This document shows positions 1 through 31,591 of a stretch of DNA of 31,591 nt, one piece after another. Source of the DNA: a virus. A model generated the notes under the pieces. That model ran no database searches and had not been told where the DNA came from. It worked only from the letters and a program-made list of their open reading frames with translations. Each line of letters begins with the position of its first letter. The stretch's first letter is position 1. Both the position numbers and the translations under genes were made by a program. The stretch lies in IMG/VR virus record IMGVR_UViG_3300032087_001284, positions 1 through 31,591 of that record. The stretch is one strand, 5' to 3'.

Positions 1-91
1 CCAAAAAACAATGTAACGGAAAAGAAACGTTACAAGCCTGTTACTGTAACGGCCCAAGATACAGATACAGATACAGATACAGATACAGAAA
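1..91. repeat. Terminal direct repeat, left copy (identical to 31501..31591); genome-closure overlap
   Basis: Read directly: bases 1-91 equal bases 31501-31591. The ORF starting at 31168 continues in frame through the repeat into 92..375. This fits a circular or terminally redundant genome of 31,500 unique bp. The sequence alone cannot tell a true DTR from an assembly overlap. Confidence 0.95.
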
Positions 92-375
92 AGAAAAAGA
101 TAAAAGAAATCTATCAGCGCGTGGCCGCGCTTGGGGTAGACAGACAATTATGGAATGAATTTTTGAAAACTAGAGTTAAACTGAAGGCGAACAATACGGC
201 TCGCGCATTGGCTACTTTAGCCAGTCGAGCTGAAGAGTACGCCCAAAACGGGGAAGATGTTAAAACATTATTTGAGGAGGCAAATAGCAATGGATGGAAA
301 ACAATATACGAGCGGAAGAATCGTCAACAACGCCGTCACAGCGCAACGAAGATCGCAACCAGCACAGATTGGTGA
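1..375 (+). CDS. Replication initiator (lambda O-like), C-terminal part of the wrap-around gene
   Basis: Frame 1 is open from base 1 to TGA 373-375. ORF-track entry 121..375 is the tail of this frame. It encodes a (DT)5 linker, a K-rich stretch, then LWNEFLKTRVKLKANNTARALATLASRAEEYAQNGEDVKTLFEEANSNGWKTIY. Confidence 0.6.
   Translation, partial: PKNNVTEKKRYKPVTVTAQDTDTDTDTDTEKKKIKEIYQRVAALGVDRQLWNEFLKTRVKLKANNTARALATLASRAEEYAQNGEDVKTLFEEANSNGWKTIYERKNRQQRRHSATKIATSTDW
12..110. promoter_or_regulatory. Putative replication origin inside the initiator gene (second copy 31512..31591 plus junction)
   Basis: TGTAACGG at 12-19 and 45-52, its complement CGTTACA at 28-34, and GTTAC at 40-44. Then (GATACA)x5 at 58-87 and the A-rich tract GAAAAGAAAAAGATAAAAGAAAT at 88-110. 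Repeats followed by an AT-rich tract inside the initiator gene mirror lambda ori within gene O. Confidence 0.4.
58..87 (+). repeat. Hexanucleotide tandem repeat (GATACA)x5, encoding (DT)5; duplicated at 31558..31587
   Basis: Five perfect head-to-tail GATACA units, read directly. Confidence 0.95.
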
Positions 376-781
376 GGATTTAGACAAGAGCTATATCAAT
401 CAACTTTTTGGAGTGATGCGGTTAAATTACCCGTCATTTTTAAATGACACCTCCGACGAGGATATAGCTTCGACCAAGAAGTTGTGGTGGTCATACCTAA
501 AGCATTACGATCAGGCATTAGTTCACAAAGCCACTTTAAAGGTTGTCGAGAAGTTCAAGAAGTTCGCGCCGACCTTGGGTGAGTTTAAGGAAATGCTCGA
601 AGATATAAAGCTAGAGCCAGCGCACAGGCCAAGCAGAGACACTACGGTTTGTCAGGTCTGCCGATCTTTTACTTTTACGCAGTATCATCAAGACATTTGT
701 ATAACCGGCGTTAAGTCGATTTACGAGGTAACAGACGAGCAAATTGCGGAAGCTAAAAAAATGTTTGCGGGGCTTAGATGA
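257..781 (+). CDS. Lambda P-like replication protein (helicase loader candidate)
   Basis: YINQLFGVMRLNYPSFLNDTSDEDIASTKKLWWSYL...KKFAPTLGEFKEML aligns by eye with lambda P INGVFSQLLATFPASL...RRQWVLAF...RPFLPSPGQFVAW. The start is uncertain. ATG 257 or ATG 290 overlaps the initiator 3' end. ATG 416 is the first ATG after its stop but would remove the conserved INQLF segment. ATGA overlap with the next gene at 778-781. Confidence 0.6.
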   Translation: MLKHYLRRQIAMDGKQYTSGRIVNNAVTAQRRSQPAQIGEDLDKSYINQLFGVMRLNYPSFLNDTSDEDIASTKKLWWSYLKHYDQALVHKATLKVVEKFKKFAPTLGEFKEMLEDIKLEPAHRPSRDTTVCQVCRSFTFTQYHQDICITGVKSIYEVTDEQIAEAKKMFAGLR

Positions 782-1308
782 GAAAGAAGCCTATTGATCT
801 CACTAGAGAGCGCCTGAGAGCATTAGCATCACAAGCAAACGTTGGACCATTACTAGCGTCAGAAATTCATCTGGTGCTAAGAGATAGCTCTGGCAAAAAC
901 AGCCTTTTTAAATTGCTGCAAGATACTGAGCTGGAATACCCGATCGATGTTCTTATCAAAAGAGCAACCAAAGATCGCACATCTGCACAAAATAACACCC
1001 AGCATCAATGGTACAAAGACGCAGAAGCGCAAGGAGACCAAAAGGCGTGGGAATACAGAGCCTACTGTAAGCTGCACTTTGGTGTGCCTATTATGCGGCG
1101 AGACAGTTTAGCGTACAGACAAAAGTACGATAAAATTTTAAAAAAACTGTCGTATGAAGATAAGTTGATAATGATGGCAGAGCCTCAGGCTTATCCAGTT
1201 ACCTCAGCGATGAACGTCGCACAAAAGAGCGCATTTTTAGAAGAAGTTAGAAATCACTTCGAAGAGCTTGGTTTTTTGCTGACAGATCCAAAAGACTGGG
1301 ACAAATAG
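778..1308 (+). CDS. ninB: NinB/Orf-like recombination mediator (candidate)
   Basis: RTSAQNNTQHQWYKD and PVTSAMNVAQKSAFLEEVRNHFEELGF resemble lambda NinB RSLDQNRKLWACL and STSRMRVGEFAELLELIQAFG. It lies immediately upstream of NinG, as in lambdoid nin regions. Confidence 0.55.
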   Translation: MRKKPIDLTRERLRALASQANVGPLLASEIHLVLRDSSGKNSLFKLLQDTELEYPIDVLIKRATKDRTSAQNNTQHQWYKDAEAQGDQKAWEYRAYCKLHFGVPIMRRDSLAYRQKYDKILKKLSYEDKLIMMAEPQAYPVTSAMNVAQKSAFLEEVRNHFEELGFLLTDPKDWDK

Positions 1309-1854
1309 ATGCCAAAAAGATGCAAGATCTGCAAAGAGCCATTTGTGCCAACTTTCAGCACCTTCCAAAAGACTTGCAACAACGTCGAGTGCTTAGTTGA
1401 CTTTGGTAGGGCAGAGGCACAGAGGCTAAACAAACGAGAGATTAGGCAAGCAAAGAAAAAAGCGAGGGAAAAAGACCGAGGCTATTGGATTAAGAGAGTA
1501 CAAACCGAGTTTAACAAGCACATACGTCAGAGGGATCACAAAGACCCTTGTATAAGCTGCCAGAGGCATCATCAAGGACAATATCATGCTGGCCACTATA
1601 TGAGCGTGGGCGGTCATTCTGCAATTTTAAGATTTGACGAGCAAAACACGCACAAACAATGCAGCGTCTGCAACAATCACAAAAGTGGCAATTTGGCAGA
1701 ATATCGGCCAAACTTAATCAAGAAGATAGGTTTGGAGGCAGTGGAGAGGCTAGAGGGGCCGCAAGATCCAAAGAAATACACAATCGACGAGCTGAAAGAT
1801 TTGCTGTCGGTTTATCAGGCGAAAAACAAAGAATGGGCCAAGTGTCAATCTTAG
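1309..1854 (+). CDS. ninG: NinG/Rap-family recombination endonuclease
   Basis: CKICKEPF...YWIKRVQTEFNKHIRQRD...PCISC...GQYHAGHY...LRFDEQNTHKQCSVCNNHKSGNLAEYRPNLIKKIGLEAVE closely tracks lambda NinG (CKICKEWF...SYWIKQAQQAVNAFIRERD...PCISC...WDAGHY...[23 protein letters not shown]). Confidence 0.85.
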   Translation: MPKRCKICKEPFVPTFSTFQKTCNNVECLVDFGRAEAQRLNKREIRQAKKKAREKDRGYWIKRVQTEFNKHIRQRDHKDPCISCQRHHQGQYHAGHYMSVGGHSAILRFDEQNTHKQCSVCNNHKSGNLAEYRPNLIKKIGLEAVERLEGPQDPKKYTIDELKDLLSVYQAKNKEWAKCQS

Positions 1855-2084
1855 ATCGAAACGCTGAAGAGGTACGCGAAACCTTGCGCGATCTTTTAGA
1901 AGCGTGTGAAGCTGGAGATGTAAGCGGAGCAATTATCGTGATCGAGCGTCAAGATGGGTTCGATTTGCAAATGCCTGGCACCTTTTCCACAGACCCAGAT
2001 AGCCTTGCGAGCATTATTGGACGCTTGCAAGTAGCGTCAAATGTTTTTGCCCATATGGTTTGGTCAGAAGAAGATGACGAGTAA
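1833..2084 (+). CDS. Hypothetical protein (83 aa)
   Basis: ATG 1833 is in frame within ORF-track 1659..2084, whose upstream part overlaps NinG. It has the coding look of an acidic small protein. Its end overlaps the next gene start by 11 nt. Confidence 0.5.
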   Translation: MGQVSILDRNAEEVRETLRDLLEACEAGDVSGAIIVIERQDGFDLQMPGTFSTDPDSLASIIGRLQVASNVFAHMVWSEEDDE

Positions 2085-3249
2085 AAGTGTCCCTGAGCAT
2101 TTAGAATATTGCAACACCGATTATCAGACACAGGTAATCGAAATGCACATCAGCGGGATGTCTCAAGCCGAGATTGCTAATCAACTGGGCAAAGAGCCTA
2201 GACGCATTTGTGAGGTTATCGGTAAGGTACACAAGAGAGCAAGTCGCAAGGGATTTGCACCCGATTACAATCTCAACAGACAGGTAGCGCCAGGATTTAC
2301 AACCAAGCGGGTCTCAACTGCTTACAACATGGACAACGAGATTGTCCTGCAATGGCACATTCAAGAGCCTGACCGAGAAAAACTAGAAGAACTGATAGCC
2401 GAATTCGTCGAAGGATTTAAAGATGAAGTCACCGGAATCCACGCTCCCACAGACGCGCCTACAGGCACTGATAACGATCTTATGGTTAGCTACATTATTG
2501 GGGATCATCACCTTGGGATGCTTGCTCACCACAGCGAGACGATGGGCGACGACTACGACGTTAAAATTAGCCAAACGCTTTTAGAAAATGCGATAGACCG
2601 ACTGGTAAGCTCTGCGCCAGCGGGAGAGGTTGGGGTGCTGGTTAATCTTGGCGATTTTATGCACATTAACGACAGCACAAGCTCAACGCCTAGCTCTAAA
2701 AACCTGCTGGATTCGGACGGCAGATACTCAAAGACCATTCGCGCAGCCAGCAACGTGATAAAGCGTACCGTTTTACGTATGCTTGAGAAGCATAATCACG
2801 TGTGGATCGTGAACGTAAGGGGAAATCATGACCCTGACGCTGCGCTTTGGTTAAATGAGGTTATGCGCCTGTACTTTGAGGAAGACCCAAGGGTCAAGGT
2901 ATTTGATAACGCTTCCAAGTTTGTTTGGTGGCAATGGGGCAAGAATCTAGTTGTGACCCATCATGGAGATCGGATTAAAATGTCTAATCTTCACGGATCA
3001 ATCGTTAGTAACTTGAGGAAAGAATGGGGCGAATCCGATCACACCTACGTGTGGACAGGTCACATCCACCACAAGAATCAGGAGGAATATGGGGGAGCAT
3101 TGTTCGAGTCTTGGAACATCCTAGCACCCGCAGACGCTTGGCACGCTGGCTCTGGCTATGCCAGTTCTCGGAGTATGACTTGCGTAATCCTCCACAAATC
3201 GTTCGGAGAGCAAGGAAGATTAAAGGCAAACATTCAGGAGTTAGTATGA
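2074..3249 (+). CDS. HTH domain fused to a calcineurin-like metallophosphoesterase (Mre11/SbcD-like motif set)
   Basis: The N-terminal ISGMSQAEIANQLGKEPRRICEVIGKVHKRA is HTH-like. The C-terminal half has ordered phosphoesterase motifs IGDHHLG, NLGDFMH, RGNHDP, THHGD and TGHIHH. ATG 2074 was chosen over 2041 because it removes most of the overlap with the upstream ORF. Confidence 0.65.
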   Translation: MTSKSVPEHLEYCNTDYQTQVIEMHISGMSQAEIANQLGKEPRRICEVIGKVHKRASRKGFAPDYNLNRQVAPGFTTKRVSTAYNMDNEIVLQWHIQEPDREKLEELIAEFVEGFKDEVTGIHAPTDAPTGTDNDLMVSYIIGDHHLGMLAHHSETMGDDYDVKISQTLLENAIDRLVSSAPAGEVGVLVNLGDFMHINDSTSSTPSSKNLLDSDGRYSKTIRAASNVIKRTVLRMLEKHNHVWIVNVRGNHDPDAALWLNEVMRLYFEEDPRVKVFDNASKFVWWQWGKNLVVTHHGDRIKMSNLHGSIVSNLRKEWGESDHTYVWTGHIHHKNQEEYGGALFESWNILAPADAWHAGSGYASSRSMTCVILHKSFGEQGRLKANIQELV

Positions 3250-3470
3250 GCGCAATGGACCGGCAAGTTTCTGGTAGCCATTACAAAACCATGATGATTC
3301 AACCTTTGGAATACGCGCTTGCTAACGACCTAGGTATCTGTGAACACGCGGTGGTAAAGTACATTTCTAGGTGGCGGGATAAAGGCGGGGTAGAGGATCT
3401 CAGAAAAGCAGCACATTACATCGAGATCCTCATAGAAAGAGAAACAGCCTTGGACGATAACGTCAGTTAG
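3246..3470 (+). CDS. DUF3310-family phage protein
   Basis: SGSHYKTMMIQPLEYALANDLGICEHAVVKYISRWRDKGGVEDLRKAAHYIEILI matches the remembered DUF3310 pattern (HY...iE.i.....f..gn..KY..R...K....DL.KA.hY). ATGA overlap with the upstream gene at 3246-3249. Confidence 0.7.
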   Translation: MSAMDRQVSGSHYKTMMIQPLEYALANDLGICEHAVVKYISRWRDKGGVEDLRKAAHYIEILIERETALDDNVS

Positions 3471-3598
3471 GCATTTCAGACTGTAATCGATCCAGCAGCC
3501 TGATAACGTCTGAAACTTCCATGTCATCACACGGATCAAGGTTATCGTAAGTCTCCCGCACTTTGACAAGCGCAAGTAAGGCCAACAAAAGCTCATTT

Positions 3599-3928
3599 TT
3601 AGTAGGTTTCATTTTCCTCTCCTAATGTTTCACGTGAAACGTTGTGGTAACTATCTCTGCGGCTGCGAGTTTGAAAGAAACCATCATGCTCGGGGTAGCA
3701 GATCATAAACTTTCTGGCGTAATGACTAATCCAACCGTCATCGATCTTGTAAGAGTCATCTTTGCCTGAGACCATCGTTTCCCATCTGACCCGATGAAAA
3801 ACAGCCTTGGCCGAATAGTAGCGTTTGTGGCGGGTAGCAATTAATGCGAAGTGCGCGAAAGTCGTAAAGATGTCTGGATTTTCACGGTCAAATTGCTCGA
3901 AATTCTCTTTGCTCCATTTCCCGTTCAT
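3599..3928 (-). CDS. Conserved-looking phage protein of unknown function, last gene of the methyltransferase operon
   Basis: ATG at 3928 forms an ATGA overlap with the MTase stop (3925-3927). The ORF track extends it to 3946. Sequence: WSKENFEQFDRENPDIFTTFAHFAL...VFHRVRWE...ISHYARKF. Confidence 0.6.
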   Translation of the reverse strand: MNGKWSKENFEQFDRENPDIFTTFAHFALIATRHKRYYSAKAVFHRVRWETMVSGKDDSYKIDDGWISHYARKFMICYPEHDGFFQTRSRRDSYHNVSRETLGEENETY

Positions 3929-4800
3929 CGGTTTTCTATCTCCCAAATTGCTTTTCCGATTTGCTCAACTACTTGAGGCACTACCGCATTGCCTAATTGT
4001 TTAAGTCTGTGTGACCTTCTGGGAACCCCATTAGCCACTCTACCCACGTTGGGTTCAGGCTTCCACCAGCTTGAGCTGCCAATGTCGGTGTATTGCGATT
4101 GTGTTCTGAAGGAGCGGCTGTCTCTTTGGCATTGTGAGCCGTTGGTGTAGGCCACATTTTCACTTGATCCTGCAACCGTATCTGTATCTTCTGACCACTT
4201 GCTCTTGTTGTCTTGCCTTCTAGTAATGCTTTCGGAGTCCCGCTTTGGCTCGCATTTGGAGTTCTCCACCATCCGCTGTTCATGCTTGGAGCCATTTGAT
4301 TCGCTGTCGCTGTTGGCGTGTGCAATAATCCAGACTCGATCCCTTCTGTGGTGAGCATCGACGGCACAAGCTGGAATAACAAACGGCCTTGTGGTGTAGC
4401 CCGCTGCTTCCAAGTCAATGAGCACTTCGTCGAGGCCCATATTGATGTGCCCAGCAACATTTTCTCCAATGACCCAATCGGGCCTGAGTTCTTGGATAAG
4501 CCTAAACATTTCAGGCCAGAGGTGACGGTCATCTTCTGCGCCACGCCGTTCTCCTGCAACGCTGAAGGGTTGGCAAGGGTATCCTCCGCAAATAAGTCCG
4601 ATGTCATGTATTCCATTATCTAGGAGCTCCTGTTTGTTTAGCGTTCTAACGTCAGAAAAAATAGGCACTTCAGGCCAATTTTTTTTTAACACTTTCTGCG
4701 CTTCTTTGTCGTATTCACAGAAAGCGGCTGTTTCAAATCCAGCAGCCTCCAGGCCTAAACTGAATCCACCAATACCAGAAAATAAGTCTAGCACCCTCAT
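3925..4800 (-). CDS. DNA (cytosine-5)-methyltransferase
   Basis: Motif I DLFSGIGGFS, IV GGYPCQPFS, VI IGENV, VIII HHRRDRVWI, X LGNAVVPQ. The segment between VIII and X is hydrophilic and low-complexity. See the finding on the nested +1 ORF. Confidence 0.85.
   Translation of the reverse strand: MRVLDLFSGIGGFSLGLEAAGFETAAFCEYDKEAQKVLKKNWPEVPIFSDVRTLNKQELLDNGIHDIGLICGGYPCQPFSVAGERRGAEDDRHLWPEMFRLIQELRPDWVIGENVAGHINMGLDEVLIDLEAAGYTTRPFVIPACAVDAHHRRDRVWIIAHANSDSESNGSKHEQRMVENSKCEPKRDSESITRRQDNKSKWSEDTDTVAGSSENVAYTNGSQCQRDSRSFRTQSQYTDIGSSSWWKPEPNVGRVANGVPRRSHRLKQLGNAVVPQVVEQIGKAIWEIENR
3993..4616 (-). CDS. Nested +1-frame ORF inside the methyltransferase gene (TRD / motif-IX-like translation)
   Basis: 207 codons open on the same strand, entirely within 3925..4800. 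The translation contains KMTVTSGLKC, CSLTWKQRATPQGRLLFQLVPS, GLLHTPTA, MWPTPTA and LNPTWVEWLMGFPEGHT. I recall these strings from long phage C5-MTases. Whether and how it is expressed is unknown. Confidence 0.45.
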   Translation of the reverse strand: MEYMTSDLFAEDTLANPSALQENGVAQKMTVTSGLKCLGLSKNSGPIGSLEKMLLGTSIWASTKCSLTWKQRATPQGRLLFQLVPSMLTTEGIESGLLHTPTATANQMAPSMNSGWWRTPNASQSGTPKALLEGKTTRASGQKIQIRLQDQVKMWPTPTAHNAKETAAPSEHNRNTPTLAAQAGGSLNPTWVEWLMGFPEGHTDLNN

Positions 4801-4973
4801 TCGCCAGCCTGGCAGTCAGGTTTAAGATTCTTGTAATCAGGCCAAAAACCAGAACAGACGTTGTACGTATATTCACCGTCTATCATGGTTTGGTGCTCAA
4901 AGTCTTGGCTAGACACAAGCAATACAAGCAAAAAAACAATTAGGCCAATACCGATTTTAGTAATCCGATTCAT
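4797..4973 (-). CDS. Small membrane-anchored protein (58 aa; below the ORF-track size cut-off)
   Basis: Hand translation: MNRITKIGIGLIVFLLVLLVSSQDFEHQTMIDGEYTYNVCSGFWPDYKNLKPDCQAGE. ATGA overlaps at both ends (4970-4973 with the upstream gene, 4797-4800 with the MTase start). Confidence 0.55.
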   Translation of the reverse strand: MNRITKIGIGLIVFLLVLLVSSQDFEHQTMIDGEYTYNVCSGFWPDYKNLKPDCQAGE

Positions 4974-5161
4974 AAAAACCCCTTTTCAGTGTTTGAAAGT
5001 GCAACCTGTTTAGCCAGCTCAACCTCTTCTACCTCCCATTTTTCCGCAAGGTGCTTTGCTGTTTCATTGAAGCTGTTTTTGCGAAGTTTCTTAGGAGTAG
5101 AAATCCACAGCTGTAAAACGTGGACTAATGAGTCAAAATTCTCTGAATGGTGGTGAGCCAT
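4970..5161 (-). CDS. Hypothetical protein (63 aa)
   Basis: ORF-track entry. An AAGGGAAG RBS lies upstream of ATG 5161. Its stop overlaps the next start (ATGA). Confidence 0.55.
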   Translation of the reverse strand: MAHHHSENFDSLVHVLQLWISTPKKLRKNSFNETAKHLAEKWEVEEVELAKQVALSNTEKGFL

Positions 5162-5178
5162 GTTCTTCCCTTTTATGT

Positions 5179-5427
5179 TTATGAAAGATAGCTTTTTAAT
5201 TTCATGCCTATGCGCGGACGAATTTGCTCAATTGCTTCATCAAGCATTGACTGTGACGATAGACCAATTGCATCGTTCATCTCCCATGTAAGCCATTCAG
5301 CATCCTCAACATCATCGCAGAAAAAACAGCCTTTAAAGCCATCTGCCATTGTAAGAACAACGCCTAATTTGCATTGCTCCGCGAGGGCAATACTTTGAAT
5401 TTGAATTGATGCAGTTGCTTCTTTCAT
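5179..5427 (-). CDS. Hypothetical protein (82 aa), first gene of the leftward MTase operon
   Basis: The internal ATG at 5427 is preceded by AAGGGAAAAAAG. The longer ORF-track start at 5475 lies upstream of the predicted -10 element (5465-5470), so it is unlikely to be used. Confidence 0.55.
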   Translation of the reverse strand: MKEATASIQIQSIALAEQCKLGVVLTMADGFKGCFFCDDVEDAEWLTWEMNDAIGLSSQSMLDEAIEQIRPRIGMKLKSYLS

Positions 5428-5464
5428 CTTTTTTCCCTTTTTATTTATTGTTGAAACACTGTTT

Positions 5465-5492
5465 ATTCTAATCATCTTGCAATGATTGTCAA
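5465..5492 (-). promoter_or_regulatory. Sigma-70-type promoter for the leftward MTase operon, with a palindromic operator in the spacer
   Basis: The minus strand reads TTGACA (5492-5487), a 16-nt spacer, then TAGAAT (5470-5465). The spacer holds the inverted repeat AATCAT-N6-ATGATT (5470-5487). Confidence 0.55.
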
Positions 5493-5500
5493 CAAAACTT

Positions 5501-5527
5501 TTGACATAAACATAACATTAATAAAAT
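5501..5527 (+). promoter_or_regulatory. Possible rightward promoter upstream of the late operon
   Basis: TTGACA 5501-5506 and TAAAAT 5522-5527, but the spacer is only 15 nt, so this is a weak call. Confidence 0.25.
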
Positions 5528-5564
5528 GGGATATACTTGCTTAGTTTCAAAGAGAAATTGACCG

Positions 5565-5960
5565 ATGATTGAAATAACTAGATTTGCTTTATTGCCAGAT
5601 CGAACTTTGGGGAAAGCCGTTTATGGAGAGCATGTTTTTTGGACTATCGAGAAACCTTGGAAAGATAACGAACCGTTTATATCTTGTATACCAGAGGGCT
5701 ACTATCGACTTGGCAGGAGAAATTCGCCAAGATTCGGCCCAAATGTCTGGGAAGTGCTTGAAGTGCCTAATCGTACTCATATACTCATCCACGTTGCTAA
5801 TACTGCTGATGATGTCGTGGGCTGTATTGGGTTTGGGTCAAGCGTATATGCGGATCTTGGCGGCGTGGGAAGCAGCCGTAAAGCGATGAATCAATTCGAG
5901 CTTGCGAGCCAAGAACTAGAAAATGAGGAGCTTATAATCAAGCACAGTTTTATAACTTAG
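5565..5960 (+). CDS. DUF5675-family protein
   Basis: TLGKAVYGEHVFWTIEKPWKDNEPFISCIPEGYYRL...VPNRTHILIHVANTADDVVGCIGFGS matches the remembered DUF5675 pattern (T.G.l......t.E.p...N....s.IP.G.Y ... iliH.gN...d..GCi..G). Confidence 0.5.
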   Translation: MIEITRFALLPDRTLGKAVYGEHVFWTIEKPWKDNEPFISCIPEGYYRLGRRNSPRFGPNVWEVLEVPNRTHILIHVANTADDVVGCIGFGSSVYADLGGVGSSRKAMNQFELASQELENEELIIKHSFIT

Positions 5961-5972
5961 AGAGGAGGGGGC

Positions 5973-6494
5973 ATGCAAACCTTAGAGGTCAAATATTTAT
6001 CAGTCGATGAGTTGCTGCCATACGACAAAAACTCACGCACACATAGTGATTCACAAATACTGCAAATTGAAAAAAGTATCAAAGAATTTGGGTTTACGAA
6101 TCCATTATTGATCACAGAAAATAATGAGATAATTGCAGGGCATGGTCGGTTATCAGCAGCTAAAAATCTAGGACTAGATGCAATACCAACTATAGTTCTA
6201 TCTAATCTCACTGAAACGCAACAGCGAGCTTATGTCATCGCTGACAATCAATTAGCGTTAAACTCAGGTTGGGATATATCCTTGTTAAGTGAAGAGCTGA
6301 CAATGCTTGATGAAGTAGGTCTTGATATTTCACTTTTAGGTTTTGACGATAATGAAATTGCAGAACTTATGGGAATTTCACCATATTTTGAGCCAGCAAC
6401 AGAAAAAGAACAAGGTAAGTTGGACGAGTTAGATCCTAAGTGGATCGATTGCCCTCATTGCGGCAAAGAATTTGATTTGCGAAAGCATGGGTAA
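5973..6494 (+). CDS. ParB-like nuclease-domain protein with a C-terminal CxxC tail
   Basis: Strong RBS GAGGAGGGGG. LLPYDKNSRTHSDSQILQIEKSIKEFGFTNPLLI...IIAGHGRLSAAKNLGLDAIP is a ParB/Srx-type domain. It is followed by ADNQLALNSGWD...LGFDDNEIAEL and then CPHCGKEF. Confidence 0.75.
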   Translation: MQTLEVKYLSVDELLPYDKNSRTHSDSQILQIEKSIKEFGFTNPLLITENNEIIAGHGRLSAAKNLGLDAIPTIVLSNLTETQQRAYVIADNQLALNSGWDISLLSEELTMLDEVGLDISLLGFDDNEIAELMGISPYFEPATEKEQGKLDELDPKWIDCPHCGKEFDLRKHG

Positions 6495-7131
6495 AGTCAA
6501 TCTGAAAATAGACTGGGCAAGCCATCAAGCAGCTAAATATGCGTGCGAGAATTGGCATTATAGTAAAAGCACGCCCGTGCCGCCTTTAGTAAAAATAGGC
6601 GTTTGGGAAGATAAAAAATTCGTGGGTGTATTGATATTCAGTCGAGGAGCAAGTAGCAATTTATTAAAGCCATACAATTTGAAACAAACGGAGGGTTGCG
6701 AACTCACAAGAATAGCTCTGTCAAGTCACAAAACAAACGTTTCAAGAATTGTGAAAGTCGCAATCGGATTTTTGAAGAAAAAGAGCCCTGCACTGCGGCT
6801 AATAGTTTCATTCGCTGATCCGCAATACGGGCATCACGGCGGCATTTATCAAGCTGGTAATTGGATCTATGCGGGCAAAACATCAAAAGGGAAAGAGTTT
6901 TGGTTGAATGGTAAGAGGCTGCATTCAAGACAAGTCTCAGAAAAAGGTTGGAATATACAACAAGGCATGAAAAGAAAAACCGCAAAACCGTCTGAATGTG
7001 AAATAATCGAAACTGAAGGAAAACATCGATACCTTATGCCGCTGGACAAAAAGATAAAAAAGCAAATAATGTGCTTATCACAACCGTACCCAAAGCGGGC
7101 AAAAGAAGCAGGCGCTGCAGTACCCCTGTAG
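6487..7131 (+). CDS. GNAT-like acyltransferase, Mom-like DNA-modification family candidate
   Basis: NWHYSKSTPVPPL..IGVWEDKKFVGVLIFSRG...CELTRIAL...LRLIVSFADPQYGHHGGIYQAGNWIYAGKT. I recall this motif pattern for the acyltransferase family annotated as Mom-type adenine methylcarbamoylation proteins. This is not verified. ATG 6487 overlaps the ParB-like gene end by 8 nt; the ORF-track start is 6472. Confidence 0.45.
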   Translation: MGKVNLKIDWASHQAAKYACENWHYSKSTPVPPLVKIGVWEDKKFVGVLIFSRGASSNLLKPYNLKQTEGCELTRIALSSHKTNVSRIVKVAIGFLKKKSPALRLIVSFADPQYGHHGGIYQAGNWIYAGKTSKGKEFWLNGKRLHSRQVSEKGWNIQQGMKRKTAKPSECEIIETEGKHRYLMPLDKKIKKQIMCLSQPYPKRAKEAGAAVPL

Positions 7132-7165
7132 CACTGGGCGGTGCGACTCCGACCTGTCCGCTCCA
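7095..7165 (+). other. tRNA-like three-way junction ending in CCA (weaker relative of the 28680..28753 element)
   Basis: Closing stem GCGGGCA (7095-7101) / TGTCCGC (7155-7161, one G-U pair), then T, then CCA. Internal hairpin GCTGCA/TGTAGC with loop GTACCCC. T-arm-like hairpin with loop TGCGACT. It fails canonical tRNA geometry. Confidence 0.2.
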
Positions 7166-7174
7166 ATTATTAAT

Positions 7175-7528
7175 ATGGCCAGACCTCTGAAAGAAATAGA
7201 TTGGCAACAAGTAAATCAAATGTGCGCTATTCACTGTACAGGTGAAGAGCAAGCAGCAGTTCTTGGCATCGATTACGATACCTTGAATTCAGCCTGTAAG
7301 CGTGAACATAAAATGAGTTTTTCGGACTATTTCAAGCAAAAGGCCAGCCACGGCAAAATGAGCCTGAGACGGAAGCAGTATACGACCGCGATGGACGGAA
7401 ATACGACTATGCTAGTATGGCTCGGAAAAAACTGGTTAGGACAGCGGGATCAGCCAGAATCGGAGCCTGTTGATCTACAGCCCATAGTTATACAGAGAGC
7501 CGATGAAGCTGACCAAACCCCAAGATGA
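7175..7528 (+). CDS. terS: Terminase small subunit
   Basis: HTH-like N-terminus (QMCAIHCTGEEQAAVLGIDYDTL), then SLRRKQYTTAMDGNTTMLVWLGKNWLGQRD, a typical TerS signature. It lies directly upstream of and overlaps TerL. Confidence 0.75.
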   Translation: MARPLKEIDWQQVNQMCAIHCTGEEQAAVLGIDYDTLNSACKREHKMSFSDYFKQKASHGKMSLRRKQYTTAMDGNTTMLVWLGKNWLGQRDQPESEPVDLQPIVIQRADEADQTPR

Positions 7529-8717
7529 CATCTTCTTCAATGACTCGCGGTTCAGGGTCGTTGTAGCGGGTCGTCGATTTGGTAAAACCTTCTTATCAAC
7601 CTATGAGCTGCTGAAGCACGCGCTGCAAGGCAAGTCTCAGAATTGTTGGTATGTTGCCCCTACGTATAAGGCAGCGAAAGAAATAGCGTGGAACATGCTT
7701 ATTGACGCTATACCTGACGGTTACATGACCAAGAAAAACGAGACAGCGTTGAGCATCGATTTGCGTAACGGCTCAAGCATAGCCCTCAAGGGCGCAGAAA
7801 AGCCCGACAATCTGCGAGGACGGGCGCTAGATTTTTGCGTATTGGATGAGTTTGCTGATATGCGTCCTGAAGCGTGGCATGAAGTGTTGCGGCCATCATT
7901 ATCTGACAGGCGCGGAAACGCGTTATTTATTGGCACACCTAAAGGCAGAAACCACTTCTACGACCTGTGGACGAGGGGCGTAGACGGCCAAGAATCATGG
8001 GAAGCCTTCCAATATACGACGATTGATGGCGGCAACGTTGACCCTGACGAGATAAGAGCAGCCAAAAACGACCTTGACGAAAGAACATTTCAGCAAGAAT
8101 ACGAGGCTCGATTCGTCAATTACAGCGGGATTATCTATTACGCATTTAGCCGCGAGCAATCAGTCAAACCGTATAATGCCTCAGTCGATGAGCTACATAT
8201 CGGTATGGATTTCAACGTCGACCCCATGTCGGCAGTTGTCTGCGTTAGGAATGGCGGCACGTTGCACGCCATAGACGAGATCGTAATGTATGGCTCAAAC
8301 ACCGATGAGATGGTGGACGAAATCAGGCAAAGGTATAGGCAGAACGCGATCACGATATATCCTGATCCCGCATCTGCCCAGCGGAAGACTTCAGCCGGTA
8401 GTCGGACCGACTTAAACATATTACAAAACGCAGGGTTTCGGGTTAAAGTACGCAGTAAGCATCCTGCAATACGTGATAGGATAAACAGTGTCAACAGCCG
8501 ACTGTTATCTAGTCAGCAACAACGGCGGTTATTTGTTACGCCAAACTGTAAAAACGTAATCAACAGCTTGGAGCGTCAAACGTACAAAGAAGGCACCAGC
8601 CAGCCAAATAAGGATGACGGGTTCGATCACATGAATGATGCACTCGGCTACTTAATCGAATATATGTTCCCCATTCGCAAGGAACATGAAACGCCACAGC
8701 CTACGAGGTGGACTTAA
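7503..8717 (+). CDS. terL: Terminase large subunit
   Basis: Walker A VVAGRRFGKT, Walker B-like FCVLDEFADM, a C-terminal nuclease-like region (IGMDFN...DHMNDALGY), and its position between TerS and the portal gene. Confidence 0.85.
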   Translation: MKLTKPQDDIFFNDSRFRVVVAGRRFGKTFLSTYELLKHALQGKSQNCWYVAPTYKAAKEIAWNMLIDAIPDGYMTKKNETALSIDLRNGSSIALKGAEKPDNLRGRALDFCVLDEFADMRPEAWHEVLRPSLSDRRGNALFIGTPKGRNHFYDLWTRGVDGQESWEAFQYTTIDGGNVDPDEIRAAKNDLDERTFQQEYEARFVNYSGIIYYAFSREQSVKPYNASVDELHIGMDFNVDPMSAVVCVRNGGTLHAIDEIVMYGSNTDEMVDEIRQRYRQNAITIYPDPASAQRKTSAGSRTDLNILQNAGFRVKVRSKHPAIRDRINSVNSRLLSSQQQRRLFVTPNCKNVINSLERQTYKEGTSQPNKDDGFDHMNDALGYLIEYMFPIRKEHETPQPTRWT

Positions 8718-10090
8718 TGCGATTTTTAGAATATCAGCACCCCGATTATGACATACACGAGCAACGGTGGGAGTTATACCTTCGCTCATATCTAGGGGGC
8801 GAGGATTATCAGAACGGGTCATATCTGACCGCATATCTTAACGAATCAAAAGACGAATACAGCAGAAGGGTTGCATTGACTCCTGTTGATAACCACTGTC
8901 GCAATATTGTGCATATATATTCGTCGTTTTTGTGGAGGGTTCCACCTGTCCGCAATTTTAACGGCCTGACTAACAACCCCGCGCTGGAGTCATTCGTTGA
9001 CGATGCCGATCTTGATGGAATGAGCTTTAACAGCTTTATGAAGCAAGCACAGATCTGGTCATCTGTTTATGGGCATGTATGGATTTTGGTTGATAAGCCG
9101 CAGAGCAATGCACAGACACGCGCAGAAGAGCTAGATCAAGATATTCGGCCCTATGTGACCTTATTCACGCCTGAAAATGTATTTGACTGGAAATATGAGC
9201 GCACACCTAGCGGACGATTTGAGCTGACCTATCTGAAGTTAAGGGAATCAATCGACAGGGAAGACGCAACCACAACGGTTAGCTATTACAGGTTGTGGCG
9301 CAAAGATATCATCGAGTATTGGAAAGACGACGGTCACGCAGAAACCAAGATCGAAGAGATACCCAATCCGCTGGGCAAGATCCCTGCGGCATTTCTACCC
9401 GCAGCGCGTAGCGTTGTTAGAGGGATTGGTATAAGTGATCTAAGCGACGTTGCGCTAATGCAAAAAGCAATTTACCAAGAGCTTAGTGAGATCGAGCAGC
9501 TTATCAGGATCAGCAATCACCCTTCGTTGGTTAAGACCTACGACGCAGACGCGAGTGCTGGGGCAGGATCGGTTATTAACTTGTCTGAGGATAGCGACCC
9601 TGGCTTGAAACCTTTCCTATTACAACCTAGCGGTCAGAATATCGACTCAATCAGAGCAGCAATTAAGGATAAGGTCGAAGCGATCAACAAGATGGCGCAC
9701 ATGGGTGCGGTTAGGGGGACTGAAGCACTAACCCAATCAGGCGTAGCAATGCAGACCGAGTTTCAGATGCTTAACGCCAAGCTATCAGAAAAAGCCGATT
9801 TGCTTGAACTTGCCGAGGAGCACATCTGGGGTTATTTCTGCAACTGGCTAGGAATTACGCCTGACGTTGAGGTTTTCTACCCTGATGCTTTTGATCTGCG
9901 CGATTACGAGAAAGAGTTAATATTCTTGCAGCAAGTCAGAGCCAGCGGCGTGCCTTCTACCACTATGCAGCGCGAAGTTGATAAACAGATCGCTGACTTA
10001 GTATTAGACGATGAGAAGCTGTCAGAAGCACACAAAGAGATCGAAGCACAAACCCGCGTCATAGGACAGTTTCCGATACAGGCTGAATAA
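8717..10090 (+). CDS. Portal protein
   Basis: About 457 aa immediately after TerL. TAATG overlap at 8715-8719; the ORF track uses GTG 8708. Called from size, position and composition. Confidence 0.7.
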   Translation: MRFLEYQHPDYDIHEQRWELYLRSYLGGEDYQNGSYLTAYLNESKDEYSRRVALTPVDNHCRNIVHIYSSFLWRVPPVRNFNGLTNNPALESFVDDADLDGMSFNSFMKQAQIWSSVYGHVWILVDKPQSNAQTRAEELDQDIRPYVTLFTPENVFDWKYERTPSGRFELTYLKLRESIDREDATTTVSYYRLWRKDIIEYWKDDGHAETKIEEIPNPLGKIPAAFLPAARSVVRGIGISDLSDVALMQKAIYQELSEIEQLIRISNHPSLVKTYDADASAGAGSVINLSEDSDPGLKPFLLQPSGQNIDSIRAAIKDKVEAINKMAHMGAVRGTEALTQSGVAMQTEFQMLNAKLSEKADLLELAEEHIWGYFCNWLGITPDVEVFYPDAFDLRDYEKELIFLQQVRASGVPSTTMQREVDKQIADLVLDDEKLSEAHKEIEAQTRVIGQFPIQAE

Positions 10091-10971
10091 TGGCGGCCAA
10101 TGACGATTATGCTGACTTTTTAGAGCGGCTAACTGACGAACATCAGCGCCGCTTGTCTGGCGTATTGCAAACGCTAGAGGGCAATATTGCCTCCTACGTA
10201 AACAGCGCACCCGATACAGATGGACAACTGTTCGACCTTGAATGGTCGTTACAGGCTAGGCAAGAGGTCCGCAGGTTAATTGAAGTTGATTTCTTGCAAG
10301 AGGCGCAAAGCGTAATTGACGAATATATCGGGGTGGCTAACAGCCAGTTTGCAATGCTGTCTGAGTACGGCGCATTTACACGGGTAGCACCAGAGACCAT
10401 CCAAGCCTTGCAGCAGCTTAGCTTTCAAGGCTTTCAGGCCATAGCCGATCAGCAATTGGACACCCTTGCAACTGGGATCTACCAGTCAACGCTAACAGGA
10501 CGCAGTAAAAACGACCTTATCAAAGAGCTACGTGGGCAGATAAACGGCGTATACCAGCAAGCAGACGACGAAGAAGCTCGTCAATTGGTAGAAATAGCGC
10601 AGACCGCAACAGGTCAACGGCAGCAGGATGCAATAGATAAACTGCATAGCATCTATGCCCGAGATAGGCTGGGCAACAATATGCGCCGCTATGCTACGCA
10701 AATGGCAAACGATAGCCTCGCTCAATATAGCGCATCCATTACCAAGGCAACCGCAAACGAGGCGGGTGTAACTAAATTTCAATACTACGGTGATGTGATA
10801 CGTGACAGCCGTGAATTTTGCCGCAATAATGTAGGCAAGACGTTTACTGAGGAAGAAATAAACAGTAAATGGCAGGGATCGTGGGCTGGTAAAGCACCAG
10901 GAGATCCTTTTATAGTAAGAGGCGGCTATAACTGTCGTCACCATTGGCTCCCAATCGTGGAGGATGAATGA
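10090..10971 (+). CDS. Head morphogenesis protein (Mu gpF / SPP1 gp7 family)
   Basis: The C-terminal FCRNNVGKTFTEEEI...GDPFIVRGGYNCRHHWLPI is the Mu-F-like signature. TAATG overlap with the portal gene. Confidence 0.75.
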   Translation: MAANDDYADFLERLTDEHQRRLSGVLQTLEGNIASYVNSAPDTDGQLFDLEWSLQARQEVRRLIEVDFLQEAQSVIDEYIGVANSQFAMLSEYGAFTRVAPETIQALQQLSFQGFQAIADQQLDTLATGIYQSTLTGRSKNDLIKELRGQINGVYQQADDEEARQLVEIAQTATGQRQQDAIDKLHSIYARDRLGNNMRRYATQMANDSLAQYSASITKATANEAGVTKFQYYGDVIRDSREFCRNNVGKTFTEEEINSKWQGSWAGKAPGDPFIVRGGYNCRHHWLPIVEDE

Positions 10972-11228
10972 GCAAAGAATTAGATAGAGCTAGGAACCTA
11001 TGTGCCAGAAGGCCGATACCACCGGCGATCAGGCATCTAATTGAGCCGCTAGAAGCCAACGCGCCTGACAGCGAAAGCGCAGACTTTGCAGAATTGCACG
11101 CAGTAATTGATGAATTGCTGCCTATCGAAAAACCCAAAGCCAAAAGGAAACAGAAAGATGCCGAACCATTACGGACAGAAGAAGTCGAACAAGAAAAAGA
11201 AGAAAAAGCCGATGAGGAAATAAACTAG
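10968..11228 (+). CDS. Hypothetical protein (86 aa, charged C-terminus)
   Basis: ATGA overlap with the upstream gene. K/E-rich tail. Confidence 0.5.
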   Translation: MSKELDRARNLCARRPIPPAIRHLIEPLEANAPDSESADFAELHAVIDELLPIEKPKAKRKQKDAEPLRTEEVEQEKEEKADEEIN

Positions 11229-11287
11229 CTTAACCTAGAATTTATGGGTTAAACTTCCCGCAATACTCATTAGAGGATAATCGTTAC

Positions 11288-11944
11288 GTGAGCGAAGAAA
11301 TCATGGAAAGTGTCGAAACTGAAACGACCGAAACCATTCAGGACCAGAAGACTTTTACGCAAGACGAGTTAGACCGAATTGTTGCTGATCGCATAGCGCG
11401 AGAACGTAAGAAAGCGGAAAAGAAACTCGAAGGGATAGACCTCGAAGAAGCACGTAAAATCATGCAGGAGCGTGAGCAAGCGGAGCTGGAACGCCAAAAA
11501 GAACGCGGCGATTTTGAGAATATCCTGAAGCAGACCGTCGAAAAGAAAGATATGGAGATAACGGCGTATAAGCAGAAGCTGCAAGAGACCTTGGTCGATG
11601 GATCATTACTCAACGCAGCCAGCAAACATGACGCAGTATCACCAGATCAAGTATCGCAACTGCTGAAAGGACAAGTACGACTCGCTGAAGATGGCGGGGT
11701 TGAAGTGCTAGATCCTCAAGGTACGCCGCGATATAGCGAAAGTGGCAACATGCTTACAGTAGATGAGTTAGTTGCTGACTTTTTAACAGCTAATCCGCAC
11801 TTTGTCCGCGCCTCAACAGGTGGGACGGGAAGCAGAGGAAATGCTGGTGGCTTGACTCCGAAGCCTGTATCGGTGGCTGATATGGTCGATAACTGGAACT
11901 CTGGCGGCAGGGAAGCCTACGCTGCCATGAAGAAGGCGAATTGA
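11288..11944 (+). CDS. Scaffolding protein (candidate)
   Basis: Acidic N-terminus, then the coiled-coil-like FTQDELDRIVADRIARERKKAEKKLEG... It sits immediately before the capsid gene. GTG start 11288 after GAGGA; alternative ATG at 11303. Confidence 0.6.
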   Translation: MSEEIMESVETETTETIQDQKTFTQDELDRIVADRIARERKKAEKKLEGIDLEEARKIMQEREQAELERQKERGDFENILKQTVEKKDMEITAYKQKLQETLVDGSLLNAASKHDAVSPDQVSQLLKGQVRLAEDGGVEVLDPQGTPRYSESGNMLTVDELVADFLTANPHFVRASTGGTGSRGNAGGLTPKPVSVADMVDNWNSGGREAYAAMKKAN

Positions 11945-11980
11945 CCCAATTAACCCTAATCAAGTTTTGGAGAACTACCA

Positions 11981-12814
11981 ATGGCTGCTACAACTAGTAC
12001 AACTTTAGACGATTTATTCGTCAACATTATCGCTCAGGCACGATTCACTGCTGAAGAGCAATCCTTAATGATGGGTCTTGTTACCCGTTACGACATCGGC
12101 GCTGATGCCGGTAAAACCATTCAGGTTCCTAAGTATCCTGCAATCGCGGCTGCTGATTTAACCGAAGGCACTGATATGTCGTCAACGACTGTCAGCACCA
12201 GCGCGATAACGATCAGTGTCCAAGAAGTAGGCGCACAGGTCGTATTGACTGACGTTGCTGCAATGGGTGCCGGTAATCCAGCAGAAGAACTTGGAACTGT
12301 TCTTGGTAATTCAATTGCAACCAAGATGGACCAAGACTTAATTGCTTTGTTCGACGGTTTCTCAAGCTCTTTAGGTGCTGCTGCACAAGAAATCACAGTT
12401 GCTGATTTGTTTAAAGCGGCTGCAACCTTGCGTGCTAATAAGATCACTGGCCGCATGTCGGCTGTTGTGCATCCTTATCAGGCGTACCAACTGAAAGCTA
12501 ACCTGACGAATACCTTTGCCAATCCAAATGCCGGTGACGCGCAAAACACTGCTATGGTGAACGCGTATGTTGGAACGATTGCAGGTATCGACATCTACGA
12601 GTCTGCGAATATCACGATTGACGGTAACGACGACGCAAAGGGCGCAGTATTTGCACCTGAAGCTCTCGCTATCGCTATGAAGCGTGACTTCCAGATCGAG
12701 CCACAGCGCGACGCATCTTTGCGAGCCTTTGAGCTTAACGCTACTGCCGTTTATGGCGTAGGTGAGCTTGATGACAGCTATGGCGTTGAGATGTTCTTCG
12801 ACTCAGCACTTTAA
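11981..12814 (+). CDS. Major capsid protein
   Basis: 277 aa, A/G/T-rich, preceded by a GGAGAA RBS, located after the scaffold gene and followed by a strong intrinsic terminator. Typical of a highly expressed capsid gene. Confidence 0.75.
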   Translation: MAATTSTTLDDLFVNIIAQARFTAEEQSLMMGLVTRYDIGADAGKTIQVPKYPAIAAADLTEGTDMSSTTVSTSAITISVQEVGAQVVLTDVAAMGAGNPAEELGTVLGNSIATKMDQDLIALFDGFSSSLGAAAQEITVADLFKAAATLRANKITGRMSAVVHPYQAYQLKANLTNTFANPNAGDAQNTAMVNAYVGTIAGIDIYESANITIDGNDDAKGAVFAPEALAIAMKRDFQIEPQRDASLRAFELNATAVYGVGELDDSYGVEMFFDSAL

Positions 12815-12829
12815 ACTGCACCCTGAAAC

Positions 12830-12857
12830 AGCCCTGCAAATGCGGGGCTTGTTTCTT
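12830..12857 (+). terminator. Rho-independent terminator after the capsid gene
   Basis: 8-bp stem AGCCCTGC / GCGGGGCT (one G-U pair) with loop AAAT, followed by TGTTTCTT. Confidence 0.7.
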
Positions 12858-12869
12858 GCAGGAGATTCT

Positions 12870-13145
12870 ATGGCGATCACCTATCGAGGCGAGCGGTTTG
12901 AGGGCTACAACAAGCCTAAGCGCACACCAAAGCACAAAGAAAAAAGCCACGCAGTATTGGCTAAAGAAGGCGACAATGTTCGTCTTATTCGTTTTGGGCA
13001 ACAAGGCGCAGATACTAAGCCGCCAAGAAAAGGTGAAAGCGAAGCAGATAAAGCAAAGCGCAGGTCATTCAAAGCCCGACACGCTAAAAACATAGCTAAG
13101 GGCAAGATGTCTGCGGCTTATTGGTCAGCAAAGGTGAAATGGTAA
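12870..13145 (+). CDS. Small basic protein (91 aa), unknown function
   Basis: ATG 12870 after GGAG (12861-12864). The ORF-track extension to 12762 would run through the terminator and overlap the capsid gene 3' end. Sequence: YRGERFEGYNKPKRTPKHKEKSHAVLAKEGDNVRLIRFG. Confidence 0.6.
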   Translation: MAITYRGERFEGYNKPKRTPKHKEKSHAVLAKEGDNVRLIRFGQQGADTKPPRKGESEADKAKRRSFKARHAKNIAKGKMSAAYWSAKVKW

Positions 13146-13558
13146 TGGCATTTTCTCAAGATTCAGATCTAGTTGCTTTGATTCCCGACATACTGACTTT
13201 TGGCATAACGTCATTCGCAGACGAGCACGCCAGAGCAGAGGCTGATTTAATCAGGACCATTCGGAACGAGTGGTGGCACAAGAAAGGCATCAAAGGCGAA
13301 ATGGTATCGTCATATCTTACTGACTCACAATGGACGCGATGCAATGCTTACTTAGTGTTATGGAAATATGCTTTGCCGCAGCTAACGAACTGGGTAGACG
13401 GTGACAGATTTAAAGAGATGCTTGACTTCTACAAGGTGCGCTACGAAGAAGAAATCAGCGACATATTTAAAGACGGCGTTGAGTATGACGACGATAACAG
13501 TGGAAGTATTGACGACGACGAAAAGACCATAGTTGCCTTTGGCCGGTTGGTGCGATAA
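13145..13558 (+). CDS. Head-tail connector / head completion protein (by position)
   Basis: TAATG overlap at 13143-13147. Located between the capsid and tail genes. Confidence 0.45.
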   Translation: MAFSQDSDLVALIPDILTFGITSFADEHARAEADLIRTIRNEWWHKKGIKGEMVSSYLTDSQWTRCNAYLVLWKYALPQLTNWVDGDRFKEMLDFYKVRYEEEISDIFKDGVEYDDDNSGSIDDDEKTIVAFGRLVR

Positions 13559-14010
13559 TGGCTATCGCTGGGGCGTTGGCTCGCGGTCTTGGGATCAGAT
13601 TGCTGACTAAGCCAAAAAACGTTGAGCAAGTTACCACCAAGTCGCAAAAAGAAGTTACTAAAAACATTCCAAAAGCTATTTTGAAAACTGGCTTGCTGGG
13701 TCAACAGATAATAAAACAACGAACAGCGAAAGGTGTGGGTTTTGGTGGTGGATTTAAAGGCTATTCACCGCAGTACAGGGCGGCACTGTCAGAGCAAGGC
13801 AAGCCAATATCGCCTGTTGATTTGTTTAACACCGGCCAAATGCTTAGGTCTATGCAAGTAAAGCGCAGAGATAATCGCACTGCTGAGATATATTTCGACA
13901 ACAAAGAAGCGGCAGAAAAGGCAGCTATGAACAATAAAACGCGGCCTTTCTTTGGTTTCAATAGAGACGAAGAAGAAAGGCTAGGCAACTACTTTAGGAA
14001 GCAATTGTGA
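13558..14010 (+). CDS. Head-tail joining protein (by position and pattern)
   Basis: YSPQYRAALSEQGKPISPVDLFNTGQMLRSM resembles HK97 gp10-type or virion-morphogenesis proteins. TAATG overlap with the upstream gene. Confidence 0.45.
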   Translation: MAIAGALARGLGIRLLTKPKNVEQVTTKSQKEVTKNIPKAILKTGLLGQQIIKQRTAKGVGFGGGFKGYSPQYRAALSEQGKPISPVDLFNTGQMLRSMQVKRRDNRTAEIYFDNKEAAEKAAMNNKTRPFFGFNRDEEERLGNYFRKQL

Positions 14011-14441
14011 GTGTTAGAGAAGATATAGCGGCAAATCTAGTCACCACGCTGCAAGCAGTGACCACGCCGGTAACGATCAAATACGTTACGCGAGAGCCTT
14101 TTGATTTTGACAAGTTAAGCAACGCACAATTCCCTGCAATCTTAGTCAGAACGCAGAACGAAGACAGGCAGGATTCAAGTATAAAAGGCACACTGACGCA
14201 AAGATTTGCGACGGTTGACTATCAGCTCGTTTGCTATGTAAAAGCATCGGGCATAGACACGGCCAGAAATAACATCATCGAGGCAATCGAGGAGAAGTTA
14301 GACGTTGATAGAACGCGAGGTGGTTCTGCGATAGACACCCAGATCGTTAGTATAGAAACAGATGACGGTTCTATTGATCCAGTCGGCGGTGTTATTATAA
14401 CAGTACGGATTGAGTACCAATTCACCAGAGGCACAACTTAG
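14007..14441 (+). CDS. Tail completion / tail terminator-like protein (by position)
   Basis: GTGA overlap start. 144 aa, immediately upstream of the tail tube gene. Confidence 0.45.
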   Translation: MSVREDIAANLVTTLQAVTTPVTIKYVTREPFDFDKLSNAQFPAILVRTQNEDRQDSSIKGTLTQRFATVDYQLVCYVKASGIDTARNNIIEAIEEKLDVDRTRGGSAIDTQIVSIETDDGSIDPVGGVIITVRIEYQFTRGTT

Positions 14442-14452
14442 AGGGTTTAAAA

Positions 14453-14854
14453 ATGGCTACAACAAAAGGTTCAACAGGCGTTATCAAGCTCGCTGTGAGC
14501 GGCGGCTCTGTGGCTGCTATGGGTGAGGTTCGATCCTACACCTTAACGCAGTCAGCGGACACAATCGAAGATACCACTATGGGTGATTCCAATCGCACCT
14601 ACGTTTCATCTCTTAAAACCGGCACTTTATCTGCCGAGGTTTACTGGGATGATGCGGACGCAGTTCAATTAGTGATGGATGCTGCGGCTGCGGTTGACTT
14701 TGAGGTTTACCCGACAGGAGCGGGAACCGGCGAGAAGTATTACTCCGGCGGCGGCATTGTGACGAGTAACGAAATCACGGCATCTTTCGATGGCATGGTT
14801 GAGGGTTCGTTTGAGGTGCAAGTTTCGGGCGCAGTTACTGAAGCAACAGCATAG
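14453..14854 (+). CDS. Major tail (tube) protein
   Basis: 133 aa, GAGGG RBS, directly upstream of the chaperone pair and the tape measure. Pattern: GEVRSYTLTQSADTIEDTTMGDS...SLKTGTLSAEVYWD. Confidence 0.65.
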   Translation: MATTKGSTGVIKLAVSGGSVAAMGEVRSYTLTQSADTIEDTTMGDSNRTYVSSLKTGTLSAEVYWDDADAVQLVMDAAAAVDFEVYPTGAGTGEKYYSGGGIVTSNEITASFDGMVEGSFEVQVSGAVTEATA

Positions 14855-14863
14855 GGGTAGCAC

Positions 14864-15214
14864 ATGGGGTTAGCAAGGGAGCTACGCAGCAGACGCACAG
14901 TTACGCCACGAACGATAAGCGTTGACCAATGGGCTGACGAAGAGGGTCAGCCTTTTGTCATGTATTGTTTTCCGATCACATGCTACGACATTAACGAGCT
15001 TCAGAAAAAACATCCTAAGTTTTTGGAGAATACGACTGTCGCAGCAATGGTTGATTTGATTGTCATGAAGGCAGCAAGCGAGGATGGCGAAAAGCTATTT
15101 AAAGCTGCTGAGGATCGGATTGATCTGATGGGAGAAGAGACAGCAGTCATCTCTGGCATTGCTGAGCAAATGTTTGCCGAAATACAGTCTGCGGAGGATG
15201 CCGAAAAAAACTGA
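14864..15214 (+). CDS. Tail assembly chaperone (gpG-like, zero-frame product)
   Basis: Lies between the tail tube gene and the tape measure. Ends GAA AAA AAC TGA, which contains a canonical slippery heptamer. Confidence 0.75.
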   Translation: MGLARELRSRRTVTPRTISVDQWADEEGQPFVMYCFPITCYDINELQKKHPKFLENTTVAAMVDLIVMKAASEDGEKLFKAAEDRIDLMGEETAVISGIAEQMFAEIQSAEDAEKN

Positions 15215-15366
15215 TGTCCGATCCGCTAAGGATGAACCTTATATCCTTGGCTGATCGGTTGCATATGACCATAGAAGACGCTGAGCAGATGTCGCTCACT
15301 GAGGTAAACGAGTGGATGGCATATTTTAAGATTTTGAAGGATAAAGATGGCTATTCAAACAGTTAG
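14864..15366 (+). CDS. Tail assembly chaperone, -1 frameshift product (gpGT-like)
   Basis: After a -1 slip at A AAA AAC (15205-15211) the frame stays open to TAG 15364-15366. It encodes LMSDPLRMNLISLADRLHMTIEDAEQMSLTEVNEWMAYFKILKDK, a typical T-extension. Confidence 0.7.
15205..15211 (+). promoter_or_regulatory. Programmed -1 ribosomal frameshift slippery heptamer A_AAA_AAC
   Basis: X_XXY_YYZ heptamer in the correct phase, one codon before the zero-frame stop. Confidence 0.7.
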
Positions 15367-17029
15367 CATAGCTATACGAGCGCTTGATAAAACCAAAGCA
15401 GGCTTTGCTGGCGTTACGAGAGGACTTAAATCAGTATCTGGCGCTGTCTTTAGTATGCAGAACGCGCTGATTGGTACTGTTGGCGCAGCAGGTTTTGGGG
15501 CTTTAATCAAATCTTCAATTAACGCTGGTGATGAGTTGGCAAAAACTGCTGACAAACTAGGCGTTACCACCACCGCACTCGCAGGACTCAGACACGCAGC
15601 AGAGCTTACAGGCGTATCCACAGGAACGATGGATATGGCTCTTCAGAGGTTCACACGTAGAGCCGCAGAAGCCGCACAAGGCACTGGTGAAGCTAAGGGT
15701 GCCTTGCAAGAGCTAGGGATTAACGCCGACGATCTGGTTAAGCTACCACTAGACCAGCAAATGAGTGTGGTTGCTGACTCGATGGCTGGTGTTGAGAAGC
15801 AGTCTGATAAAGTGCGCTTGGCAATGAAGCTCTTTGACTCGGAAGGTGTCGCGCTTGTTAATACCTTGGGCGGTGGCTCTGCTGCGCTGGAGCAAATGAC
15901 CTCCGAGGCTGAGCAGTTAGGGATAACGCTTAGTCGGACAGATACAGCGCAGATGGAAGCGGCGAATGATTCGCTGACTCGTCTTAAAGCCGTATTTACA
16001 GGCCTGACCAATCAACTATCTTTAGCGTTCGCCCCGATCATCACGTTTGTCGCTGATGGTTTGAGGCAAGCTGCAATTGACTCTACAAGTTTTGGAAATA
16101 TAGGCCAAATGGTAGCCGGTGCTTTAGTTAAGGCGTTTGGCTTTGTTCGCAACATCGTGCATGGGCTGCAAATCGTTTTTCTGGGTGCAAAACTTGGCGT
16201 TTTAACTTTTGCCAACGCTATTGGCGATAAATTAATTCCTTTTCTTGATACGTTTATTGATATCTACAACAAAATTGCAGCGATTGTTCCCGGTTTATCT
16301 CAGATCACGCAAAGCGGCGAAGAAATAATGGGCAATCTGCCAACGTCCATTGCTGAAACCAAGGCAGAGATTGCTAGGTTAATGGAGCTAAATCCTGGCG
16401 ATGCTTTAGTTGCTGAGATGCAAAAGTTTATCCTGAAGAACAGAGAAGCAGCGGAATCGGTTGCCGAGTTAAAAGAAGGGATGCTCATTACAGTTCCAGC
16501 AGTAGAAACTGGTTTTCAAAAACTAGGCGACGCTCTTACGCGATTTGAGTCACAACTGCCAACATTAAAAGACAATTTAGATTCTCTAACTAAAAACACC
16601 TTTAAAAATATGTCTGATGGTTTAATGGGCATTGTCAAAGGTACTTCATCAGTAGGTGACGCTTTTAAGAAAATGGCAGCGCAGTTAATTATGCAAGCAG
16701 TTCAGCTATTTATAATTGACAAGATTACAGGCGGCTTCTTGTCGTTCGTTAAAGGCCTGACAGGTAAAGCTATCGGCGGCCCAGTGCAAGCTGGACAACC
16801 CTATATGGTTGGTGAGCGCGGTCCAGAGATGTTCGTGCCTAATCAATCAGGATCTATTGTTCCAAATGATAGGATGAGTGGAGGCGGCGGCATTACCGTG
16901 GTAAATAACGTAGACGCTTCTGGTGCTGGCTCAGACGTTGAGTTTAAGATTCGGGCAGCCATGCAGCAGACAACACAGCAAACTGTCGCCACGATTCAAG
17001 ACTTAATGCGTAGAAGGCGCTTCCCATGA
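15347..17029 (+). CDS. Tape measure protein
   Basis: 560 aa, A/G/L-rich, with the typical TMP N-terminal pattern (ELAKTADKLGVTTTALAGLRHAAELTGVS...ALQRFTRRAAEAAQGTGEAKGALQELGI). Located after the G/GT pair. Confidence 0.85.
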   Translation: MAIQTVSIAIRALDKTKAGFAGVTRGLKSVSGAVFSMQNALIGTVGAAGFGALIKSSINAGDELAKTADKLGVTTTALAGLRHAAELTGVSTGTMDMALQRFTRRAAEAAQGTGEAKGALQELGINADDLVKLPLDQQMSVVADSMAGVEKQSDKVRLAMKLFDSEGVALVNTLGGGSAALEQMTSEAEQLGITLSRTDTAQMEAANDSLTRLKAVFTGLTNQLSLAFAPIITFVADGLRQAAIDSTSFGNIGQMVAGALVKAFGFVRNIVHGLQIVFLGAKLGVLTFANAIGDKLIPFLDTFIDIYNKIAAIVPGLSQITQSGEEIMGNLPTSIAETKAEIARLMELNPGDALVAEMQKFILKNREAAESVAELKEGMLITVPAVETGFQKLGDALTRFESQLPTLKDNLDSLTKNTFKNMSDGLMGIVKGTSSVGDAFKKMAAQLIMQAVQLFIIDKITGGFLSFVKGLTGKAIGGPVQAGQPYMVGERGPEMFVPNQSGSIVPNDRMSGGGGITVVNNVDASGAGSDVEFKIRAAMQQTTQQTVATIQDLMRRRRFP

Positions 17030-17637
17030 CCACCTATTCTTTCAGCACACAAGTTGGCCTAACACCGTCAAGCCAGACGTTTGAGCTGGTTCAAAATACC
17101 CGAGTATTTCGGTCAAGTTTAACCAATGCTGTACAGACATCAGGGCGAAAAGGCGCGTTTTGGAAAACGACAGCAACCTTTTCTAATCTGCAAGACGGGG
17201 ATAAGGGCAAGGTGCAAGGTTTTCTAGCCAAGCTAAACGGCCAAGAGCATCGGTTTGAGTTTGGTGATTATGGCTATGACAGACAAGGCACTGCACCATC
17301 TGGCGACAGTTTAGTAGTTAATGGCGATAATCAATTAGGCTCTACACTGAACGCAGACGGCGCAACAGCAAGCAAATCAGGATACCTCAAAGCAGGAGAT
17401 TATATTGAGGTAAATAACTGTTTGCATATTGTTACTGCTGACTGTAACTCAAACGGCAGCGGAGAGGTTGCAATTACAATAGCTCCTCCTCTGCGATCAA
17501 GCCCGACAAATAATGCAGCGATAGAGTTTCTATCGCCTAAGTCGGTGATGATGCTCGTATCTGAGCCTAAATGGACAACCCAGCCTGGTCTAATTGCATC
17601 TTTTACCATTGACGCAGTTGAGGATGTTCTTGCATGA
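17026..17637 (+). CDS. Minor tail / distal tail protein
   Basis: ATGA overlap with the TMP gene. First gene of a four-gene tail-tip block arranged like GTA g12-g15. Confidence 0.55.
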   Translation: MTTYSFSTQVGLTPSSQTFELVQNTRVFRSSLTNAVQTSGRKGAFWKTTATFSNLQDGDKGKVQGFLAKLNGQEHRFEFGDYGYDRQGTAPSGDSLVVNGDNQLGSTLNADGATASKSGYLKAGDYIEVNNCLHIVTADCNSNGSGEVAITIAPPLRSSPTNNAAIEFLSPKSVMMLVSEPKWTTQPGLIASFTIDAVEDVLA

Positions 17638-18329
17638 GCAGAGATCTAGCAGCAAATACAGCCGCTCAATATGCGGCCTCCCATGTCAACCCGATCATGT
17701 TCGTTAAACTAGAATTTGATACTGCTGCACCAAATTCCACCGGCACAATCCGATTACACAACGGGTTAGGAACCTATAACTGGGACGCAAATGACGGCGC
17801 TGGTATTAGGGCATGGCAGGGGACGGGCGATCTAGGGCAAATCAGCGCAATCGAAGAAGGCGACGAAATAAGCCCATACAGTATTCAATTAACGCTCAGC
17901 GGGATAGATACTAGCATCGCAGCAGAAGCCGCCAGAGAGACGTACTATCAAAGGCCAGTTACCCTATACGTCGGCGCTTTAAACGCTTTAGATCAGCTCG
18001 TAGCGACCCCTACCGTCATCTGGACTGGGTTCATAGACACAATGGACGCTGTGCTCGGTGGTGATAACGGTGACTCGATTGTATTAACTGCTGAGTCAGA
18101 GCTGGCAATGTTTGATAGATCTAGCAATTACCTTTACACCAACGCGCAGCAGCAGCACGACTCCCCAATTGGGCCAGATTCAAACAACCCACAGCCCGAC
18201 ACGTTTTTCACGCATTTGCAAGAAATGGAAGATCTGACGTTGGACTGGGGGAAGCGAAAAGCAGGGAGCGGAAGTGGAATCAAGATTATTGAAGAAGACG
18301 AAAACGAATTCGATCAAGTCACCTTCTAG
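17634..18329 (+). CDS. Minor tail / tail-tip hub protein
   Basis: ATGA overlap with the upstream gene. Second gene of the tail-tip block. Confidence 0.55.
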   Translation: MSRDLAANTAAQYAASHVNPIMFVKLEFDTAAPNSTGTIRLHNGLGTYNWDANDGAGIRAWQGTGDLGQISAIEEGDEISPYSIQLTLSGIDTSIAAEAARETYYQRPVTLYVGALNALDQLVATPTVIWTGFIDTMDAVLGGDNGDSIVLTAESELAMFDRSSNYLYTNAQQQHDSPIGPDSNNPQPDTFFTHLQEMEDLTLDWGKRKAGSGSGIKIIEEDENEFDQVTF

Positions 18330-18714
18330 GTCATTCCTTCTTCAAAAAGCCCTAAATGAATGGGGCCGCAATAATTTTGAGTACGGATCTGTGGATTGCT
18401 GCCAGTTCACGGCTTTTATTGTTTACAAAATCACCGGCAAAAATTATGCAGACGGGCTAGAATACGAAAGTGAGCTAGGTGCGGACGCTTTGATCGCAAA
18501 GTATGGGGATTTAGTTGGAGTGCTAACGCGTGCTATCGGAGAGCCGCCAAATCAGGCAGAATCAGATGGAGACCCTTGCGTTGTAGATGTCGATGGTATC
18601 GGTCAAGTCGCAGGGATAAAATACGGCGAAACGGTGATCTGTTTATTGCAAAAAGGTTTTATTCGTTTGCCAGATAATTTAATCATTGCAGGTTGGCACT
18701 TATGGCACAAATAA
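18274..18714 (+). CDS. Tail-associated NlpC/P60-like peptidase candidate (GTA g14 / lambda K position)
   Basis: About 146 aa with GSVDCCQFTAFIVYKITG, which may contain a catalytic Cys. The position matches the small cell-wall peptidase of GTA-like tail modules. The start is uncertain (GTG 18274 overlaps the upstream gene by 56 nt). Confidence 0.4.
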   Translation: MESRLLKKTKTNSIKSPSRSFLLQKALNEWGRNNFEYGSVDCCQFTAFIVYKITGKNYADGLEYESELGADALIAKYGDLVGVLTRAIGEPPNQAESDGDPCVVDVDGIGQVAGIKYGETVICLLQKGFIRLPDNLIIAGWHLWHK

Positions 18715-21700
18715 TCCCATTTCTTAAAGCAGTAGGCGCATTTGTAACCGCAGGGGCCGCAGCGGGGACGACTGCTGCTGTAATCGGGGCCACTGTTGTT
18801 ATCGGCGCAACTGTTGCCGCGTCTCGCGCCCTAAAGCCCAAAATAAATTTCAGCATTGACGACAACGATCGAACGCGACAGCAAACGGTGCGTTCCACGA
18901 TTGAGCCTCGTAAGTTAGTTTACGGTGAGACAATGGTCAGTGGGCCGCTAACGTATGCAAAGGTTACGGGCACAAATAACGAAGACCTGCACCAAGTCGT
19001 TGCTTTAGCTGGGCATGAATTAACAGCTATTAAAACAGTTTTTTTTGACGACAAATCTATAGATTTAACTCAGGCTCTGACTTATAACAGCTCGACTAAG
19101 GAGGTCATCAGCGGTTTTTTTGGCCCTAAAAATGATGAAGACGGCAACAGCGAAAACATCGTTTACATAGACACAAGGTTAGGAACCTCTAGCCAAACAG
19201 CTTTCTCAGCACTACGGTCTAATTCTGAAACCAGCAGCGAATATCTAGCAACGCATAGAGGAGACAACGTAGCTTCTATTTATACTCGCTGGCGCATAAA
19301 CGAAGGATCAGCAGAGGTATGGGACGAGGTTGGTAATGTCCAAAATATCAAGTGCGTGGTTCAAGGCAAAAAGGTCTATGACCCACGGTTAGATGTACAT
19401 GCTGGCAATGATGCAGGAGATAACCCTACGACTGCGGCCTATATCGTTTATAACGACGGAACGCTAACGACAGGATCAGCACAGGGGAATTACAACCGAG
19501 GCAATCAGGGCGAGAACCCAGCCTTGCAGCTTGCTGATTTCTTGATGAACTCTGATTTTGGTTTAGGTATACCAGCGAGCAAGATTGACTGGCCTGCGGT
19601 AGTAACAGCGTCTGATCTTTGTGACCAGTTGGTCCCTATTCCAAGCAGTGCTGTACAGAAAAGATTCTTTGGTTCTGGCGTGATTTTTGGGGCCGACACC
19701 TATAGCGCGTCTATCTCTAAGATCCTTTCAGCAATGAATGGCAGCCTGATTTATAGCCAAGGCAAGTACATCATGGCGGCTGGCAAGTATGTTAGCCCTA
19801 GCGAAACTTTAACAGAAGACGATTTGGTTGGTCCTGTTCAAATTAAAACCGCAATCCCAAGATCAGATCGAGTCAACACTATCAAGGGTCTATTCATAGA
19901 TCCCAATGAAAACTACAAGATGATGGAGTTCGGCCCTGTAACTGTTGGGGCCAATGACTTTAACAATCAGACCAAAGGCGCGGTTGCAAGAGACAACGGC
20001 GAAGTGTTGACTGAAGAAGTCAAATTACCGTTTACCGATAACCGATATGCGGCACAACGAATTGCGCTGATGCAAGTTGCGCAGTCTTATCATCAAACTA
20101 TTGTCACTGTTCCCGTAAATCTAAAAGCAATGCGTATTGCGATTAATGATCGCGTCAACCTTACCCTTAGCGATTTTAACGCGGTTGATAGTGGTAACTG
20201 GGCACCCAAGGTTTTCAAATGTATTGGATGGCGGTTTGCCGAAGATGGTCAAGGAATTAACCTCACATTAATTGAGGACGACAGCAATAACTATAACGAC
20301 CCAGCGGCAGGTGATTATTCGACTATTACTGCCGAAGGTGTTATCAGCACAGCCTTGCCAAACGTTCCAAGTCCATCACAATTGACGCTGACTTCTGCAA
20401 TTAACAGCATCGAGCTGAATTGGAAAAACCCGCCTAACACAAGTGCATGGGAACAGATTTACATTTACCGCAACACTACCGGAACATTGCCAACCGACAG
20501 TGATACACCTATCGCCAGGCTAAGAGCAAGCAGCTATATAGATCAGAGAGCAGCCGCAGGATCAGACGGCGTTGCTATTGAATACTACTATTGGATTCAA
20601 GCGGTCAGATATCCGCAAGGGTCAACGCCAGCAAGTGGAAACACAAACAAAGCCAAGTCACCAATGGTTGCGGCTGGCACACCTGCAAGCGGGAAGATAG
20701 CAGCGACTAAGATTGGCTTTGGAGTCATGGGCGCGGATAGTGTTGGCTCAACGCAGGTTATAGACGGCAACATTGGATCAGACCAGATTGCAACAACCTT
20801 ACAGTCTACTAATTACGACGCACAACAAGAAACGGGTTGGCAAATCAACAAGTCTGGAACTGCGTTTTTCCAAGAAGCCACCATCAAAGGCGGCATTACA
20901 GCCAACAGCGGTACGATTGGTGGGCTAACAATTGGGTCAGATAAATTATACGTTGGAACTGGCACGTTCAATAATTCGAATACCGCTTTCTACGTGGATG
21001 ATCAAGGTCAACTAAGCCTCAAAGATAAGCTCTCTTGGGACGGTACTGATCTAACAATTTCTGGATCGGTCACAGCAACCTCTGGAACATTCACCGGCAC
21101 TGTAAACGCATCCGCTGGAGCATTTACTGGCGACGTTTCAACTGATTCAAAGTTTATCGCTGGATCTGGCGATGCAACAACAGTCATTGATGGAGGAGCT
21201 TCTGCAACATATAGGATATTTAGCGGAGCTGCGCAAGCGGAAAGTGAAAATGCGCCATTCCAAGTTAAGCCTGATGGTTCTGTTTTTGCCAAAAATATTA
21301 CAGTCTTTGATGCCTCTGGAAACATCCTACTTAATCAAGACGGGCTAGGCGCTGCTGCGCTGGCTGGGATATCGCTTACTTCAGGAACGGCAGTCGATAA
21401 GGTAAGTGGTGTTTTGTCAGGCGATGGCGGCGAAATGACGCTGACGCTAGATCAAACTGCAACGGTAACGCTTGAAACCAAGTTTGCTATATACGACAAC
21501 TCAGTCGGCACGTTGTATCTACGAGGAACTGGCGCAACATCATCCGCAGCGTTGTCAGACATTACGAACGCAACCCTGAATATTGTCTATAGTCTACAAA
21601 CTGATGGTGGCTCATATAGCACCGCAGCAACCAAGCCGATCACTTTTACTAGCACTGATTCGACCCCAAGCTCCACTGAGGTTTACGTAACGGCTATCCA

Positions 21701-24700
21701 AGTCGGTGGATCTTACTTAACGATTTTGATGGATGCTGGCGGCGCGTTGGAGTACATCGCAAATACAGCGACATACGGCGCAACCGCTTACGTTGTAACA
21801 AGCCACACTTTCACAAACCTACCGGCTGGCGTTCACAAAATTAAATTGTCATCTACCATTACGGGATCGGGATCACCTGATGCTGCTGGTCAGTCAACAT
21901 CAAATCGTTTATACGAATTAACATCATCAGCAATTAACTTTGTCGAAAGTGCTGTAAATGTTTTTGCTAATGGTACGCCTTCTGTGCCTACCGGCGGCGG
22001 CACTGTTTCTGGGAATCTAGTTGTGACTGGAAACTTAACGGTGAACGGGACGACCACCACCGTAGACACTGATAACCTGACGGTGAAAGACAACAACATT
22101 ACCCTAAACTATTCCACGGGTGACAGCTCATCAACCGCCAATAACGCGGGGATCACGATTCAAGATGCGGTGAGCGCAAGCACAGATGCTTCTATTCTCT
22201 GGAAGACGGCGAGCGATTCTTTTTTATTCAGTCACAAAATAAGAGTCCCTGATTTAGAGATTGATGGTCAAACTTTAACAAGCTCTGACGATCTTAATTC
22301 TTTGAATGATGGCTTTTATAAGTGGGGATCTAGTCAACCAACCAACGCGCCCACCTCATATATGGTCATGTATCAAATGACCGACCCAAATCAGAAAATT
22401 CAAATTGCTTGGGGAAGTTCTGGAAGCGGGAAAGTATACGTTCGTCGCGCAGATAGCGGGACTTTTTACACATGGACGGAAATGCTCACTACCGCATCTG
22501 CCAGTAGCACATACTTGCCGCTTGCTGGGGGAACGCTGACCGGCGCACTTACTGTAAACAAGAATGGAGATGCTCTTAATCTTAGGTCTACTACAAACGC
22601 CCAACCAGTACGGATAACCTTCAGCTCAGACGTTCCTGCCGTTCAAATTGGTTTTATTGAATATGTTCATTCAGATTCGGCTTCATACGGATCTGGTGAA
22701 GCGTTAATTTTAGGTGGCAACCAAACAACCACAACCATTCTCGCGGATGGTAAGTTAATGTTTAACGAGGGTATCTATAGCAAACCAGCGAGCGGTACTG
22801 GTGCTGGTACAAGAAAAGATGCCAATTGGGATTCTGCTTATACCTACTCGCAAGTCGGTCATTTACCTCTAGCGGGTGGTACGCTGACGGGCAATTTACA
22901 AACATTGGCAGGTTCCGCATCATCAGTTCCTTTGCGAATAGGAGACACAGATAGCGGGTTTTTTGATTCTGGACAAAATGCGATAGGGATCGCTTTGGGT
23001 GGAGTTTTAGAATATGACTTTCAACCAACTCAGCTAGATTTAAACGGCAATAATATTATTGATGCTGGAAATATCACGTTAGCCAATGAAAGTGATATCC
23101 AGTTGTATACCACTAGCGGGGATACCGGAACCGGAAGTCTGCACCTACCAAGAGACGGTCAAATAACATTCTATGGCAATAATAACAACGACCATTCTAT
23201 TGCATCAAGAAACTCGGCAGGAACGACTTCTGACGATATACGAATTAGCAGCTATGGCGCAATCATTTTTGATCTGGATTCAAACTCAAATAACTCCAGT
23301 GGCGCAGATTTTATTATTGGTCGTCATGGTGGTGGAAATAACCAGATCGACACGCTTCTAACAGTCAGCGGAGAAACCGGAGTAATAGATGCGAACGGTG
23401 CGGATTTTAGTGGAGACATAACTGTAATTGGATCAATCACCAGCACTGCGTCGAACGAACCAAACGCCCAACAAATAACGGTCAGTGACACAGACCCGCT
23501 AACCAGTCGGAACGGGTTGTTTATTGACCATAACGTGACTGGCAACACAGCCTTAACGACCGATATCACGAAAATGGGCATTTTTGTTGATATGGATGTT
23601 TCGTCTGTTGGTGGCGATACAAGCAACGAGCTAAGGGCTTATGGAATTTACACAGACGTTCGGGGTGTTGGTGATACTGATCTAAGATACGGCCTTTACT
23701 CTTACGCTGAGACGCAACATGATTCTGGCACTGTGACGGAAAACATTGGGGTTTATGGATTTGCGGTTTCCGATGAGACGGGAAGTGGTCACACCACTAA
23801 CAATATTGGCGGCAGATTTTTTGCTTACGGTTACGGCAGTGGGACAGGCGGCACAACTCATCAATATGCTAGTTTCAATAAAGTATTACTTTCAACCACA
23901 AACGATAAAGACACTGCAACAGCGACAGGCGTGTATGCTGAAATTGAGGTTGATAACCCCGGTCAAGCGCAAACTCTGACTACGGCTTACGTTGTGAGAG
24001 CAGAGTTTGACAACGATTCTGCGGACAATGTAACGATAAACACTGGCTACTTGTACTACGGTAACTACGCAGGCACACAGCCATCAAATGCGTATGGCGT
24101 TTACATAGCAGATGCGGTTCCCAACCACTTTAGCGGTTATATCACCACTGGGGATGGCTCAACGACAGCAGCTTCGTATGGTTTTATTTCCGATGTGAAT
24201 ACTGGGATGTACTCCCCAGCGAATCACGAAGTGGCTTTATTAGCAAACGGTACTCAGCGTTTAAAGGTAAACACTAGCGGGGTAGTAATAACAGGCACAT
24301 TATCCGCAACCGGCGATCTGACTGCCAGCGGTAATACTGTCACGATGACAGCCACTCCGGCGAGAGTTAAATATAGGGTTTGGAGCAATGCCACCTATGG
24401 AATAGGGATGGAATCTGGTTATACCTTTGGCCCAATAAATAACGATTACGTCATGAGCTTCCAGATGAACAACGATAATGATCGTGGGTTCTGGTGGGGC
24501 GATGATAATCATACAAATGCTCAAGGTGCAATGGCGTTATCAACTGATGGCTATTTGACCGTTGCTACAGGGATGCGGATCGGATACGGAGTGTCTGACA
24601 CCACAAAACCGAGTGCTGGCTTGCAAGTGTCTGGCAATATCGACGGCACTTATATTCGTGGCGACAGGCTTTATGCGAATAGTGATGGATCTACTGGGTA

Positions 24701-25580
24701 TTTTTACAACGACTATTCAACGCGAGTAGCATACACGGGTGGCGATTTTTATATTAGGTCTGAGGTTAGCAATTGTTATCTATATGCAGCTAATACCTAT
24801 CTAGGAGGTGACACCGGAGACAATATTCGCGTGAGAGGTAACACTATATTCGGCGACAGTTGGTCTATTACTGGTGTAGGCTTAGTAACAGCCGACAGGT
24901 TTTATTCGGGCTTAGGAACGGCAGCAAGCCCAGCTTATCAAGTAGGTGACACCAATTCGGGATTTTATGACAGCGGAGCTAATCAAGTCGGTGTGGCTCT
25001 TTCTGGAATTTTAGAATATAAATTCCAACCTACACAGCTAGGCATGGAGGGTAACAATCTTGCTAACGTAACTCACATTTATGTAAACGGTAACATCTAC
25101 CACAACGGCGATACCAACACTTACATACAATTTACGACAGACCGCATAAGAATAGCTTCAGGTGGTTTTTTAATGCTTGATTGCATAGAGACAGGTGGAA
25201 CGTCTTACGTTGACATAGCGAATCGGGTCAGAGTCACCACCAGCGGAAATATGGAGTGTGAAGGTAATATCACCGCTTACTCGACAACCAGCATTTCTGA
25301 CATCAACCAGAAGGAAAACATCCAGCGAATTAGCGACCCCATTGAAAAGATCAAGCGAATCTCTGGTTATGAGTTTGATTGGAAAAACTCAGGCGAGCAC
25401 TCAGGCGGCGTAATAGCTCAAGAAGTTGAGCAAATCATGCCAAAGGTCGTCAAAGAAACAAGTATCCGAGACGGCGATAAAATGAAGGCAGTAGATTATC
25501 AAGCAATCATCGGACTTTTGGTTGAGACTGTTAAAGACTTAAATAAGCGTATAGAGGATTTAGAAAATGGCGATAACTAA
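18702..25580 (+). CDS. Giant host-specificity (J-like) / tail fibre fusion protein with a C-terminal intramolecular chaperone (peptidase S74-type) domain
   Basis: ATG 18702 (the ORF track uses TTG 18693). N-terminal J/GTA-g15-like region (RKLVYGETMVSGPLTY...LHQVVALAGHELTAIKTVFFDD). FN3-like segment (SQLTLTSAINSIELNWKNPPN...YYYWIQAV). Fibre motifs YLPLAGGTLTGAL and HLPLAGGTLTGNL. C-terminal SDINQKENIQRI...ISGYEFDWK...GGVIAQEVEQIMPKVV...AVDYQAIIGLLVETVKDLNKRIEDLE is typical of autocleaving chaperone domains. Confidence 0.85.
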   Translation: MAQIIPFLKAVGAFVTAGAAAGTTAAVIGATVVIGATVAASRALKPKINFSIDDNDRTRQQTVRSTIEPRKLVYGETMVSGPLTYAKVTGTNNEDLHQVVALAGHELTAIKTVFFDDKSIDLTQALTYNSSTKEVISGFFGPKNDEDGNSENIVYIDTRLGTSSQTAFSALRSNSETSSEYLATHRGDNVASIYTRWRINEGSAEVWDEVGNVQNIKCVVQGKKVYDPRLDVHAGNDAGDNPTTAAYIVYNDGTLTTGSAQGNYNRGNQGENPALQLADFLMNSDFGLGIPASKIDWPAVVTASDLCDQLVPIPSSAVQKRFFGSGVIFGADTYSASISKILSAMNGSLIYSQGKYIMAAGKYVSPSETLTEDDLVGPVQIKTAIPRSDRVNTIKGLFIDPNENYKMMEFGPVTVGANDFNNQTKGAVARDNGEVLTEEVKLPFTDNRYAAQRIALMQVAQSYHQTIVTVPVNLKAMRIAINDRVNLTLSDFNAVDSGNWAPKVFKCIGWRFAEDGQGINLTLIEDDSNNYNDPAAGDYSTITAEGVISTALPNVPSPSQLTLTSAINSIELNWKNPPNTSAWEQIYIYRNTTGTLPTDSDTPIARLRASSYIDQRAAAGSDGVAIEYYYWIQAVRYPQGSTPASGNTNKAKSPMVAAGTPASGKIAATKIGFGVMGADSVGSTQVIDGNIGSDQIATTLQSTNYDAQQETGWQINKSGTAFFQEATIKGGITANSGTIGGLTIGSDKLYVGTGTFNNSNTAFYVDDQGQLSLKDKLSWDGTDLTISGSVTATSGTFTGTVNASAGAFTGDVSTDSKFIAGSGDATTVIDGGASATYRIFSGAAQAESENAPFQVKPDGSVFAKNITVFDASGNILLNQDGLGAAALAGISLTSGTAVDKVSGVLSGDGGEMTLTLDQTATVTLETKFAIYDNSVGTLYLRGTGATSSAALSDITNATLNIVYSLQTDGGSYSTAATKPITFTSTDSTPSSTEVYVTAIQVGGSYLTILMDAGGALEYIANTATYGATAYVVTSHTFTNLPAGVHKIKLSSTITGSGSPDAAGQSTSNRLYELTSSAINFVESAVNVFANGTPSVPTGGGTVSGNLVVTGNLTVNGTTTTVDTDNLTVKDNNITLNYSTGDSSSTANNAGITIQDAVSASTDASILWKTASDSFLFSHKIRVPDLEIDGQTLTSSDDLNSLNDGFYKWGSSQPTNAPTSYMVMYQMTDPNQKIQIAWGSSGSGKVYVRRADSGTFYTWTEMLTTASASSTYLPLAGGTLTGALTVNKNGDALNLRSTTNAQPVRITFSSDVPAVQIGFIEYVHSDSASYGSGEALILGGNQTTTTILADGKLMFNEGIYSKPASGTGAGTRKDANWDSAYTYSQVGHLPLAGGTLTGNLQTLAGSASSVPLRIGDTDSGFFDSGQNAIGIALGGVLEYDFQPTQLDLNGNNIIDAGNITLANESDIQLYTTSGDTGTGSLHLPRDGQITFYGNNNNDHSIASRNSAGTTSDDIRISSYGAIIFDLDSNSNNSSGADFIIGRHGGGNNQIDTLLTVSGETGVIDANGADFSGDITVIGSITSTASNEPNAQQITVSDTDPLTSRNGLFIDHNVTGNTALTTDITKMGIFVDMDVSSVGGDTSNELRAYGIYTDVRGVGDTDLRYGLYSYAETQHDSGTVTENIGVYGFAVSDETGSGHTTNNIGGRFFAYGYGSGTGGTTHQYASFNKVLLSTTNDKDTATATGVYAEIEVDNPGQAQTLTTAYVVRAEFDNDSADNVTINTGYLYYGNYAGTQPSNAYGVYIADAVPNHFSGYITTGDGSTTAASYGFISDVNTGMYSPANHEVALLANGTQRLKVNTSGVVITGTLSATGDLTASGNTVTMTATPARVKYRVWSNATYGIGMESGYTFGPINNDYVMSFQMNNDNDRGFWWGDDNHTNAQGAMALSTDGYLTVATGMRIGYGVSDTTKPSAGLQVSGNIDGTYIRGDRLYANSDGSTGYFYNDYSTRVAYTGGDFYIRSEVSNCYLYAANTYLGGDTGDNIRVRGNTIFGDSWSITGVGLVTADRFYSGLGTAASPAYQVGDTNSGFYDSGANQVGVALSGILEYKFQPTQLGMEGNNLANVTHIYVNGNIYHNGDTNTYIQFTTDRIRIASGGFLMLDCIETGGTSYVDIANRVRVTTSGNMECEGNITAYSTTSISDINQKENIQRISDPIEKIKRISGYEFDWKNSGEHSGGVIAQEVEQIMPKVVKETSIRDGDKMKAVDYQAIIGLLVETVKDLNKRIEDLENGDN

Positions 25581-25836
25581 AACTGAAGTATTACAACGAT
25601 GCGAAACCTATCCTGCATCAGACCCAAGCGCAGAGCCTACTACCAACGAAGGCAATCCTAGGCTAATGGTAGTCATGGAAATCACCTTTGACGATGCAGA
25701 TGATGCCGAATTGCCAGCAGTATCGACTCATGTCACCTACTTAAATAGGTATGACGGCGACGGCAATCCCACGGATGTATCTGGATACCCTCAATTAGTG
25801 CAAAACATCTGCGCGGCGGTTTGGACTGATGCCTGA
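25567..25836 (+). CDS. Hypothetical protein (89 aa)
   Basis: ORF-track entry. The start overlaps the fibre gene end by 14 nt. Acidic. Confidence 0.5.
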   Translation: MAITKTEVLQRCETYPASDPSAEPTTNEGNPRLMVVMEITFDDADDAELPAVSTHVTYLNRYDGDGNPTDVSGYPQLVQNICAAVWTDA

Positions 25837-25984
25837 TTACACCATGCGGGATGACTGGATTTGTTTTAATTACACTTGTAATAATGGCGAGCAGCTTTAC
25901 ATTGAGACAAAGCTAAAGACCACCGTTGAACAAGACATGGAAGCCGCCATTCAAATGATGGAAATGACGCGCAGTGGCGGTTGA
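25829..25984 (+). CDS. Possible small ORF (51 aa; below the ORF-track cut-off)
   Basis: Hand translation: MPDYTMRDDWICFNYTCNNGEQLYIETKLKTTVEQDMEAAIQMMEMTRSGG. It fills the 25837-25973 gap, with short overlaps at both ends. Confidence 0.3.
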   Translation: MPDYTMRDDWICFNYTCNNGEQLYIETKLKTTVEQDMEAAIQMMEMTRSGG

Positions 25985-26876
25985 TACGCTTACAGTTGTA
26001 CCGCAAAATTCCAGCGGAATCCCGCAGTTTAATCGCGCTCTTGGCGTGGGCAGTTGTTCGCCTACAACTACGTCTGCTTTCGGAAACAGCCCATTAGTTA
26101 ATCTTGTGTATGATTACTTTGGCTTTACGATTTTGCGATTTGACGGACACCTTGATAACAGCAGTGTCACAAGTTTTGATATAACCCCAAGTGGCGGCTC
26201 AACGATCACCTTCAATGTAGACACCTATGCTTATTACAGCAGCAGTGATGAAACGCAATTTGCAAGCAGCGATGACGATCAAAATCTAGTCGCCGGAACA
26301 ACGTACACCATAAGGCTTTATTCTGGCAGCACAAACGTAAACACAGAGCGAGTCACTTTAGAGCGTAGAACGCCAACCAAATTTAGTGACTTCTACGGGG
26401 CCACTAGAAACGTCCCACCTGTATCGGGAGCGTTTAAGCTAAGCTGGCTGAAGAATGCGGAAAAGTATGACCACGGATCTGCGATGACATCGGTTCAATT
26501 TACTACTGGGTTTATAACCTACACAGGTTATTCGTCATTGATTAGTCCAAATTTTGGTTCTTTTACGTCAACCACTGTTTCTGACATTATTAATTATTAT
26601 CAGGGCGCGACGATAAAACAGATATATCAATTTTCAAGCTCACAATCTCCATCAACAATCCTTATTATCTTTACGATGGATAAGACTTCTGTCGATACCA
26701 ATTCTCAATGGTACAAAGTCACGCTGACCCCAACAGGAGGAGGCAGCGTTATAACTTTTTATAGAGAAGACTTGACATACAGCAGGAGCGGAGCAAGACA
26801 TACGTGGACTAAAGACTACGGAACCCCGCAACTTGCCAACGGAACGACGAATTACAACTTTGAGCTTCACTGCTAA
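25974..26876 (+). CDS. Hypothetical S/T-rich protein (300 aa) downstream of the fibre gene
   Basis: ORF-track entry with a GTG start. No motif I recognise. Beta-rich composition. Confidence 0.55.
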   Translation: MAVDTLTVVPQNSSGIPQFNRALGVGSCSPTTTSAFGNSPLVNLVYDYFGFTILRFDGHLDNSSVTSFDITPSGGSTITFNVDTYAYYSSSDETQFASSDDDQNLVAGTTYTIRLYSGSTNVNTERVTLERRTPTKFSDFYGATRNVPPVSGAFKLSWLKNAEKYDHGSAMTSVQFTTGFITYTGYSSLISPNFGSFTSTTVSDIINYYQGATIKQIYQFSSSQSPSTILIIFTMDKTSVDTNSQWYKVTLTPTGGGSVITFYREDLTYSRSGARHTWTKDYGTPQLANGTTNYNFELHC

Positions 26877-26880
26877 ATAA

Positions 26881-26910
26881 TTGGAAGATCAACGTATAAA
26901 CGGCTAAAAT
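26881..26910 (+). promoter_or_regulatory. Possible promoter ahead of the small-membrane-protein cluster
   Basis: TTGGAA (26881-26886), an 18-nt spacer, then TAAAAT (26905-26910). Confidence 0.25.
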
Positions 26911-26934
26911 GCGACTTTTAACTAGGAGAGGAAA

Positions 26935-27153
26935 ATGAGCGATCAAAAACGAGAGATAAGTGCCGACGAGTACGTAACAATGGCTAAGATTGATTCATTA
27001 GCTAAACAAAACGCTGGTCAAGCTCTTAGAATAGCCGAATTGGAGGCACAAATTAGCCTCTATCAGCAACAACAACAACAGGCACAGCAGCCACCAGATG
27101 AGCCGATTCTTGGAGAAGAGCCCGTCTTTGAGGAAGTGGACGAAGCTCACTAA
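26935..27153 (+). CDS. Hypothetical coiled-coil / poly-Q protein (72 aa)
   Basis: AGGAGAGGA RBS. Sequence: LRIAELEAQISLYQQQQQQAQQPPDEP, with an acidic tail. Confidence 0.55.
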   Translation: MSDQKREISADEYVTMAKIDSLAKQNAGQALRIAELEAQISLYQQQQQQAQQPPDEPILGEEPVFEEVDEAH

Positions 27154-27182
27154 CTGAAAAAGCTGCTGCATGATGGACGATT

Positions 27183-27635
27183 ATGATTGCGGAAATCTCA
27201 GCAGCTATCGCGGCAGTTCAATCTGTCAATGCGGCGATACAGACCTTAAAGGAGGCAAAGGGTCACGGCGGTGATCTGTCTGGAGTTATAGGTCGCTGGG
27301 CTAATGCGACTGAAAAAGCGCAAGAGGCTGAGAAGAAGGCCGCTGGCAAGATGAGTTATCAAGAGGCTCTAAAGATGGAGTCTATAACTCGCCAGCTTCA
27401 AAATTTTGATCGGCAGTTGCAAGACATTTGTCTAATGCAGGGTCAGCCAGAGTTGTACCATTCAATAAAAAGAAGAATGGAAGAATCTAGGTTAGCGCAT
27501 GAAAAAGAAGTTGCTAAGATCAAACTAAAGCGAAGGCAGTTTAGAGAAAGTGTTAAGCTGATCGCAACGATGGTGGGTTGGGGTTTGCTGTTCATTGGCT
27601 TGCTGATGACCGGCCTTTACCTGTACACAAATTAG
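27183..27635 (+). CDS. Tail-anchored membrane protein (150 aa) with a long helical N-terminal region
   Basis: A single C-terminal hydrophobic segment, LIATMVGWGLLFIGLLMTGLYLY. Confidence 0.55.
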   Translation: MIAEISAAIAAVQSVNAAIQTLKEAKGHGGDLSGVIGRWANATEKAQEAEKKAAGKMSYQEALKMESITRQLQNFDRQLQDICLMQGQPELYHSIKRRMEESRLAHEKEVAKIKLKRRQFRESVKLIATMVGWGLLFIGLLMTGLYLYTN

Positions 27636-27644
27636 GATTGCAAG

Positions 27645-27830
27645 ATGCAAACGGAAGCCAAATCGATTGTGGATGCGGTTGCAGTAGGCGGAGGAGTAGC
27701 TTCTTTGGCTGGATGGTTGCCTGATATTGCAGCACTTTTAACTATTGTTTGGTTGTCTATCCGAATTTGGGAGTCTGAAACGGTAAAAGGTTTGTTCGGG
27801 CGTAAAGGTGAAAGCGATGGAGACTCTTGA
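27645..27830 (+). CDS. Small two-TM protein, holin-like
   Basis: 61 aa. Hydrophobic segments IVDAVAVGGGVASLAGWL and IAALLTIVWLSIRIW. Charged C-terminus GRKGESDGDS. Confidence 0.5.
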   Translation: MQTEAKSIVDAVAVGGGVASLAGWLPDIAALLTIVWLSIRIWESETVKGLFGRKGESDGDS

Positions 27831-27969
27831 CGCACTCGCAGCGATTTGGCCCATAGCCTTTGGATTCGTAACTTTGGTCATCGTGCTGGCAAAAATGCAC
27901 AGCGATATTGAGCAGATAAAAGAAAAAGTAAGAACACTGTTTGAGCTATTCAACAGCAAAAATAAATAG
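27817..27969 (+). CDS. Small single-TM protein (50 aa; below the ORF-track cut-off)
   Basis: Hand translation: METLDALAAIWPIAFGFVTLVIVLAKMHSDIEQIKEKVRTLFELFNSKNK. It overlaps the upstream ORF by 14 nt. Confidence 0.45.
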   Translation: METLDALAAIWPIAFGFVTLVIVLAKMHSDIEQIKEKVRTLFELFNSKNK

Positions 27970-27992
27970 CGGAGGAAATAAGACAGAAGTAA

Positions 27993-28181
27993 ATGAAGTT
28001 TATTTTAATTATCATAATCGGGAGCTGGGTATCGCCCGATAGGATTGAATTTGACACCCTAGAAGAATGTGAGATTGCAGCAAAAAAACTAACATACGGC
28101 AAAATAGTAACGGCTTGTGAGCCAGGAGATAAATATGCTGGAATACATAGAGATAGCGACGACATTAGTCGCCCTTTGTAG
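27993..28181 (+). CDS. Small protein with a signal-peptide-like N-terminus (62 aa)
   Basis: MKFILIIIIGSWVSP... Its 3' end overlaps the next small gene by 47 nt, so its extent is uncertain. Confidence 0.4.
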   Translation: MKFILIIIIGSWVSPDRIEFDTLEECEIAAKKLTYGKIVTACEPGDKYAGIHRDSDDISRPL

Positions 28182-28287
28182 TGCAATTTGTGCAGTAACC
28201 CCTACACCAAAAGACGACAAGATTATTTCTAAAGTCTATAAGGTGTTAGAGATGTTCGCATTGAATGTCGGTAAGGCGAAACAGTGA
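28135..28287 (+). CDS. Small single-TM protein with TPTPKDD motif (50 aa; below the ORF-track cut-off)
   Basis: AGGAG RBS (28124-28128) 6 nt before ATG 28135. Sequence: MLEYIEIATTLVALCSAICAVTPTPKDDKIISKVYKVLEMFALNVGKAKQ. I recall a TM segment followed by TP..KDD as a recurring small phage membrane protein pattern. Confidence 0.55.
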   Translation: MLEYIEIATTLVALCSAICAVTPTPKDDKIISKVYKVLEMFALNVGKAKQ

Positions 28288-28682
28288 TAGACAAGCTCAT
28301 AGGGCCGGTCACAGGGTTACTAGACAAGTTCATAGAAGACAAAGACCAGAAGGCTAGGCTCGCTCATGACCTAGCTACGATGGCCGACCAGCACGCTCAG
28401 GAGCTTGCTAAGGCGCAGCTAGAAGTCAACAAGGTGGAAGCTGCCCATAAATCACTGTTTGTCAGTGGCTGGCGACCCGCAGTCGGATGGGTTTGCGTTC
28501 TGGGCATGTTTGGCAACTTTATTACTATCCCATTCTCAAACTTTGTTTTGGCCCTATTCGGTATAGACATAGTTATACCTTTAGTTCCTCTCGAAACAAT
28601 GATGCCCGTTCTCATGGGTATGCTAGGATTAGGGGCAATGAGAACCTACGAAAAGAAAAATTCAGTGCATAGAGATAAATGA
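28284..28682 (+). CDS. Holin, GTA-type 3-TM family
   Basis: EDKDQKARLAHDLA...QLEVNKVEAAHKSLFVSGWRPAVGWVCVLGMF matches the remembered GTA_holin_3TM signature (EiNk.EA.s.s.FvaGWRP.iGWvc). GTGA overlap start. Confidence 0.8.
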   Translation: MIDKLIGPVTGLLDKFIEDKDQKARLAHDLATMADQHAQELAKAQLEVNKVEAAHKSLFVSGWRPAVGWVCVLGMFGNFITIPFSNFVLALFGIDIVIPLVPLETMMPVLMGMLGLGAMRTYEKKNSVHRDK

Positions 28683-28753
28683 CTGCGGCTAGGCCTTGAC
28701 GTTCCCCTCCTCTCCCCTTCCGTCAATGGGGTGCGATTCCCCAGCAGTCACCA
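28680..28753 (+). ncRNA. tRNA-shaped four-way-junction element with a 19-nt C/U-rich loop, ending in CCA (not a canonical tRNA)
   Basis: Closing stem TGACTGC/GCAGTCA (7 bp). Arm GGC-TAG-GCC. Arm TTGACG/CGTCAA enclosing TTCCCCTCCTCTCCCCTTC. Arm TGGGG-TGCGATT-CCCCA, which is T-arm-like. No unpaired linker bases between helices. CCA follows at 28751-28753, then TTTT. Confidence 0.35.
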
Positions 28754-28897
28754 TTTTAAACCCAACGTTTTTGTAACCATTTATTAGCATTTAACGCCAT
28801 GGGCGCTTCTTGCGGACTTCGATTTCTGTACTGTCTGCACTTGCTGCAAATCTTAAAATCTCGTCTAACAGTTACGCCACAGAAAGCGCAATGGCCT

Positions 28898-29221
28898 TTA
28901 GAATGGAATGTCGTCATCAAAATCCTCTATCGATGGTGCTTCATGGTGCGCTGGCGCAGTTTGCTGAGCTTTTTGCTGTGCGAAATTATCTGCATCCTTA
29001 GTATAGAAGATTTTAGCATTGCCAATAATCGGCAGTTGTAATTTTTGCTCTCGCTCTTCTTTGCTTAATTGCTCAGAGATTATTCCATTATCACCATACT
29101 GACTTTGCTCGCTGTCAACGAATACAGTCAGATTCGCGTAGGTTCCTTTTTTACCTTTATAAAGTCGTTCTTTGTCTAGCTTGGTAACATCAATGCTAAA
29201 ATTCAAGCCGATGGTGGCCAT
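28898..29221 (-). CDS. SSB-like protein with a canonical bacterial SSB C-terminal tip
   Basis: Ends EDFDDDIPF, which is the E. coli-type SSB acidic tip DFDDDIPF. The short N-terminal domain is not obviously a classical OB-SSB. It is the last gene of the ERF-exonuclease operon. Confidence 0.6.
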   Translation of the reverse strand: MATIGLNFSIDVTKLDKERLYKGKKGTYANLTVFVDSEQSQYGDNGIISEQLSKEEREQKLQLPIIGNAKIFYTKDADNFAQQKAQQTAPAHHEAPSIEDFDDDIPF

Positions 29222-29222
29222 T

Positions 29223-29807
29223 TTACTCTCCTATTTTGTGTTTTAGTTTTTCGACCTTCTCAAGTAATACTTGAAGATTGTCGTCTAAGCCCTTTATATA
29301 TTTATCGTTTCTGTGAACGGTAACAATAAAAGGCGGCATGGCTGGGTGGTACGACATAAAATCCCAACTGTCGGTTTCACACAACCAAATGCACCCTTGC
29401 ACTTGGGGGTAATAATTGCTCGGGCATTTACCCCCGTCAAAATACTTCAGGTGATTTTTAGGTGCTGGGCATTTGACCTCGAGGCGCATCCGATCAGGCG
29501 AGCAGCCTATCGTTTGCTCATCGTTAGTCACGAACCCAATCACTTCGGTTTCGGTATCTTTAATCAGCTCGTAAGCCATAACAGCCTCAGCCTCCATTTC
29601 GATACCACGAGTCATCCAATCAGTAACAAATACTTCTGCTTTTTGTCCAGAAATTACTTCTGCCGCCAGCTCTAGCGCATAATCGTCAAGGCTACTGCTA
29701 ACTTTGCAAGTGCTAGTAAACACTTTGCCAAAATTAGATGCTGTGGGAACACCAAGGCGCAATAAATGCCACGCCTCTGTGCCTTGTTCTACATCATGCA
29801 AGATCAT
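29223..29807 (-). CDS. YqaJ-like viral recombinase exonuclease
   Basis: The N-terminal QGTEAWHLLRLGVPTASNFGKV is the YqaJ/lambda-Exo-like signature. Adjacent to ERF. Confidence 0.8.
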   Translation of the reverse strand: MILHDVEQGTEAWHLLRLGVPTASNFGKVFTSTCKVSSSLDDYALELAAEVISGQKAEVFVTDWMTRGIEMEAEAVMAYELIKDTETEVIGFVTNDEQTIGCSPDRMRLEVKCPAPKNHLKYFDGGKCPSNYYPQVQGCIWLCETDSWDFMSYHPAMPPFIVTVHRNDKYIKGLDDNLQVLLEKVEKLKHKIGE

Positions 29808-30385
29808 GCTGGTATTGACTCCAACAATCGTATCGCTTTGAGCGCCTCTGCGCTGCTAAGATCGTTGATTGACTGATGCTTCGACTTAATCTTCCGCAGC
29901 AACATCTCTTCGCTTCTTTCCTTCGTCACTAACAGCTCTGCAAGAGTTTCAATCTCTCGCTTGCTGGCGACCCTAAACATTGCCGCTTCACCGTCATCAT
30001 CCACTGCTGGAATGCCAAAGGCTGCTTGCAATGCGTATCTACGCGCATAAGTTATTGCTGACCCTGCTGCTTGTGGGTCTGGCTTGACCAAGGGCAACGT
30101 GAAACTGTGCTCAAACCATTCTCCGCTAGTGTGCAAGATCCTAGTTAGCACGCCAACGCCGCCGTCGTCGCTGTGCGGCATTTGCATAAAACTTAACCCG
30201 TATTTAATCAAGGTAGGTTTCAGGGTTTTTATTATACTTTCCAGATTTGCGTAGTTGCTATGGAAGTAGGGGTTTTCGGCGGTTTTAACAGCGCCGCCAA
30301 TCTCTGCTTGTGCCTCGCAAAATGCTTTGGCAATATTTTCTATACTTTCACTATTCCGCACTTTTTCTCTCCAACCTTTTTTCAA
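29804..30385 (-). CDS. erf: ERF-family single-strand annealing protein
   Basis: NPYFHSNYANLESIIKTLKPTLIKYGLSFMQ...ILHTSGEW...GSAITYARRYALQAAFGIPAVDDDGEAA matches the ERF pattern (f.S.YA.L..i.....p.L...Gl...Q...H.SGe...GsaiTYaRRY.l....Gi..dDDg). Confidence 0.85.
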   Translation of the reverse strand: MKKGWREKVRNSESIENIAKAFCEAQAEIGGAVKTAENPYFHSNYANLESIIKTLKPTLIKYGLSFMQMPHSDDGGVGVLTRILHTSGEWFEHSFTLPLVKPDPQAAGSAITYARRYALQAAFGIPAVDDDGEAAMFRVASKREIETLAELLVTKERSEEMLLRKIKSKHQSINDLSSAEALKAIRLLESIPA

Positions 30386-30533
30386 TTCTTTGATAGACAG
30401 CTTCTAGCTTATCCATCGCCTGATGCAGCTTGCGTTCCTCGTAATGAGTGAACTCGTTATACATTGCGTGTCTGTATAATCCAGCCTCAATCGCTCGCAG
30501 CCTTAAACAACAATCATTCGGAGGCAACCTCAT
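30351..30533 (-). CDS. Hypothetical protein (60 aa)
   Basis: ORF-track entry within the leftward operon. It overlaps the ERF start by 35 nt. Confidence 0.4.
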   Translation of the reverse strand: MRLPPNDCCLRLRAIEAGLYRHAMYNEFTHYEERKLHQAMDKLEAVYQRIEKRLERKSAE

Positions 30534-30817
30534 TTCGCGTAAATGCTCAAAGCTCGCAAAGATGCTTTTAGGCCATCCGCGTCAAGCAAGTTGTTTAGAT
30601 AATCCTCAGTATCTTGACGATCTTCATCAGCCTCTTGCGCTTCACAAAGCTCTAAGCTGATTCTATCCAGCAGGTCTGACGCTTGCTGCAACGCACCGAT
30701 GTCGCTGGGGTCTGCTGGGTGATAGCCTCTGCGGACCTGATCGTGCAGCACTTGAGCGTAATGCTCTAAATCGCTGGCCAATTTTTCTATGTCGTTCATC
30801 CTCTTCTCCATTGTCAT
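30530..30817 (-). CDS. Hypothetical acidic protein, first gene of the leftward recombination operon
   Basis: ORF-track entry. The alternative ATG at 30799 has a better RBS (GGAG 6 nt upstream), and the predicted leftward TSS lies only about 7 nt from ATG 30817. Confidence 0.55.
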   Translation of the reverse strand: MTMEKRMNDIEKLASDLEHYAQVLHDQVRRGYHPADPSDIGALQQASDLLDRISLELCEAQEADEDRQDTEDYLNNLLDADGLKASLRALSIYAK

Positions 30818-30825
30818 AACTAAGG

Positions 30826-30854
30826 TTTACATCCTAACTTCATTCGGATCTAAT
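30826..30854 (+). promoter_or_regulatory. Rightward early promoter (PR-like)
   Basis: TTTACA (30826-30831), 17 nt, TCTAAT (30849-30854), upstream of the Cro-like gene. Confidence 0.45.
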
Positions 30855-30859
30855 GTAAA
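30831..30859 (-). promoter_or_regulatory. Leftward early promoter (PL-like), fully interdigitated with the rightward promoter
   Basis: The minus strand reads TTTACA (30859-30854), 17 nt, TAGGAT (30836-30831). The two -35 boxes lie within the 8-bp inverted repeat GTTTACAT (30825-30832) / ATGTAAAC (30853-30860). Confidence 0.45.
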
Positions 30860-30909
30860 CGCTTTATTTTACAGCCATAACAATATATGATCTGCCGCAG
30901 GAGGTATCT

Positions 30910-31125
30910 ATGAGTCAGGCAACGGGGTTAATTGAAATGCGATTAGCCTATTTTTTAGAGGAGAGTGGCATGAGCCAATCACAACTCGCAAGAGTCGCAG
31001 GCGTGTCGCGCCAGCTTGTGTACACTTGGCTCTGCAAAGAAGGGATGTGGATTTTCTGCACTGAGGACTTCGAAGTGAAGCGCATCGAACGGCGCATAAC
31101 CAAAAGGGTTTGGAGCGGGGATTAA
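30910..31125 (+). CDS. Cro/XRE-like HTH regulator (71 aa)
   Basis: AGGAGG RBS (30899-30904). MRLAYFLEESGMSQSQLARVAGVSRQLVYTWL is a classic XRE-type HTH. It is the first gene of the rightward early operon. Confidence 0.75.
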   Translation: MSQATGLIEMRLAYFLEESGMSQSQLARVAGVSRQLVYTWLCKEGMWIFCTEDFEVKRIERRITKRVWSGD

Positions 31126-31146
31126 AAAAAGGCTCCCGAAGGAGCC
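31124..31146 (-). terminator. Rho-independent terminator oriented leftward (minus strand)
   Basis: The minus strand reads GGCTCC-TTCG-GGAGCC followed by TTTTTTT (31130-31124). On the plus strand the hairpin has no downstream T-run. Confidence 0.65.
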
Positions 31147-31167
31147 CAACAAGGAGAAGGAGAGGAA

Positions 31168-31591
31168 ATGCGGTCAAACGATAACCCACCTTGGTTTCGA
31201 TTATACAGTGAGATAATCGACAACTACAAGATCAGATGCTTGGCATTTTCAGACAGATGGCACTACGTCGCTATACTGGCCTGCAAGAATCAGGGCATCA
31301 TGAAAGGCAGCGGGGAGTTGCTAGAAAGGGCATTAAGCGTCAAGCTAGGATTGTCATTTGCAGAACTAGATGATTTAAAAAATCGCTTGTTGGCTGTAAA
31401 CCTAATCGACGAAAACTTCTGCCCGATTAGCTGGGATGACAGACAATTTAGATCTGACAGCAGCAAGGAGCGAGTCGCTAAATACAGGGCAAAACTCAAG
31501 CCAAAAAACAATGTAACGGAAAAGAAACGTTACAAGCCTGTTACTGTAACGGCCCAAGATACAGATACAGATACAGATACAGATACAGAAA
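31168..31591 (+). CDS. Replication initiator / replisome organizer (lambda O-like position), N-terminal part; runs off the window end and continues at 92..375
   Basis: ATG 31168 follows a GGAG-rich RBS (31153-31165). The frame is open to the last base with no stop, which is why it is missing from the ORF track. N-terminus is MRSNDNPPWFRLYSEIIDNYKIRCLAFSDRWHYVAIL. Joined with 92..375 it gives about 235 aa. It lies directly upstream of a lambda-P-like gene and contains an ori-like repeat array. The product name comes from position and general resemblance only. Confidence 0.6.
   Translation, partial: MRSNDNPPWFRLYSEIIDNYKIRCLAFSDRWHYVAILACKNQGIMKGSGELLERALSVKLGLSFAELDDLKNRLLAVNLIDENFCPISWDDRQFRSDSSKERVAKYRAKLKPKNNVTEKKRYKPVTVTAQDTDTDTDTDTE
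31200..31229 (-). promoter_or_regulatory. Leftward promoter inside the initiator gene 5' end (oop-like antisense RNA promoter)
   Basis: The minus strand reads TTGTAG (31229-31224), 18 nt, then a perfect TATAAT (31205-31200). It points at the leftward terminator about 50 nt downstream. Confidence 0.4.
31501..31591. repeat. Terminal direct repeat, right copy (identical to 1..91)
   Basis: Same 91 bases as 1..91, including the (GATACA)x5 tract. Confidence 0.95.

Follow-up and report, generated by a model that had tools for sequence, protein, structure and literature searches.

A DNA (cytosine-5) methyltransferase (C5-MTase) made of two chains, with the gene for one chain lying inside the gene for the other, has been known since 1995. 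In M.EcoHK31I of Escherichia coli HK31 (Lee, Kam & Shaw 1995), the beta gene is contained within the alpha gene in another frame, motif IX is found on beta, and the enzyme needs both chains. Silent removal of the beta start codons abolishes methylation, with beta starting internally, and N-terminal deletions of beta weaken its association with alpha (PMC2836561, PMC3404938). M.AquI alpha/beta (Karreman & de Waard 1990) is a natural two-subunit C5-MTase whose overlapping open reading frames (ORFs) divide the enzyme within the variable region (PMC3404938). Fragment complementation is documented for the monomeric C5-MTases M.HhaI, M.BspRI, M.BsuRI, and M.SssI, and the small domain of a C5-MTase makes all specific DNA contacts (PMC3404938). 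Outside methylation, the lambda Rz/Rz1 spanin pair has one gene wholly embedded in the +1 frame of the other, with its own start, and the products form one complex; related phages have embedded, overlapped, separated, or fused architectures (PMC3556154).

Here, we describe a locus in a viral window of 31,591 nucleotides (IMG/VR record IMGVR_UViG_3300032087_001284, positions 1 to 31,591; the whole stretch of DNA that was analyzed). An outer ORF of 291 amino acids (alpha; 3925 to 4800, minus strand) contains a nested ORF of 207 amino acids (beta; 3993 to 4616, minus strand) along its entire length, and the offset between the two starts, (4800 − 4616) mod 3 = 1, places the nested ORF in the +1 frame. 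The ORF list thus confirmed the nesting that had been proposed in the original prediction. We consider it likely that the locus encodes a two-polypeptide C5-MTase, with alpha as the catalytic chain and beta as its nested partner. The basic architecture is already known from M.EcoHK31I, where it was documented experimentally (PMC2836561, PMC3404938) and which the original prediction missed; the window locus is a further case.

Going by the published layout, the likeness to M.EcoHK31I is that alpha carries motifs I to VIII and X and that beta sits wholly inside the alpha ORF in the other frame. The two differ in setting, M.EcoHK31I coming from a restriction-modification system and the window gene being a phage orphan that no nuclease adjoins. 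They also differ in that the target-recognition domain (TRD) of M.EcoHK31I is predicted in alpha, whereas the window alpha has a disordered, fast-evolving linker between motifs VIII and X and the conserved sequence of the variable region, the PTP boxes, lies in beta. A tblastn search of plasmids gave no enterobacterial match, only plasmids of Bacillus, Paenibacillus, Bacteroides, Lacticaseibacillus, and Leptospira. The M.AquI-type layout (motifs IX and X on beta, alpha ending in the variable region) is absent in the window but present in a relative of the window gene, Mycobacterium phage JoongJeon gp78/gp77, in which gp78 holds motifs I to VIII and gp77 holds the boxes, IX, and X. Motif X thus belongs to beta in both M.AquI and JoongJeon, where alpha ends after motif VIII, whereas the window alpha reads on through the beta gene and regains motif X, leaving beta fully embedded. 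Rz/Rz1 shares the embedded +1 gene, and the spectrum from embedded to overlapped to separated or fused is also seen among relatives of the window locus; however, the spanins act in outer membrane disruption, are unrelated proteins, and neither is a fragment of a single-chain enzyme. Fragment complementation is the physical principle that we assume for alpha and beta, although it concerns artificial collinear halves, whereas in the window the putative TRD and motif IX are on one chain and the flanks (I to VIII and X) on the other. Literature searches turned up no specific description of such a nested phage gene. Papers on Paenibacillus larvae phages name two “DNA-cytosine methyltransferase” products without comment.

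Motif content of the two proposed chains

The C5 motifs I (FxGxG), IV (PCQ), VI (ENV), VIII (RxR), and X (GNxV) occur in canonical order in the outer frame, and all five that had been read there could be assigned coordinates: FSGIGG (motif I, 4765 to 4782), GGYPCQPFS (IV, 4561 to 4587), GENV (VI, 4456 to 4467), HRRDRVWIIAHA (VIII, 4315 to 4350), and LGNAVVPQ (X, 3973 to 3996), each on the minus strand. When PF00145 was run on each frame separately, the outer protein matched (E 5.9e-51, 174.3 bits) and the nested protein did not. The outer protein also scored 135 bits against TIGR00675 (cut-off, 100.65) and was assigned to phrog_363. The main stretch of its PF00145 match covers only profile positions 1 to 215 of 324, and the fragment from motif VIII to the end, taken alone, matches only positions 299 to 322 (motif X). 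In the AlphaFold model, residues 1 to 164 form a mostly confident fold and the helix at residues 273 to 290 is confident, with pLDDT values of 26 to 38 for residues 165 to 270. The top Foldseek matches of this model were M.HhaI and M.HaeIII (about 168 columns), confined to the large domain. Linker residues 163 to 244 are 80% S, D, E, N, Q, R, K, T, or G. Neither a folded variable region (TRD) nor motif IX was found between motifs VIII and X of the outer chain by PF00145, AlphaFold, composition, or divergence; the earlier description of about 105 hydrophilic codons there that lack both elements is borne out. The amino acid sequence of the alpha linker is unconstrained and is simply kept stop-free.

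The nested product has three xPTPxA boxes and a motif-IX-like sequence, LNPxWVEWLMGFPxGxTDL. Its N-terminal part, which includes QKMTVTSGLK, GSLEKMLL, and LTWK..RLLFQLVPS, is encoded in region B (4315 to 4616, minus strand), where it underlies outer motifs IV to VIII. The boxes GLLHTPTA (4308 to 4331), WWRTPNAS (4248 to 4271), and MWPTPTAHNAK (4125 to 4157), all on the minus strand, are assigned to region C (4069 to 4314, minus strand), in which the outer frame reads as the linker. They are followed by a doubly conserved segment (3997 to 4068, minus strand), whose common bases spell WWKPEPNVGRVANGVPRRSHRLKQ in the outer frame and LNPTWVEWLMGFPEGHTDL in the nested frame. The latter (4002 to 4058, minus strand) is the motif-IX-like element and lies 15 codons from motif X, which is the canonical distance. 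The nested stop codon, TAG (3995 to 3993, minus strand), falls inside the first two codons of motif X. The claim that the same bases spell motifs in both frames holds: outer RVWIIAHA (4315 to 4338) overlaps nested GLLHTPTA, and outer VGRVANG (4027 to 4047) overlaps nested WVEWLMG (4026 to 4046).

Homologues of the nested protein number 3,337 proteins and 40,441 cluster representatives, and it matches phrog_1008 (E 1.4e-33); scans against Pfam and NCBIfam gave no match. No close relatives of the window phage were found in phage GenBank or GTDB genomes (best nested identity, 48%), and megablast of the region against phages returned a single 80-nt match. A weak match (E 1.5) likens LNPxWVEWLMGFPxGHT to LEPDEVEMLLGFPKNHT, which is motif IX of the plant DRM methylase. 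When spliced C-terminal fragments were made into a profile and compared with PDB sequences, the only matches were at E ~1.5, namely, DRM motif IX and unrelated EspG3 proteins, and splicing the nested sequence to the outer C-terminal fragment extended PF00145 coverage from positions 299 to 322 to positions 218 to 322 for a gain of only 3 bits. The putative assignment of motif IX to beta draws on pattern and position, and its statistics (+3 bits in Pfam, E ~1.5 in PDB) are weak.

Conservation, selection, and start signals

Both frames are open with equal geometry in 160 of 166 related loci, at nested-frame identities of 30 to 96%. A nested ORF inside an open outer frame with C5 motifs was present in 84/86 viral and phage loci and in 76/80 bacterial-genome loci, so the +1 frame is open in homologues; the third frame of these loci is full of stops. 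The layout recurs in phages and metagenomes as well as in bacterial genomes across many phyla. Chance openness was assessed by permuting synonymous codons within each locus (n = 82). The median probability per locus that the nested frame is stop-free by chance over motifs IV to VIII (region B) was 0.005, and that for the outer frame over the interval from VIII to X (region C) was 0.0125; both frames were open in 82/82 loci. The double openness therefore exceeds chance.

Divergence at outer codon positions 1/2/3 changes along the gene. Region A (4617 to 4800, minus strand), which encodes motifs I to III in the outer frame only, has ordinary single-frame divergence (0.16/0.09/0.51). The dual-coded region B, at 0.12/0.054/0.17, shows a threefold suppression of outer third positions (Fisher tests, p = 1e-4 to 1e-7 in five pairs). 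Region C, with the linker in the outer frame and conserved boxes in the nested frame, has values of 0.376/0.195/0.189, and the peak at outer position 1 corresponds to nested position 3. Region D has values of 0.23/0.20/0.49. The selected frame thus switches along the gene, from outer only, to both, to nested (with the outer frame just kept open), and back to outer. The strongly conserved motifs of alpha must account for some of the conservation that beta shows in region B. Both frames are real coding frames under selection, and the dual coding hypothesized from the window is upheld by homologues in the thousands, by their open nested frame, and by the threefold suppression of synonymous variation in the overlap. 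The three outcomes that the original prediction had named as refuting it thus did not overturn it.

Nested LNPxWVEWLMGFPxGxTDL and outer PxVGRVAxGVPxRxxRLKxLGNAVVP are co-encoded in 71/78 loci, with the spacing to motif X fixed at 15 codons. Codon logic had suggested that two C-terminal consensus sequences are shifted readings of one nucleotide template. The sharing of bases stands, but the two sequences belong to two products of one gene and not to two enzyme families. The co-encoding segment is tandemly duplicated in at least seven scored loci, and apparently in several more, and each copy keeps one reading, with the beta motif in one copy and the alpha motif in the other (for example, L033, Tadhana, L032, L054, L063, and L080). 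That duplicates split in this way, one per frame, indicates that both readings of the 15-codon segment matter.

A Shine-Dalgarno-like AGGAG (4627 to 4631, minus strand) precedes the nested ATG (4616 to 4614) by 10 nt. Among the 86 viral and phage loci, 73 have a Shine-Dalgarno core (GGAG, GAGG, or AGGA) at −17 to −5 of a nested start candidate (ATG, TTG, or GTG) at a positionally conserved site, versus a background of 11.8%. Beta thus has predicted initiation signals of its own.

An antisense ORF (4318 to 4623, plus strand; 101 amino acids) was weighed as a third gene. It was rejected and treated as a by-product because a comparable antisense run (≥90 amino acids) is present in only 37/83 loci.

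Readings of the locus

In the two-chain reading, one mRNA with two overlapping frames would give two polypeptides. Ribosomes starting at 4800 would produce alpha, a complete large catalytic domain (motifs I to VIII plus the motif X helix) whose parts would be joined by the hydrophilic disordered linker of about 105 residues, itself just the beta gene read in the −1 frame. Beta would come from separate initiation at the internal AGGAG-N10-ATG (4616). The N-terminal ~95 residues of beta, overprinted on alpha motifs IV to VIII, probably mediate binding to alpha, and the C-terminal ~110 residues (xPTPxA boxes and the motif-IX-like helix) would contribute the small, target-recognizing domain missing from alpha. 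An alpha-beta complex would then be the active form, an orphan methylase that modifies phage or host DNA. We infer the association of alpha with beta, target recognition by beta, and the need for both chains from the analogy with M.EcoHK31I and from the homology of beta to JoongJeon gp77, to which it is collinearly similar; gp77 is a +1-frame ORF that overlaps the ORF for motifs I to VIII and reads the PTP boxes, the IX-like element, and motif X in a single frame.

Alternatively, the nested ORF could be a real overprinted gene unrelated to methylation, such as a regulator or an anti-defense gene, with the outer protein acting alone as a TRD-less or low-specificity methylase. We regard this as unlikely. 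It would fit a nested protein that has no Pfam or NCBIfam domain, a poor AlphaFold model (mean pLDDT of 56 and pTM of 0.23 for beta alone with a 78-sequence alignment), and the statistically weak motif IX assignment; however, every sighting of the nested family has been within, or in overlap with, a C5-MTase gene, and the outer protein lacks a folded small domain, the part that makes all specific DNA contacts in C5-MTases (PMC3404938). The JoongJeon homologue, moreover, carries motif X in frame while its partner ORF stops right after motif VIII, and in Mycobacterium phage Hamulus the boxes and IX-like motif are in frame with motifs I to VIII and X. Hamulus gp68 also bears out, in part, the earlier statement that long single-chain enzymes hold these boxes in frame, which is true only of some relatives.

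Programmed recoding, by a +1 ribosomal shift after motif VIII and a −1 shift before motif X, would assemble one canonical single chain, and we judge it highly improbable. The spliced product (...GFPEGHTDL-KQLGNAVVPQ) has typical spacing from IX to X, its C-terminal fragment shows the extended PF00145 coverage (218 to 322) given above, and single-frame relatives such as Hamulus gp68 exist. Against these points, about 95 codons of the nested frame upstream of motif VIII, ahead of possible shift sites, are open and show purifying selection, this frame has its own Shine-Dalgarno sequence and start, and the outer frame is stop-free through the roughly 110 codons that a shift would skip. Of the 86 loci, only 3 have a canonical −1 slippery heptamer at the junctions, and only 4 have a homopolymer run close to motif VIII. 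The full chimera (alpha I to VIII, beta, alpha X) scored 167.2 bits against PF00145, versus 174.3 bits for the outer protein alone, and because it gains nothing over the outer protein in Pfam, it lends the single-chain reading no support. The precedent, M.EcoHK31I, consists of two separate polypeptides.

Artifact or decay, in which paired indel errors, a pseudogene, or compositional bias left two frames open, can be dismissed for practical purposes and is refuted by the retention of the layout in 160/166 independent, highly diverged loci, with the stop-filled third frame, the low permutation probabilities, and a window GC content of about 45% also against it, although a few database proteins (P0009, P0070, and P0291) are fusions of an alpha N terminus to beta such as indels would produce.

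Frame arrangements among relatives

Relatives of the window locus distribute the same modules differently between frames. In Hamulus, the boxes, IX, and X are all in the alpha frame; in Trax, IX and X are in alpha and one box is in beta; in the window, the boxes and putative IX are in beta and X is in alpha; and in JoongJeon, the boxes, IX, and X are all in beta. We tentatively suggest, as a proposal with a fair amount to be said on either side, that the M.EcoHK31I layout is the usual design throughout a very large clade of C5-MTases that spans phyla and includes phages and prophages, a “frame-mosaic” gene family. Modules in such a family could move between alpha and beta by simple indels because both frames would always be translated. 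The alpha pre-X motif, GRVAxGVPxRVDRLK, would owe its origin to the motif IX coding sequence read in the −1 frame and would later have become functional, given that it is kept alone after tandem duplication. If this is true, many phage “orphan Dcm” annotations describe only half the enzyme.

The beta family, with 40,441 cluster representatives and no Pfam or NCBIfam model, is possibly under-appreciated. Gene callers report the outer or the nested ORF and rarely both; given this choice and the missing family model, the annotation of many cytosine methylases in phages and prophages probably shows a single protein that is incomplete. Orphan methylases are relevant to restriction evasion and to the interpretation of methylomes, and predicting or engineering their specificity requires knowing which chain reads DNA.

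As a DNA phage example of long dual coding on one strand, the locus is unusually clean and deeply conserved. The overlap spans about 620 nt, of which about 300 nt are selected in both frames, and one segment of about 15 codons is conserved in both readings. Dual selection, together with natural duplicates that resolve this segment into one copy per frame, makes the family good material for studying how overprinted genes originate and are resolved.

Layout and conservation of the two reading frames

The outer ORF (alpha; 4800..3925, minus strand, 291 codons) was identified as a C5-methyltransferase by its match to PF00145 (Pfam; E value, 5.9e-51), and its score exceeded the cut-off of TIGR00675. 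Motifs I (4765-4782), IV (4561-4587), VI (4456-4467), VIII (4315-4350), and X (3973-3996) all lie in this frame on the minus strand. The main PF00145 stretch ends at profile position 215 of 324, past which motif X alone is matched, and 80% of the 82 residues C-terminal to motif VIII are polar or charged. As originally noted, a nested ORF (beta; 4616..3993, minus strand, 207 codons) lies wholly within alpha in the +1 frame, and a coordinate check found the claimed base-sharing exact (outer RVWIIAHA on nested GLLHTPTA; outer VGRVANG on nested WVEWLMG). Beta had no match among Pfam or NCBIfam models and matched phrog_1008 in PHROG (labeled "DNA methyltransferase"; E value, 1.4e-33).

Homologues of the nested translation were found in 89 phage GenBank records, 3,337 proteins of a 90%-identity clustered database, at least 592 IMG/VR contigs, and at least 581 sites, from many phyla, in the GTDB set of species-representative genomes. 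At 50% identity, the beta family held 40,441 cluster representatives (E value up to 1e-3; 23,876 at up to 1e-10). Out of 166 loci fetched for layout comparison (nested-frame identity, 30 to 96%), 160 carried the nested ORF within an open −1 frame (relative to the nested frame) bearing C5-methyltransferase motifs, so that the +1 frame is open in homologues; the third frame had stops every ~10 to 90 codons. These data show deep conservation and an extremely wide distribution for a design that domain databases lack. A literature search found no paper on this layout in phages.

Selection, expression, and alternatives to dual coding

For 12 close relatives, compared in 66 pairs, divergence was scored separately at positions 1/2/3 of the outer codons. 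Codons 1 to 61, ahead of the nested start (region A; 0.16/0.09/0.51), and the part past the nested stop (region D; 0.23/0.20/0.49) had the ordinary pattern of a single gene. Across motifs IV to VIII (region B; 0.12/0.054/0.17), divergence at the outer synonymous position, equivalent to nested position 2, was suppressed threefold (five pairs gave Fisher P values of 1e-4 to 1e-7), and both frames are under constraint in this region. From motif VIII to X (region C; 0.376/0.195/0.189), outer position 1, the nested wobble position, diverged fastest: the nested frame is constrained at the amino acid level, and the outer frame is merely kept open. Protein identities in region C among close relatives (0.65 nested versus 0.46 outer) agree with the codon-position divergence.

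Leading into motif X, 71 of 78 loci had a stretch whose bases gave both outer PxVGRVAxGVPxRxxRLKxLGNAVVP and nested LNPxWVEWLMGFPxGxTDL. The proposal that the two consensus sequences, ascribed to two apparent families, are two readings of one template is partly supported; they are products of one gene, however, not two enzyme families. The outer residue following RVA was only N, H, D, or Y, exactly the set permitted by the synonymous third base of an invariant nested Leu, and changes were paired across frames (nested GWT with outer RVDR; nested GHT with outer RSHR). The segment was tandemly duplicated in at least seven scored loci (Tadhana/Redbud, L032, L054, L063, L080, and L033) and apparently also in L025, L026, L049, and L051. 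In the first copy, the nested motif survives and the outer reading has decayed (e.g., to PGLGGVADGLPHWLDEP); in the second, which falls beyond or outside the intact nested motif, it is the outer motif that survives (e.g., PRIATGVKDRVNRLKCLGNAV). Retention of one reading per copy argues that both readings are functional, and the duplication looks like an overlap conflict resolved by duplication. In L033, L001/L002, L032, L054, L063, and L080, the duplicated unit spans ~15 to 22 codons and encodes the motif IX-like element when read in the nested frame and the pre-X motif when read in the outer one.

In most loci, the nested open stretch started at the same place, just 5′ of motif IV, and in a minority, it reached further upstream (in K1H, L029, L058, and P0241-type loci, nearly from the alpha start). 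An AGGAG lies 10 nt 5′ of the nested ATG (4631-4627, minus strand), and a GGAG/GAGG/AGGA core occurred at −17 to −5 of an ATG, TTG, or GTG in 73 of 86 loci (same-gene background, 11.8%). The nested sequence could otherwise arise by recoding, that is, by frameshifting from alpha, a source less favored than independent internal initiation: canonical −1 slippery heptamers occurred by the nested stop in only 3/86 loci and homopolymer runs by motif VIII in 4/86, and nested-frame selection reached 95 codons 5′ of any plausible shift point. Together, the start signals, the scarcity of slippery sites, and the upstream selection favor independent internal initiation as the probable route of expression. 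A nine-A run on the coding strand (4679-4687; T9 on the plus strand) lies within alpha codons 38 to 41 (VLKKNW), 5′ of the nested start; the TAG two codons ahead of the nested ATG would keep a slip there from joining alpha to beta, and the run is not conserved in relatives as far as protein alignments show.

Permutation of synonymous codons, per locus, gave median probabilities of 0.005 that the nested frame would be stop-free over motifs IV to VIII and 0.0125 that the outer frame would be over the VIII-to-X interval; all 82 loci so treated had the two frames open. Sequencing (indel) error, gene decay, and compositional bias are excluded by these probabilities, the conserved layout (160/166 loci), and the window GC content (~45%). 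The observation is real and its dual-coding interpretation right, upheld by homologues, open frames, permutation, and codon-position divergence; two functional products are predicted with good confidence.

Predicted structures and known two-chain methylases

AlphaFold (63 homologues) gave alpha the fold of a C5-methyltransferase large domain, with pLDDT mostly ~90 over residues 1 to 164 (short loops such as 76 to 91 excepted), 26 to 38 over residues 165 to 270, and a confident C-terminal helix matching motif X (273 to 290). Foldseek aligned ~168 columns of the model to M.HhaI and M.HaeIII. These models predict alpha to be a catalytic domain plus a long disordered tether at the usual place of the small domain.

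Beta alone was modeled poorly (pLDDT, 56), with just a hairpin (65 to 87, LTWK...RLLFQL) and short helices. Conserved in it were S33-G34, W69, L83, the xPTPxA boxes, and a near-invariant element, G-x-L-N-P-x-W-V-E-W-L-M-G-F/Y-P-x-G-x-T-D/E-L, which stood exactly 15 codons ahead of the motif X GN, the canonical place of motif IX, in 71/78 loci. It resembles motif IX of the plant DRM methylase, LEPDEVEMLLGFPKNHT (E value, only about 1.5), and also DNMT3-type GFPxxYTD. The xPTPxA(x)D boxes varied from 1 to ~7 among homologues (e.g., P0117, P0114, and P0264), and beta length ranged from ~170 to >400 amino acids because box number differs; one possibility is that they are tandem recognition modules.

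The window has the gene layout published for M.EcoHK31I, an Escherichia coli two-chain enzyme whose beta gene lies inside the alpha gene in another frame. Its alpha carries motifs I to VIII and X and a predicted target-recognition domain (TRD), its beta carries motif IX, and activity needs both chains in vitro and in vivo (PMC2836561, PMC3404938). Silent removal of its beta start codons abolished activity, and N-terminal beta deletions (42 to 70 residues) weakened alpha-beta association (PMC2836561), a role that would explain selection on the overprinted N-terminal part of beta. In M.AquI, the other natural two-chain enzyme, motifs I to VIII are on one chain and IX to X on the second (PMC3404938). 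By analogy, an M.EcoHK31I-type alpha/beta C5-methyltransferase is the most likely mechanism. A possible difference is that the conserved variable-region sequence of the window is in beta and the alpha interval is disordered, whereas the predicted TRD of M.EcoHK31I is in alpha; that beta supplies target recognition is held somewhat less confidently than that there are two functional products. The architecture being already known, what is added is its deep conservation, extreme spread, and absence from domain databases.

Relatives, annotation, and genomic context

Relatives with other layouts link beta to the methylase. In Mycobacterium phage JoongJeon (locus L087, 1135-2230), gene 78 has motifs I to VIII with a stop directly after VIII, and overlapping gene 77 (+1) has three LLPTPxAxD boxes, LNAAFSEWMMGWEEGW, and motif X (IGNGVVVQQ), all in one frame, an M.AquI-type layout; beta aligned collinearly with gp77. 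Mycobacterium phage Hamulus gp68 (L090, 1138-2598) reads through motifs I to VIII, five boxes, and motifs IX and X without a change of frame and retains a +1 ORF across motifs VI to VIII plus two boxes. Gordonia phage Trax gp78 (L089, 1138-2001) has IX and X in frame 0 and one box in the +1 frame. The embedded layout occurred in Fernvirus phages of Paenibacillus larvae (annotation, "g50 internal gene" or a second methyltransferase CDS), E. coli phage K1H (L086, 597-1421; two nested "DNA methyltransferase" CDSs), Mycobacterium phage Hades (L088, 750-1463; nested ORF unannotated), and Rhizobium phage RHph_N2 (L091, 1138-2277). All of these switch to +1 after motif VIII, and the return to frame 0 varies (after two boxes, one box, motif IX, or never). 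Within a single enzyme family, JoongJeon, Hamulus, Trax, K1H, Hades, and RHph_N2 thus present a series of architectures that includes embedded, overlapped, and nearly fused forms.

Annotation of this family is systematically half-complete. GenBank records of Hades, Hamulus, Trax, and RHph_N2 lack the +1 ORF; public contigs L004 and L005 have the nested ORF called and the outer one uncalled, and other records have the outer ORF alone. In P0009, P0070, P0291, and P0067, the alpha N terminus (motif I) runs in frame into beta sequence, skipping motif IV; either indels from assembly or naturally occurring frameshift variants could account for them. An indel in a dual-coded gene yields a long fused ORF, not a truncation, which gene callers accept.

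Gene identification showed the window to be a tailed-phage genome, with a large terminase (7503-8717), portal (8708-10090), and DNA-repair exonuclease (2041-3249). The methylase belongs to a short block of minus-strand genes and has ATGA stop/start overlaps at both neighbors, which suggests translational coupling along the block: the alpha ATG (4800..4798) shares bases with the stop (4799..4797) of a 58-amino-acid ORF upstream, and an ATG (3928..3926) opening MNGKWSKENF... shares bases with the alpha stop (3927..3925). The latter overlap makes 3928 the likely start of the downstream phrog_13625 gene, not the mechanically listed TTG at 3946. No restriction enzyme was identified beside the methylase in the window, making it an orphan phage methylase. 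An antisense ORF (4318-4623, plus strand, 101 amino acids; 146 in L005) covers region B; comparable runs (≥90 amino acids) occurred in only 37/83 loci, and the double constraint acting on the opposite strand probably produced this ORF incidentally, so that it is unlikely to be a third gene. A Mom-like ORF (6472-7131, plus strand; phrog_1384 "Mom-like DNA modification protein"; E value, 8.9e-58) lies 1.7 kb from the methylase, and the phage may carry two different DNA-modification functions.

What the first reader, a model, noticed from the sequence alone, without database searches (positions are those of the whole stretch)
5973..7131. ParB-like nuclease-domain protein coupled to a Mom-like acyltransferase: a candidate DNA hypermodification module where a methylase domain is normally fused
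The 173-aa protein has a ParB/Srx-type domain plus the linker (ADNQLALNSGWD...LGFDDNEIAEL) that, as I recall, normally precedes a fused N6/N4 DNA methyltransferase domain in phage ParB-methylase proteins. Here that domain is absent. The protein ends in a CPHCGKEF tail.

Overlapping it by 8 nt is a separate 214-aa protein with NWHYS, CELTRIAL and VSFADPQYGHHGGIYQAGNWIYAGKT motifs. I associate these motifs with the GNAT-like family annotated as Mom-type adenine methylcarbamoylation enzymes.

If that is correct, the DNA-targeting ParB module has exchanged an N6-methylating partner for an N6-acylating one. The pair sits with DUF5675 at the head of the late operon, just before terS, where it could modify DNA ahead of packaging. 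Together with the C5-MTase operon, this phage would invest heavily in DNA modification and anti-restriction.
Basis: partly seen in the sequence, partly recalled or inferred. Interest (0 to 1): 0.65.

Follow-up and report, generated by a model that had tools for sequence, protein, structure and literature searches.

The report
ParB-like partner plus Mom DNA-modification cassette
Two overlapping phage genes just before the DNA-packaging genes encode a relative of the phage Mu Mom enzyme, which chemically decorates adenine in DNA, and a small ParB-like helper. The same pair occurs in hundreds of other phages and prophages, so it is a real but common cassette whose helper role has never been tested.

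Summary
ORF 5973-6494 (173 aa) has a ParB/Srx N-terminal domain, a helical linker and a CPxCG tail. ORF 6487-7131 (214 aa) overlaps it by 8 nt and is a full-length Mom-family protein: Pfam PF25680 at E 1.3e-45, best structural match the Mu Mom crystal 8BV8 at TM 0.71-0.75, and six active-site residues conserved.

The pair is not unusual:
- All 77 IMG/VR contigs carrying a 56-79% identical Mom and any upstream DNA have the ParB gene abutting it.
- 24 of 33 genome loci have it too, from Proteobacteria to Planctomycetota and a Methanobacterium.
- RefSeq already annotates it in Enterococcus phiEf11, Microbacterium and Arthrobacter phages.

The same ParB subfamily (48-58% identical) also occurs fused to N6/N4 methylases and next to C5 methylases, a TET-associated glycosyltransferase and an unknown protein, usually before the terminase.

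Mu Mom is now known to transfer glycine from Gly-tRNA(Gly) to N6-adenine. ParB-like proteins lacking a DNA-binding domain were recently shown to be required activators of phage thymine dioxygenases.

Most likely this is a ParB-assisted momylation cassette. ParB dependence is inferred, not shown, and some relatives lack ParB. Verdict: new member of a known kind, moderate interest.

The parts
5961..5968 (+). Shine-Dalgarno sequence (GAGGAGGG) of the ParB-like gene
   Evidence: Read directly from the sequence. It ends 4 nt before the ATG at 5973.
5973..6494 (+). ParB-like gene, 173 aa. It has a ParB/Srx nucleotide-binding-type domain (aa 1-95), a helical linker (aa 100-153) and a C-terminal CPxCG beta-hairpin. 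It has no HTH DNA-binding domain.
   Evidence: PF02195 34.1 bits and phrog_620 E 2.4e-59. AF2 model pLDDT 75.5. Foldseek top hits are CTP-bound ParB/Noc/KorB N-domains at E about 1e-7. The profile matches Noc/ParB chains over aa 4-85.
6030..6149 (+). Nucleotide-pocket motifs of the ParB domain. N20-S21-R22 aligns with the ParB 'QPR' box. G56-H57-G58-R59 aligns with the 'GERR' box.
   Evidence: Alignment to Noc 7nfu. These residues are invariant among 25 homologues. The Gln-to-Asn and Glu-to-His substitutions are the same ones reported for dioxygenase-associated phage ParBs (bioRxiv 10.1101/2025.08.14.668559).
6441..6476 (+). C-terminal CPxCG knuckle (C160-P-H-C163-G-K-E-F), a half zinc-ribbon beta-hairpin
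   Evidence: Sequence. Strands 157-159 and 166-168 in the AF2 model. Weak DUF7575 zinc-ribbon hit. Conserved in phiEf11, Appa, BarretLemon and Salinibacter phage ParBs and in 84 of 84 Mom-linked ParBs. Also present in ParBs paired with C5 methylases, but not in the methylase-fused forms.
6487..6494 (+). 8-nt overlap ATGGGTAA (Mom start and ParB stop), suggesting translational coupling
   Evidence: Sequence. Overlaps or gaps of a few nt recur in most related loci.
6487..7131 (+). Mom-family GNAT gene, 214 aa. Predicted aminoacyl-tRNA-dependent N6-adenine DNA-modifying enzyme.
   Evidence: PF25680 156 bits, full length. AF2 pLDDT 83.8. Foldseek best hit 8BV8 Mu Mom, TM 0.71-0.75, E 6e-11, with the next GNATs at TM of 0.50 or lower. 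H24, Y25, R75, S86, D111 and Y121 align with Mu H58, Y59, R111, S124, D149 and Y159.
7175..8717 (+). Context: terS-like gene (7175-7528) and terminase large subunit (7503-8717) immediately downstream. This is the ParB - effector - terminase arrangement.
   Evidence: Weak phrog_606/309 hits for terS. terL is 54% identical to pelagiphage terminases. The same order appears in L007, L008 and L154 and in genome loci.

Best explanation
The two genes form a late-expressed, translationally coupled DNA-hypermodification cassette.

The 214-aa protein is a true Mom-family GNAT. By analogy with Mu Mom, it takes an aminoacyl group, most likely glycine from host Gly-tRNA(Gly), and transfers it to N6 of flipped-out adenines in double-stranded phage DNA. 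The group then rearranges to N6-carbamoylmethyl-adenine, which blocks host restriction enzymes.

The 173-aa ParB-like protein is not a partition protein. It is a DNA-binding-domain-less, nucleotide-binding-type ParB module that serves as a dedicated partner of the enzyme. It most plausibly dimerises, with the CPxCG tail possibly forming a shared zinc site, and activates, positions or keeps Mom on replicated DNA shortly before or during packaging.

The same ParB module is a swappable adaptor. In other phages it is fused to N6/N4 methylases or paired with C5 methylases, a TET-associated glycosyltransferase and thymine dioxygenases.

Shown here: family membership of both proteins, the fold, active-site conservation, gene coupling, co-occurrence, co-variation and partner swapping.

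Inferred: the donor and product chemistry, ParB-Mom physical interaction, NTP use, zinc binding and the link to packaging.
For: Mom identity:
- PF25680 matches full length at E 1.3e-45.
- The profile hits only the Mu Mom chain 8BV8 in the PDB, at E 2.3e-11.
- The AF2 model superposes on 8BV8 at TM 0.71-0.75, against 0.50 or lower for other GNATs.
- Six Mu residues shown by mutagenesis to matter are conserved across the family: H58, Y59, R111, S124, D149 and Y159 (PMC7261163, PMC13219725).

ParB identity:
- PF02195 matches, and the model resembles the N-domains of ParB, Noc and KorB.
- There is no HTH domain.
- The Asn and His substitutions match the ParBs that activate phage dioxygenases.

Functional linkage:
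- The genes overlap by 8 nt.
- A ParB gene abuts Mom in 77 of 77 viral contigs and in 24 of 33 genome loci across many phyla, including an archaeon.
- RefSeq annotates the pair in phiEf11, Appa and BarretLemon.
- The pair is also present in a Salinibacter phage, where both genes are annotated only as hypothetical proteins.
- ParB and Mom distances correlate at r = 0.71, with 0 of 999 Mantel permutations reaching that value.
- Every identified partner gene of this ParB subfamily but one, an ABC/AAA-type ATPase, is a DNA-modifying enzyme or domain. Another nine loci carry a roughly 200-aa neighbour of unknown function.

Precedents:
- A ParB-like regulator is required for the activity of phage 5mYOX thymine dioxygenases (bioRxiv 10.1101/2025.08.14.668559).
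- 'ParB-terminase large subunit loci' have been predicted to modify DNA during packaging (PMC4738411).
- ParB and Mom homologues have been noted as neighbours in Dehalococcoides islands (PMC3146451).

A tRNA-Gly gene sits next to the pair in Microbacterium phage Appa. This fits a glycyl-tRNA donor.
Against: - Mu Mom works alone in vitro, and the 2026 paper calls it 'a single viral enzyme'. Two randomly chosen metagenomic homologues were active in E. coli, and no partner is mentioned for them (PMC13219725).
- Nine genome loci of the same Mom clade, mostly Pseudonocardiaceae prophages, have no ParB. Mom sits there between an HNH endonuclease and the terminase. ParB is therefore dispensable in at least some lineages.
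- Three Mu residues important for activity are not conserved: W48 (dimer interface) aligns with Q14, R151 with Q113, and W181 with R144. Identity to Mu Mom is only 24%. The donor, target sequence or even the product could differ.
- The ParB GERR box is degenerate (GHGR). NTP binding is plausible but unproven.
- No close natural ParB-Mom fusion exists. The only candidate is one weak, divergent protein, P0351.
- No multimer model could be run.
Confidence: 0.55

Rival explanations
1. The two genes are neighbours but functionally independent. Mom modifies DNA on its own, as in Mu. The ParB-like protein serves packaging or another late function, such as terminase or pac-site assistance, nicking or regulation. 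Both simply occupy the accessory-gene slot upstream of the terminase.
For: - Mu Mom is self-sufficient in vitro (PMC13219725).
- The same ParB subfamily lies before terS/terL whatever the neighbouring gene is.
- Mom occupies the pre-terminase slot without ParB in Pseudonocardiaceae prophages.
- Broader Mom-family members in Proteus, Bacillus, Enterococcus LoneStar and Mu phages have no ParB.
Against: - Every identified neighbour or fusion partner of this ParB subfamily but one (an ABC/AAA-type ATPase, in one locus) is a DNA-modifying enzyme. None is a packaging protein. A roughly 200-aa neighbour in nine loci is unidentified.
- Covalent fusion to N6/N4 methylases argues for a role in modification.
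- The 8-nt overlap, 77 of 77 co-occurrence and correlated divergence go beyond what mere co-location predicts.
- There is experimental ParB dependence in the analogous dioxygenase system.
Confidence: 0.25
2. The cassette does modify DNA, but the chemistry differs from Mu momylation. It could use a different aminoacyl-tRNA or an acyl-CoA donor, target a different sequence context or base, and produce something other than N6-carbamoylmethyl-adenine.
For: - Identity to Mu Mom is only 24%.
- Mu-essential R151 and important W48 and W181 are replaced.
- The clade has its own invariant motif, ADPQYGHHGG.
- The authors of the Mom structure state that co-substrate and substrate cannot be predicted from structure or alignment (PMC13219725).
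Against: - The residues surrounding the modelled adenine and CCA end (H58, Y59, R111, S124, D149, Y159) are invariant across all Mom clades examined.
- The R151 position varies across the whole family, so it is a Mu-lineage feature.
- A tRNA-Gly gene lies beside the pair in Appa-type phages.
Confidence: 0.15
3. The ParB-like protein is mainly a safety device or timer rather than a DNA-loading factor. It would restrain or gate a Mom enzyme that is toxic to the host, playing the role that Dam/OxyR/C/Com control plays in Mu.
For: - Mu keeps mom under multilayer control, and Com is a small zinc-finger protein whose gene overlaps mom.
- Here a CPxC-tailed protein is encoded by the overlapping upstream gene.
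- The dioxygenase preprint also raises timing control as a possible ParB role.
Against: - There is no sequence relationship to Com beyond a generic CPxC knuckle.
- Translational coupling produces both proteins together, which is a poor design for a timer.
- Fusion of the same module to methylases suggests a constitutive mechanistic role.
Confidence: 0.05

Closest known systems
Phage Mu Mom (Pfam PF25680; PDB 8BV8), the Gly-tRNA(Gly)-dependent N6-adenine carbamoylmethyl-transferase
   Same: Full-length family match, the same GNAT fold with the Mom-specific C-terminal region, and conserved H58/Y59/R111/S124/D149/Y159 equivalents. It is also a late-gene anti-restriction context.
   Different: - Only 24% identical.
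- Lacks Mu's 35-residue N-terminal extension.
- W48, R151 and W181 are not conserved.
- Preceded by an overlapping ParB-like gene instead of the Com zinc-finger translational activator.
- Located before the terminase rather than at the genome end.
Annotated ParB-like / Mom-like (acetyltransferase) gene pairs in Enterococcus phage phiEf11 (gp62/63), Microbacterium phage Appa (gp46/47) and Arthrobacter phage BarretLemon (gp69-71)
   Same: Same two families, same order, with overlapping or abutting genes and the same CPxCG tail on ParB. Mom is 49-56% identical.
   Different: - ParB is only 28-35% identical.
- Those pairs lie in early/replication or end-of-genome regions rather than directly before terS.
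- BarretLemon has a small extra ORF between the genes.
- None has been studied functionally.
ParB-dependent phage 5-methylpyrimidine (thymine) dioxygenases (O'Toole et al., bioRxiv 10.1101/2025.08.14.668559)
   Same: A short phage ParB-like protein lies next to a DNA base-modifying enzyme, often near terminase genes. It has the nucleotide-binding-type domain, no HTH DNA-binding domain, Asn in place of the catalytic Gln and His/Asp in place of the GERR Glu.
   Different: The effector is an Fe/2OG dioxygenase acting on thymine, not a GNAT acting on adenine. ParB dependence is demonstrated there and only inferred here. A CPxCG tail is not described there.
ParB-N6/N4 DNA methyltransferase fusions and 'ParB-terminase large subunit loci' (phrog_498, PADLOC PDLC03229; Iyer, Zhang & Aravind, PMC4738411)
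   Same: The ParB domain plus the ADNQLALN...LLGFDD linker is 48-58% identical to the N-terminal part of such fusions. The locus position before the terminase is the same.
   Different: There is no methylase domain. The protein ends in a CPxCG knuckle, and the catalytic partner is a separate Mom-family polypeptide.
DpdB of the Dpd 7-deazaguanine DNA-modification system (from my own knowledge, not tested here)
   Same: A ParB-like NTPase that is needed by a separate DNA base-modifying enzyme (DpdA).
   Different: Different effector and chemistry, and a bacterial defence-island context. No sequence comparison was made here.

Membership tests
Mom family (Pfam PF25680; prototype phage Mu Mom) | Full-length match to the family profile above the curated cut-off | tested here: met
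   156 bits against a cut-off of 27.1, covering residues 6-203 and profile positions 2-202 of 202. phrog_1384 E 2e-57.
Mom family (Pfam PF25680; prototype phage Mu Mom) | GNAT fold closest to the Mu Mom crystal structure, including the region after the GNAT core | tested here: met
   AF2 pLDDT 83.8. Foldseek rank 1-2 is 8BV8, TM 0.71-0.75, E 6e-11, with other GNATs at TM of 0.50 or lower. The insertion region is aligned, but the model shows it as beta-hairpins, so its HTH-like shape is not confirmed.
Mom family (Pfam PF25680; prototype phage Mu Mom) | Active-site residues shown by mutagenesis in Mu: H58, Y59, R111, S124, D149, Y159 | tested here: met
   They align with H24, Y25, R75, S86, D111 and Y121 and are invariant in an 11-sequence cross-clade alignment.
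Mom family (Pfam PF25680; prototype phage Mu Mom) | Mu residues R151 (essential), W48 (dimer interface) and W181 | tested here: not met
   They align with Q113, Q14 and R144. The R151 column varies throughout the family, so this looks like a Mu-lineage feature rather than a family-defining one.
Mom family (Pfam PF25680; prototype phage Mu Mom) | Gly-tRNA(Gly)-dependent modification of N6-adenine in dsDNA, giving N6-carbamoylmethyl-dA | not testable with these tools
   Biochemistry is required. The only circumstantial support is a tRNA-Gly gene next to the pair in phage Appa.
Canonical partition ParB (ParABS CTPase clamp) | ParB/Srx N-terminal nucleotide-binding domain | tested here: met
   PF02195 34.1 bits against 26.3. 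Foldseek hits to CDP/CTP-bound ParB, Noc and KorB.
Canonical partition ParB (ParABS CTPase clamp) | Intact GERRxRA and QPR CTP-binding and hydrolysis motifs | tested here: inconclusive
   GERR is G56-H57-G58-R59 and QPR is N20-S21-R22. One phosphate-binding Arg of each motif is kept. The catalytic Gln and Glu are replaced.
Canonical partition ParB (ParABS CTPase clamp) | Central HTH parS-binding domain and C-terminal dimerisation domain, and scoring as a ParB/Spo0J family member | tested here: not met
   Only helices 102-153 and a CPxCG hairpin follow the N-domain. TIGR00180 scores 40.2 bits against a cut-off of 58.45. There is no ParA gene in the window.
ParB-assisted phage DNA-modification cassettes (ParB-terminase loci; ParB-dependent 5mYOX) | HTH-less ParB-like gene directly adjacent or fused to a DNA base-modifying enzyme gene | tested here: met
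   8-nt overlap with Mom. The same ParB subfamily occurs with N6/N4 MTase (fused), C5 MTase, TAGT and Mom.
ParB-assisted phage DNA-modification cassettes (ParB-terminase loci; ParB-dependent 5mYOX) | Location next to the terminase genes | tested here: met
   terS-like gene at 7175 and terL at 7503 follow directly. The same holds in L007, L008, L154 and several genome loci.
ParB-assisted phage DNA-modification cassettes (ParB-terminase loci; ParB-dependent 5mYOX) | Effector activity depends on the ParB partner | not testable with these tools
   Needs co-expression and deletion experiments. Nine ParB-less loci in the same Mom clade argue against an absolute requirement.
ParB-DNA methyltransferase fusion proteins (phrog_498, PDLC03229) | C-terminal N6/N4 methyltransferase domain | tested here: not met
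   The protein ends at residue 173 after the linker and CPxCG tail. Only the N-terminal 150 residues match.
Mu com-mom regulatory pair | Upstream overlapping gene encodes a Com-type Cys4 zinc-finger translational activator | tested here: not met
   The upstream gene is ParB-like with a single CxxC. Com has two CxxC pairs and no ParB domain.

The most novel reading that the evidence does not exclude
The ParB-like protein is an obligatory nucleotide-gated clamp or activator that loads a tRNA-dependent DNA aminoacyl-transferase onto phage DNA. Its invariant C-terminal CPxCG knuckle would form an inter-subunit, Rad50-hook-like zinc site that replaces the canonical ParB dimerisation domain.

On this reading, one ParB chassis is a universal, swappable loader for at least five chemically unrelated DNA-modifying enzymes (Mom, N6/N4 and C5 methylases, glycosyltransferase, dioxygenase) positioned at the packaging operon. 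Momylation in most phages would then be a two-component process, not the 'single enzyme' process described for Mu.
Probability: 0.3. Interest if true: 0.65.

Novelty: new member of a known kind. Interest (0 to 1): 0.4.

Why it matters
Mom-type adenine hypermodification has only just been explained biochemically, as a glycyl-tRNA-dependent and single-enzyme process, and only for Mu. In this survey the abundant environmental Mom clade is almost always encoded together with a ParB-like protein, and the Mom literature I could read does not mention that protein.

A 2025 preprint showed that similar ParB-like proteins switch on phage thymine dioxygenases. If ParB also controls or loads Mom, ParB-assisted base modification becomes a general principle of phage anti-restriction. 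It would also matter to anyone trying to reconstitute or exploit these enzymes.

For this particular window the finding adds one more member to a large, already annotated set of cassettes.

Tried and rejected
- Nucleotide search of 5500-7600 against 50,697 phage records found no match, so the phage itself is not in the collection.
- DUF5675 as part of the module was rejected. It is absent from all 80 related viral loci.
- A phage-encoded tRNA-Gly as a regular third component was rejected as a general feature. There is none in the window or in 58 other loci. It is confirmed only in Appa. In Salinibacter B2_17 it is annotated but not confirmed by ARAGORN or Rfam.
- A clade-specific metal site from C20/C71/C171 and H116/H117 in Mom was rejected. 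The cysteines are not conserved in the actinophage or L148-type ParB-linked Moms.
- A search for natural ParB-Mom fusions with a concatenated query found none among the top hits. An exhaustive profile search gave one 404-aa protein (P0351) whose N-terminus resembles phiEf11 ParB only weakly (BLASTP E 5e-6, no Pfam hit). It may be a gene-calling artefact.
- Homology of the ParB tail to Mu Com amounts to a generic CPxC knuckle only.
- The promoter and terminator scan around the cassette gave nothing above shuffled expectation on the + strand.
- Iyer et al. 2013 (NAR gkt573) and 2009 (Cell Cycle) may already describe ParB-Mom linkage. They are not held in the library, so prior description could not be checked directly.
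- A multimer structure prediction was not possible with the tools available.
Full report
**What is there**

The first ORF, 5973-6494, encodes 173 aa and follows a strong ribosome-binding site. The second starts at ATG 6487, inside the last codons of the first. The sequence there is ATGGGTAA, an 8-nt overlap, and the ORF ends at 7131 (214 aa). DUF5675 lies upstream at 5565-5960. A weak terS-like gene, terL and a DUF4055 portal follow downstream.

The window carries an exact 91-bp terminal direct repeat, so it is probably a complete genome of about 31.5 kb. Its terminase is closest to pelagiphage podoviruses at 54% identity. No near-identical phage is in the reference collection.

**The 214-aa protein is a Mom-family enzyme**

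- It matches Pfam 'Mom' PF25680 end to end (E 1.3e-45) and PHROG 1384.
- A profile of 25 homologues hits a single PDB sequence, the Mu Mom crystal 8BV8 (E 2.3e-11).
- The AlphaFold2 model (pLDDT 83.8) superposes best on 8BV8 at TM 0.71-0.75, E 6e-11. Ordinary GNATs stay at TM 0.50 or lower.
- Mutagenesis in Mu identified H58, Y59, R111, S124, D149 and Y159 as important (PMC7261163; PMC13219725). These align with H24, Y25, R75, S86, D111 and Y121. They are invariant in a cross-clade alignment.
- Three other Mu residues (W48, R151, W181) are not conserved, and the protein lacks Mu's N-terminal 35 residues. The R151 column varies throughout the family, so these look like Mu-lineage features.

Mu Mom transfers glycine from Gly-tRNA(Gly) to N6 of adenine in dsDNA, and the glycyl group then rearranges to carbamoylmethyl (PMC13219725).

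**The 173-aa protein is a ParB/Srx-type protein, not a partition ParB**

- It passes the PF02195 threshold but falls below NCBI's ParB/Spo0J and Noc cut-offs.
- The model (pLDDT 75.5) and Foldseek place residues 1-95 on the CTP-binding N-domains of ParB, Noc and KorB.
- After the N-domain come helices 102-153 and a C-terminal beta-hairpin carrying C160-P-H-C163-G. There is no HTH domain.
- The QPR and GERR boxes are N20-S21-R22 and G56-H57-G58-R59. The Gln-to-Asn and Glu-to-His replacements are those reported for the phage ParB-like proteins that activate thymine dioxygenases (bioRxiv 10.1101/2025.08.14.668559).
- The domain plus linker matches the N-terminus of ParB-methyltransferase fusions: phrog_498 at E 1.5e-47 and PADLOC MTase_II at E 7e-38.

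**The pair is a conserved cassette**

| Data set | Loci with ParB abutting Mom |
|---|---|
| IMG/VR contigs with Mom 56-79% identical and any upstream DNA | 77 of 77 |
| Genome loci (one genome per species) with upstream DNA | 24 of 33 |

- The genome loci span Paraburkholderia, Tolumonas, Oceanicaulis, a cyanobacterium, Saccharibacteria, Planctomycetota, Calditrichota and a Methanobacterium chromosome. All 24 carry the CPxCG tail.
- RefSeq already annotates the pair in Enterococcus phiEf11, Microbacterium Appa and Arthrobacter BarretLemon. A Salinibacter phage has it too.
- Across 84 distinct pairs, ParB and Mom distances correlate at r = 0.71, with 0 of 999 Mantel permutations reaching that value. 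Every ParB has the CxxC tail.
- The nine genome loci without ParB are mostly Pseudonocardiaceae prophages. There Mom sits between an HNH endonuclease and the terminase.
- More distant Mom-family members have no ParB: Mu with Com, Proteus, Bacillus and Enterococcus LoneStar phages.
- The family comprises 2,874 representatives at the 50%-identity level with E up to 0.001. Of these, 400 reach E 1e-30 against this clade's profile.

**The ParB module is swappable**

The 80 closest viral relatives of the window's ParB are 47-69% identical. Their neighbours break down as follows:

| Partner of the ParB-like gene | Loci |
|---|---|
| Mom adjacent (three of these are a divergent, Mu-like Mom) | 41 |
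| Mom about 2 kb downstream | 1 |
| Fused into ORFs of about 400 aa; 15 carry a [DNS]PP[YFW] motif, and two were confirmed as PF01555 | 17 |
| Separate protein of about 360-400 aa; all three tested are C5 methylases (PF00145) | 7 |
| Protein of about 200 aa with no Pfam or PHROG match | 9 |
| TET-associated glycosyltransferase, followed by terS | 1 |
| ABC-type ATPase | 1 |
| Undetermined | 3 |

The N-domain plus linker is 48-58% identical across all these contexts. That is more than the 28-35% identity to the Mom-linked ParBs of Gram-positive phages. The CPxCG tail occurs only in the stand-alone forms.

**Comparison with what is known**

- Iyer, Zhang and Aravind describe 'ParB-terminase large subunit loci' whose methylases are predicted to modify DNA during packaging (PMC4738411).
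- McMurdie et al. list adjacent ParB and Mom homologues in Dehalococcoides islands (PMC3146451).
- O'Toole et al. show experimentally that a class of phage thymine dioxygenases is inactive without its ParB-like neighbour.
- The 2026 Mom paper never mentions ParB.
- I could not read Iyer et al. 2013, which may already note a ParB-Mom link.

No paper in the searchable library discusses 'Mom-like' together with 'ParB-like'.

**Mechanism, with its status**

- Shown here: both family memberships, the fold, active-site conservation, gene coupling, co-occurrence, co-variation and partner swapping.
- Inferred: Mom uses Gly-tRNA(Gly) to make N6-carbamoylmethyl-adenine on phage DNA. ParB binds a nucleotide and dimerises, possibly through a shared zinc site made from two CPxCG knuckles. 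ParB activates or positions Mom on DNA around the time of packaging.
- Against an absolute requirement: Mu Mom is self-sufficient, and ParB-less members of the same clade exist.

I put 0.55 on the partner-cassette explanation, 0.25 on independent neighbours, 0.15 on different chemistry and 0.05 on a pure safety or timer role.

**Verdict**

However, the cassette is common and already annotated, and both of its component ideas have precedents. It is a new member of a known kind. The testable point of interest is whether momylation outside Mu is ParB-assisted.

**Side observations**

The most notable is the C5 methylase gene on the minus strand, which appears to encode its small domain in an internal overlapping frame. 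Three unrelated phage lineages share this arrangement. Details are in the separate list of things noticed in passing.

Noticed in passing
window 3925-4800 (- strand), internal ORF 3993-4616 (- strand): The C5 cytosine methylase gene appears to be nested.
- The 291-aa outer ORF carries motifs I-VIII (PF00145, profile positions 2-215) and a C-terminal LGNAVVPQV motif X.
- An internal ORF in another frame encodes a typical target-recognition/motif IX segment (WPTPTA...LNPTWVEWLMGFPEGHT).
- That internal segment is 40-44% identical over its full length to cytosine-methylase genes of unrelated phages.
- Paenibacillus phage Diva annotates the same layout as 'g49 internal gene'.
- In phage C72C1 the match is out of frame with the annotated methylase CDS.

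Either the small domain is made as a separate polypeptide from an overlapping frame, or two frameshifts are needed. The return junction contains CTTAAAC just before the internal stop.
   Followed up: partly
window 1-91 and 31501-31591: There is an exact 91-bp direct repeat at the two ends of the window, so the contig is probably a complete circular or terminally redundant phage genome of about 31.5 kb. terL is closest (54% aa) to Pelagibacter podophages HTVC111P/202P, although the GC content of 46% does not fit a Pelagibacter host.
   Followed up: partly
L008 5799-6005; L091 2141-2344; L116 3339-3545; also L021, L090, L092-L094, L119, L121, L123, L218: In 12 related loci a conserved ORF of 65-70 aa is inserted between the ParB-like and Mom genes. 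Its consensus is MS..EQKN.NIL.RFE....GTK..KY.F.L.GK..TMINM.N..L.EA..SL..RWG. It is absent from the window and could be an optional third component of the cassette.
   Followed up: partly
L002 4154-4228 (Microbacterium phage Appa); L212 3106-3178 (Salinibacter phage B2_17, annotation only): A tRNA-Gly gene lies immediately after the ParB-Mom pair in Appa, confirmed by ARAGORN and Rfam. One is annotated in the Salinibacter phage but not confirmed by either tool. Dehalococcoides islands are reported to have a tRNA-like element inside their mom homologue (PMC3146451). This is suggestive because Mu Mom uses Gly-tRNA(Gly). No tRNA is present in the window or in 58 other loci.
   Followed up: yes
L130 3496-4104, L132 3529-4107 and seven similar loci (L131, L133, L134, L136, L137, L140, L141): In nine viral contigs a protein of about 192-202 aa with no Pfam or PHROG match follows a closely related stand-alone ParB that ends in a CxCPxC tail. 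Every other identified partner of this ParB subfamily but one (an ABC/AAA-type ATPase) is a DNA-modifying enzyme, so this is a candidate for an undescribed one.
   Followed up: partly
L229 (Methanobacterium ferruginis chromosome NZ_AP027738.1, 1910317-1916949): A ParB-CPxCG plus Mom pair (Mom 46% identical to the window's) lies in the chromosome of a methanogenic archaeon. The cassette therefore crosses the bacteria-archaea boundary, presumably in a provirus.
   Followed up: no
P0310, P0263, P0374, P0389 (C-terminal) and P0295 (N-terminal): Several Mom-clade representatives are fused to a region of about 100 aa that gives weak, sub-threshold hits to Pfam YunG (PF24585). One 404-aa protein (P0351) has an N-terminal segment weakly similar to the phiEf11 ParB. 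These could be real fusions or gene-calling read-through.
   Followed up: partly
window 5465-5492 (- strand): A near-consensus sigma-70-type promoter (TTGACA, 16 nt spacer, TAGAAT; 11 of 12 matches) faces leftwards from the divergent intergenic region, towards the small minus-strand genes and the C5 methylase. No comparable rightward promoter was found for the DUF5675-ParB-Mom-terminase operon.
   Followed up: no
window 257-3470 and 29223-30385: The rest of the genome encodes a lambdoid-style early set: a G39P-like helicase loader/inhibitor, NinG, a metallophosphatase-like 402-aa protein, DUF3310, ERF and a YqaJ exonuclease. There is also a single 2,295-aa ORF at 18693-25580 in the tail region.
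   Followed up: no
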